Shown here one piece after another: positions 1 through 32,395 of a DNA stretch of 32,395 bases. Both the position numbers and the translations under genes were made by a program. Under the pieces are notes generated by a model. That model was not told the DNA's origin. It made no database searches and saw only the letters and a program-made list of their open reading frames with translations. The stretch is from Corallococcus caeni (GTDB lineage: Bacteria; Myxococcota; Myxococcia; Myxococcales; Myxococcaceae), in NCBI RefSeq assembly GCF_036245865.1, contig NZ_BTTW01000008.1, forward strand, positions 1 through 32,395, read 5' to 3'. How positions within the stretch are numbered: the first letter of the stretch is position 1; each line of letters opens with the position of its first letter.

Positions 1-2
1 GC

Positions 3-185
<183 letters not shown>

Positions 186-258
186 TCGGCTTCCCGCCGA
201 CCGGCTTTCACGGGCACTGAGTTGCGGAGGGGAGGGCTGCTTTTGTAGCCTTCCCCTC
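186..258 (+). terminator. Two hairpins between tuf and rpmG. GTCGGC-ttccc-GCCGAC (186-202) is followed by cggctttc. An 11-bp stem GAGGGGAGGGC/GCCTTCCCCTC (227-258) has a 10-nt loop and one G-U wobble.
   Basis: Reverse-complement stems read directly from the sequence. The first is terminator-like (short U-tract). The second may be a processing or stabilising structure or a weak attenuator. Confidence 0.35.
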
Positions 259-279
259 TAGCATCTGGTGAAATGAACC

Positions 280-444
280 ATGCCTAAGGGTAACCGTTCC
301 ATCATCTCGCTCGAGTGCACCACGTGCAAAGAGCGGAACTACACGACCACGAAGAACAAGCGGAAGAGCCAGGACAAGCTCGAGCTGAGCAAGTTCTGCC
401 CTCGGTGCCGCAAGCACACGGACCACAAGGAAGGCAAGGTCTAG
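280..444 (+). CDS. rpmG: 50S ribosomal protein L33
   Basis: ATG at 280. Translation [54 protein letters not shown] (54 aa) carries the L33 CxxC...CxxC zinc-ribbon signature. Confidence 0.9.
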
Positions 445-466
445 GTCGTCCGTTCCATGAAGGTTT

Positions 467-542
467 AGGCCAGTAGCTCCAACGGTAGAGCAGCGGTCTC
501 CAAATCCGCGTGTTGGGGGTTCGAATCCCTCCTGGCCTGCCA
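467..542 (+). tRNA. trnW: tRNA-Trp (anticodon CCA), encoded 3' CCA included
   Basis: Acceptor stem AGGCCAG/CTGGCCT. Anticodon loop is cuCCAaa. T-arm is GGTTCGAATCC. Canonical tuf-tRNATrp-secE-nusG arrangement. Confidence 0.9.
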
Positions 543-553
543 GCTTCAGTACA

Positions 554-599
554 GGGACCCCCGGTACCGAGCGGTGCCGGGGGTCCCTGCCTTTTCGCA
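554..599 (+). terminator. Intrinsic terminator-like hairpin after tRNA-Trp
   Basis: Perfect 11-bp stem GGGACCCCCGG (554-564) / CCGGGGGTCCC (577-587) with a 12-nt loop, followed by tgccttttcgc. Confidence 0.6.
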
Positions 600-630
600 G
601 TCCCGCTTCCGCAGTCCCTCGTGAGGCACC

Positions 631-1074
631 ATGGCGACGGCATCTGAGGCCAGCCAGCAGGCTAACCGCTCGGGCATCGACCCCAAGCGGCTCGTGGTCA
701 TCTTCTATCTCGTCGCCGGCATCGTCCTGGCCCTCTTCCTGGAGCACGTCTTCGGGTTGCTCTGGAGCCGGTTCGGTTGGAACGACGTGGAGCTCTTCGA
801 AGGGCTCGGCTGGCGCGTGTCGACGCTGGTGGGCTATGTGGTCGCGCTGGCCCTGGTGCTGGCGGCCTACTTCAACCCTCGCACGCACACCCTCTCCATC
901 GACGTGGCGTCCGAGCTCATGAAGGTCACTTGGCCTACCTGGTCGGAGACCCGCGCATCGACCATGGCCGTGGTCGTCGCCTCGCTGGTGGCGGCCGTTC
1001 TGCTCTTCTGCATCGACACCGTCGCCTACAACTTGATGGTGGAGTGGCTGCCTGCCCTGTGGGGGAAGCTGTAA
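631..1074 (+). CDS. secE: Preprotein translocase subunit SecE (long three-TM form)
   Basis: 147-aa ORF. The C-terminal KVTWPTWSETRASTMAVVVASLVAAVLLFCIDTVAYNLMVEWL matches the SecE core. Two further hydrophobic segments lie upstream. The stop overlaps the nusG start (TAATG). Confidence 0.8.
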   Translation: MATASEASQQANRSGIDPKRLVVIFYLVAGIVLALFLEHVFGLLWSRFGWNDVELFEGLGWRVSTLVGYVVALALVLAAYFNPRTHTLSIDVASELMKVTWPTWSETRASTMAVVVASLVAAVLLFCIDTVAYNLMVEWLPALWGKL

Positions 1075-1622
1075 TGGCGAAGAAATGGTTCACGGTCCAG
1101 ACCTACTCGAACTACGAGAACCAGGCGAAGAAGAACCTGGAAGAGCAGGTGCGCCTCAAGGGCCTGCAGGACCAGGATCTGATCGGTGAGATCCTCATCC
1201 CCATGGAGCAGGTCGTGGAGATGGTGAACGGCGAGAAGAAGACCACCCGCCGCAAGCTCTTCCCGGGCTACATCTTCGTCCAGATGGAGCTCAACGACAT
1301 CACCGTCCACCTGGTGAAGAACACCTCCAAGGTGACAGGGTTTCCGGGCGTCGGCCAGAACGAGCAGCCCCGGCCCATGTCGGACCGCGAGGTCGAGCGC
1401 CTCACCGCGCAGGTCACCGAGGGCGCCCACAAAGCCAAGCCCAAGGTCCAGTTCGAGACCAGCGACACGGTGCGCGTCATCGACGGCCCGTTCGCGAACT
1501 TCAACGGCACCGTGGAAGAGGTCAACCCGGAGAAGGGCCGCGTGCGCGTGCTCGTCAGCATCTTCGGCCGTGCGACCCCCGTGGAGCTCGACTTCATGCA
1601 GGTGGAGAAGACCACCGGCTAG
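1074..1622 (+). CDS. nusG: Transcription termination/antitermination factor NusG
   Basis: MAKKWFTVQTYSNYENQAKKNLEEQV... NGN domain plus a C-terminal KOW (RVIDGPFANFNGTVEEVNPEKGRVRVLVSIFGRATPVELDF). The 281-aa track ORF from 777 is an upstream extension overlapping secE and is rejected. Confidence 0.95.
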   Translation: MAKKWFTVQTYSNYENQAKKNLEEQVRLKGLQDQDLIGEILIPMEQVVEMVNGEKKTTRRKLFPGYIFVQMELNDITVHLVKNTSKVTGFPGVGQNEQPRPMSDREVERLTAQVTEGAHKAKPKVQFETSDTVRVIDGPFANFNGTVEEVNPEKGRVRVLVSIFGRATPVELDFMQVEKTTG

Positions 1623-1660
1623 TTTCCCCAGTCTTCCGCGTCCGTCACCCGGGCGCGGAT

Positions 1661-1709
1661 CAACGGGTGGGAGGGTCGTCCCGTCTGGCGACCCGTTGGA
1701 ACCACCCTC
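1661..1709 (+). promoter_or_regulatory. rplK leader nested hairpin, a candidate L1-binding autoregulatory mimic
   Basis: Outer stem GGGTGG/CCACCC encloses inner stem GGGTCG-tcccgtctgg-CGACCC. It lies about 20 nt upstream of the rplK ATG. L1 is known to autoregulate the L11 operon through a leader structure. Confidence 0.3.
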
Positions 1710-1730
1710 TCGAAAGGCAGCAGTCCGCCG

Positions 1731-2177
1731 ATGAAGAAGGTCACAGGTCAGGTCAAGTTGCAGATCCCCGCCGGCAAGGCGAACCCCGCCCCGCCGATTG
1801 GTCCCGCGCTCGGTCAGCAGGGCGTGAACATCATGGAGTTCTGCAAGCAGTTCAACGCCAAGACGCAGGCGGAGGCCAAGGAGGGTCTGATCATCCCGGT
1901 GATCATCACCGTGTATCAGGACCGCTCCTTCACCTTCATCCTGAAGACCCCTCCCGCCGCGATCCTCATCAAGAAGGCCGCGGGTCTCCACACGGAGAAG
2001 AAGAAGGGTTCGGGCGCGAAGAAGCCGGGCAAGGAGAAGGTGGGGACGATCACCCGCAAGCAGCTCGAGGAGATCGCCAACAAGAAGATCCAGGACACCA
2101 CCGCCGCGTCCATCGAAGCCTGCATGAACACCATTGCTGGCACCGCGCGCTCCATGGGCATCGACGTCGTCGGCTAG
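1731..2177 (+). CDS. rplK: 50S ribosomal protein L11
   Basis: [46 protein letters not shown]... is the canonical L11 N-terminus. Confidence 0.95.
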
Positions 2178-2205
2178 CCCGCCCCATCTTTCAAGGATTC
2201 CTGCC

Positions 2206-2919
2206 ATGGCTACCAATGGAAAGAAGTTCCGCGCGTCCAACGAGCTGGTGGACCGCAACAAGCGCTACCCTGTCGCCGAGGGCTTCGCGCTGCTGAAGAA
2301 GACGGTGGAGACCCGCGCGACGAAGTACGACCAGACGGTCGACGTCGCCATCAACCTGGGCGTGGACCCCAAGCACGCGGACCAGATGGTCCGTGGCGCC
2401 GTGGTGCTCCCGCACGGCACCGGCGCCACCGTGCGCGTGGCCGTGTTCGCCAAGGGTGAGCGCGCCACCGAGGCCGCCAACGCCGGCGCGGACATCGTGG
2501 GCGCGGAGGACCTCCAGAAGCGCATCGAGGAGGGCTTCCTCGACTTCGACACCGTCATCGCGACGCCGGACATGATGGGTATCGTCGGCCGCCTCGGTAA
2601 GGTACTCGGTCCCCGTGGCCTCATGCCGAACCCGAAGGTCGGCACGGTGACCATGGACGTCGCCAAGGCCATCCGCGACTCCAAGGGCGGTAAGGTGGAC
2701 TTCCGCGCGGAGAAGGCGGGCATCGTCCACGCGAAGATGGGCAAGGCCTCCTTCGCCGCGGACAAGCTCGAGGCGAACTTCAACGCGCTGGTGGACCTGG
2801 TGATGAAGCTCAAGCCGGCCACCGCCAAGGGCGTGTACCTGAAGGGCATCGCCATCTCGACGACCATGGGGCCGGGCATCAAGCTCGACACCACGGAAAT
2901 CCTGGCGCGTCACCGCTAG
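2206..2919 (+). CDS. rplA: 50S ribosomal protein L1
   Basis: [32 protein letters not shown]... with an AAGGAT RBS upstream. The track ORF start at 2134 is a spurious N-extension overlapping rplK. Confidence 0.95.
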
Positions 2920-3025
2920 TCGCGGGTGTCAGGACGGGCAGGGAAGGGTGCGCTCCCTGACGGGGAGCGTCAGTCCCGTCGCCCGTAGAACATCAGCCCG
3001 ATAGAAAGTGCTGGATCTTTGCGAA

Positions 3026-3053
3026 AGCCGGGGGTATAGGCCCCCGGCTTTTG
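3026..3053 (+). terminator. rplJ leader attenuator: intrinsic terminator-like hairpin inside the 397-nt L10 leader
   Basis: AGCCGGGGG-tatagg-CCCCCGGCT (9-bp GC stem) is followed directly by TTTTGC. In enterobacteria this hairpin+T-tract position within the rplJ leader is an attenuator. Confidence 0.5.
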
Positions 3054-3276
3054 CAATTGGAGCGCCATGTCGAGAGACGCGGCGTTTCGACCTGGTTCAT
3101 GACAGCAGGGACCTGGAAGGGAGAAGACGCGTCCGTTGGGAACCGGGCAACCGGTCGGGCCGTCCATCCACTCCTGGTTCAAACGACCGCAAGGTCAGCC
3201 CTGCCGAGACTGGAGGTGCGGTGTGGTGCCTCTCGGAGGCCCCCCTCTCGCTCTGCCACTTTGGCCCAGGCATCAC

Positions 3277-3296
3277 GCCCGACCGTCAGGTCGGGC
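3277..3296 (+). promoter_or_regulatory. Hairpin GCCCGACC-gtca-GGTCGGGC immediately 5' of the rplJ Shine-Dalgarno
   Basis: Perfect 8-bp stem with a tetraloop. It ends 5 nt before AAGGAGGTGA (3301-3310), and the GTG start is at 3317. Candidate L10-(L12)4 autoregulatory element or mRNA stabiliser. Confidence 0.35.
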
Positions 3297-3316
3297 CATG
3301 AAGGAGGTGAGTCAAG

Positions 3317-3838
3317 GTGCTGAAGAGCGAGAAGGAAGAGATGATCAAGGATCTTCACGAGAAGTTCACCCGGACCAAGACCGCGGTGCTCGTGGAGTCC
3401 TCCAAGGTGAACGTCGAGACCGTCACCAAGCTGCGTCGCAAGTTCCGCGAGGGCAAGGTTGAGTACAAGGTCATCAAGAACACGCTGGCGCGTCGTGCCG
3501 CTCAGGGTACGTCCGTCTCCGTGATTTCGGATGACTTCACGGGTCCCGTGGCGCTGTGCATCAGCTACGACGACGTGGTGGCTCCTGCGAAGATCCTGAT
3601 GGATTTCATCAAGGACATGGAGACCATCAAGGTCCGTAGCGCCGTGGTGGACGGCAAGAAGATTGACGTCAACGGCGTGAAGGCGCTGGCGAAGATGCCG
3701 GGCCTCAACGAGCTGCGCGGGCAGTTGCTCGGCATGCTCAACCAGCCGGCAGGCAAGCTGGTTCGGACCATCGCGGCCCCCGGGTCGCAGCTCGCGCGGG
3801 TGCTGCAGGCCAACGCGGACAAGTCGCAGGGGCAGTAA
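3317..3838 (+). CDS. rplJ: 50S ribosomal protein L10
   Basis: GTG start 7 nt after AAGGAGGTGA. (M)LKSEKEEMIKDLHEKFTRTKTAVLVESSKVNVETVTKLRRKFREGKVEYKVIKNTLARRA... is L10. Confidence 0.9.
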   Translation: MLKSEKEEMIKDLHEKFTRTKTAVLVESSKVNVETVTKLRRKFREGKVEYKVIKNTLARRAAQGTSVSVISDDFTGPVALCISYDDVVAPAKILMDFIKDMETIKVRSAVVDGKKIDVNGVKALAKMPGLNELRGQLLGMLNQPAGKLVRTIAAPGSQLARVLQANADKSQGQ

Positions 3839-3930
3839 TCATCCCGAGAAGTTTTTCTACCGCAACCTCTTCGGTGCGGCAGCCCAGATGGGTCGCCCAC
3901 CGTTAGTCAACCGCAGAAGGACACAGTTCA

Positions 3931-4302
3931 ATGGCTGACCTGAATTCGATTGTCGACCAGCTCTCCTCGCTCACCGTCATGGAAGCGGCCGAGCTCGTGA
4001 AGCAGCTTGAGGCGAAGTGGGGCGTTTCCGCCGCCGCCGTGGCCGTTGCCGCCGCGGGCCCTGCCGCCGCCGCCGCTCCTGTCGAGGAGAAGACGGAGTT
4101 CAACGTGGTGCTGGCGAACGCCGGCGCCAACAAGATCAACGTCATCAAGGAGATCCGCGCCATCACCGGCCTGGGCCTGAAGGAGGCCAAGGACCTGGTC
4201 GAGGGCGCGCCCAAGACGGTCAAGGAAGGCGTCAACAAGGACGACGCCAAGAAGATCAAGGACCAGCTCGTCGCGGCTGGCGCCACCGTCGAGATCAAGT
4301 AG
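3931..4302 (+). CDS. rplL: 50S ribosomal protein L7/L12
   Basis: [61 protein letters not shown]...GATVEIK has the L12 N-terminal dimerisation domain, Ala-rich hinge and C-terminal domain. Confidence 0.95.
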
Positions 4303-4308
4303 TTCTGT

Positions 4309-4400
4309 ACAGGGGCTGCCCTGTTCTTCCGGGAAATCCCGGGCAGCCTGCTGATCGGATGAGCAGGCCGGCGCTCCCTTTGCTGGGGCGCCGGCTTTGC
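4309..4400 (+). terminator. rplL-rpoB intergenic hairpin cluster (partial terminator / attenuator and likely processing site)
   Basis: ACAGGG-gctg-CCCTGT (4309-4324) then tcttcc. The alternative GGCTGCCC (4313-4320) / GGGCAGCC (4341-4348) overlaps it. GCCTGCT (4346-4352) / AGCAGGC (4362-4368). GCCGGCGC (4367-4374) / GCGCCGGC (4388-4395) is followed by TTTGCCCATTTG. Confidence 0.45.
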
Positions 4401-4483
4401 CCATTTGACATTTGCCAAATTTCCCGGCGCCGCCGCGCGTTACTGAAGTTTGCCCCGCCCGAGCAGCCGTCCCCGGAGACCGA

Positions 4484-8710
<4,227 letters not shown>

Positions 8711-8842
8711 GCCTTTTCAAAGAAGCCGGTGCGCCCGCCTGACCGGCTGGCTGCTTCCTCGTGGAGGGAGCGGCTGGCCGGGCGCAGGGCGGGGGCCCGA
8801 AACGTTTGGCGCCCTGAGCGCTCATAAGTTTTCGGAGGCAAC

Positions 8843-13054
<4,212 letters not shown>

Positions 13055-13063
13055 TCATTCCCC

Positions 13064-13133
13064 GAAGCGTCCCTGACGCTTCGTGAGTCAGCCGCCGTCC
13101 TGGTGTCATGCCGGGGCGGCGGCTTTCTTGTTT
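13064..13133 (+). terminator. Intrinsic terminator after rpoC (two hairpins, the second with a U-tract)
   Basis: GAAGCGTC-cct-GACGCTTC (13064-13082). Then AGCCGCCG (13090-13097) / CGGCGGCT (13117-13124) followed by TTCTTGTTTCGC. Confidence 0.65.
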
Positions 13134-13155
13134 CGCACAGTTCGCACTTGTTGCC

Positions 13156-13183
13156 TTGACACCATGTCGCGGTGCGTTATGTT
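13156..13183 (+). promoter_or_regulatory. Sigma70-like promoter TTGACA-N16-TATGTT for the phasin-like gene pair
   Basis: TTGACA at 13156-13161 and TATGTT at 13178-13183 with a 16-nt spacer. The first downstream ATG is at 13230 behind a GGGGGGA RBS. Confidence 0.45.
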
Positions 13184-13229
13184 GACGCATCACGTTATCA
13201 AACCCGGATCAGCCGGGGGGGAGCACGAC

Positions 13230-13691
13230 ATGGCGACGACGAGTGCGAAGGCAGCGGACAAGGCGGGCGTGACGCAGAACGTGGAGGCCTTCCTGAAGGG
13301 GCGGTTCTCCGAGGCGCACAAGCGGTTCCAGGGCCTGGAAGGGGAGGCGAACAAGGCCTTCCGTGCGCTGGAGACGCGGAGCCAGGTGGCGGCGAAGGAG
13401 GTCCAGGCCCTCTGGACGAAGGTGCAGGCCGGTGAGCTGCGCGCCGACCCCCGCGTTCAGGAGCTGACCAAGAAGGTGGACGAGGCGGGTGTGGAGCTGC
13501 GCAAGCGGCTGGACGGGCTCCAGGCGAAGGTCGTGGAGGCGGTGGGAGTTGCCAGCCAGTCCCAGGTGCAGCAGATCACCCAGGAGCTGGGCCGCCTGTC
13601 GAAGAAGCTGGATGTGCTCCTGAAGCCCACCCGGCGCGCCCACCCTTCGACCAAGAATTCCGGCGGCGCGGCGTCTTCTCCGCGCGCCTGA
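13230..13691 (+). CDS. Phasin-family (PHA-granule-associated-protein-like, TIGR01837/PF05597-type) coiled-coil protein
   Basis: 153 aa MATTSAKAADKAGVTQNVEAFLKGRFSEAHKRFQGLEGEANKAFRALETRSQVAAKEVQALWTKV...QQITQELGRLSKKLDVLLK. All-helical heptad-rich composition. The C-terminal ...LGRLSKKLDVLL resembles the phasin-family ending. The track start at 13083 is rejected because it runs through the terminator and promoter. Confidence 0.55.
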   Translation: MATTSAKAADKAGVTQNVEAFLKGRFSEAHKRFQGLEGEANKAFRALETRSQVAAKEVQALWTKVQAGELRADPRVQELTKKVDEAGVELRKRLDGLQAKVVEAVGVASQSQVQQITQELGRLSKKLDVLLKPTRRAHPSTKNSGGAASSPRA

Positions 13692-13793
13692 GCAGCGTTT
13701 TCATCACCCACGGGGTGTGCTTAGGTCGCAGACCCCTTTGAATGCCCTGGGTTCCTTCCAAGCGAAGGGCCCGGGCACTCCCGGAGCGACTTC

Positions 13794-14144
13794 ATGGACA
13801 ACAACACCGAGGCCCCCCGAGAGAAGCCTTCCGTGGCGGAGGCGTTCGAGCGGATCTGGAGCCAGGCGCTCCTGGCCGTGAACACGGCCGAGGAAGAGGC
13901 TTCCCGCGCCGTGCAGCGCGTGGCGTCCGTCGCGGGCTGGAGCCAGGACGAGGTGAAACGTCAGGCCCGCGAGTTCGCGGAGCGCCTGACGGGGCACCGC
14001 AAGGACCTGGAGCACAACGTGGAGGAGCGGGTCCGCACGGCCCTGACCCTCCTGAAGCTGCCGCGCCGCGAGGAGTTGCAGGCCTTCGGTGCCCGCCTGG
14101 AGCGTCTGAACGAACGCATCCAGGCCCTGGAGCACCGTAAGTGA
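13794..14144 (+). CDS. Phasin-family coiled-coil protein, paralog of the upstream gene
   Basis: 116 aa. The ...LKLPRREELQAFGARLERLNERIQALEHRK ending matches the conserved C-terminal motif of TIGR01837 phasin-like proteins (l-p-t-r-e-e-v-e-a-L-x-x-R-i-d-x-L) as remembered. Confidence 0.6.
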   Translation: MDNNTEAPREKPSVAEAFERIWSQALLAVNTAEEEASRAVQRVASVAGWSQDEVKRQAREFAERLTGHRKDLEHNVEERVRTALTLLKLPRREELQAFGARLERLNERIQALEHRK

Positions 14145-14902
14145 GTGGCCCCGCCGCCTCGGGCGGCAGGTCGCTGGGAACGCGGTTCTTCGCGGGGCTG
14201 CATGCCCTGAGCAGCGGGTGCTCCCGGCTCCCGTTGCTCGCGGGTGTGGCGCTCGTGGTGTCCGCGCGGGTGGTGCCCCTCCTGGAGGAGCCCGCCCCCC
14301 AGTCCATGGTCCCCGAGCTGGTGGCGCAGGAGGCCGTCTCCGAGGAGGCGGCGCTCATCGACGCCGTGCTGGCCAAGCGCGCCCCGGACCTGGGGCTCAC
14401 GCTGCGCCGGCGTCTGGGGCAGGCCATCGACGAGGAGTCGCGCCGCACGGGGTATGACCCGCTGCTGGTGCTGGCCCTCATCGACGTGGAGTCCGACTTC
14501 GAGGAGGAATCCGTCTCCGAGAAGGGCGCCCGGGGCCTGATGCAGATCAAGCCCAGCACGCTGCACTTCCTGGCGGAGAAGGAAGGCCTGAAGCTGTCGC
14601 GCGAGGAAGTGGTGGCGGACCCCGCCGTCTGCGTGCGCCTGGGCATCCGCTACCTGCGCAACCTGCAGGGCCGCTTCGGCGGCGATCTGGACCTGGCGCT
14701 GATGGCCTACAACGCGGGCCCCACGCGCATCCGGGACGCGATGAAGGCCGGGGAGCTGGAGAAGTTCCGCCGCTATCCCCGGGCCGTGCGGCGCGACTTC
14801 CGCCGCTTCCGCGAAGGCCACGGTCTGGGCGGGGACTGGGCCCTGGCGCAGCGCGAGCCGCCTCCGCCGACGCCCGACGAGACGCCGACCGCGGCGCCCT
14901 GA
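14141..14902 (+). CDS. Lytic transglycosylase (SLT domain), signal-anchored
   Basis: GTG start overlaps the upstream stop (GTGA). Hydrophobic N-region LPLLAGVALVVSARVV. SLT motifs: the catalytic Glu context LALIDVESDFEE, then GARGLMQIKPST and AYNAGPTRI. Confidence 0.8.
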   Translation: MSGPAASGGRSLGTRFFAGLHALSSGCSRLPLLAGVALVVSARVVPLLEEPAPQSMVPELVAQEAVSEEAALIDAVLAKRAPDLGLTLRRRLGQAIDEESRRTGYDPLLVLALIDVESDFEEESVSEKGARGLMQIKPSTLHFLAEKEGLKLSREEVVADPAVCVRLGIRYLRNLQGRFGGDLDLALMAYNAGPTRIRDAMKAGELEKFRRYPRAVRRDFRRFREGHGLGGDWALAQREPPPPTPDETPTAAP

Positions 14903-15063
14903 AGGGCCCCAGCGGTCCGATTGGAAGACGGGCCCCCGGGTGAATGTTCGGGGCGGCGGAGCGCTCCAAGAGGCGCCGTCCCCGCCTTGTTCCGCTCCCC
15001 CGGGTGCGCTAAGTCGTTGCAAGCCCCCGGGACTGTTGAGGATTCCCAGGAGGAATGCCCCCC

Positions 15064-15747
15064 ATGCCCCGCCCGTCCGCCCGCATTGCCATCACCGTCG
15101 CGGCCTCGCTCGTTCCCATGCTGGCCCTCGCCGGTTCGGTCTTCCTGAACGGCGTGAAGATCGACGGTGTGACGAACACGCGCTTCGAGAAGGCCACTGT
15201 CCGCATCGACGCGGAGGGGAACGTCCACATCGACGCGCCGGGGTACGCCGCCCGCGTGACGACCGTGACGCCCACGCCCGCGACGCCTTCCACCGCCACT
15301 CCGCCTGCCGCCACGCCCCCGGACGCGGGCGTCGTCGCGCAGGCTCCCGGGCCGGCTGCCCCCGCCGCGCCTCCGTCCGTGCCGGGTCGCATCACCCAGC
15401 GCTACTGGCTGGTGACGGAGCAGACGACGCCGGGCATGACGGACTTCGACATCGACGTGTACGTGAACTCGCGCTGGCTGCGTCGTTTGCGCAACAACGA
15501 GGATCAGGTGGTGGTGGACATCACCAGTCAGTTGCGTCCCGGCGCGAACGCGGTGACGCTGATTGCCCGCAAGCAGGCCACGGGGAACCGCCGCAGCACT
15601 TCGCCCGCGAACGTCTTCAAGGTGATCATCGGCGAGGGCAACGAGGGCGGCGGCAACGTGATGATTGACACGCCCCTCATCCGCTTCCAGAAGACGGCTG
15701 CGGACGCGCAGGACGCGACCGAGGAGTTCACCCTCACCACCCGCTAG
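15064..15747 (+). CDS. Secreted hypothetical protein with a Pro/Thr/Ala-rich linker
   Basis: MPRPSARIAITVAASLVPMLALAGSVF is a signal peptide with ALA|GS cleavage. The second ATG (15064) is 10 nt after AGGAGG. The first ATG (15055) sits only 1 nt after the SD. The PT-rich stretch is TVTPTPATPSTATPPAATPP. The ~100-aa C-terminal domain has no recognised family. Confidence 0.6.
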   Translation: MPRPSARIAITVAASLVPMLALAGSVFLNGVKIDGVTNTRFEKATVRIDAEGNVHIDAPGYAARVTTVTPTPATPSTATPPAATPPDAGVVAQAPGPAAPAAPPSVPGRITQRYWLVTEQTTPGMTDFDIDVYVNSRWLRRLRNNEDQVVVDITSQLRPGANAVTLIARKQATGNRRSTSPANVFKVIIGEGNEGGGNVMIDTPLIRFQKTAADAQDATEEFTLTTR

Positions 15748-15770
15748 GGTGCGCGGGAAGGGAGACGACG

Positions 15771-16235
15771 GTGTTCACCATCGACGAGCGCTACCGGGGC
15801 CTCCCCGCGAATCGCGACCAGGTGCTCGCGCTGCACCTGTCCCTCAACGCGCCGCACGTGGCGATTCCCGGCAAGCAGGCCGGGCCCGCGCAGGCCTTCG
15901 TGGTGGGGCTGCGCGGCGGGCAGGGCGCGGGCGTCTTCGTGTACCTGTACCTCGTGGAAGCGGGGGACTGCGCGGTGTACGTGTCCGGCCGGCGCATCCA
16001 GTCCGCGGACGAGCTGCGCGAGGACGAGGACGACGCGCTCGCGTTCGTGGAGTCGCTGGGCTTCATGATGGACAACGCGAACTGGCGTGCCGCGGCGCCC
16101 GCGCAGCAGGACGAGTGGCTCAAGACGCTGCCGGTGTTCTTCCGGGAGCCCACGCTCGTGCCCGCCGTGAAGGCCCGCGCCGAAGAGAAGCGCAACGTCG
16201 CCACCACCCTGGGCCGCTTCCTGGCCGCGTTCTGA
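15771..16235 (+). CDS. Hypothetical cytoplasmic protein (154 aa)
   Basis: GTG start 6 nt after GGGAG. High-GC3 codon usage consistent with a real gene. No recognisable motif. Confidence 0.55.
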   Translation: MFTIDERYRGLPANRDQVLALHLSLNAPHVAIPGKQAGPAQAFVVGLRGGQGAGVFVYLYLVEAGDCAVYVSGRRIQSADELREDEDDALAFVESLGFMMDNANWRAAAPAQQDEWLKTLPVFFREPTLVPAVKARAEEKRNVATTLGRFLAAF

Positions 16236-16258
16236 CCCTCCACCCCGGATTGGCACCC

Positions 16259-17017
16259 ATGTCCCGCATCACTTCCTCCTGCTTCCTCGCGTTCGCGCTC
16301 GCGTCGGCGGGCTGCGCGCACGTCCCCACGGAGAAGGAGCGCCGGAGCTCGGAGATCCACTACGACCTGGGCATCCAGGCCCAGCAGCACGGCCATGTGC
16401 AGGACGCGCTCGCGGAGTACCAGAAGGCGCTGGAGCAGAACCCGGACAACCCGGAGGCCCACAACGCGGTGGGGCTCCTGCTGCACCTGTCCTTCCGGCG
16501 GCTCGACGAGGCGTCGTCCCATTACGAGCAGGCGCTGAAGCTGCGGCCGTCCTTCTCCGACGCGCGCACCAACCTGGGCAACCTGCGCCTGGACCAGGGC
16601 CGCTACGACGACGCCATCAAGCTGTACGAGGAGTCGCTCAACGACATGCAGTACCGCTACGGCTTCTCCGCGCAGAACAACATGGGCTGGGCCCTCTACA
16701 AGAAGGGCGACACGGTGAACGCGCTGCAGAACATCAAGGCGGCCATCACCACCAACCCGGACTTCTGCCTGGGCTACAAGAACCTGGGTATCATCTACGA
16801 CGAGACGGGCAAGACGGAGGAGGCGTGCCGGCAGTTCGCGCACTACCGTGAGAAGTGCCCGGACGTGGCGGAGGCCTACCAGCGCGAAGGCGTTTGCCAG
16901 GCGAAGCTCGGGCGGGTGGACGAGGCGAAGGCTGCGTTCGCGGGCTGCGAGTCCAAGGCCCAGCCCAACGAGCAGGTGCTCAAGGACGACTGCCGCTCAC
17001 TGCTGGACCACCTCTAG
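16259..17017 (+). CDS. TPR-repeat outer-membrane lipoprotein (PilF/Tgl-like), Cys-rich C-terminus
   Basis: MSRITSSCFLAFALASAG|C carries a lipobox. At least 5-6 TPR units (AEYQKALEQNPDNPEAHNAVGLLL..., YEQALKLRPSFSDARTNLGNL..., GRYDDAIKLYEESL..., ALQNIKAAITTNPDF..., CRQFAHYREKCPDVAEAY...). Six Cys in the last ~70 aa. Size, lipoprotein type and position a few genes downstream of rpoC fit the Myxococcus social-motility lipoprotein Tgl, recalled from memory only. The 450-aa track ORF from 15665 is rejected. Confidence 0.75.
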   Translation: MSRITSSCFLAFALASAGCAHVPTEKERRSSEIHYDLGIQAQQHGHVQDALAEYQKALEQNPDNPEAHNAVGLLLHLSFRRLDEASSHYEQALKLRPSFSDARTNLGNLRLDQGRYDDAIKLYEESLNDMQYRYGFSAQNNMGWALYKKGDTVNALQNIKAAITTNPDFCLGYKNLGIIYDETGKTEEACRQFAHYREKCPDVAEAYQREGVCQAKLGRVDEAKAAFAGCESKAQPNEQVLKDDCRSLLDHL

Positions 17018-17038
17018 GCGCGGGGGCCCCGAAAGACC

Positions 17039-17425
17039 GTGGACCACGTCGACTTCGGCAAATACCTCAGCCAGCAGCGCGAGCTTCGCGGCCTGTCGCG
17101 CGAGGACGTCTCCCGGGAGACGAAGATTCCCCCCAGCCTCGTCGCGGCGCTGGAGGCGGGGCAGGTGGAGCGGCTGCCCGAGCGCGTGTTCGTGCTGAAC
17201 TACATCCGCGCGTACGCGCAGGTCATCGGCCTGTCGCCGGAGGAAGCGGCGCTGCGCTACGAGGAGGTGGACCGGGCCGTGCCCGCGCCTTCGCCGGTGC
17301 AGCTCGAGAAGGAGCGGCGCAAGCGGGCGTACATCATCCTGGCCGTGCTGCTGGCGGTCCTGCTCCTGGGCGCGGCCCTGTTCCTGGTGCTGTCCGGGAA
17401 GCTTCCGCCCCCCACGGCGCGTTGA
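17039..17425 (+). CDS. Small HTH (XRE/RodZ-N-terminal-like) protein with a C-terminal transmembrane helix
   Basis: The HTH is ...LSQQRELRGLSREDVSRETKIPPSLVAALEAG.... The C-terminal membrane helix is AYIILAVLLAVLLLGAALFLVLSG. GTG start. Confidence 0.55.
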   Translation: MDHVDFGKYLSQQRELRGLSREDVSRETKIPPSLVAALEAGQVERLPERVFVLNYIRAYAQVIGLSPEEAALRYEEVDRAVPAPSPVQLEKERRKRAYIILAVLLAVLLLGAALFLVLSGKLPPPTAR

Positions 17426-17434
17426 AGAGGGGTT

Positions 17435-18169
17435 ATGGAGCGGTACGCCGACGACGCGTTCGTGCTGTCCACGGTCGACTATGGTGAGTCCGACCGGATG
17501 GTGACGTTGCTGACGCGCGAGCACGGCAAGCTGACCGCGTTCGCCGCGGGAGCGCGCAAGAGCAAGCGCCGGTTCGCGGGGGCGCTGGAGCCGTTCATGC
17601 GGCTGCGCGTGCAGCTCGTGGAGACGCGCGGCAGCACGGTGCGGTTGGACTCGGCGGACATCGTTGCGGGCTTCTACGCCGCGCGCGAGGACCTGTCGCT
17701 CATCGCCCGGGCGCTGTACGCGGTGGAGCTGTGCCGCGAGCTCACGCGCGACCATGAGCCGCACCCGGAGCTGTTCGAGCTGGTGGAGGGCTACCTGCAC
17801 CGGCTGGACGCGAAGGAGGCCGGGCCCACGTCGTTGCTTGCGTTCGAGCTGGCGGCGCTGGCGCAGGCTGGCTTGATGCCGCGCTTCGACTCCTGCTCCC
17901 TGTGTGGCGGCCAGCCCGGTGAGCGGCCCCGGTTCGATCAAGGCCACGGTGGCGCGGTGTGCGAGCCGTGTGGCGGACGCGCGCGTGATTCCGTGGCGGT
18001 GCCGGTGGCGCTGCTGTCCGGCCTGCGGTCGCTCCAGGAAGGCGCGCGCACGCCGCTGCCTCCGGACCTTCGCGCTCGGGCGCGGGGACTGCTCAACGTC
18101 TTCATCGCGCACCACCTGGGCCGCAAGCTCAAGAGCGTGGACTTCATGGCGCAGGTGGGCCTGGACTGA
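17435..18169 (+). CDS. recO: DNA repair protein RecO
   Basis: MERYADDAFVLSTVDYGESDRMVTLLTREHGKLTAFAAGARKSKRRFAGALEPF... is a RecO N-terminal OB fold. The C-terminal zinc-finger cysteines are CSLCGG...CEPCGG. Confidence 0.9.
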   Translation: MERYADDAFVLSTVDYGESDRMVTLLTREHGKLTAFAAGARKSKRRFAGALEPFMRLRVQLVETRGSTVRLDSADIVAGFYAAREDLSLIARALYAVELCRELTRDHEPHPELFELVEGYLHRLDAKEAGPTSLLAFELAALAQAGLMPRFDSCSLCGGQPGERPRFDQGHGGAVCEPCGGRARDSVAVPVALLSGLRSLQEGARTPLPPDLRARARGLLNVFIAHHLGRKLKSVDFMAQVGLD

Positions 18170-18204
18170 CGACTGTCAGCGCGCGGTCCCGAGGGGGCAG
18201 TGTC

Positions 18205-19230
18205 ATGCACGAGGCCGGACCGCTGGACGTGGTGTGTGTCGGCGAGACGCTGGTGGACTTCCTTCCCGTGTCGGGCGGCGCCACGCGCGTGCGAGACGTG
18301 GAGGCCTGGAAGCCATCGCCGGGGGGCTCGCCGGCCAACGTCTCCGTGGGGCTTGCGCGGCTGGGCTTGCGCTCGGCGATGGTGGGCGTGGTGGGCTCCG
18401 ACGAGTTCGGTCACTTCCTGCGCGACCGGCTGGCGGCGGACGGCGTGGACGTCAGCCGCCTGCGCCAGGTGGACCACGCCCGCACGGGCCTGCTGTTCGT
18501 CTCGTTGGATGCGCACGGCGAGCGCAGCTTCACGTACTTCCGGACGCGTTCGGCGGAGTTCCTGCTGGATGACTCGGACGTGGATGGCGACTTCGTGCGC
18601 CGTGCGAAGGCGCTGCACTGTGGCTCCAACTCCCTGCTCCTGCCGGAGGCGCGCGAGGCGATGGTGCGCATGCTCACCCTGGCGCGTGAGGCCGGGATGC
18701 TGGTGAGCTGTGATCCGAACCTGCGGTTGCACGTGTGGGAACGGCCGGAGGAGCTGCGCGTCCTCCTGGGCCGCATGCTGCCGCTGTGCACGGTGGTGAA
18801 GCTGTCCGAGGAGGAGATCCACTTCGCGACCGGCGAGCACTCGCCCGAGGCGGCTTTGCACGTCCTGGCCGCTCGGGGCGTGCGGCTGCCCGTGGTGACG
18901 CTGGGCCCTCGCGGCGCGGTGTTCCTCTGGCAGGGGGAGGTCCTCTCCGTACCCGCTCCCCAGGTGACGGTGGTGGACACGACGGGCGCTGGGGACGGCT
19001 TCGTGTCCGCGATGTTGACCGGGCTGGTGCGGTGGTACGGCGACGCGCGCTCGCTGGAAGGGGCGACGCGCGAGGACCTGGTCGCGCTGATGACCTTCGC
19101 CGCGGCCGTGGGGGCTCGGGTCGTGACGAAGCTGGGCGCGGTCGCGGCGCTCCCGTTGGCGTCCGAGGTCGAGGGGCTGCTGCCCACGCGGCCTTCCATG
19201 GCCGACGCCGCGCGACGCATCGCGCGCTGA
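18205..19230 (+). CDS. PfkB-family carbohydrate kinase (fructokinase/KdgK-like)
   Basis: GGSPANVSVGLARLG (N-terminal substrate lid) and VVDTTGAGDGFVSAML (ATP/anion-hole motif) are the ribokinase/PfkB hallmarks. 341 aa. Confidence 0.85.
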   Translation: MHEAGPLDVVCVGETLVDFLPVSGGATRVRDVEAWKPSPGGSPANVSVGLARLGLRSAMVGVVGSDEFGHFLRDRLAADGVDVSRLRQVDHARTGLLFVSLDAHGERSFTYFRTRSAEFLLDDSDVDGDFVRRAKALHCGSNSLLLPEAREAMVRMLTLAREAGMLVSCDPNLRLHVWERPEELRVLLGRMLPLCTVVKLSEEEIHFATGEHSPEAALHVLAARGVRLPVVTLGPRGAVFLWQGEVLSVPAPQVTVVDTTGAGDGFVSAMLTGLVRWYGDARSLEGATREDLVALMTFAAAVGARVVTKLGAVAALPLASEVEGLLPTRPSMADAARRIAR

Positions 19231-19308
19231 CGGGAAGCGCCGTGCCGGGTCAGGCTCGCGTGCTTCGCTGCGTCCGCCGTGGCCCACCATCCCACGCAGG
19301 AGGGACCG

Positions 19309-20598
19309 ATGAGTGACACCCGAGAGACCTCTTCCTCCACCCCGTCGCGGGTCCGGGGATTGGAGCAGATCGACCGGCTGTCCGTGCCCCTGCCGCACGG
19401 CACGGAGGTCACGACGCGCGTGGAGCGCGTGGCGTCCGCGGGGCGCCGGATTCCGCAGGGCGTGGTTGGCCGCGTGGTGCGCGCGCATGACGGCGGCTTC
19501 GACGTGCAGATCGTCGGCGTGGGCGAGGTGTGGTTCGCGCGCGATGAGCTGGTCCCCCGGCGCGCGGGACAGGTGCAGTTCGCCCAGCGTCGCGAGGCGG
19601 CCTGGGGCGCTCTGCGGCCCTGCGTCGTGCTGGAGACGCGCGTGGGCAGTCACGCGTGGGGGCTCGCGGACGAGCGCTCCGACGTGGACGTTCGCGGTGT
19701 CTTCGCGCTGCCCCTGCCGTGGACGCTGGGCCTGGGGCAGCCGCCGCAGGACCTGGTGAGCGCGGATGGCAGCACCACGTACTGGGAGGTCCGCAAGACG
19801 GTGGAGCAGGCGCTGCGCGCGGATCCGAACACGCTGGAGACCCTCTTCGTCCCTGGCGCGACGGCGGTGGACGAGCTGGGCACGTGGGTGCTGGAGGCGC
19901 GCGAGGCGTTCGTCTCCAAGGCCATCTTCGGCAGCTTCGGACGCTACGCCATGAGCCAGCTCGACAAGCTCACCCGTAGCCAGCGGCTGGCCGAGCACCG
20001 CGACCTGCTCCTCGCGTGGCTGTGCGAGGAGCCCACGCCGGACCTGGACGAGGTGGCCCGGCGTCTGGCCGCCGTGTCGCCCCGCGCCGCGCCCACGCCC
20101 GAGGACGGGGTGCTCGCGGCGAAGACGTATGTCAAGCAGCTCTACCGCTCGCTCTGGGATCAGGGGCTGCTCGCGGCGAACGACTTCGCGGCGCTCACGG
20201 CGTACGCGCGCGGCGGTGGCCAGCGTCCGCCGTCCGCTCGGGAGCTGCGGCCGAAGAACGCCTACAACCTGCTGCGGCTGGTGGCGCTGGCGACGGGGTG
20301 GTTGCGCGACGGCGTGCCGACCTTCGAGGCGACGGGGGCGCTGAAGGCGCGGCTGCTCGACATCAAGGGCGGACAGGTGCCTCTGGAGGACGTGCTGCGC
20401 GACGCCGAGGCGATGGCGCCGGGGCTGGAGGCCGCGCACCGCGAGAGCCGGCTGCCGGAGCACCCGGACTACGCCCGCGCGGACCGGCTGCTGCGGCGGG
20501 TAGGGGACGAGGTGGCTCGGCGCTGGGTCTTGAAGACGCCGGGACCGCTGGGCCGCGATGCGCCGGAAGCCCCGGCACTGGAAGGAGGGACGGAATGA
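19309..20598 (+). CDS. Pol-beta-superfamily nucleotidyltransferase (PF10127/RlaP-like core) with an unassigned N-terminal domain of about 110 aa
   Basis: ATG at 19309 is 4 nt after GGAGGG. NTase signature VGSHAWGLADERSDVDVRGVF (GS at 19645, DxD at 19681-19689). Downstream KNAYNLLRLVALATGWLRDG is a helix block typical of PF10127 as remembered. Stop overlaps the next ATG (ATGA). Confidence 0.65.
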   Translation: MSDTRETSSSTPSRVRGLEQIDRLSVPLPHGTEVTTRVERVASAGRRIPQGVVGRVVRAHDGGFDVQIVGVGEVWFARDELVPRRAGQVQFAQRREAAWGALRPCVVLETRVGSHAWGLADERSDVDVRGVFALPLPWTLGLGQPPQDLVSADGSTTYWEVRKTVEQALRADPNTLETLFVPGATAVDELGTWVLEAREAFVSKAIFGSFGRYAMSQLDKLTRSQRLAEHRDLLLAWLCEEPTPDLDEVARRLAAVSPRAAPTPEDGVLAAKTYVKQLYRSLWDQGLLAANDFAALTAYARGGGQRPPSARELRPKNAYNLLRLVALATGWLRDGVPTFEATGALKARLLDIKGGQVPLEDVLRDAEAMAPGLEAAHRESRLPEHPDYARADRLLRRVGDEVARRWVLKTPGPLGRDAPEAPALEGGTE

Positions 20599-21383
20599 AG
20601 GGCAAGGTGACGGACCATCAGGAGCGGATGGCGGACCGCGTGCTGGACGCCGAGTCCCTCCAGCGCGAGCACCTGGTCATCTCACTGTCCGGCGCGCATG
20701 CGTACGGCTTCCCGTCGCACGACAGTGACCTGGACCTCAAGGCCATCCACATCGCGCCCACCGCCGCGCTCCTCGGTCTCCAGCCCCGGCACGTGCCGGC
20801 GGAGCGGCTGGAAGTGCTGGAGGGCGTGGAGGTGGACTACTCGTCCAACGAGCTGCAGCCCGTGCTGCTGGGCATTCTCCAGGGCAACGGCAACTACATC
20901 GAGCGGGTGCTGGGCGCCATCACCGTGCGGGCCCTGCCGGAGCTGGAGACGCTGCGACCGCGGGTTCGCGCCGTGCTGTCGCGGCGCATCCACCGGCACT
21001 ACCGCGGCTTCGCGCAGGGGCAGCTCCGCGAGTGGGAGAAGAGCGGCTTCCGCTCCGTGAAGAAGCTGCTGTACGTCCTGCGCACCACGCTCACCGGAAC
21101 GCATGCGCTGCGCACGGGCGAGGTGGAGACGGACGTCACCGCGCTGCTGGAGCCGTATGGCTTTGGCGAGGCCCACGCGCTGGTGGAGCGCAAGCGGCGC
21201 GGCGAGCGCATCGAGTTGACCGACGCGCTCAGCGAACAGTGGCAGCGGGAGGTGGCGCGCGCCTTCGCGGTGCTCGAGGCGGCGGACGCGGCCTCCATGT
21301 TGCCCCTGGAGCCACAGCCGGCGGCCGTGGCCGCGCTCGAGGGCTGGATGCTCGACGTGCGGCGACAGCGGTTCGGCGCCTAA
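20595..21383 (+). CDS. Pol-beta-superfamily nucleotidyltransferase (PF10127/RlaP-like), core-only paralog
   Basis: ATG 6 nt after GGAGG. LSGAHAYGFPSHDSDLDLKAIH (G at 20691, D-x-D at 20727-20735). KKLLYVLRTTLTGTHALRTG is the paralogous C-terminal helix. 262 aa. The track start at 20016 is rejected. Confidence 0.65.
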   Translation: MKGKVTDHQERMADRVLDAESLQREHLVISLSGAHAYGFPSHDSDLDLKAIHIAPTAALLGLQPRHVPAERLEVLEGVEVDYSSNELQPVLLGILQGNGNYIERVLGAITVRALPELETLRPRVRAVLSRRIHRHYRGFAQGQLREWEKSGFRSVKKLLYVLRTTLTGTHALRTGEVETDVTALLEPYGFGEAHALVERKRRGERIELTDALSEQWQREVARAFAVLEAADAASMLPLEPQPAAVAALEGWMLDVRRQRFGA

Positions 21384-21477
21384 GCCGCTTTCCCGGGGCT
21401 CCTGGCTCCGGGGGGCGAGCCGTCTGCAAAGACGATCATCGACCTGGGAGGGTTCGGCGGGTAACATCCGCCCCGCC

Positions 21478-23763
21478 ATGAGCATGCAGGGTGGCGCCGG
21501 AGAAGATCCCGACCGGGGGCGGCGCATCGGAAAGTACGAGATCCTCACCCGCCTTTCGATGGGAGGGATGGCGGAGCTGTTCCTCGCGTTCACCTCCGGC
21601 CCCGGTGGCTTCCGCAAGTTCGTGGCGGTGAAGCAGATCCTCCCCGACATCAAGAAGGACGACCAGTTCGTCAAGATGTTCCTGGACGAGGCGCGCATCA
21701 CCGCGGCCTTCTCGCACGCGAACATCGGACAGGTTTTCGACCTGGGGGAGGAGGACGGCGAGCTGTACCTCGCCATGGAGTTCCTGCCCGGCCAGAACCT
21801 GGAGCAGGTGGTGAAGATGGCGGAGCGGCGCAAGTACGCGCTGCCGCTGGGCTTCTGCGCGCGCGTCATCCGCGACACGTGCCTGGGCCTGCACTACGCC
21901 CACCACTTCATGGATCCGTCGGGCCGCCCCGTGGCGGTGGTGCACCGCGACGTGTCGCCGAAGAACGTGATGCTCACCTACGACGGCGTCGTGAAGGTGA
22001 TCGACTTCGGCATCGCCAAGGCGCGCGGCAAGCTGGGCCGCACCCAGGTCGGCACCGTGAAGGGGACCAGCGGCTACATGTCCCCGGAGCAGGTGCGCAA
22101 CAAGGACCTGGATGGCCGCAGCGACCAGTTCTCCACGGGCGTGATGTTCCACGAACTGCTGGCCGGTCAGCGCCTGTTCAACGCGCCGGGCGAGGCGGCC
22201 GTGATGATGCAGATCGTGGACGGGGAGATCCCCGCGCCGCGCTCGCTCAACCCGGCCGTGCCGGAGGCCCTGGAAGCGGTGGTGCTCAAGGCGCTGTCGC
22301 GCGACGCGGCCCAGCGCTTCGGCACCTGCCGGGAGATGGCGCGCGCCATCGAGGCCACGCTGGGCGCCGAGCTGTTCGACGAAGACCAGCTGACCGCCGT
22401 CATGGGCGAGCTCTTCGAGGAGAAGCGCCAGAAGACGCGCACCCTCCTGGAGCTGGCCAGCCGCGCCGAGGACGCCCGCGTCAGCGAGGCCGCCGGCGCG
22501 CTCCAGGCGGAGGAGGGCACGGATCAAGCCGCCTCCGCGGCCACCGCGCAGGTGAAGTCGCCGCACGCGGAAGCCCCGCAGCCGGACGTCGCCGCGTCCT
22601 TCAAGCCCACGCCCGTCCGCCGCGCCGCGGCCGAGTCCGCGACGCCCGCACCGCGCGCGACCCCGCGCTCCACCGCGGAAGCCCCAGAGGCCCGCGCCTC
22701 CCGCGTCAACACGCCGGCCGTGACTCCGCGAGCCCAACGGCCCGCGGGTTCGGACGCGGCGCCCATTCCCCGGGTCATCCGTCCTCCCGCGGACGCCGTG
22801 CGGCCCTCCAGGGCACGCCCCACCGCGCGGCCCGAACCCGCCGAAGCCCGGAGCGCGCCCCCGGCGGACTCGCTGATGGACCCGCCCAGCGATCTCCAGA
22901 CGCAGCGCTTCCGGACGCGTCCGGCGCGGGGCACCGCACGTCCGTCCCGCCAGGCGGAGGAGGAGGTGGCCGAAGCGCCTCCCTCGGCCACGCCTGCCCG
23001 CGAGGGCTCCGGCTGGGGCATGCGGCTGCTGCTGCTGCTCATCCTGGGGGGCGTGGGCTACCTGGCGACGCTCGAACCCGTGCGCCGCGTGTTCATGCCC
23101 GCGTACGACTCCGCGAAGCAGTGGGTGAAGGCGGAGCTGGATCCGGCCCCGCCCGTGGACCCCGCCGCGAGCGGGCAGTGGCCGCCGAAGCCCTCCGGTC
23201 CTCCGCCGGGCTTCGCGCAGAAGACCGAAACCCCGGCGCCCGAGAAGTCGCCGGAGGTGGAGCCGACTCCGCCCGAGCCCGTGGTGGAGGCGACGCCCGC
23301 CGACACGAAGAAGACGCCCGCGGGGAAGGGGGGCCGCAAGACGAAGCCGGCCCCCAGCGCTCCGGCCGCCACTCCCACCACGCCCGTGGTGGCGGCGACG
23401 GCCGAGCCGCGCCCCGCGAAGCCCGAGCCGTCGGAGCGGGCCCCGGAGCCCGTCACCACCGTCACGCAGGCCGAGAACCCGGAGGTGCTGGACACCTCCA
23501 CCTCGAAGGGCGCGGCGAAGGCGGGCCTGGGGTGGCTGACGCTTTACACGGTGCCAAAGAACGCGGCGGTGTTCGACGGCGCCACGCAGCTGGGCACGTC
23601 CCCGCTGATCAAGTTCCCCCTGCCCATCGGGACGTACCGGCTGCGCGTGGTGGACCCGCAGGACCCCGGCGGAACGAGCAAGCTGTTGTCCGCTCCCATT
23701 CGTCCGGGCGAGGTGACGAAGCTGCAGATTCGACTGGTCGACCTCCCGGCCTACGCGGACTGA
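21478..23763 (+). CDS. Ser/Thr protein kinase with a Pro/Ala-rich linker, single TM helix and C-terminal PEGA domain
   Basis: Hanks motifs GKYEILTRLSMGGMAELF (Gly loop), VAVK, HRDVSPKNVML, DFGIAK, GTSGYMSPE. TM helix is GWGMRLLLLLILGGVGYLATL (~23019-23080). PEGA-like C-terminus is GWLTLYTVPKNAAVFDGATQLGTSPLIKFPLPIGTYRLRV. Confidence 0.9.
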   Translation: MSMQGGAGEDPDRGRRIGKYEILTRLSMGGMAELFLAFTSGPGGFRKFVAVKQILPDIKKDDQFVKMFLDEARITAAFSHANIGQVFDLGEEDGELYLAMEFLPGQNLEQVVKMAERRKYALPLGFCARVIRDTCLGLHYAHHFMDPSGRPVAVVHRDVSPKNVMLTYDGVVKVIDFGIAKARGKLGRTQVGTVKGTSGYMSPEQVRNKDLDGRSDQFSTGVMFHELLAGQRLFNAPGEAAVMMQIVDGEIPAPRSLNPAVPEALEAVVLKALSRDAAQRFGTCREMARAIEATLGAELFDEDQLTAVMGELFEEKRQKTRTLLELASRAEDARVSEAAGALQAEEGTDQAASAATAQVKSPHAEAPQPDVAASFKPTPVRRAAAESATPAPRATPRSTAEAPEARASRVNTPAVTPRAQRPAGSDAAPIPRVIRPPADAVRPSRARPTARPEPAEARSAPPADSLMDPPSDLQTQRFRTRPARGTARPSRQAEEEVAEAPPSATPAREGSGWGMRLLLLLILGGVGYLATLEPVRRVFMPAYDSAKQWVKAELDPAPPVDPAASGQWPPKPSGPPPGFAQKTETPAPEKSPEVEPTPPEPVVEATPADTKKTPAGKGGRKTKPAPSAPAATPTTPVVAATAEPRPAKPEPSERAPEPVTTVTQAENPEVLDTSTSKGAAKAGLGWLTLYTVPKNAAVFDGATQLGTSPLIKFPLPIGTYRLRVVDPQDPGGTSKLLSAPIRPGEVTKLQIRLVDLPAYAD

Positions 23764-23772
23764 CAGCCGTCC

Positions 23773-23801
23773 TTGACGCTCCTGGACCCCCTCACTAGGG
23801 T
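23773..23801 (+). promoter_or_regulatory. Candidate sigma70-like promoter TTGACG-N17-TAGGGT upstream of glyQ
   Basis: TTGACG at 23773-23778 and TAGGGT at 23796-23801, about 50 nt before the glyQ ATG. The -10 is weak. Confidence 0.25.
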
Positions 23802-23852
23802 CCGCCGCGTTCCGCCTCCGCCTTCGACGCACTGCGAGAAGGACTCGCCATC

Positions 23853-24845
23853 ATGTATTTCCAGGACCTCATCCTCACGCTCCAGAAGCACTGGGCCGAC
23901 CAGGGATGCATCGTCACCCAGTCGTACGACACGGAAGTCGGCGCGGGCACGATGGCCCCCTACACGTTCCTGCACGCGCTCGGTCCCGAGCCCTGGAACG
24001 TCGCCTACGTGCAGCCCTCGCGACGCCCCGCCGACGGCCGCTTCGGTGAGAACCCGAACCGGCTGTTCCAGCACCACCAGTTCCAGGTCATCCTCAAGCC
24101 CGCGCCCAAGAACGTCCAGGAGCTGTACCTGGAGTCGCTGCGGAAGGTTGGCCTGGATCCGCTGGAGCACGACATCCGCTTCGTGGAGGACGACTGGGAG
24201 TCGCCCACGCTGGGGGCCTGGGGCCTGGGCTGGGAGGTGTGGTGCGATGGCGAGGAGGTGACGCAGTTCACCTACTTCCAGCAGTGCGGCGGCTTCGACT
24301 GCCGCCCCGTGGCCGCGGAGCTGACGTACGGCCTGGAGCGCCTGGCCAGGTACCTCCAGAACGTGGAGAGCGTCTTCGACATCGAGTGGGTCAAGGGCGT
24401 GAAGTACCGCGAGGTCTTCCACGCGAACGAGGTGGAGATGAGCAAGTACGCCCTCCACGAGTCCGACCCGCAGATGCTCTTCACGCTGTTCGACGCGTAC
24501 GAGAAGGAGTGCAAGCGGCTCATCGAGCGCCACCTGCCGCTGCCCGCGTACGACTACGCGCTGAAGTGCTCGCACACGTTCAACCTGCTGGACGCGCGCG
24601 GCGCCATCTCCGTCACCGAGCGCGCCAACTTCATCAAGCGCGTGCGTGACAACGCGCGCCTGTGCGCGGAGGGATACCTCCAGATGCGCGAGCGGCTGGG
24701 CTACCCGCTGACGAAGACGCCGTGGACGGTGGGCGAGCAGCCGGCGGTGCTGGAGGGCAAGCCCGCCAGCGACTACTGGAAGACGGTGCAGCTCAACAAG
24801 CCGGTGGAGAAGAAGGAGAAGGCGGAGGTGTCCCGTGGCGCGTGA
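23853..24845 (+). CDS. glyQ: Glycine--tRNA ligase alpha subunit
   Basis: [83 protein letters not shown] is essentially invariant GlyQ. Confidence 0.95.
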
Positions 24846-26946
24846 TCTGCTGCTGGAGGTCGGCGCCGAGGAGATCCCGGCGTCGTTCATCGTGCCCGCG
24901 CTGGAGGACCTGAAGCGCGTGCTCACCGAGCGCATGGCCGACGCCCGCCTGAAGCACGGCGAGGTGCGCACGTTCGGAACGCCGCGCCGGCTGGCCATCT
25001 GGGTCCGCGACGTGGCGGACGCGGGAGAGGACATCACGAAGGAGGTGCTGGGGCCCAGCGCCAAGGCCGCCTTCGACGCGCAGGGCAAGCCCACCAAGGC
25101 GGCGGAGAAGTTCGCCGAGGGGCTCAAGCTGACCGTGGACGCGCTCGGCCGCACGACGACGGCCAAGGGCGAGTACGTGTCGGCGCGCGTGGAGGAGAAG
25201 GGACGCCCGGCGGACGCCATCCTCCAGGATGCGCTGCACGCCGCGGTGCACGGCATCAACTTCAAGAAGTCCATGCGCTGGGGGGACGTGGACACGTCCT
25301 TCGCGCGCCCGGTGCAGTGGCTGGTGGCGCTGCTGGGTGACACGGAGCTGGCGGTGGTGCTCGGCGACGTGAAGAGCGGACGGACGACCTACGGCCACCG
25401 CTTCCTCGCGCCGGGGCCCATCCCGCTGAAGGCGCCCGCGGACTACGAGTCCACGCTGGAGAAGGCGCACGTGCTGGCGGACCTCGGCAAGCGCCGCGCG
25501 TCGCTCGTGGAGAAGCTGCACGCCGCGGCGAAGGGCGCCGGCGGGCAGCTCATGGAGGACGAGGGACTGGTGGACCAGGTGACGAACCTGGTGGAGCTGC
25601 CGAACCCCGTGGTGGGCAGCTTCGACCCGCGCCACCTGGACCTGCCGCCGGAGGTGCTGGTGCAGGAGATGAAGAGCCACCAGCGCTACTTCTCGCTGCT
25701 GGACGCGCAGGGGAAGCTGCTGCCGCGCTTCATCGCCGTGTCCAACACGCCGGTGCGCGACGCGCAGCTGTCCCTGCGTGGGTACGAGCGCGTGCTGCGC
25801 GCGCGGCTCGCGGACGGGCGCTTCTTCTTCGACGAGGACCGCCGCACGCCGCTGGCCGACCGCGTGGAGAAGCTGGGCCGCGTGGTGTGGCAGGGCCAGC
25901 TGGGCACGTACCTGGAGAAGGTGGAGCGCTTCCGTGCGCTGGCGGGCTTCCTGGCCCAGGCCACGGGCAGGGCAGGGGAGGCGGCCACGGTGGAGCGCGC
26001 CGCCACGCTGTCCAAGGCGGACCTCGTCACCGGCATGGTGGGCGAGTTCCCGGAGCTCCAGGGCGTGATGGGCCGCGAGTACGCGAAGGCGGGCGGCGAG
26101 CCCGACGCGGTGGCGCTGGCCATCTTCGAGCACTACCTGCCCCGCGGCGCCGAGGACGCGCTGCCGTCGCAGGACGCGGGCGCGCTCATCGGCCTGGCGG
26201 ACCGGCTGGACTCGCTGTGCGGCATCTTCGCCATTGGCAAGGCGCCGTCGGGCGCGGCGGATCCGTTCGCGCTGCGCCGCGCGTGCCTGTCCATCATCCG
26301 CATCGTGCTGGGGCGCGGCTACCGCTTCAGCCTTTCGGCCGCGGTAGACGAGGCGCTGCGCCTCCTGGCCCCGAAGCTGGCGAACGTGAAGCGCAAGCCG
26401 GGCGAGGCGGCCCCGCGTGAGCAGGTGCTGGAGTTCTTCCGCGGCCGCCTCAAGGCGCTGTGGGGCGAGCAGCACCGCACGGACGTCGTGGAGGCCGTGC
26501 TGGCCGTGGGCTTCGACGACCTCGTCGCGGCGAAGAAGCGCCTGGAGGCCCTGAGCCTGCTCGTGGGCCACTCGGACTTCCAGCCGCTGGCGGCGGCGTT
26601 CAAGCGCGTGGTCAACATCGTGGAGAAGCAGGGCAAGGACGTGGCGGGCGGGCAGACCAACCCGCAGCGCTTCACGGACGAGCCGGAGAAGAACCTCCAC
26701 ACCGCCTTCACCCAGGCCCGCGACAAGGTGGGCGAGCGCGTGCGCGCGGACGACTTCGCCGGGGCGCTCAAGGAGATCACCGGCCTGAAGCCCGCCGTGG
26801 ACACCTTCTTCGACAAGGTGATGGTGATGGCCGAGGACAAGGACCTGCGGGAGAACCGCATCCGGTTCCTCACGGAGATTGGCGCCCTGTTCAACCAGGT
26901 GGCGGACTTTTCCAAGATCCAGGCCGAAACCGCTGCGGCGGCCTGA
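24835..26946 (+). CDS. glyS: Glycine--tRNA ligase beta subunit
   Basis: GTG start overlaps the glyQ 3' end by 11 nt. (M)[29 protein letters not shown]... is the GlyS N-terminus. 703 aa. Confidence 0.95.
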
Positions 26947-27115
26947 GGCCCGGTCGCCCGTTCACCGCTGGCGCGTGCCCGCTTTCCCGCCAGGGGAGCG
27001 GCGCACGCCGTCCGTGCGGGGGGGAGGGATGTCGGGAGGAGGGCGGCCGGGAATAGTGACAGCCCTATTCAGTTGCCCGGCGCAGGGCGTCGTTCCTACA
27101 CTCCGCCCCCCTCTG

Positions 27116-28645
27116 ATGCGCCTCCATTTCCTGACCCCCGCGCTGCTGCTCCTCGGAGCGTGTTCGCTCGAATCCGATCCGAACCCGCCTCCATCCACCC
27201 GCTTCGTGTACCCCAGCGGGGTGGCGTTCTGGCGCCCTCCGACGGCGGGAGGGCCCTCGGCGAGCAACGGCTATCTCTTCGTCGCGAACGCCAACTTCGA
27301 CAACTGCTACGACTCCGGTTCGGTCGTGGCACTGAACCTGGACGCACTGAGCACGCAGGTGGACGGGCAGCCGGTGACGGTGCCCCACCTGGGCAGTGTG
27401 CTCCCGGAGTCCGCGCTCGCCTTCGAGGACCTGGCGTCCGCGGACGAGTCGCTCGTGCAGATCCGCAGCTTCGCGGGTGAGCTGGGCCTGTGGGTGAACC
27501 CGGCCAGCGGGCTGCCGCGCCTGTTCGTGCCGTCGCGCGCGGAGGGCAACGACCTGCACGCGGTGGACGTGAGCCTGGATGGCAACGGCGCGCCGGTGCT
27601 CAACTGCGTGCAGGGCGGCGTGGACTGCCGCGACGGCGCGCTGTCGCTCACCGACGACATCCCGGCGTCCTTGAGCGAGGCGGGCCGGCCGGGCCTGCCC
27701 CGTGCCCCGTCGCCCATCGGCGTGACGGTGGATGCGGCGAGCGGCACGCTGTACGTGACGCACTCCGAGGCGGCGGACTCGCCCGCGAAGTCCAGCACCA
27801 ACTTCGAGAACTACCTGGCCACGGTGAAGCTGGACAACCCCACGCGCGACACGCTGGGCTTCATCCCGCTGTCGCCCGACGGCTACCTCTACGGCGGCTC
27901 GGACTCCGTGACGGTGGGCGCAGGCTACCTCTACGTGACGGGCCGCAACTTCGTGGCCGGCATCAACGGCACGGTGGCCGCCAACTTCGTGCTGCGGCTG
28001 GTGGACAAGAACGAGCCCGGCATCATCCTGGAGCCCGCACTGCAGTCGGTCTTCAGCATCCGCGAGGCGCGCGCGGCGCGCGTGGTGCCCCGGCCGGTGA
28101 CGGCGGCGGAGCGGGCGGCGCGTCCGAACTTCGTGCGCGAGCGGCTCTACATGCTGGCGCGCGGCCCGGACACGCTGCTCACCCTCGACTTCGAATACGA
28201 CGCGGTGCCGGGCACCGCCGCCACCCAGCCCTTCTTCCGCGTGGTCTCCGCGGTGCCCCTGCCGGACGGCGTGAGCGACATGCAGCTCATCGAGCGGACG
28301 CCGGGCACGTCCAACGCGGACACCAACATCCTCGCGGTGACGAGCACGGGCGACAGCGCGGTGTCCCTCTACGACGAGGCGCTCGGGCAGGTCGTGGCGC
28401 AGGTGCCGCTCGTCAACAACCTCAACCAGACCAGCAACCCGTCGCAGGCCTTCGGGCTCGCGGTGGACAACCCGGCCGGGACGAACGCGGCGCGGCTGTT
28501 CGTGACCAACTTCGGTGACGGACAGGTGTCCATCGTGGACATCCCCGACCTCGCGCGCCCCCAGGACGCGAGGCTGGTGGCGAGGCTGGGCACGCAGCAA
28601 CAGCGCGATCCGAACCAGGGCACCAGCGTGTGCCAGGAGAACTGA
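27116..28645 (+). CDS. YVTN-family beta-propeller lipoprotein
   Basis: MRLHFLTPALLLLGA|CSLES carries a lipobox. Repeated YVTN-type beta-propeller blades: YLFVANANFDN...GSVVALNL, RLFVPSRAEGNDLHAVDVS, TLYVTHSEA, YLYVTGRNF, ARLFVTNFGDGQVSIVDI. The track start at 26879 is rejected. Confidence 0.75.
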   Translation: MRLHFLTPALLLLGACSLESDPNPPPSTRFVYPSGVAFWRPPTAGGPSASNGYLFVANANFDNCYDSGSVVALNLDALSTQVDGQPVTVPHLGSVLPESALAFEDLASADESLVQIRSFAGELGLWVNPASGLPRLFVPSRAEGNDLHAVDVSLDGNGAPVLNCVQGGVDCRDGALSLTDDIPASLSEAGRPGLPRAPSPIGVTVDAASGTLYVTHSEAADSPAKSSTNFENYLATVKLDNPTRDTLGFIPLSPDGYLYGGSDSVTVGAGYLYVTGRNFVAGINGTVAANFVLRLVDKNEPGIILEPALQSVFSIREARAARVVPRPVTAAERAARPNFVRERLYMLARGPDTLLTLDFEYDAVPGTAATQPFFRVVSAVPLPDGVSDMQLIERTPGTSNADTNILAVTSTGDSAVSLYDEALGQVVAQVPLVNNLNQTSNPSQAFGLAVDNPAGTNAARLFVTNFGDGQVSIVDIPDLARPQDARLVARLGTQQQRDPNQGTSVCQEN

Positions 28646-28647
28646 CC

Positions 28648-30801
28648 TTGAAGCGCGGCTTTCTTGCGGCCCTGTTGCTGAGCGGCGCGAGCCTCGCGCT
28701 CGCCTGCTCCGACACCACCTCCACCGCGGGCGCCGCCGGCCTGTCCGGCACGTACGACGTGGTGCTCTCCAACCAGCTCGTCTTCGTCACCTCCCAGGAC
28801 CGGGATGAGCTGCGCGTGCTGGACCTGACGCGCTCGCCGCGTGAGTTCCTCCCCGCGCCCAACCCGCTGGAGCCCCTGTCCATCCCCGTCATCGCGCGGC
28901 CCGACTCGCTCACCCGCGACGTGGGCTACGACGCCACCGGCAACGACGTGTCCGGGCCGTACATCTACGCGCGCAGCTCCGGTGGCCGCGGCATCTCCGT
29001 GGTGGCCGCGGACCGCGCGCGCCTCAACGAGGTGACGCGCCTGGCGACCGGCCAGCTCATCACCGCCTTCGCCGCGCATGCCCCGGTGGCGGACGGCGCG
29101 CCGAGCGTCCTGTACTACGCGCTCCAGACGCGCCCGGCGGCCGCCGAGCAGCTCTGCGGCCCCTTCGGCGGCGGCGTGGTGATGCGCCAGGACCTGCCCG
29201 GCCCGGAGGGCTTCGACGCGGCCGCGCTGCCGCCCGCGCTGCCCGTGTTCTGCCTCAAGCCGGCGGACACCGTGCTGTCCATGATCACGCTGCCCGCGCG
29301 GGCCAACGTGACGGACTCGCTGGTGCTCGCCATCCGCAACGTGTCCGGCACCAGCCGGCTGGTGCGCGCCGCCGCGGACGGGGCCTCCGTGGAGATTCCG
29401 TACAAGCGGCCGCGTCCGGTCCCCTACGCGGTGCCCACGTACACGGACCTCATCGACATCCCGGCGCGGCTCGTGGCCACGCACGCCAGCTTCAAGGTGT
29501 CGGACACGGTGACCGTGCCCGCGGGCCGCTTCGTGTACGTGGTGCTGGATGAGCTGACGTGCAACTCGTCGGACTGCGAGGGCGTCATCGCGCTCGACAA
29601 CGGGCCGGATCCCCTGGCGCCCTCCACGGCGCCGGCGCTCGCCCGGGACATCACCGGCGCGCCCATGCTGACCCTGAAGCCGTCCGCGGGCCTGCCCACG
29701 GGCCTCACGCTGCGCACGGGCCTGGAGGTCCGCGAGCTGCTGTCGGACGGCGTGGCCTACACCACCCCCGTGCCGCTGCTGGGCATCGTGCCGTCCTCCA
29801 GCGGGGAGATCACCCTGTTCCGCGCGGACGAGCGGCGCGCGTTCAACCTGGACCGCGACCCCAAGACGGGCCCGCTGAAGGCGTCCGTGTCCGCGGAGCT
29901 TCGCGACAGCAACGAGGCCGTGCGCGCGGATCAGTTCCAGGCCATCACCGTGTCGGAACCGGGCTGCCCCCAGGTGCAGGACGCGACCAACGCCACCGCG
30001 TTCCTCTGCAGCGGGACGGTGCCCAACGGCACCTACCGCTTCGTCTTCCAGGGCGCGCTGCCTGGCCTGACCAGCCTCACGCGCGACCTGACCGTGGAGG
30101 ATGCTCCGATCCTCATCGAGACCACCCTGGCGACGTCGCGAGGCGTGGTGCCCGGGGACTCCATCGTGCTGGCGAACAACGCGGGCGCCTGCGCGACGGC
30201 CATCCCCATCCTCCGCCTGGAGGACCAGGGCAACGGCCTCACGCGGCTCTACCCGGACCTGTCCGACCCGGCCATCGCCACCGCGGTGGAGCCCTGCGCC
30301 TCGTACCCGCTCTTCTCCGTGCGGGCCGGTCCGAACGTGAAGCCCTACCTGCTCTATGCCGGCGCGGAGAGCAGCGGTTCTTTCATCCAGCGGCTGGATG
30401 TGAACGAGCCGTACACCGTCTCCAGCTTCCTGGACTACTACGCCCACCCGGACGACTTCGACCTGGGGTTGGACCCGCCCAAGTCACCCACCACCTACGT
30501 GCCCGCGCCGCTGACGCTCACCATGACCGCGACCATCGGTGCGCAGAGCCGACTGGTGGCCGGTGACCGCTACGTGGTGACGCTGCTGCCGCGCTTCCGC
30601 CGCTTCGTCTTCGGGGTGGACACCGGCTCGTCGAGCAACCTGGCGGTCTACACCCTGCCTGCTTCCGTGGTGGCCACGGACGTGGAGGGCTCCAGCCTGG
30701 CCTTCATCGCCTACCCCTCCGCGGACGGCATCCTCCAGGTGGCCCTGGAGTCCATCAGCGACAACGCGAAGAACCTCCAGTATCTCCGGGCCTTCCAGTA
30801 A
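28648..30801 (+). CDS. Large lipoprotein of unknown function (717 aa), coupled to the upstream beta-propeller lipoprotein
   Basis: TTG start 8 nt after AGGAGA and 2 nt after the upstream stop gives MKRGFLAALLLSGASLALA|CSDTT, a textbook lipoprotein signal. The in-frame GTG at 28630 is the alternative. One N-terminal YVTN-like blade (QLVFVTSQDRDELRVLDL). The rest is unassigned. Multiple Cys pairs. Confidence 0.7.
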   Translation: MKRGFLAALLLSGASLALACSDTTSTAGAAGLSGTYDVVLSNQLVFVTSQDRDELRVLDLTRSPREFLPAPNPLEPLSIPVIARPDSLTRDVGYDATGNDVSGPYIYARSSGGRGISVVAADRARLNEVTRLATGQLITAFAAHAPVADGAPSVLYYALQTRPAAAEQLCGPFGGGVVMRQDLPGPEGFDAAALPPALPVFCLKPADTVLSMITLPARANVTDSLVLAIRNVSGTSRLVRAAADGASVEIPYKRPRPVPYAVPTYTDLIDIPARLVATHASFKVSDTVTVPAGRFVYVVLDELTCNSSDCEGVIALDNGPDPLAPSTAPALARDITGAPMLTLKPSAGLPTGLTLRTGLEVRELLSDGVAYTTPVPLLGIVPSSSGEITLFRADERRAFNLDRDPKTGPLKASVSAELRDSNEAVRADQFQAITVSEPGCPQVQDATNATAFLCSGTVPNGTYRFVFQGALPGLTSLTRDLTVEDAPILIETTLATSRGVVPGDSIVLANNAGACATAIPILRLEDQGNGLTRLYPDLSDPAIATAVEPCASYPLFSVRAGPNVKPYLLYAGAESSGSFIQRLDVNEPYTVSSFLDYYAHPDDFDLGLDPPKSPTTYVPAPLTLTMTATIGAQSRLVAGDRYVVTLLPRFRRFVFGVDTGSSSNLAVYTLPASVVATDVEGSSLAFIAYPSADGILQVALESISDNAKNLQYLRAFQ

Positions 30802-30864
30802 CTGGGCGCGCCCGGCCGGCTCTGCTATCGTCCTCTACGTCCAGCATTTCCCGAGCCAAGACCG

Positions 30865-31722
30865 ATGATCGATCAGAACTCCCGTCCCGCACGCAAGGTC
30901 GGCATCGCCGAGCACCTGTGGGAGACGTACGAAGAGATGGCCCAGCAGATGGGGTCGGATCGCGACGCGCTCATCAACCAGGCGCTGTTCATGTTCGCGC
31001 GTCTCAACGGCTTCATCGACGTGAAGACGAAGGGAGAGCCCGCGGTGGCGGCGGTGCCGTCACCGGCGCCTTCCGCGCGCGCGGCCTCCGCGCCCCCCCC
31101 GGCCGCCGCGGCCAAGGGCGCGCCGCCGGTGCTGGCGCCCGCGCCGGCGTCGTCGCGCCCCGCCGCGCGCAACGGGGCGGAGGAGCGTCCTTCCTCCAAC
31201 GGACTGGACAATGATCCGGTGCGCCGCGAGGTCGCCGAGCGCGTCCTGGAGACGGCCGCGGAGCTGGAGCGGCTCATCAAGGGCAAGAACGAGCCGCCCC
31301 CGCCCTCCGCGGACGACATGATCGAGGACGAGGAGGAGCCCCTGCCGGAGCAGGAGGAGCCGCCGCTCGACGACATGCAGGACGAGCCTCCGGAAGAGGC
31401 CGAAGAAGAAGAGGCCATGGAGGAGCCGGACGAGGAGGAGGGCGCCGCGCTCTACCTCGTCACGGAGTCCGGCGAGCAGGAGAAGATCGTCAAGGACCGC
31501 TACGTCATCGGCCGCGGCAAGCACTGCGACTTCGTCATCAACTCCGGCAAGGTGTCGCGCGAGCACGCCGTCATCGCCCGCGACGGCGGCGACTTCTACA
31601 TCGAGGACCTCGGCTCCTCGAACGGGACCTGGTTCAACAAGCAGCGCATCAAGCGCCGCAAGGTTGAGGACGGGGACGAGTACTTCATCTGCAGCGAGAA
31701 GATCCGCCTCGTCATCCATTGA
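30865..31722 (+). CDS. Ribbon-helix-helix + FHA-domain protein with a poly-acidic linker
   Basis: N-terminus RKVGIAEHLWETYEEMAQQMGSDRDALINQALFMFARL has the RHH (CopG/Arc) pattern. Ala/Pro-rich spacer. Acidic run is DDMIEDEEEPLPEQEEPPLDDMQDEPPEEAEEEEAMEEPDEEEG. C-terminal FHA is YVIGRGKHCDFVINSGKVSREHAVIARDGGDFYIEDLGSSNGTWFNKQRI. Confidence 0.8.
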   Translation: MIDQNSRPARKVGIAEHLWETYEEMAQQMGSDRDALINQALFMFARLNGFIDVKTKGEPAVAAVPSPAPSARAASAPPPAAAAKGAPPVLAPAPASSRPAARNGAEERPSSNGLDNDPVRREVAERVLETAAELERLIKGKNEPPPPSADDMIEDEEEPLPEQEEPPLDDMQDEPPEEAEEEEAMEEPDEEEGAALYLVTESGEQEKIVKDRYVIGRGKHCDFVINSGKVSREHAVIARDGGDFYIEDLGSSNGTWFNKQRIKRRKVEDGDEYFICSEKIRLVIH

Positions 31723-31808
31723 GGAACGGGATGACGCAGGGCCCCACGGTGCGATGGTCTTGTTCAGGAATTGACGGGCTCCAGGCCTCCATTGTTTGAT
31801 GGGGGTCG

Positions 31809-31829
31809 CCTGCTCCCCATGGGAGCAGG
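31809..31829 (+). promoter_or_regulatory. Perfect 9-bp palindrome CCTGCTCCC-cat-GGGAGCAGG covering the SD of the prepilin-peptidase gene
   Basis: Exact reverse-complement arms read from the sequence. GGGAG inside the 3' arm is the only SD-like element before the ATG at 31836. A candidate TTGACG-N18-TTTGAT promoter lies at 31771-31800. Confidence 0.4.
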
Positions 31830-31835
31830 TGCCGA

Positions 31836-32372
31836 ATGACACCTGTTCAGCTCGCGCTGTGGACGATTCTGGGAGTGGCCCTGGTGATTGCGGTGGTGAC
31901 CGACGTGCTGCGCCGGCTCATCCCGAACGCCGTGACCTATCCGCTCATCGTGCTGGGGCTCGGGGTGCGCGCGGTGTCCGAGGGGTGGGGCGGGCTGGAG
32001 TCGGGGCTGGTGAGCGGGCTTCTGGCGGGCGCGGGACTCGCGCTGCTGCTGGTGCCGGGTGCGCTGCGCGGGCGCATGGGGTGGGGTGACGTCAAGCTGA
32101 TGGCGGGCGTGGGCTGCGTGCTGGGCTTTCCCACGGTGCTCGCGGCGGCGGCCTTCATCTCGCTGGTGGGCGCGCTGCAGGCAGTCGTCACACTGCTGTG
32201 GCAGGGGGCTGTCTGGGACACGCTGGCGGCGGTGGCCCGTCGCTGGGCGGTGCGGATGAAATTCATGCGCGAGGCAACCTCGCCCGCTCCCGTGCGACAC
32301 ATCCCCTACGGCGTCTCCATCGCGCTCGGGACTTTCTGGGCCATGTGGTGGCAGCAACAACATCTGGGATAG
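31836..32372 (+). CDS. cpaA: A24-family prepilin peptidase, CpaA/TadV-like (Flp/Tad-type pilus)
   Basis: 178 aa polytopic membrane protein. The two catalytic Asp contexts are VIAVVTDVLRRLIPN and RMGWGDVKLMAGVG. The short size fits TadV/CpaA rather than PilD. Confidence 0.75.
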   Translation: MTPVQLALWTILGVALVIAVVTDVLRRLIPNAVTYPLIVLGLGVRAVSEGWGGLESGLVSGLLAGAGLALLLVPGALRGRMGWGDVKLMAGVGCVLGFPTVLAAAAFISLVGALQAVVTLLWQGAVWDTLAAVARRWAVRMKFMREATSPAPVRHIPYGVSIALGTFWAMWWQQQHLG

Positions 32373-32395
32373 CGCGCCGTTGCGTCCGGGCGCGC

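Follow-up and report, generated by a model that had tools for sequence, protein, structure and literature searches.

Directly 3′ of the RNA polymerase genes of Corallococcus caeni, a gene for a small phasin-family protein (gene B) runs into a gene for a lytic transglycosylase (the SLT gene). What is new here is the constancy of this arrangement: each of the 89 B-type loci that we examined had the SLT gene directly 3′ of B, although B identity fell as low as 33% and the flanking contexts numbered at least five. Both gene families are known and named in RefSeq, but the B-SLT pairing is without a described function. As judged from sequence comparison, the two genes form the invariant core of an operon conserved in Myxococcaceae and related Myxococcota. 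We tentatively favour the reading that B and the transglycosylase are a functional pair in cell-wall (peptidoglycan) remodelling, with B acting as a cytoplasmic partner of the enzyme and not in PHA storage. Lytic transglycosylases are numerous and redundant (14 in Myxococcus xanthus alone) and their restraint is poorly understood; a partner protein kept coupled to one enzyme across a bacterial family would offer a concrete handle on their control. The matter is relevant to Myxococcus, which reshapes its wall during sporulation, and the genetic tractability of the M. xanthus orthologues MXAN_3079-3081 makes the idea directly testable.

Organisation of the locus

The window, that is, the whole stretch of 32,395 nucleotides that was analysed, carries the features from the rpoC terminator to RecO on its forward (+) strand. 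The rpoC gene (8843..13054) is followed by an intrinsic terminator (13090..13134), a GC-rich hairpin (stem-loop 13090-13124, 16 pairs, 11 GC) with the T-run TTCTTGTTTC; equivalent GCCGCCG...CGGCGGC hairpins with a T-run precede A in other genera. An Rfam scan gave no RNA family in the module region, its sole match being a tRNA at 467-539. Upstream of the first small gene (gene A) lies a predicted sigma-70-type promoter (13156..13183), composed of a -35 TTGACA (13156-13161), a 16-nt spacer and a -10 TATGTT (13178-13183). With 10 of 12 consensus positions matched, it deserves the description of near-consensus that it had been given, and it was the sole match in 12900-17500, against 0.1 in shuffled sequences. 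The promoter was found at the same position in all Corallococcus loci, and a strict sigma-70 scan recovered it in Corallococcus only. The conserved motif TTGACACCATGTCGCGGTGCGTTA (13156-13179) forms part of this promoter. The pattern TTGAC-N10-14-TGCGTTA occurred once per locus, always 5′ of A, in 36 loci (0.02 expected per window), and was present also in relatives with about 50% B identity; this relaxed motif is a better descriptor of the promoter than the strict consensus.

Gene A (13230..13691, ATG start; M. xanthus ortholog MXAN_3079) encodes a soluble, basic (pI 10.2), helical protein of 153 aa, and an identical protein is recorded for C. caeni (P0079). Between A and B we found a non-coding element, GTTTTCATCACCCACGGGGTGTGCTTAGGTCG (13697..13728), conserved across genera: its form GTTCCCTTC-N8-GGGTGTGCTTA is kept in Corallococcus, Myxococcus, Hyalangium, Archangium and more distant MAGs, and the element is still present in genomes that have no A. 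It may serve B-SLT as a second promoter or as a regulatory site. Gene B (13794..14144; MXAN_3080) encodes a soluble protein of 116 aa, and the SLT gene (14141..14902; MXAN_3081) a family-1 lytic transglycosylase of 253 aa. Downstream are the genes for a secreted 230-aa protein (p230, 15055-15747), a 154-aa protein (p154, 15771-16235), the Tgl pilotin lipoprotein (16286-17017), a transmembrane protein with an HTH_25 match (17039-17425) and RecO (17435-18169). The rpoC terminator, the promoter, A, B and the SLT gene were all at the positions given in the earlier note.

Phasin family membership of the two small proteins

Against Pfam PF05597 (Phasin), B scored 37.8 bits (E 2.3e-9), above the gathering cut-off of 28.8, and precomputed PF05597 matches exist for nearly all B homologues. 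Its RefSeq name is 'phasin family protein', and across RefSeq and JGI it is called 'phasin' or 'PHA synthesis regulator phasin'. The B profile reached proteins with PHB_acc_N and Phasin domains, which are bona fide PHA regulators and phasins, at E about 1e-9. In contrast, B remained far below the curated cut-off of NCBIfam TIGR01837 PHA_granule_1 (32.6 bits versus 94.7). The AF2 model of B predicts three helices (14-47, 51-86 and 92-115; pLDDT 78), the residues W22, A25, E33, R69 and P90 are invariant, and no hydrophobic segment is present (Kyte-Doolittle 19-residue maximum 0.60). A Foldseek search of the PDB with this model returned nothing below E = 1, and the family profiles of A and B matched only generic coiled coils among PDB sequences.

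B resembles the PhaF/PhaI-type phasins of Pseudomonas (PF05597/TIGR01837) in being a small, all-helical, amphipathic protein with an N-terminal W..A(L) helix and a C-terminal, leucine-zipper-like 'P-R/S-R-x-E...L..R+..L' helix. It differs from them in lacking the histone-like tail, in its score below the TIGR01837 cut-off, in the lack of PHA genes nearby and in its invariable coupling to a 3′ lytic transglycosylase among housekeeping genes (rpoBC, nuoAB, secDF). Like UbiK, B is a small soluble coiled-coil protein with a presumed site of action at membranes, and it showed weak similarity to UbiK/BMFP (PF04380) over the C-terminal helix. The scores, however, were below both cut-offs (25.7 bits versus 37.2 for PF04380; 15.1 versus 100 for NCBIfam NF047835) and B has no ubiquinone-biosynthesis context.

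The A protein of the window reached only 19.5 bits against PF05597 and did not match TIGR01837, but 20 of the 22 members of its family matched PF05597 at E<=0.01 (best 5.7e-8). The earlier suggestion of two phasin-like helical proteins thus stands for B under PF05597, though not under TIGR01837, and for A at the level of the family, though not for the window's own copy. Direct BLASTP of A with B gave no alignment, and their kinship is visible by profile-profile comparison only (hhalign probability 82.8%, E 9.3e-6, 102 columns). A, in whose family a GVA[ST] motif is invariant and which also lacks a hydrophobic segment (maximum 0.36), is accordingly classed as a divergent phasin-family relative and a distant paralogue of B. 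Since A has been lost in Archangium, Cystobacter and Vitiosangium, it is a dispensable, optional upstream part of the operon.

The lytic transglycosylase

The SLT protein, whose gene is already named in RefSeq, matched PF01464 with 82.3 bits (cut-off 21.3), and its catalytic motif set is intact: the catalytic Glu117 (codon 14489-14491; E117-S118), GLMQ (residues 132-135; 14534-14545) and AYNAG (residues 189-193; 14705-14719). The three motifs were kept in 20 orthologues. The best solved relative was P. aeruginosa Slt (6fbt, E 1e-12), with the ES motif aligned. The protein shares the motif-bearing SLT domain with the family-1 enzymes Slt70, P. aeruginosa Slt, MltE/EmtA and the EtgA/VirB1 type. 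Unlike them, it consists of a single minimal domain preceded by a long N-terminal region and one hydrophobic segment, has neither superhelical U/L domains nor a lipobox, carries a conserved, family-specific, Arg-rich/GDWALA C-terminal extension and is coupled to an upstream cytoplasmic phasin-like cistron.

The N-terminal region (residues 1-29) is Arg-rich. It is kept in core Myxococcaceae (R.F..LHALSSGC.+LPLL), and has its own long Arg-rich version in the clade with nuoA-nuoB context; L084, L089, L090 and L091, the most distant pairs, have a short region without such conservation. It is followed by the hydrophobic segment (residues 30-48; 14228-14284; Kyte-Doolittle 19-residue mean 2.12), broken by Arg43, after which comes a peptidase-like V-S-A/R site; this stretch could equally be a cleavable signal peptide or the membrane anchor that had been proposed.

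Overlap of the B and SLT reading frames

Gene B ends with AAG-TGA, so that the GTGA at 14141-14144 is common to the B stop and the GTG start of the SLT gene, as the earlier note had described, and forms the translational coupling junction. Among 67 distinct junction sequences from other genomes, 59 had a 4-base overlap (GTGA in 54 and ATGA in 5), while the remaining 8 had short gaps, of 1-46 nt among the loci listed. The same overlap is annotated in RefSeq for M. xanthus (B end at 3608891, SLT start at 3608888), and the SLT frame of several genomes begins precisely with the overlap GTG. A downstream SLT start had to be considered. In the window, GTG 14141 is the sole in-frame start before the hydrophobic segment, and the next candidates (TTG codon 32 and GTG codon 36) fall inside it; the GTG at 14141 is therefore retained as the start. 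One 149-aa protein (P0201) was considered as a natural B-SLT fusion and rejected: it has no hydrophobic segment and is probably an assembly artefact.

Conservation of the pair in changing surroundings

In every one of the 83 loci recovered by tblastn, an SLT gene came immediately after B, with one copy per genome; these loci represent 79 different species-level genomes and 4 other contigs. An exhaustive representative search reached more distant B members, and the same order was found in six further loci (L084, L085, L086, L089, L090 and L091). The phasin relatives just beyond the B subfamily (profile E about 5e-12 to 5e-13) had no SLT neighbour, which indicates that the B-SLT pairing defines a subfamily. 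The flanks of the pair fell into the at least five contexts mentioned, with rpoBC, nuoA-nuoB, secDF or a dihydroorotate dehydrogenase gene upstream and the Tgl block downstream, inverted or absent. That the pair stays intact through several rearrangements is the best available argument for B either working with the transglycosylase or being required together with it. Coupling and conserved adjacency nevertheless fall short of proof that B and the enzyme are in contact.

A possible cytoplasmic partner of an exported enzyme

Neither A nor B has an export signal, which makes the periplasmic scaffold suggested earlier unlikely and confines any contact with the enzyme to the cytoplasmic side. With A and B cytoplasmic and the catalytic domain periplasmic, B could reach no more of the enzyme than its short N-terminal part. 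A scaffolding or regulatory role of the phasin-like protein towards the transglycosylase would have to be exerted there. We infer a mechanism in which a soluble cytoplasmic B, whose cistron is translationally coupled to that of an exported family-1 enzyme, would keep a wall-cutting activity that is potentially dangerous at a low, fixed level tied to its own production. B is an amphipathic coiled coil, and its family binds hydrophobic surfaces; it might act where the inner membrane faces the cytoplasm, with the unusually long Arg-rich N-terminal region or the signal-anchor as its target, and serve the enzyme as its own chaperone, adaptor or targeting factor. A would add a starvation- and sporulation-induced, highly expressed paralogue, and both proteins would be phasin homologues turned to a use unrelated to PHA granules. 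Several observations count against such a partnership: the N-terminal part is unconserved in the four most distant pairs named above, the 'AGWSQDE' motif of B is missing from some SLT-linked members and deletion of MXAN_3081, an Slt/MltE family 1 enzyme, leaves gliding intact (PMC11444678).

In a wider and more speculative form, which we regard as rather unlikely in its entirety, the Myxococcota would have turned members of the phasin family, otherwise familiar as storage-granule coats, into committed cytoplasmic partners for an exported lytic transglycosylase. Through binding to the enzyme's N-terminal tail or signal-anchor, B would gate its insertion, placement or activity; A would connect it with the response to starvation, during which cells become shorter, turn membrane into lipid bodies and remodel or remove the wall. 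If true, this would be a new inside-the-cell control of a peptidoglycan-cleaving enzyme and a new function of the phasin fold. There are functional analogies elsewhere. In GpsB/DivIVA-type cytoplasmic coiled-coil adaptors of cell-wall enzymes, a small helical protein controls where or whether an enzyme works, and Bacillus SleB and YpeB, a lytic transglycosylase and its co-encoded partner, are encoded in one bicistronic operon and are mutually dependent. B has no sequence or fold relationship to any of these, and YpeB is extracytoplasmic whereas B is cytoplasmic.

Expression in Myxococcus xanthus

In published M. xanthus RNA-seq data (10 samples), the B and SLT mRNAs co-varied (FPKM 493-1299 and 51-155, respectively; Pearson r 0.87, log 0.93), with B about 8-fold above SLT, and A mRNA was uncorrelated with either. 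In the predation data set B, unlike A, tracked SLT and a ribosomal-protein-like resumption of growth. The uncoupled levels of A and of B/SLT are what a second promoter or regulatory site at 13697-13728 would produce. The promoter upstream of A had been proposed to drive both small genes; the promoter itself holds, but given the conserved element before B and the uncorrelated expression of A it probably does not drive the two equally. During starvation A rose from 1075 to 5651 RPKM (5.3-fold) and B from 382 to 1110 (2.9-fold), with peaks at 12-24 h, before sporulation. Both belong to developmental group 7 and are among the cell's most abundant transcripts, and A was tagged 'up2', which we read as up-regulated, where the study behind these starvation data drew a comparison with chemically induced sporulation. 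MXAN_3081 is not among the 1415 developmentally regulated genes, whereas A and B are; together with the lower SLT mRNA level, this indicates that B and SLT regulation is not identical. One further published supplementary data set had a row for MXAN_3079 only. In the main texts of the literature, MXAN_3081 was the only one of the three genes mentioned, in the gliding screen. A search for phasin with lytic transglycosylase gave only 'phasing' artefacts among the matches listed, and one for phasin with Myxococcus gave nothing relevant.

These profiles leave room for a different reading, possible in our view although not a probable one: A and B, both abundant and amphipathic, could coat or protect hydrophobic surfaces, such as triacylglycerol lipid bodies made from the surplus membrane of starving cells or stressed membranes and proteins, while the SLT enzyme trims peptidoglycan independently and the operon couples timing, not contact. 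The PF05597 membership of B and the reach of its profile to true phasins agree with this, as do the abundance and timing of the A and B transcripts, the 'up2' tag of A and the position of the SLT gene outside the developmental set. According to two reports (PMC6791715; PMC4048283), lipid bodies likewise accumulate before sporulation, derived from membrane phospholipid as cells shorten. A coat function leaves unexplained, however, why 88% of the distinct junctions overlap by 4 bases, why the pair came through at least five rearrangements intact when A is readily lost and why B follows SLT rather than A during predation. In addition, the M. xanthus lipid-body literature that we found does not name A or B and includes no lipid-body proteome naming either.

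The neighbouring Tgl block and inherited gene order

We favour the partnership of B with the enzyme also over a link to the neighbouring Tgl. The Tgl protein matched the NF033762 equivalog over its full length (479.7 bits, cut-off 225), and the p230-p154-Tgl-HTH-RecO block adjoins B-SLT in most Myxococcaceae, in L086 at about 40% identity and, inverted, in L090. The SLT enzyme might then serve as a 'space-maker' reserved for one trans-envelope machine, the most plausible candidate being the type IVa pilus secretin, whose assembly involves Tgl, and B would be an accessory factor; specialised SLT enzymes are established elsewhere for secretion and flagellar machines (PMC11444678). We consider this unlikely. 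The block is missing beside B-SLT in the nuoAB-context clade and absent in L001, L068-L080, L084, L089 and L091, its RecO and housekeeping genes argue for ordinary synteny, there are no adjacent pil genes, and no report on the S-motility of a MXAN_3081 mutant was found in the literature. The surface/envelope module proposed in the earlier note is therefore borne out to the extent that Tgl is a frequent neighbour, but it is separable from the pair.

Ordinary gene order could also be invoked for B-SLT itself, with the adjacency inherited and without functional meaning and the overlap arising incidentally wherever a gene of a GC-rich genome ends in Lys-AAG/TGA. All the loci come from one phylum, AAG followed by TGA makes GTGA automatically and stop/start overlaps are common in compact GC-rich operons. 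We disfavour this explanation as improbable: the flanks change repeatedly and the pair does not, the SLT frame is aligned to the GTG/ATG, which in the window is the sole start before the export segment, ATGA variants exist too and the B and SLT mRNAs co-vary.

Finally, that A and B are genuine PHA-granule phasins in an organism that stores PHA, as the PF05597 score and database names of B might suggest, is very improbable, given the wide failure of B against TIGR01837, the storage inclusions of M. xanthus development described as triacylglycerol lipid bodies in the reports found, and the absence of PHA synthase, depolymerase and PhaR genes from all neighbourhoods with Pfam calls and from the 32-kb window. 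The view that this is not a PHA-metabolism arrangement is thus supported for the neighbourhoods examined, and a 'phasin family protein' annotation with no evident PHA context should not be taken as a sign of PHA storage.

Organisation of the locus

Every gene of the window is encoded on the + strand: tuf' through rplL, rpoB and rpoC (8843-13054), followed by the region studied here. Behind rpoC we located, on the same strand, a terminator formed by a 16-pair hairpin and a T-run (13090-13134) and a sigma-70-type promoter (TTGACA-N16-TATGTT, 13156-13183; 10/12 positions matching), the sole match of its type in 12900-17500, where 0.1 would be expected. Downstream are gene A (the upstream phasin-like gene; 153 aa, ATG 13230 to 13691), gene B (the PF05597 phasin-family gene; 116 aa, 13794-14144) and the SLT gene, encoding a lytic transglycosylase (253 aa, GTG 14141 to 14902), whose start shares GTGA with the B stop. 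A C. caeni protein matches the A product at 100% identity; for B, identity to Corallococcus sp. CA049B is 99%. An earlier note had proposed this promoter, the three genes and the overlap, all of which were confirmed in place. GTG 14141 is the only in-frame start codon ahead of the hydrophobic segment of the SLT protein (residues 30-48).

The SLT protein ('lytic transglycosylase domain-containing protein' in RefSeq) scored 82 bits against PF01464 and carries the Glu117-Ser, GLMQ and AYNAG motifs; among solved structures, P. aeruginosa Slt is the best match. The single hydrophobic segment comes after a long, Arg-rich N-terminal region and could be either a retained membrane anchor or a signal peptide cleaved at a V-S-A/R site. 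The M. xanthus orthologue MXAN_3081 is one of 14 lytic transglycosylases in that species, and deleting it in a pilA background did not impair gliding (PMC11444678).

Family assignment of A and B

The two small proteins had been described as phasin-like. B, a 'phasin family protein' in RefSeq, passed PF05597 (37.8 bits, cut-off 28.8) and stayed below TIGR01837 (32.6 vs 94.7 bits) and the UbiK/BMFP cut-offs, while the window's A remained sub-threshold for PF05597 (19.5 bits). Nevertheless, 20/22 A-family members matched PF05597, and profile-profile comparison aligned the A and B families over their whole length (82.8% probability, E 9e-6), a similarity not seen by BLASTP alone. Judged by these profiles, the two genes are distantly related paralogues. 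Both are hydrophilic and without a hydrophobic segment; the AlphaFold model of B (pLDDT 78) has three helices, the first amphipathic (hydrophobic moment 0.52).

B is linked to a transglycosylase across genomes

The main new result of the analysis is the conservation of the B-SLT pairing. When the B alignment was run against a single genome of each species, 79 loci were recovered, each from a separate assembly; all belonged to Myxococcaceae, taken broadly, or to MAGs of Myxococcota. Together with four metagenomic/MAG loci, an SLT homologue directly followed B in 83/83 cases. In an exhaustive HMM search, 758 representatives reached E<=1e-3 and 87 of them E<=1e-10; the contexts of its distant matches showed the pair still together where B identity had fallen to 33-40%. 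The 4-base overlap, also annotated in M. xanthus by RefSeq, was present in 59/67 distinct junctions (54 GTGA, 5 ATGA); the other eight had short gaps (1 to 46 nt among the loci listed).

The surroundings of the pair varied. Corallococcus, Myxococcus, Pyxidicoccus and Hyalangium have rpoBC-A-B-SLT-p230-p154-Tgl-HTH-RecO, and Archangium, Cystobacter and Vitiosangium the same order without A. In a distant MAG clade the arrangement is nuoA-nuoB-(x)-A-like-B-SLT-thioesterase. Individual homologous loci showed rpoBC-B-SLT and, on the opposite strand, nuoBA (L084, L089); secDF-A-like-B-SLT (L091); A-like-B-SLT behind a dihydroorotate dehydrogenase gene, with the Tgl block inverted (L090); or B-SLT with the Tgl block but no rpoC (L086). 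The nearest phasin relatives beyond this group (profile E about 5e-12 to 5e-13) had no SLT neighbour, so the pairing defines a discrete B subfamily. Those relatives (L087 5383-6351, L092 2814-3835) instead have an unrelated 204-208-aa gene 3-26 nt upstream, without significant family match, which may represent another fixed phasin-partner pair.

Control elements and expression

The strict promoter match was confined to Corallococcus. In 36 loci that cover the full range of A-bearing genomes, each locus has a single TTGAC-N10-14-TGCGTTA motif, placed upstream of A. Between A and B (13697-13728) lies a further conserved non-coding element, GTT(C/T)CCTTC-N8-GGGTGTGCTTA, which resembles the TGCGTTA part of the A promoter; equivalents are found upstream of B in L009-L064, including genomes without A. 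This element probably serves B-SLT as a second promoter or operator. In the Archangium, Cystobacter and Vitiosangium loci (L044-L060, L063), the distance from rpoC to B is only about 300 nt; since A is missing while both elements persist, A appears to have been deleted there. In addition, a TTGACG-N5-CGTCAA-type inverted repeat directly downstream of the -10 (13182-13198), perfect in Hyalangium L035 around 5380 (TTGACGCGTCACGTCAA) and partial in the window (TTGACGCATCACGTTAT), is a possible operator.

Published M. xanthus expression fits two control points. During predation and growth (PMC9548883, Table S1B), FPKM values were 764-2052 for MXAN_3079 (A), 493-1299 for MXAN_3080 (B) and 51-155 for MXAN_3081. 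B and SLT mRNAs were correlated (r = 0.87; log 0.93), against r = 0.37 for A with B and -0.04 for A with SLT. Supplementary file 7 of that study lists MXAN_3079 as a detected, iron-responsive protein. In development, A and B both belong to group 7: A climbs from 1075 RPKM to 5651 at 24 h, and B starts at 382 RPKM and reaches about 1100 by 12-48 h; MXAN_3081 is not among the 1415 developmentally regulated genes (PMC6791715).

Possible function of the pair

The locus is a conserved variant arrangement of two known families; in the open-access literature we found no paper discussing MXAN_3079, MXAN_3080 or a phasin-transglycosylase association. The best-supported reading is that B and the enzyme form a functional unit, because the pair and its coupled junction survive repeated rearrangement, whereas gene A and the Tgl block are present in some lineages and absent from others. 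As A and B lack export signals, direct contact would be limited to the N-terminal region of the enzyme at the cytoplasmic face, where B might act as chaperone, targeting factor or adaptor. Such a role is weakened by the most distant enzymes, whose N-termini are short and unconserved.

In the main competing explanation, A and B would be abundant proteins that coat or protect other structures, for instance the triacylglycerol lipid bodies arising in starving, shortening cells, and would share no more than expression with an enzyme that trims the wall; induction timing and A/B abundance agree with this, but the conserved coupling would be left unexplained. The neighbouring tgl makes it possible that the enzyme serves assembly of the type IV pilus machine, although its distribution does not require such a role. 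PHA storage is unlikely, given the failed PHA-granule model, the absence of PHA genes from the window and from the neighbourhoods with Pfam calls, and the place of the module among housekeeping genes. The interpretation proposed earlier is partly supported; with no export signal in A and B, a periplasmic scaffold is unlikely, and the Tgl block is a separable neighbour.

Neighbouring genes and individual records

The Tgl block begins with a 230-aa protein with signal peptide (15055-15747, +) and a 154-aa cytoplasmic protein (15771-16235, +), both conserved but without Pfam or NCBIfam match; their genes stay with Tgl-HTH-RecO even where the block is inverted relative to B-SLT (L090). Between tgl and recO, a 128-aa protein (17039-17425, +) starts with an HTH_25 domain (71.9 bits) and has a hydrophobic helix at its C-terminus; it resembles a short RodZ and is conserved with both genes down to 33-46% identity (L086, L090). 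Where the module lies apart from the Tgl block (L068-L080, L089), a 152-168-aa gene follows SLT (e.g. L074 7078-7542, L089 6965-7423); the copy scanned, from L089, is 4HBT thioesterase-like, and its relatives share a CFGCGPSN motif.

In a metagenomic protein of 149 aa (P0201), the N-terminal 70 residues of a B homologue run straight into an SLT catalytic domain, with no hydrophobic segment; it is absent from the contig index and probably an assembly or deletion artefact. Two records are likely mislabelled assemblies: BNCN01000010.1 (L033), labelled 'Comamonas sp. KCTC 72670', has an rpoC-A-B-SLT-Tgl locus of Myxococcus type with 80% B identity, and JBLZWL010000059.1 (L024), titled 'Corallococcus terminator BB12-2', groups with Myxococcus (83%).

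Follow-up and report, generated by a model that had tools for sequence, protein, structure and literature searches.

The two adjacent nucleotidyltransferase (NTase) genes that follow a PfkB-family kinase gene in Corallococcus caeni, here called NT1 and NT2, encode distant paralogues of the RlaP family (Pfam PF10127), with intact active-site motifs and translationally coupled reading frames. The conserved unit is NT1+NT2, split or fused. We propose that the two proteins form one heteromeric RlaP-type RNA 3'-end nucleotidyltransferase with two active sites and that PfkB lies outside this system, a reading to which we assign a probability of about 55%.

The window, i.e. the whole stretch of 32,395 nucleotides analysed here, carries every gene on the + strand, and the reading frames of all genes of the locus are backed by GC3 values of 0.91-0.94 (Table 1). 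The NTase pair is located in the middle of a block of ribosomal, rpoBC, recO and glyQS housekeeping genes. An earlier note on this DNA had described a PfkB kinase followed by two pol-beta-type NTases with intact motifs, and all of these sequence-level statements hold. It had also stressed that the three genes are co-oriented between recO and a Ser/Thr kinase (STK) gene; this is true but uninformative, because the whole window is unidirectional.

Table 1. Coordinates of genes and sequence features at the NT1-NT2 locus.
Feature	Position	Strand	Remarks
recO	17435-18169	+	upstream flank of PfkB
PfkB-family sugar kinase	18205..19230	+	341 aa; PF00294; outside the NTase unit
Shine-Dalgarno-like AGGAGGG	19298..19304	+	read from the sequence; 4 nt 5' of the NT1 ATG
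NT1 ('A' subunit)	19309..20598	+	429 aa; PF10127/RlaP
NT1 N-terminal five-strand barrel	19390..19563	+	aa ~28-85; LPHGTEV...GRV...ARDEL
NT1 catalytic motif G113-S114 ... D125-x-D127	19645..19689	+	VGSxAW..SDxDxRG conservation
NT1 E160 (YWE), candidate third metal-binding carboxylate	19786..19788	+	predicted strand 156-160
NT1 RPKNAYNLLRL helix	20248..20280	+	opens the distal helical bundle
Coupling site, GGAGG then ATGA	20584..20598	+	GGAGG at 20584-20588; NT2 start (ATG 20595-20597) overlaps NT1 stop (TGA 20596-20598)
NT2 ('B' subunit)	20595..21383	+	262 aa; PF10127/RlaP
NT2 catalytic motif G33-A34 ... D45-x-D47	20691..20735	+	G[AS]HxYGFxSxDSDxDLK conservation
NT2 E79-V-D81, candidate third carboxylate(s)	20829..20837	+	predicted strand 78-86
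Ser/Thr kinase (STK)	21478-23763	+	downstream flank of NT2

Family, active sites and predicted fold of NT1 and NT2

The Pfam profile search proposed in the earlier note assigned both NTases to PF10127 and the kinase to PF00294. The gathering score of PF10127 is 23 bits; NT1 reached 72.5 bits and NT2, over its full length, 90.3 bits, and all NT orthologues belong to PF10127 in precomputed annotation. Additionally, residues 106-403 of NT1 matched phrog_388, and NT2 matched phrog_14344. The NT1 open reading frame extends from 19279 to 20598 with a likely start at the ATG at 19309, and the 429-residue product is the same in length and sequence as the database protein P0001. Orthologues of NT1 bear misleading database names, e.g. 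'UDP-phosphate N-acetylglucosaminyl 1-phosphate transferase', which the placement in the RlaP family corrects.

The active site of NT1 contains G113-S-H-A-W-G and S124-D-V-D127, and the motif VGSxAW..SDxDxRG is invariant in NT1 orthologues, in distant homologues and in the N-terminal halves of fused proteins. In NT2, the residues are G33-A-H-A-Y-G and S44-D-L-D47, within the motif G[AS]HxYGFxSxDSDxDLK, which is invariant in NT2 orthologues, in the C-terminal halves of the fusions and in the B protein of Deinococcus. The third metal-binding carboxylate of NT1 is probably E160; its W-E pair is near-invariant in the broad alignment and D153 is not. For NT2, this residue may be E79 or D81, neither of which varies in any of the B-type sequences or fusions. 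The two proteins share a helix of the form K..(Y/L).L(L/R)....TG, present as RPKNAYNLLRLVALATG in NT1 and as KKLLYVLRTTLTG in NT2 and conserved in each family. No other stretch of the family is as conserved as the RPKNAYNLLRL helix of NT1, which served as search pattern.

The AF2 model of NT1 (pLDDT 84.7) exhibits an N-terminal SH3/KOW-like barrel, a pol-beta NTase core and a long HEPN-like helical domain, and its fold matches are HalB, ANT(4'), LinB and SH3/KOW. The NT2 model (pLDDT 90.9) shows a pol-beta NTase core with a helical domain, and Foldseek matched it to 3c18, ANT(4'), HalB and AadA with E values of about 1e-4, as well as to AAD(9) and LinB. Profile scores above the cut-off, intact motifs and two-lobe fold matches thus bear out the identification of both proteins as pol-beta NTases. 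The 'large' extra N-terminal domain that had been ascribed to one NTase only is present on NT1, but it comprises just about 60 structured residues inside an extension of roughly 100 residues; the second source of the extra length of NT1 is a helical insert at about residues 225-300.

NT1 and NT2 as one unit, split or fused

NT1 and NT2 show 26% identity over 119 residues, in line with the paralogy proposed before. Their ATGA overlap, from which translational coupling had been deduced, is confirmed and is kept across the phylum. Of the 80 Myxococcota genomes surveyed (Myxococcaceae, Archangiaceae, Anaeromyxobacteraceae, Polyangiaceae and Labilithrix), 68 carry NT2 immediately after NT1; the two genes overlap by 4 or 1 nt at 55 of the 68 paired loci and are separated by a gap of at most 50 nt at another 11. 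NT1 itself is 62-99% identical across the 80 genomes.

Fused NT1-NT2 proteins of 640-725 residues were found as about 20 representatives of clusters at 50% identity. Their N-terminal half, barrel included, is NT1-like (33-40% identity) and their C-terminal half NT2-like (36-46%). The fusion also occurs on nine metagenomic contigs, as single ORFs of 673-740 residues on eight of them (L084, L086-L092) and as a split or truncated ORF of 541 residues on the ninth (L085). Both active sites are invariant in split and fused forms. The order of an A-type protein (barrel plus NTase), followed by or fused to a B-type protein, is therefore found in the window, in the paired genomes, in the fusions and in Deinococcus, and this A+B branch yielded more than 550 metagenomic matches and 334 matches in species-representative genomes.

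Since the overlaps are kept phylum-wide and natural fusions exist, NT1 and NT2 almost certainly act together, as the earlier note had supposed on the basis of this one sequence. The fusions in many lineages and the near-universal overlap of start and stop point to a 1:1 stoichiometry and to physical association, and we infer a heterodimer. The pairing is nevertheless not obligatory everywhere, because a Hyalangium-like clade lacks an NT2 gene within 8 kb of its NT1 and actinomycetes carry a B-type gene alone. These cases, the single A-like or B-like RlaPs present in phages and the complete catalytic motifs of both proteins would agree with NT1 and NT2 being independent enzymes that share an operon, e.g. 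two RNA-tailing enzymes that differ in their nucleotide or RNA specificity and act one after the other in the manner of split CC-adding and A-adding enzymes. We consider this unlikely in view of the stoichiometry and association to which fusions and overlaps point. Sequential action inside one NT1/NT2 complex is, however, compatible with the two-subunit RlaP enzyme proposed here.

The PfkB gene and the surroundings of the pair

PfkB is a full-length PF00294 protein (E = 5.7e-64 over residues 8-317) that resembles the fructokinase/IolC-like kinases, with the GG motif (PGGSPAN) and the anion hole (DTTGAGD, of the form DTxGAGD) intact in the translation. It falls below every NCBIfam equivalog cut-off (fructokinase, 218.5 versus 450; IolC, 202 versus 300). 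The earlier note had joined this kinase to the two NTases in a small-molecule or nucleotide-sugar module, in which PfkB would phosphorylate a sugar or nucleoside and both NTases would nucleotidylate the product, as in the HldE pathway. The three genes are indeed adjacent on one strand, the 78-nt gap between PfkB and NT1 contains no predicted terminator, and the arrangement is kept at 12 Corallococcus loci.

Among the 80 genomes, however, the arrangement occurs in no other genus, and the shared strand carries no information in this window. Archangium and Hyalangium possess the recO-PfkB-STK-glyQ-glyS block without any NTases in it, and PfkB orthologues also follow recO in NTase-free surroundings in Myxococcus (M. 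stipitatus). Conversely, the NTase pair is located elsewhere in all 68 non-Corallococcus genomes examined, in unrelated contexts in Myxococcus, Archangium, Anaeromyxobacter and Sorangium, and the families that recur among the 150 neighbours of the pair at about 70 metagenomic loci do not include PfkB. In addition, HldE-type nucleotidylation uses cytidylyltransferase-type enzymes, unlike the pol-beta NTases of PF10127 found here. On the conservation of the triad, which the earlier note had set in advance as its refuting test, the neighbourhood survey thus went against the module. We give the three-gene pathway almost no credence; the HldE-like candidate is largely refuted by synteny, and no new metabolic or signalling module is to be claimed from this locus. 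PfkB is a chance neighbour of the NTases in Corallococcus and is linked to recO instead. The NTase pair would have moved, in the Corallococcus lineage, between PfkB and STK, inside the old recO-PfkB-STK-glyQS block.

The neighbourhoods also bear on the defence or toxin-antitoxin context that had been raised for dual NTases, in which the pair would make an oligonucleotide or nucleotide signal, as in Hailong (HalB) or CBASS, or act as a toxin and its antitoxin. HalB, the Hailong oligodeoxyadenylate synthase, is 13-16% identical to NT1 and NT2; the pair differs from Hailong in that it comes with neither a HalA-like effector nor a defence-island context. PADLOC gave no match for PfkB, NT1 or NT2, the 150 neighbours included no effector or recurrent partner, and the pair is conserved vertically throughout the phylum, with chromosomal surroundings that vary and that consist of a housekeeping block in this window. 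The retention of both active sites in the natural fusions, moreover, disfavours an antagonistic toxin-antitoxin pair. Such a role is therefore very improbable.

Relation to known RlaP proteins and proposed role

The characterised RlaPs, described in late 2025, are single proteins of Pseudomonas RtcB-RlaP-RtcA operons; the biochemistry is restricted to PfRlaP and PaRlaP, which add one or two NMP to an RNA 3'-OH and are inactive on DNA and protein (PMC12776372). Relatives in PF10127 include T4 NrdC.11 (PMC12776372). NT1 and NT2 share with these proteins the Pfam family, the pol-beta signature, the three conserved acidic residues, of which the third is a candidate in NT1 and NT2, and an N-terminal pol-beta NTase with a C-terminal helical domain and a cleft between them (AF2 models compared with the description in PMC12776372). 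They differ in being two coupled or fused distant paralogues with no ligase nearby, where the characterised RlaPs are single proteins beside an RNA ligase, and NT1 differs further by its added SH3/KOW-like barrel and helical insert.

No RNA ligase, RtcB, Rnl, Pnkp or complete Hen1 adjoins the pair in the window, in the 80 genomes or at the approximately 70 metagenomic loci (150 neighbours). Hen1 is represented by fragments only, at one metagenomic locus (L069) and at the edge of another (L136). In an Archangiaceae MAG, a Hen1_L fragment precedes NT1 by 1.7 kb, which speaks for a link to RNA repair. As no RNA repair gene adjoins the pair, the context that gave RlaP its name is absent in most lineages; adjoining RNA repair genes were found for the homologous pair of Deinococcus alone.

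On the megaplasmids of D. gobiensis and D. ficus, whose annotated regions were read (NC_017791.1 and NZ_CP021083.1), the gene order is Hen1 - A - B - Pnkp with 4-nt overlaps. On a third megaplasmid, of D. taeanensis, seen as a search match only (NZ_CP083459.1), the two NTase genes adjoin Hen1. The A protein (304-318 residues) is 32-34% identical to NT1 and the B protein (259-264 residues) 30-35% identical to NT2. Despite this low identity, the Deinococcus pair shares with that of Corallococcus the A-then-B order, the 4-nt overlap and, in A, the barrel and VGSxA..SDxD; B presents GAHxYGFPSxDSDxDL, the E.D motif and the K.LLY..R..LTG helix, like NT2. Deinococcus A is about 110 residues shorter than NT1, because it lacks the helical insert. 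In Deinococcus the pair is thus embedded in an RNA repair cassette with Pnkp and Hen1; in the Myxococcota it occurs by itself. The view that RlaP genes otherwise occur as single accessory genes of such cassettes does not hold, as the Deinococcus cassettes carry an A+B tandem. Both proteins are annotated there merely as 'nucleotidyltransferase domain-containing protein'.

The closest solved folds, ANT(4')/KNTase, AadA, AAD(9) and LinB for NT2 and ANT(4') and LinB for NT1, combine an NTase lobe with a helical lobe and could indicate a small-molecule NTase of ANT/Lnu type, a heterodimer that would inactivate an antibiotic or modify a metabolite held between the NTase lobe of one subunit and the helical lobe of the other. 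KNTase is a dimer, and its dimerisation builds composite substrate sites; myxobacteria, moreover, share their habitat with antibiotic producers. These fold matches are, however, weak (E about 1e-4, TM 0.4), and no Pfam or NCBIfam match to KNTase_C, NTP_transf_2 or ANT families was obtained at E <=0.1, so that NT1 and NT2 belong to none of these sequence families. The ANT(4') group consists of homodimers acting on small molecules and encoded by resistance genes, whereas NT1 and NT2 are phylum-wide core genes; NT1 is at least 62% identical from Corallococcus to Sorangium, a degree of conservation more in keeping with a conserved cellular substrate than with a role in resistance. In Deinococcus, Hen1 and Pnkp flank the homologous pair, and the RlaP-family members tested accept RNA only (PMC12776372). 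We regard an ANT/Lnu-type function as improbable. The ANT(4') dimer also offers a precedent among solved structures for the pairing of A and B as a pseudo-dimer.

In the proposed two-subunit RlaP enzyme, NT1 and NT2 would be co-translated through the ATGA overlap as subunits A and B, each bringing a complete G[SA]...DxD...acidic site and a HEPN-like helical lobe. By analogy with the characterised RlaPs, RNA would be the substrate, and the enzyme would extend RNA that has been damaged or trimmed, such as cleaved tRNA or rRNA, by template-independent addition of a single nucleotide or a few at the 3'-OH; the extended ends would then be resealed or reused. The SH3/KOW-like barrel of NT1 probably targets the RNA or RNP substrate. 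For the Corallococcus pair, a stand-alone enzyme without a dedicated ligase is the best reading.

More tentatively, and with less confidence than even odds, NT1 and NT2 may represent an undescribed class of RlaP, an obligate A+B heterodimer (a pseudo-dimer if fused) in which two dissimilar active sites are both functional and an SH3/KOW-like domain serves for targeting. Such a class would act throughout the Myxococcota as stand-alone housekeeping for RNA 3'-end repair or tailing that needs no dedicated ligase cassette, e.g. by ordered addition of two different nucleotides, after its escape from an ancestral Deinococcus-like Hen1/Pnkp operon.

RlaPs had been characterised as single proteins only; the large branch found here consists of coupled or fused distinct paralogues with an SH3/KOW-like domain, tied to Pnkp/Hen1 repair in Deinococcus and kept alone across the Myxococcota. 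The A+B RlaP pair is a concrete target for the RNA-repair field.

Genomic setting of the kinase and the two nucleotidyltransferases

The window is a segment of the Corallococcus chromosome with a GC content of about 70%, and the protein encoded by NT1, the upstream (A-type) nucleotidyltransferase (NTase) gene, matches a C. caeni database protein with 100% identity. As a whole, the window represents a block of core housekeeping genes, in the order tRNA-Trp, nusG, rplKAJL, rpoB, rpoC, phasin, SLT, TPR, HTH_25, recO, PfkB, NT1, NT2 (the B-type NTase gene), a Ser/Thr kinase gene (STK), glyQ, glyS, FHA and prepilin peptidase. The ATG of NT2 and the TGA of NT1 share the tetranucleotide ATGA, with a GGAGG located 7 nt upstream. 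The third-position GC (GC3) of the sense genes, 0.91-0.94, confirms the reading frames; together with the sequence and the motifs, it bears out the three genes, active-site motifs and ATGA overlap described in the earlier note. As all called genes of the 32-kb window lie on the + strand, the co-orientation of PfkB, NT1 and NT2 carries little weight as evidence of a module.

Main features of the Corallococcus caeni window
Feature	Positions	Strand	Remarks
tRNA-Trp	467-542	+	Rfam and tRNA scans
rpoB	4412-8710	+	
rpoC	8843-13054	+	
recO	17435-18169	+	left flank of the three-gene stretch
PfkB kinase	18205-19230	+	PF00294, E 5.7e-64
NT1	19309-20598	+	429 aa; AGGAGGG ahead of ATG
NT2	20595-21383	+	262 aa
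Ser/Thr kinase (STK)	21478-23763	+	right flank of the three-gene stretch

Two long antisense ORFs opposite recO, PfkB and NT1, 16997-18115 (-, 372 aa) and 17938-20463 (-, 841 aa), were rejected as genes and considered high-GC artefacts, because their GC3 is 0.76 compared to 0.91-0.94 in the sense genes. In the 17-22 kb region, no promoter was predicted and the terminator scan returned one antisense terminator-like site. The only structured RNA detected by the Rfam and tRNA scans was the tRNA-Trp, far upstream of the NTases, and the NTase insertion is not bordered by direct repeats, according to the repeat search. Located 3' of glyS, the ORFs 26879-28645 (+, 588 aa) and 28630-30801 (+, 723 aa) have a GC3 of 0.92-0.96 and no Pfam match at E <=0.001.

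A one-genome-per-species scan with the NT1 alignment yielded 334 relatives, the best 80 of which present 62-99% identity and belong to Corallococcus, Myxococcus, Pyxidicoccus, Archangium, Cystobacter, Hyalangium, Anaeromyxobacter, Labilithrix and Sorangium. When the window proteins were searched by tblastn against these best 80 loci, PfkB, recO, STK and glyQ were found to adjoin the NTases only in 12 Corallococcus-type loci. Elsewhere among the 80, the NTase pair lies amid unrelated genes that vary by genus: its neighbours in Myxococcus are a histidine kinase and glutathione reductase, those in Archangium are a DNA-alkylation-repair-like gene and membrane proteins, and some other loci have toxin-antitoxin pairs. 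The PfkB loci of Archangium violaceum (rpoC ... TPR-HTH-recO-PfkB-STK-glyQ-glyS, with a PfkB-STK gap of 48 nt), Hyalangium versicolor (recO-PfkB-STK-STK-glyQ-glyS) and M. stipitatus (recO-PfkB, then other genes) all lack NT1 and NT2. PfkB is therefore part of an old recO-linked block, between the PfkB and STK genes of which the NTase pair of about 2.2 kb was placed in the Corallococcus lineage. The conserved PfkB-NTase-NTase triad envisaged in the earlier note is thus confined to Corallococcus-type loci, which by that note's own standard refutes it as a module, and the association of the NTases with the kinase is incidental. A small-molecule pathway linking PfkB to the NTases, contradicted by this synteny, is highly improbable. 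The PfkB protein itself scored below all NCBIfam cut-offs for an equivalog assignment.

The contig BNCN01000014.1, titled 'Comamonas sp. KCTC 72670' (locus L014), carries an NT1/NT2 locus 87%/75% identical to that of the window, with synteny in common with Myxococcus loci; this assembly is probably mislabelled or contaminated.

Family, fold and conserved motifs

NT1 and NT2 are members of a known family, PF10127 (RlaP), with scores of 72.5 and 90.3 bits, respectively, above the gathering score of 23, and the HMM check proposed earlier thus establishes both as NTases. They are distant paralogues (26% identity over 119 aa), neither of which has a match in NCBIfam. Their AF2 models are confident (pLDDT of 84.7 for NT1 and 90.9 for NT2). 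The NT1 model presents three parts, an N-terminal SH3/KOW-like barrel, a pol-beta NTase core and a HEPN-like helical domain, and the NT2 model consists of a compact NTase lobe and a helical lobe. Sequence searches of the PDB, with either single proteins or profiles as queries, found no relatives of NT1 or NT2, and no solved structure is close; the top structural matches of NT2, at E ~1e-4, are 3c18, ANT(4')/KNTase, Hailong HalB, AadA and AAD(9). Fold similarity is the sole basis for considering NT1/NT2 as an ANT-like small-molecule NTase, and the phylum-wide conservation of at least 62%, together with the Hen1/Pnkp context described below, makes this assignment unlikely.

When orthologues are aligned with distant homologues and with the two halves of the fusion proteins, the A-type proteins conserve the motifs VGSxAW..SDxDxRG, YWE, FGRYA and RPKNAYNLLRL, and the B-type proteins conserve G[AS]HxYGFxSxDSDxDLK, ExD, GNGNxxER, HYxGF and KxLLYxxRxxLTGxH. 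This conservation indicates that both active sites are under selection and, judging from the sequences, neither protein has the look of an inactivated copy with a regulatory role. The sequence RRIHRH of NT2 was considered as a HEPN-like Rx4-6H motif but rejected, as its arginine is not conserved in the family. In several NCBI and UniRef records, NT1 orthologues (P0002, P0007-P0014 and others) are named 'UDP-phosphate N-acetylglucosaminyl 1-phosphate transferase' or 'Undecaprenyl-phosphate ...', which is probably a propagated misannotation since PF10127 is their only Pfam domain.

Coupling and fusion of the two NTases

Among the best 80 of the 334 loci, NT2 lies directly after NT1 in 68; in 55 of these 68, the NT1 stop and the projected NT2 start overlap (mostly -4 or -1), and the gap is within 50 nt in a further 11. 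An exhaustive HMMER search with NT1 of 1.84 billion cluster representatives gave 2758 matches. About 20 cluster representatives of 640-725 aa have an NT1-like N-half (33-40% identity to NT1, from the barrel domain on) and, fused to it, an NT2-like C-half (36-46% identity to NT2). A metagenome scan with the fusion alignment detected more than 552 relatives, with the fusions present at the DNA level as single ORFs of 673-740 aa on contigs L084 and L086-L092 and a split or truncated ORF of 541 aa on contig L085. On most other metagenome contigs, the A and B genes are adjacent and overlap. The translational coupling proposed from the ATGA overlap is therefore upheld by the overlaps in other loci and by the fusions. 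Gene fusion and the conserved start/stop overlap are strong sequence evidence that NT1 and NT2 act as one unit in a 1:1 stoichiometry, and suggest that the two proteins would associate physically, presumably as a heterodimer. These fusions, the housekeeping context and the absence of both a PADLOC match and an effector also argue against a role of the NTases in defence or signalling and against a toxin-antitoxin pair, as had been suggested, which we regard as very unlikely.

That NT1 and NT2 are two independent enzymes encoded in one operon is doubtful, if less so; it would fit the Hyalangium-like clade, where NT1 occurs without NT2 within 8 kb, and the B-type NTases found alone in actinomycetes. 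In the former case (loci L042-L050 and L066, from Hyalangium-like and other Myxococcota), NT1 is 73-77% identical and no NT2 was found within about 8 kb downstream; the Hyalangium-like clade has a convergent purine-nucleoside-phosphorylase-like gene after NT1. In the latter, the B-type NTases of Embleya (L167:5983-6729) and Nonomuraea (L168:5971-6693) are 50-54% identical to Deinococcus B, and no A-type gene was detectable beside them in the chromosomes of these actinomycetes; the two records are classed as plasmids in PLSDB. Phage genomes contain single RlaP copies only, and there is thus no phage precedent for the NT1-NT2 pair.

RNA-repair context and proposed activity

Pfam annotation of 150 neighbours within two genes of the pair, from about 70 diverse metagenomic loci, revealed no recurrent partner: the commonest family, Glyco_hydro_25, appeared 5 times and all others at most twice. 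RNA ligase, RtcB, Pnkp, Hen1 and PfkB are absent from the 25 most frequent of the 108 matched families, which for PfkB further contradicts a kinase-plus-NTase module. The pair is thus self-contained in most lineages. A GH25 lysozyme-family gene adjoins it in five metagenomic loci and a Ro60/TROVE and vWA protein, an RNA quality-control factor, in one.

A plasmid protein search with the fusion query matched three Deinococcus megaplasmids. The annotated regions of D. gobiensis and D. ficus present the order Hen1 - NTase A - NTase B - Pnkp with 4-nt overlaps, and in the D. taeanensis match the two NTase genes adjoin Hen1. Pnkp/Hen1 is an established RNA repair system of bacteria (PMC4411300). Deinococcus A shares 32-34% identity and the N-terminal barrel with NT1 but lacks its helical insert (~aa 225-300), and Deinococcus B aligns with NT2 over its full length at 30-35% identity. 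On D. ficus pDFI2 (L165:8700-9413), NTase B and Pnkp are separated by the gene of a 237-aa hypothetical protein without Pfam match; the stops and starts overlap, and the D. gobiensis operon lacks this gene. In an Archangiaceae MAG (L069:3234-5563), a truncated Hen1_L ORF (217 aa, PF12623, E 2.9e-62) lies upstream of NT1 and is followed by the gene of a 584-aa HEAT-repeat protein, the stop of which overlaps with the start of NT1. Such a gene order may represent a Hen1-linked cassette of Myxococcota, either as a remnant or in a variant form.

RlaP was reportedly named, from RNA-ligase-associated genes, by Burroughs and Aravind in 2016 (NAR). Coupled or fused A and B RlaPs with an SH3/KOW-like domain are undescribed in the literature covered, which excludes this family-naming paper, and tandem or dimeric RlaPs are not mentioned in the 2025 preprint that is the only source of PF10127 biochemistry (PMC12776372). 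In that work, two RlaPs from Pseudomonas extend the RNA 3'-OH by one or two NMPs, favour broken-tRNA mimics and Mn2+, and are inactive on DNA and proteins; its authors propose that RlaPs replace the nucleotides taken by 'smart' ribotoxins, ahead of ligation (PMC12776372).

Most likely, NT1 and NT2 would be the two subunits of an RlaP-type enzyme acting on the 3' ends of RNA, its probable substrate, to lengthen them. The NT1 barrel probably directs the enzyme to RNA or RNP, and the two different active sites may divide the labour between them, permitting the ordered addition of two nucleotides. Since M. xanthus encodes several RtcB ligase paralogues, according to work cited in PMC10630183, a repair could be finished by ligases whose genes lie elsewhere in the genome.

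What the first reader, a model, noticed from the sequence alone, without database searches (positions are those of the whole stretch)
27116..30801. Coupled lipoprotein pair (YVTN beta-propeller + 717-aa unknown lipoprotein) wedged between glyS and an RHH-FHA regulator / prepilin peptidase
The two ORFs are separated by only 2 nt and the second has its own SD inside the end of the first, so they are co-transcribed and probably co-assembled. Both have textbook lipoboxes (LLGA|C and LALA|C). The first is built from YVTN-type propeller blades. The second is mostly unassigned apart from one N-terminal YVTN-like blade, and it has many paired cysteines (CNSSDC, CPQV...C, CATA, PC), which suggests an extracytoplasmic disulfide-stabilised fold. 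A ~170-nt upstream region with a G-run cluster and a weak promoter suggests an independent transcript from glyS. Their position right before the FHA and prepilin-peptidase genes raises the possibility that they are envelope-spanning or outer-membrane accessory parts of a Tad-like machine (compare the Tad-like Kil predation apparatus of Myxococcus, whose cluster lies in this general chromosomal neighbourhood by my recollection). The alternative is an independent cell-surface module.
Basis: partly seen in the sequence, partly recalled or inferred. Interest (0 to 1): 0.65.

Follow-up and report, generated by a model that had tools for sequence, protein, structure and literature searches.

The report
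Kil-neighbouring outer-membrane propeller lipoprotein pair
These two back-to-back genes encode a pair of outer-membrane lipoproteins with beta-propeller folds; they are the Corallococcus copies of Myxococcus xanthus MXAN_3102/3103, which the literature already lists, with no known function, at the edge of the Kil predation gene cluster, and comparing genomes ties them no more closely to that machine than to the housekeeping genes upstream.

Summary
Gene 1 (27116-28645, 509 aa) and gene 2 (28648-30801, 717 aa, TTG start) are 2 nt apart. An AGGAG ribosome-binding site for gene 2 lies inside the end of gene 1. Both proteins have conserved lipoboxes and conserved cysteine pairs.

They are orthologues of M. 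xanthus MXAN_3102/3103, the first two genes of the published "Kil cluster 1". Seef et al. 2021 called them predicted outer-membrane lipoproteins of unknown function. MXAN_3103 was detected in purified outer membrane (Bhat 2011).

New here:
- Both proteins are confidently predicted 7-bladed propellers. Gene 1 resembles YncE. Gene 2 is a propeller with large extra beta-rich regions. Neither shows an enzyme signature.
- An invariant promoter-like block sits just upstream of gene 1 in about 50 species.
- Deeper lineages lack this block, and there gene 1 abuts glyS.
- One clade keeps gene 1, gene 2 and the FHA gene directly next to polA, with no kilACFD at the locus.

Most likely this is a constitutive, non-enzymatic outer-membrane lipoprotein complex that is not an obligate Kil part (about 0.5). 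A Kil accessory role remains possible (about 0.25).

The parts
27049..27056 (+). Conserved upstream box GGGAATAG, about 17 nt before the -35-like element. Its role is unknown.
   Evidence: Nearly invariant in the 13 genomes of Myxococcaceae/Archangiaceae aligned over the glyS-gene 1 spacer.
27073..27078 (+). -35-like hexamer TTGCCC of the gene 1 promoter-like block.
   Evidence: AGTTGCCCG is nearly invariant across genera. The spacer to the -10-like hexamer is 18 nt in the window and 17 nt in most other genomes. The match is below the threshold of the consensus scan.
27096..27111 (+). Invariant 16-mer CTACACTCCGCCCCCC. It holds the -10-like TACACT (27097-27102) and a C-run that ends 4 nt before the ATG.
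   Evidence: It is an exact match in about 50 loci. Three further loci match with 1-2 mismatches. There is essentially one copy per locus, always just upstream of gene 1. It is absent from the deep-branching loci L054-L078. There are no synonymous-type changes, and a 1-nt indel lies upstream of it, so it is non-coding and constrained at the nucleic-acid level.
27116..28645 (+). Gene 1: a 509-aa lipoprotein, orthologue of M. xanthus MXAN_3102. The lipobox is LLGA|C, with the Cys16 codon at 27161-27163. It is a YncE-like 7-bladed beta-propeller.
28635..28639 (+). Shine-Dalgarno AGGAG for gene 2, inside the last codons of gene 1.
   Evidence: It was read directly. GCCAGGAG is conserved 7-8 nt before the start codon across Myxococcaceae/Archangiaceae.
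28648..30801 (+). Gene 2: a 717-aa lipoprotein with a TTG start, orthologue of M. xanthus MXAN_3103. The lipobox is LALA|C, with the Cys20 codon at 28705-28707. It is a 7-bladed beta-propeller with large additional beta-rich regions. The conserved cysteine pairs are C305/C310 and C515/C550.
30802..30864 (+). 63-nt spacer between gene 2 and the FHA gene. It holds a -35-like CTGGGC (30802-30807) and an extended -10-like TGCTATCGT (30823-30831).
   Evidence: The spacer length is nearly constant, mostly 57-70 nt and usually 63, in almost all loci. CTG(C/T)TAT is conserved even in deep MAGs. This agrees with the preprint's prediction that the FHA gene is monocistronic.
30865..31722 (+). FHA-domain protein of 285 aa, orthologue of MXAN_3104. 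It always follows gene 2.
   Evidence: Pfam FHA matches at E 1.2e-19. Synteny is shown. The gene is retained next to polA in the clade that has no kil genes at this locus.
31836..32372 (+). Short prepilin peptidase of 178 aa, orthologue of KilA (MXAN_3105). It is the first true Kil gene of cluster 1.
   Evidence: Pfam Peptidase_A24 matches. It is 76% identical to M. xanthus KilA and sits in the same position.
23853..26946 (+). glyQ (23853-24845) and glyS (24835-26946), always directly upstream of gene 1.
   Evidence: tblastn identity to M. xanthus is 91% and 86%. glyS precedes gene 1 in 71 of 71 loci with enough flank. In deep lineages the gene 1 start abuts the glyS stop.

Best explanation
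Gene 1 and gene 2 form a translationally coupled two-gene unit. It encodes two lipoproteins sorted to the outer membrane by the Lol pathway. Each is built on a seven-bladed beta-propeller: gene 1 is YncE-like, and gene 2 is a propeller with large extra beta-rich regions. Both are stabilised by conserved disulfides.

They most likely assemble into a heteromeric, non-enzymatic binding or scaffolding module anchored in the outer membrane.

In Myxococcaceae and Archangiaceae the unit is expressed from its own highly conserved sigma-70-like promoter, possibly with read-through from glyQS. In deeper lineages it appears to be transcribed as part of the glyQS operon.

It is an ancient, single-copy envelope module of the Myxococcus/Archangium branch of Myxococcota. 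It lies next to the kil genes but does not depend on them.

Shown here: the gene structure, the lipoprotein signals, the folds, orthology to MXAN_3102/3103, the synteny and the promoter-like block.

Inferred: complex formation, non-enzymatic function, promoter activity and independence from Kil.
For: - Coupling: the gap is 2 nt with an internal SD. Gene 2's signal-peptide coding region abuts or overlaps the end of gene 1 in all loci, with a 4-nt overlap in L077.
- Outer-membrane lipoproteins: the lipobox Cys is invariant. Neither protein has the +2 Lys or +7 Ala that mark M. xanthus IM or ECM lipoproteins. MXAN3103 was detected by LC-MS/MS in the purified OM fraction.
- Folds: the AF2 models are confident. 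Both match 7-bladed propellers, and the top matches for gene 1 are non-enzymatic (YncE, Lp49).
- Own regulation: the invariant 16-mer with -35/-10-like spacing sits directly before the gene 1 ATG in about 50 species. The FHA gene has a separate conserved promoter-like element.
- Link to glyS: glyS precedes gene 1 in 71/71 loci. Gene 1 abuts glyS in L056, L058, L065 and L077. The DiscOperon preprint predicts a glyQ-glyS-RS15035-RS15040 operon in M. xanthus.
- Independence from kil: L072-L076 carry glyQS-gene 1-gene 2-FHA-polA with no kilACFD in between. A GlyS tree places them beside L063, which has kilCFD, so loss or relocation of kil with retention of the pair is the simpler history.
- Rate of change: the pair evolves much faster than the Kil core. 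Between Corallococcus and M. xanthus, gene 1 is 48% and gene 2 41% identical, against 87-88% for KilC and 88-89% for KilF.
- Distribution: homologues were found only in Myxococcota, always in this syntenic position.
Against: - The block gene 1-gene 2-FHA-kilA/C/F/D is conserved in 46 loci across a wide range of divergence. That could reflect a functional link.
- Seef 2021 reports that cluster 1 genes are expressed together under starvation, and treats the pair as part of the cluster.
- The Kil system lacks the usual Tad OM accessories (TadD, RcpB), and its secretin lacks the N0 domain. This leaves room for new OM partners.
- I could not check whether the L072-L076 genomes carry kil genes elsewhere.
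- Complex formation between the two proteins was not modelled.
- The promoter was not mapped.
Confidence: 0.5

Rival explanations
1. The pair is an outer-membrane accessory of the Kil Tad-like predation machine. It might act as an assembly, docking or stabilising partner for the short, N0-less KilC secretin, taking the place of the missing TadD/RcpB. Or it might be an outward-facing sensor or adhesin for prey contact that feeds the FHA/kinase signalling layer.
For: - It lies immediately upstream of FHA-kilA-kilC-kilF-kilD in 46 loci spanning family-level divergence.
- It is listed inside Kil cluster 1 by Seef 2021, who note that TadD/RcpB are missing and that cluster genes are co-expressed under starvation.
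- MXAN3103 was detected in purified OM together with KilC (MXAN3106) and KilB (MXAN4652).
- Its fast evolution would fit a surface protein that meets prey.
- A Ser/Thr kinase is conserved upstream of glyQ in 45 of the 79 sequences searched.
Against: - It has its own conserved promoter-like block, and the FHA gene has another.
- A preprint predicts co-transcription with glyQS rather than kil, and excludes the pair from Kil.
- The pair and the FHA gene persist beside polA without kilACFD in L072-L076.
- No counterpart is listed in the Bdellovibrio, Bradymonas or Caulobacter Kil/Tad clusters. Homologues were found only in Myxococcota.
- glyQS and polA are just as syntenic with the block, so position alone is weak evidence.
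- No mutant phenotype is reported in the papers read here.
Confidence: 0.25
2. The pair are surface-exposed ligand-capture lipoproteins. They would work like Bacteroides BtuG, a 7-bladed propeller lipoprotein that caps a TonB-dependent transporter, and would take up a nutrient or bind an extracellular polymer.
For: - The top Foldseek PDB hit for gene 2 is BtuG1 in complex with BtuB (8blw_B, E 6.9e-7).
- An archaeal S-layer YVTN propeller with a PKD domain (1l0q) is also among the hits.
- YncE, the best match for gene 1, is a soluble ligand-binding propeller.
- The proteins are acidic, rich in disulfides and evolve fast.
Against: - The TM-scores to BtuG1 are low (0.22-0.24), so the match is only to the generic propeller.
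- No TonB-dependent receptor or transporter gene is linked to the pair in any locus examined.
- Nothing here tests surface exposure.
Confidence: 0.1
3. One or both proteins are propeller-fold enzymes, such as a lactonase or lyase, acting on an envelope or prey substrate.
For: - Gene 1 has a conserved VTHxExADSP-like motif, with H216 nearly invariant.
Against: - Identity to these enzymes is only 12-15%.
- No Pfam, NCBIfam or PDB sequence-profile hit links either protein to an enzyme family.
- The top structural matches (YncE, Lp49, WD40 scaffolds) are non-enzymatic.
Confidence: 0.05

Closest known systems
M. xanthus MXAN_3102 / MXAN_3103 (MXAN_RS15035/15040), the first two genes of 'Kil cluster 1' (Seef et al. 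2021, eLife, PMC8460266)
   Same: They are positional orthologues. M. xanthus has the same order glyQ-glyS-gene 1-gene 2-FHA-kilA-kilC-kilF-kilD-polA. Both are predicted OM lipoproteins. The InterPro labels given in that paper ('cytochrome cd1 nitrite reductase' and 'YWTD' domains) both denote propeller-type domains (my knowledge of those InterPro families), which agrees with the folds found here. MXAN3103 was found in the OM proteome.
   Different: Identity is only 48% for gene 1 and 41% for gene 2. The M. xanthus gene call for 3102 (538 aa, starting at the glyS stop) is probably too long. The conserved promoter-like block and the signal peptide place the start further downstream. Function is untested in both organisms, and membership of the Kil system is disputed.
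E. coli YncE (PDB 3vgz) and Leptospira Lp49 (PDB 3bws)
   Different: Identity is 10-16%. There is no Pfam or NCBIfam hit at threshold. Gene 1 is about 190 aa longer than YncE, and gene 2 about 400 aa longer. From my own knowledge, not checked here: YncE is a soluble periplasmic protein reported to bind ssDNA. Neither YncE nor Lp49 has an established physiological role, so the fold match does not transfer a function.
Tad/Flp outer-membrane accessory proteins (TadD pilotin, RcpB, RcpC/CpaB)
   Same: They are OM-associated proteins encoded beside a Tad secretin and ATPase. The Kil system lacks TadD and RcpB, so an OM lipoprotein encoded nearby is a natural candidate substitute.
   Different: From my own knowledge: TadD is a TPR lipoprotein and RcpC/CpaB is a SAF-domain protein. 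Neither is a beta-propeller. No sequence or fold similarity to them was seen. The pair is not found in the other Tad/Kil clusters compared in the literature.
Bacteroides BtuG (PDB 8blw), a surface lipoprotein capping BtuB
   Same: It is a lipid-anchored seven-bladed propeller in the outer membrane, and it is the top Foldseek hit for gene 2.
   Different: The TM-score is only 0.22-0.24. There is no linked TonB-dependent transporter and no evidence of surface exposure or corrinoid binding.

Membership tests
Kil (Tad-like) predation system component | Encoded within or adjacent to the kil gene clusters (kilA/kilC/kilF) | tested here: met
   The pair lies two genes upstream of the KilA orthologue. 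The M. xanthus locus has the same order and continues into kilC-kilF-kilD.
Kil (Tad-like) predation system component | Co-occurs with kil genes wherever it is found | tested here: inconclusive
   46 loci have kilC downstream. Five loci (L072-L076) have gene 1-gene 2-FHA followed directly by polA, with no kilACFD.
Kil (Tad-like) predation system component | Co-transcribed or co-regulated with kil genes | tested here: inconclusive
   Separate conserved promoter-like elements lie before gene 1 and before the FHA gene. The preprint predicts a glyQS-3102-3103 operon separate from kilACFD-polA. Seef 2021 states that cluster genes are expressed together under starvation. No expression data could be analysed here.
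Kil (Tad-like) predation system component | Has a counterpart in Kil/Tad clusters of other predators (Bdellovibrio, Bradymonas) | tested here: not met
   No counterpart is listed in Seef's homologue table. All homologues and loci found here are from Myxococcota and share the same glyS-linked position.
Kil (Tad-like) predation system component | [quoted passage not shown] | not testable with these tools
   No deletion or fusion of MXAN_3102/3103 is reported in the papers found.
YncE-family / YVTN-type beta-propeller | Seven-bladed beta-propeller fold closest to YncE | tested here: met
YncE-family / YVTN-type beta-propeller | Sequence match to a curated family model | tested here: not met
   There is no Pfam hit at E<=0.1. 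The only NCBIfam hit is a sub-threshold TIGR03118 match (13.8 bits against a cut-off of 79.95). The PDB profile search found nothing below E 0.2. Even so, NCBI labels orthologues 'YncE family protein'.
Outer-membrane (Lol-sorted) bacterial lipoprotein | N-terminal signal peptide ending in a lipobox with an invariant Cys | tested here: met
   The lipoboxes are LLGA|C and LALA|C. The Cys is present in all aligned homologues.
Outer-membrane (Lol-sorted) bacterial lipoprotein | Lacks the M. xanthus inner-membrane (+2 Lys) and matrix (+7 Ala) sorting residues | tested here: met
   The mature N-termini are CSLESDP and CSDTTST. No +2 Lys occurs in any orthologue listed. The sorting rule is from Bhat 2011.
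Outer-membrane (Lol-sorted) bacterial lipoprotein | Physically found in the outer membrane | not testable with these tools
   From the literature only: the orthologue MXAN3103 was detected in the purified OM fraction with 3 peptides. MXAN3102 is not listed there.

The most novel reading that the evidence does not exclude
The pair is the missing outer-membrane module of the Kil predation machine. In this reading it is a two-propeller lipoprotein complex that docks or gates the N0-less KilC secretin, or senses prey contact. It would be coupled through the adjacent FHA protein and the conserved upstream Ser/Thr kinase to contact-triggered Kil assembly. The clade without kil genes at the locus would then be a case where kil moved elsewhere, or where the pair kept a second function.
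Probability: 0.22. Interest if true: 0.65.

Novelty: already known. Interest (0 to 1): 0.35.

Why it matters
How Myxococcus recognises prey and assembles the Kil machine on contact is still open. The outer-membrane side of that machine is incompletely defined: it has no TadD or RcpB, and its secretin is truncated. MXAN_3102/3103 are the only OM lipoproteins encoded in cluster 1, and they have never been tested. The literature is now split on whether they belong to Kil.

This analysis gives that debate concrete material:
- high-confidence fold assignments for both proteins;
- corrected gene starts;
- a sharply conserved promoter-like element that can be mutated or mapped;
- a natural 'kil-less' arrangement of the locus, which argues that the pair has a function of its own.

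If deletion mutants show a predation defect, the pair would be a new class of Tad accessory. If they do not, cluster 1 should be redrawn to start at or after the FHA gene.

Tried and rejected
- Pfam, NCBIfam and PADLOC scans of both proteins gave nothing usable.
- Profile searches of both families against PDB sequences gave nothing significant.
- An HHalign comparison of the two families shows no detectable paralogy beyond the signal peptide and first strand.
- The Rfam scan of 26500-32395 gave no hits.
- The consensus sigma-70 and terminator scan found no promoter, and no terminator between glyS and the FHA gene.
- The RNA fold of the glyS-gene 1 spacer is no more stable than shuffled sequence (z -0.44). 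I therefore dropped the idea of G-run/C-run pairing as a structured leader or terminator.
- The Foldseek PDB search added only generic propeller matches.
- To learn whether the kil-less clade has KilF elsewhere, I searched with the KilF of its sister lineage (L063). The contexts I looked up (P0403, P0397) showed the usual synteny. None of the 120 hits listed lies on a contig whose length matches those of L072-L076, so the question stays open.
- A Pfam test of the supposed RHH domain in the FHA protein gave no RHH hit.
- No model coordinates were accessible. I could not delimit the domain boundaries of gene 2 or measure Cys-Cys distances, so the disulfide pairs and the position of the insert are inferred from conservation and secondary structure only.

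Full report
**Observation**

The window is Corallococcus-like. Gene 2 is 100% identical to a Corallococcus caeni protein. On the + strand, glyQ (23853-24845) and glyS (24835-26946) are followed by a 169-nt spacer and then two ORFs.
- Gene 1 runs from ATG 27116 to the stop at 28643-28645 (509 aa, MRLHFLTPALLLLGA|C).
- Gene 2 runs from TTG 28648 to the stop at 30799-30801 (717 aa, (M)KRGFLAALLLSGASLALA|C).
- The gap is 2 nt, and AGGAG at 28635-28639 lies inside the last codons of gene 1.

Across orthologues the codon at this position is always ATG, GTG or TTG, and in Myxococcaceae/Archangiaceae it is preceded by GCCAGGAG. In two orthologues an in-frame stop excludes the alternative upstream GTG.

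Downstream come a 285-aa FHA protein (30865-31722) and a 178-aa Peptidase_A24 prepilin peptidase (31836-32372).

**Both are real, conserved lipoproteins**

Each protein has about 135 homologues (90%-identity clusters) in the word-indexed search. All named ones are Myxococcota: Corallococcus, Myxococcus, Pyxidicoccus, Stigmatella, Hyalangium, Archangium and MAGs. A profile of gene 2 finds 398 clusters at 50% identity.

The lipobox cysteine is present in every aligned homologue. Further cysteines are conserved in pairs:
- gene 2: C305/C310 and C515/C550, in 46-47 of 47 sequences;
- gene 1: C164/C171 and C506.

The mature N-termini (CSLESDP, CSDTTST) lack the +2 Lys and +7 Ala that mark inner-membrane and matrix lipoproteins in M. 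xanthus. The M. xanthus orthologue of gene 2 was detected by LC-MS/MS in purified outer membrane.

**Folds**

No Pfam, NCBIfam, PADLOC or PDB-sequence profile hit is significant.

AlphaFold2 models built with the family alignments are confident:
- gene 1: pLDDT 88.3, pTM 0.89;
- gene 2: pLDDT 83.4, pTM 0.80.

No enzyme family stands out. The two families are not detectably paralogous.

**Identity of the locus**

In M. xanthus the order is glyQ, glyS, a 538-aa ORF, a 694-aa ORF, FHA, Peptidase_A24, secretin, FHA-T2SSE ATPase, FHA-FHA-TPR, polA.

Seef et al. 2021 define MXAN_3102-3108 as Kil cluster 1. It comprises 3102 and 3103 (unknown function, 'two predicted OM lipoproteins'), 3104 (FHA), KilA (3105), KilC, KilF and KilD.

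The window pair is therefore orthologous to MXAN_3102/3103, at 48% and 41% identity with the same neighbours.

The hypothesis is not new. It is the published, untested assignment. The papers I could read report no deletion of these two genes.

A 2026 preprint (DiscOperon) predicts glyQ-glyS-RS15035-RS15040 as one operon, the FHA gene as monocistronic, and kilA-C-F-D-polA as another operon. [quoted passage not shown]

**Comparative genomics**

I fetched 74 loci from species-representative genomes and six more through look-ups of individual homologues.
- Gene 1 lies directly upstream of gene 2 in 75/75 loci with enough flank.
- glyS lies directly upstream of gene 1 in 71/71.
- The FHA gene follows gene 2 after a nearly constant spacer of about 63 nt.
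- kilC lies downstream in 46 loci.

Three lineages lack kilA.

Five deep-branching MAG species (L072-L076) have glyQS, a small TPR ORF, gene 1, gene 2 and FHA followed directly by polA, with no kilACFD. On a GlyS neighbour-joining tree (midpoint-rooted, no outgroup) they sit beside L063, which has kilCFD. Loss or relocation of kil with retention of the pair is therefore the simpler history. I could not determine whether those genomes have kil genes elsewhere.

**Regulatory signals**

The glyS-gene 1 spacer is unalignable except for a block just before the ATG: GGGAATAG (27049-27056), TTGCCC (27073-27078), a 17/18-nt spacer, TACACT (27097-27102) and a C-run.
- The 16-mer CTACACTCCGCCCCCC (27096-27111) is exact in about 50 species of Myxococcaceae/Archangiaceae. 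It occurs essentially once per locus and always at this position.
- It shows no synonymous-type variation, and a 1-nt indel lies upstream. So it is non-coding and constrained as nucleic acid.
- The ATG lies only 13 nt after the -10-like hexamer, which suggests a very short leader.
- The consensus scan does not call it a promoter. Its function as one is inferred.

In the deeper lineages (L054-L078) the block is absent. In L056, L058, L065 and L077 the gene 1 start abuts the glyS stop, which suggests transcription with glyQS.

The spacer between gene 2 and the FHA gene carries its own conserved extended -10-like TGCTATCGT (30823-30831).

The spacer folds no better than shuffled sequence, and Rfam finds nothing.

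**Interpretation**

The firm part is that this is a translationally coupled pair of outer-membrane propeller lipoproteins. It is ancient and single-copy in this branch of Myxococcota.

Propellers of this kind are usually binding platforms, and nothing here indicates catalysis. Tight coupling in every genome suggests that the two proteins work together, probably as a complex. That is an inference.

Position is the only evidence tying them to Kil, and glyQS and polA share that position equally. Several observations favour a function independent of Kil:
- the separate promoter-like elements;
- the predicted glyQS co-transcription in M. xanthus;
- the glyS-abutting arrangement in deep lineages;
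- the kil-less clade;
- the absence of counterparts in other Kil/Tad clusters;
- the much faster evolution of the pair compared with KilC/KilF.

Other observations keep a Kil accessory role alive:
- the long-term adjacency;
- detection of MXAN3103 in the outer-membrane fraction alongside KilC and KilB;
- the lack of TadD/RcpB and the N0-less secretin.

I put the independent module at about 0.5 and the Kil accessory at about 0.25. Ligand-capture and enzyme readings share most of the rest.

**Verdict**

The added value here is structural and comparative, not a new system. Interest is moderate to low (0.35). It would be higher if a deletion showed a Kil phenotype.

Noticed in passing
window 21478-23763 (+): A 761-aa Ser/Thr protein kinase lies directly upstream of glyQ. 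A homologue is found in 45 of the 79 sequences searched (M. xanthus and most Myxococcaceae/Archangiaceae, plus L077), upstream of glyQ wherever the position was checked. It is absent from the deepest lineages. Given how many FHA (phosphothreonine-binding) proteins the adjacent Kil cluster has, it is a candidate signalling partner.
   Followed up: partly
window 30802-30864; same spacer in L001-L076: The spacer between gene 2 and the FHA gene keeps an almost constant length (mostly 57-70 nt, usually 63). It carries a conserved TGCTATCGT extended -10-like motif even in deep MAGs. This suggests that the FHA gene has its own ancient promoter.
   Followed up: partly
L072-L076 (for example L072 8040-8507 and 9968-12655): In the clade with no kil genes at this locus, an extra 155-aa ORF lies between glyS and gene 1. 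It has a hydrophobic, signal-like N-terminus and weak TPR matches. Gene 2 is enlarged to about 895 aa, and only its N-terminal third is alignable to the Corallococcus protein.
   Followed up: partly
L001/L002 8406-10022 (M. xanthus): The gene call for the MXAN_3102 orthologue (538 aa, starting at the glyS stop codon) is probably too long. The conserved non-coding promoter-like block falls inside it. The signal peptide starts at the conserved ATG about 135 nt downstream, which would give a protein of about 490 aa.
   Followed up: partly
L024 (BNCN01000010.1) and L022 (JAFAAN010000147.1): These records are titled 'Comamonas sp. KCTC 72670' and 'Proteobacteria bacterium'. They carry this Myxococcus-type locus, with GlyQ 98-99% identical to M. 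xanthus. The assemblies look mislabelled or contaminated.
   Followed up: no
L014 6947-8514 (Corallococcus sp. RDP092CA): About 1.4 kb of extra DNA sits between glyS and the promoter-like block of gene 1. Other Corallococcus genomes have only about 170 nt there. The content of the insertion was not examined.
   Followed up: no
L061 (Cystobacter fuscus NCWS) 9932-11974: Gene 2 matches in four fragments with an early stop. GlyS and KilD in the same locus are also fragmented, so this is more likely an error-prone assembly than a true pseudogene.
   Followed up: no
L060, L063, L065: Three deep lineages have FHA followed directly by kilC-kilF-kilD, with no kilA prepilin peptidase at the locus. This suggests that kilA joined the cluster later or was lost there.
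   Followed up: no
window 2134-2919, 4412-8710, 8843-13054, 15665-17017, 18205-19230, 19279-20598: The rest of the window has these features. 2134-2919 matches ribosomal protein L1 by Pfam. Two very long ORFs lie at 4412-8710 and 8843-13054; they are presumably rpoB and rpoC, judged by size and position only and not tested. 15665-17017 is a 450-aa TPR protein. 18205-19230 is a PfkB-family kinase. 19279-20598 is an RlaP-family nucleotidyltransferase.
   Followed up: partly

Follow-up and report, generated by a model that had tools for sequence, protein, structure and literature searches.

The gap of 113 nt between an FHA-domain gene and a prepilin-peptidase gene of Corallococcus caeni carries a perfect palindrome directly in front of the peptidase start codon, raising the question of whether it acts as an RNA hairpin that governs translation, as a DNA operator, in some other way, or not at all. 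We analysed the first 32,395 nucleotides of contig NZ_BTTW01000008.1 (hereafter the window) together with related loci, which are designated by L numbers. The product of the peptidase gene, which carries a Peptidase_A24 domain, is 93-98% identical to Corallococcus proteins. The FHA gene lies upstream of it, and in a 98%-identical locus (L001) a secretin gene (PF00263) follows 51 nt after the peptidase gene, succeeded in turn by a gene for an FHA-T2SSE ATPase. Since this gene order matches that of Kil cluster 1, i.e. MXAN_3102 (unknown), MXAN_3103 (unknown), MXAN_3104 (FHA), MXAN_3105 (kilA), MXAN_3106 (kilC) and MXAN_3107 (kilF) (PMC8460266, supplementary file 1), the peptidase gene is the kilA orthologue. 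Kil cluster 1 encodes a Tad-like apparatus for contact-dependent prey killing (PMC8460266), in which the Tip2-4 minor-pilin complexes are the only ones that KilA matures (PMC12075869). MXAN_3105-3107 are reported to be up-regulated together in co-culture with prey (PMC10196010), and kilA is puzzlingly weakly expressed, its deletion having only subtle effects (PMC8460266, PMC12075869); as this low expression is an RNA-seq measure, it says nothing on a translational effect.

The surroundings of kilA in the window show some further features. The window ends 23 nt after kilA, and in nine draft Corallococcus/Myxococcus assemblies (L024, L027, L028, L040, L042, L043, L045, L046 and L079) contigs of ~8.8-9.0 kb end inside kilA, at residues 52-92, equivalent to positions 31960-32090 of the window; the stretch looks very GC-rich by eye, and assembly dropout is a possible cause. 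Two large ORFs at 26879-28645 and 28630-30801, which overlap by 16 nt, are the MXAN_3102 and MXAN_3103 orthologues; they gave no Pfam match and both have lipobox-like N-termini (LLLLGACS and ALACSD), and the first of them probably starts near 27116 instead of at the listed TTG. A gene for a Ser/Thr protein kinase (21478-23763) is located ~3 kb upstream of the Kil cluster-1 genes, with glyQ and glyS in between, and as the cluster contains many FHA proteins this kinase could be a signalling partner. Finally, two other perfect inverted repeats, one at 3025-3050 (AAGCCGGGGG..CCCCCGGCTT, then TTT) and one at 13063-13083 (CGAAGCGTC..GACGCTTCG, 9 nt past a 1403-aa ORF at 8843-13054), look like ordinary terminators.

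Table 1. Features of the kilA upstream region, with positions in the window
Feature	Position	Strand	Details
Upstream gene, MXAN_3104 orthologue	30865..31722	+	weakly RHH-like N-terminus, acidic low-complexity linker, C-terminal FHA domain
-35-like box TTGACG	31771..31776	+	TTGAC[GT] in 39/39 orthologous regions; putative promoter element
-10-like hexamer TTTGAT	31795..31800	+	18 nt 3' of the -35-like box
Leader stem-loop	31807..31831	+	31807-31817 paired with 31821-31831, loop CAT 31818-31820; basis: sequence, folds, covariation, arm swap, G·U bias
Shine-Dalgarno-like purine run in the 3' arm	31821..31831	+	GGGAG 31821-31825, AGGTG 31827-31831; sequence
kilA orthologue (MXAN_3105), A24 prepilin peptidase of the Kil Tad-like system	31836..32372	+	ATG at 31836; Pfam PF01478, E = 8.1e-16

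The sequence confirms the exact inverted repeat of the original prediction, with arms of 9 bp, CCTGCTCCC (31809-31817) and GGGAGCAGG (31821-31829), that flank the 3-nt spacer CAT (31818-31820) and thus form a palindrome of 21 bp in total. As RNA the stem gains the pairs G31808·U31830 and C31807-G31831, giving 11 pairs, one of them G·U, and a fold of 31790-31850 yielded -26.8 kcal/mol (z = -2.6). GGGAG, in contrast, is not the sole Shine-Dalgarno (SD)-like element as originally claimed, since AGGTG is present, too, and, being only 4 nt away from the ATG, is the better-placed anti-SD match; it is part of the extended stem. The window contains no second copy of the palindrome, and a search of the element for Rfam families, riboswitches included, gave no match even at E <= 10. 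The loop contains an ATG that opens an ORF of 6 codons (MGAGAE, window 31819-31839), the TGA of which overlaps the kilA ATG as ATGA; as most other genera have no ATG in the loop, we take this ORF to be probably incidental.

Counted over the whole window there are nine perfect inverted repeats of at least 9 bp with a spacer of at most 8 nt (nested matches included, corresponding to seven distinct sites) as compared to 3.5 ± 2.3 in dinucleotide shuffles of the window, and the chance expectation for such a repeat in the 113-nt gap is roughly 0.01. Judged by the within-window count the palindrome exceeds chance only weakly, and the sequence alone proves little. The case for a function of the hairpin derives from the conservation of the pairing in orthologues and not from the palindrome in the window.

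We fetched 80 genomic loci encoding relatives of the peptidase and read their upstream regions, resulting in 39 distinct sequences from Corallococcus, Myxococcus, Pyxidicoccus, Citreicoccus, Hyalangium, Archangium, Cystobacter, Vitiosangium and related MAGs. Few bases of the intergenic region are as conserved in these 39 sequences as those of the two promoter-like boxes. The spacer that follows the ubiquitous TTGAC[GT] is 18 nt long in 37/39, the hexamer reads TTTGAT, TTTAGT or TTTATT in likewise 37 of the 39, with T being nearly invariant across genera at three of its positions, and 35 sequences have a TG at the extended -10 position, which is replaced by TTG in the four Corallococcus sequences, including the window. 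The TTGACG-N18-TTTGAT element had been described as promoter-like, and indeed both boxes are there and widely conserved, whereas a strict sigma-70 consensus promoter scan did not call TTGACG-N18-TTTGAT, because the -10-like hexamer has no A at position 2. We infer that TTGAC-N18-TTTGAT acts as a promoter.

Conservation also reaches 5' of the -35-like box (31762-31776 in the window, GTTCAGGAATTGACG), where GTT is nearly invariant and CAATTG is a small palindrome in most genera (GTTCGCCAATTGAC); this stretch could be an activator or UP-like site. In a Myxococcus locus (L012, 3902-3922) a terminator-like hairpin with a T-rich tail is located between the FHA stop codon and the -35-like box, which fits kilA beginning a separate transcription unit; scanning of L035 did not recover it. 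A second inverted repeat surrounds the -10-like box (GGCCTCCATT/GATGGGGGTC in the window, CAGGCGTCC/GGACGCCTG in Myxococcus), and as the Myxococcus copy overlaps the 5' arm of the hairpin, an alternative pairing, i.e. an anti-sequestor, suggested itself. We rejected this candidate, also as a conserved riboswitch domain upstream of the hairpin: the pairing register of the repeat differs between genera, and in the Myxococcus register the 39 sequences showed no double changes and did not exceed shuffles.

A stem-loop is found at the same place across all 39 distinct orthologous regions, and while its arm sequences change, the pairing is kept. The arms are 5' CCTGCTCC and 3' GGAGCAGG in the window (Corallococcus), CCTGTCC and GGACAGG in Citreicoccus (L013), CCTGGCC and GGCCAGG in Hyalangium, ATCCGCCTC and GGGGCGGAT in Archangium gephyra, and GCCTCCTCC and GGGGGAGGC in Cystobacter, and the inner distance between them ranges from 6 to 15 nt among the orthologues. 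Each orthologue folds independently into a hairpin, with a median of -17.7 kcal/mol and a median z of -3.0. The position of the helix is restricted on both sides: it starts 5-8 nt 3' of the -10-like hexamer in 39/39 sequences (6-7 nt in 35/39), and in 35/39 its end leaves 4-5 nt up to the ATG so that the stem covers the SD window. In the Cystobacter-type loci L005, L048 and L083 the stem stops 12 nt short of the ATG, and SD occlusion may be weaker there.

The covariance model that we built from these leaders (see below) matches the kilA leader alone in each locus. Another 8 leaders came from a metagenome scan, mostly out of lineages that were represented already, and the one new leader type (L083) has its own stem, the fold of which does not rise above shuffles (z = -0.4). 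In more distant Myxococcota the gap between the FHA and the peptidase gene is 5-40 nt and contains neither the promoter boxes nor the hairpin; the promoter-plus-hairpin module is therefore a clade-specific insertion, i.e. a gain. A few intermediate loci (L052, L066) have the boxes and, by eye, a long-range pairing of unrelated sequence between the start of the leader and the region preceding the start codon.

Three statistics were used to ask if the pairing is selected. In an alignment of 22 sequences made with MAFFT only, which is blind to the structure, 89.5% of the cells are paired as compared to at most 44.5% with slid partners, and 3 pairs are changed on both sides. On this MAFFT alignment of 22 we built a covariance model and used it to realign all 39 sequences, resulting in 91.5% paired cells (at most 48% with slid partners), changes on both sides in 8 of the 9 pairs (45 cells), and a covariation score that was reached by none of 500 shuffles; the fitting of this alignment to the structure by the model and the kinship of the sequences both inflate the pair statistics. 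Because the 39-sequence alignment leans towards the structure we added an alignment-free arm-swap test in which the 5'-most 14 nt of every predicted leader were hybridised with the final 17 nt of all leaders. For arms combined with their own partner the mean was -18.4 kcal/mol versus -14.3 ± 0.66 kcal/mol when partners were permuted among the 22 arm types, the observed value being reached in 0 of 20000 permutations. Due to the relatedness of the sequences none of the three pairing statistics is a true probability, but all three agree in direction. Most genera share the same sequence, CCUG/CAGG, at the foot of the stem, and this part of the pairing therefore gives no covariation signal. Across the myxobacterial genera compared here, what is conserved in the stem-loop is its structure and not its sequence.

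For the window hairpin a stability of -22.4 kcal/mol was predicted at 32 °C, and by the same prediction the stem on its own should still be folded at 95 °C. The predicted cost of opening the region from the SD to the AUG (31825-31838) is ~17 kcal/mol at 32 °C, alike for a transcript that starts at 31807 and for one that reads through out of the FHA gene, and the predicted probability of this region being unpaired is 5.7e-13 to 3.3e-12 at the same temperature. Pairing with the 3' end of 16S rRNA could return roughly -11 kcal/mol, less than the predicted opening cost, and because of this deficit the likeliest role of the hairpin is to damp KilA translation strongly. We placed +1 at the 7th nt after the hexamer, which is the usual distance and an assumption here; the first paired base then corresponds to +1 to +3 in 38/39 sequences, and the predicted leader of the window, about 29 nt long, is essentially one hairpin. 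The literature searched contained no transcription start site (TSS) for the kilA locus, and the supplements of PMC8844925 and PMC5857379 hold no TSS or expression data for MXAN_3104-3107. The start is predicted from the spacing to the -10-like hexamer alone, and a start inside the 5' arm would shorten the stem.

We consider it likely, albeit far from certain, that the RNA stem-loop constitutes almost the whole 5' leader of kilA, hides the ribosome site and sets KilA translation very low. The conserved TTGAC-N18-TTTGAT element would act as the promoter, with transcription starting at the base of the hairpin and producing a kilA mRNA that probably extends over kilA-kilC-kilF. The hairpin would form on transcription and bury the AGGUG/GGGAG ribosome-binding site so that KilA, the catalytic enzyme, would be made at a very low set level, whereas kilC would be translated independently from its own SD-like GAAGGGG, which is found about 9 nt before the kilC ATG. 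At the extreme 5' end of the transcript the same hairpin could, in addition, guard it from 5'-end-dependent decay. Little KilA is thus probably made as long as the hairpin is in place. If the first cistron is nearly silent, Rho-dependent polarity could affect kilC and kilF further along the transcript, and since both are needed for killing, such polarity would fit poorly with simple permanent repression.

The original prediction had offered two readings of the palindrome, each taken to imply tight control of the peptidase, an RNA hairpin and a dimeric DNA operator, for example for the protein encoded immediately upstream, which was thought to combine an RHH and an FHA domain. The FHA domain of this protein is clear (Pfam PF00498, E = 1.2e-19), whereas the RHH N-terminus has weak, sub-threshold matches only. 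No RHH family was among the Pfam matches to the upstream protein, which contained a single weak match to DUF4167, and the best PDB sequence match of the N-terminus was CopG with E = 0.2. A single-sequence structure model of the N-terminus shows an extended segment followed by two helices (mean pLDDT 78.6), and a Foldseek search with this model put CopG, CdbA and Arc on top, all matches having E >= 1. The N-terminal 50 residues thus look RHH-like at sub-threshold scores only. In the window and in every Myxococcota locus examined, L050-L078 included, the FHA gene directly precedes the peptidase gene.

Palindromic operators, too, would give co-varying arms, and covariation alone therefore cannot settle the choice between RNA and DNA. 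An operator centred at about +12 would allow a dimeric repressor, such as the RHH-like FHA protein, to block RNA polymerase in the manner of lacO; this would agree with the window repeat being perfect, 21 bp long and just 3' of the -10-like box, with the weak RHH-likeness of the upstream protein (CopG at E = 0.2; CopG, CdbA and Arc heading the Foldseek list), and with the FHA gene adjoining the peptidase gene in all related loci whose upstream sequence was read. However, the inner distance of 6-15 nt, a range of 9 nt, shifts the half-sites by nearly a full helical turn, rotating and separating them too far for one conserved dimer, and the arms differ between genera (22 different 5'-arm types) while the upstream protein is conserved, its RHH assignment moreover not being significant (no RHH Pfam family, all Foldseek E >= 1). 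Non-Watson-Crick cells of the helix are asymmetric between the strands, with 25 G·U versus 5 A·C, four of the latter at the outermost pair, a bias that recognition of duplex DNA would not produce and that is expected for an RNA read from the + strand rather than duplex DNA or a minus-strand RNA. These observations disfavour the operator, which we regard as very unlikely, and together with the covariation and the fixed position of the 3' arm they support the stable RNA hairpin that occludes the ribosome-binding site. That the palindrome might have arisen by chance in GC-rich intergenic DNA and be functionless has in its favour that shuffling of the window yields ~3.5 perfect 9-bp inverted repeats on average, but the pairing survives sequence change across genera at a fixed position, and the alignment-free arm swap argues against an alignment artefact, leaving this explanation with a next to negligible probability.

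If the element is an RNA hairpin, hiding the ribosome site need not be its main task. It could mainly be a 5'-terminal stabiliser of the kilACF transcript that blocks the entry route of RppH/RNase E or of RNase J, the cover of the ribosome site then being a side effect of a leader of ~29 nt. Protection by a 5'-terminal stem-loop is established for the ompA-type leader of E. coli, and the first helix base, 5-8 nt after the hexamer in 39/39 sequences, is at or a few nt from the predicted +1; counted from the -10-like hexamer, the helix starts with the 6th-9th nt, and a stabiliser is expected to leave ~0-4 unpaired nt at the 5' end. A pure stabiliser would, however, not require an SD-covering geometry, yet the distance between stem and ATG (4-5 nt in 35/39) is kept as tightly as the distance to the promoter, and the sole purine-rich SD-like run is always in the 3' arm, leaving no space for a separate exposed SD. 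We thus think it unlikely, though worth bearing in mind, that stabilisation is the main function, and as stabilising the transcript and damping its translation are compatible, the hairpin may do both. The GC-rich stem could also serve as an intrinsic terminator or attenuator that insulates kilACF from upstream read-through or prematurely stops transcripts from its own promoter, and some Archangium-type orthologues (L006, L029, L030, L037) have UUUU after the stem and an A-run before it. Against this, there is no U-tract in the window, where the tail is UGCCGAAUGA (TGCCGAATGA), or in most genera, a terminator scan makes no call on the hairpin, the hairpin follows the conserved promoter boxes and ends 4-5 nt short of the start codon, and Myxococcus has its separate terminator-like hairpin upstream of the -35-like box, making termination a highly improbable function. 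The hairpin might also be a regulated switch, opened by a trans-acting factor that is produced or activated on prey contact or starvation and thereby raises KilA; the opener might be an RNA helicase, a small RNA that pairs with the CCUGC 5' arm, or one of the FHA/kinase signalling proteins whose genes surround the cluster. We consider such a switch doubtful, and to our knowledge no regulator, ligand or upstream translation is known to open the kilA leader hairpin.

The preferred reading, a leader hairpin that damps KilA translation, assigns the element to a well-known type of control. De Smit and van Duin reportedly analysed translational repression by local mRNA structure in the case of the MS2 coat gene. 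As in SD-sequestering leader hairpins of this kind, a stable local stem holds the SD just 5' of the start codon, the predicted opening cost is far above what SD:anti-SD pairing returns, the SD is in the stem at functional spacing, and the pairing is kept through compensatory change; unlike in MS2-type structures, the kilA hairpin is essentially the whole leader, starting from the predicted +1. In E. coli, a stem at the extreme 5' end, as in the ompA-type leader, protects the mRNA from 5'-end-dependent decay. The kilA stem resembles it in starting only a few nt from where the 5' end is predicted, but the ribosome site of ompA is single-stranded and 3' of the hairpin, whereas that of kilA is inside it. 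With lac-type operators the window shares a perfect palindrome of 21 bp centred ~12 bp after the predicted start, but at kilA the half-sites vary among orthologues in both spacing and sequence, and their mismatches are asymmetric between the strands. RNA thermometers such as ROSE and FourU likewise occlude the SD by a hairpin in the 5' UTR, but their stems are weak and imperfect and melt at 30-42 °C, whereas the kilA stem is perfect and GC-rich; with an opening cost of ~17 kcal/mol at 32 °C and a stem predicted to be folded at 95 °C we rejected a thermometer. We found no earlier description of the kilA leader element in Rfam or in the literature searched. The kilA leader hairpin is a clade-specific example of this control type that is undescribed at kilA, and the class of mechanism is ordinary.

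Myxococcus kills prey on contact by means of the Kil Tad-like pilus, for which KilA serves as the dedicated prepilin peptidase. A conserved hairpin and a putative internal promoter in front of kilA-kilC-kilF provide a concrete cis-element for how kilA stays low, and the element marks the probable start of transcription of the core kil genes in cluster 1. Should the regulated switch prove true, the cell could change the composition of the killing-pilus tip at the level of translation, as KilA matures only the Tip2-4 complexes (PMC12075869).
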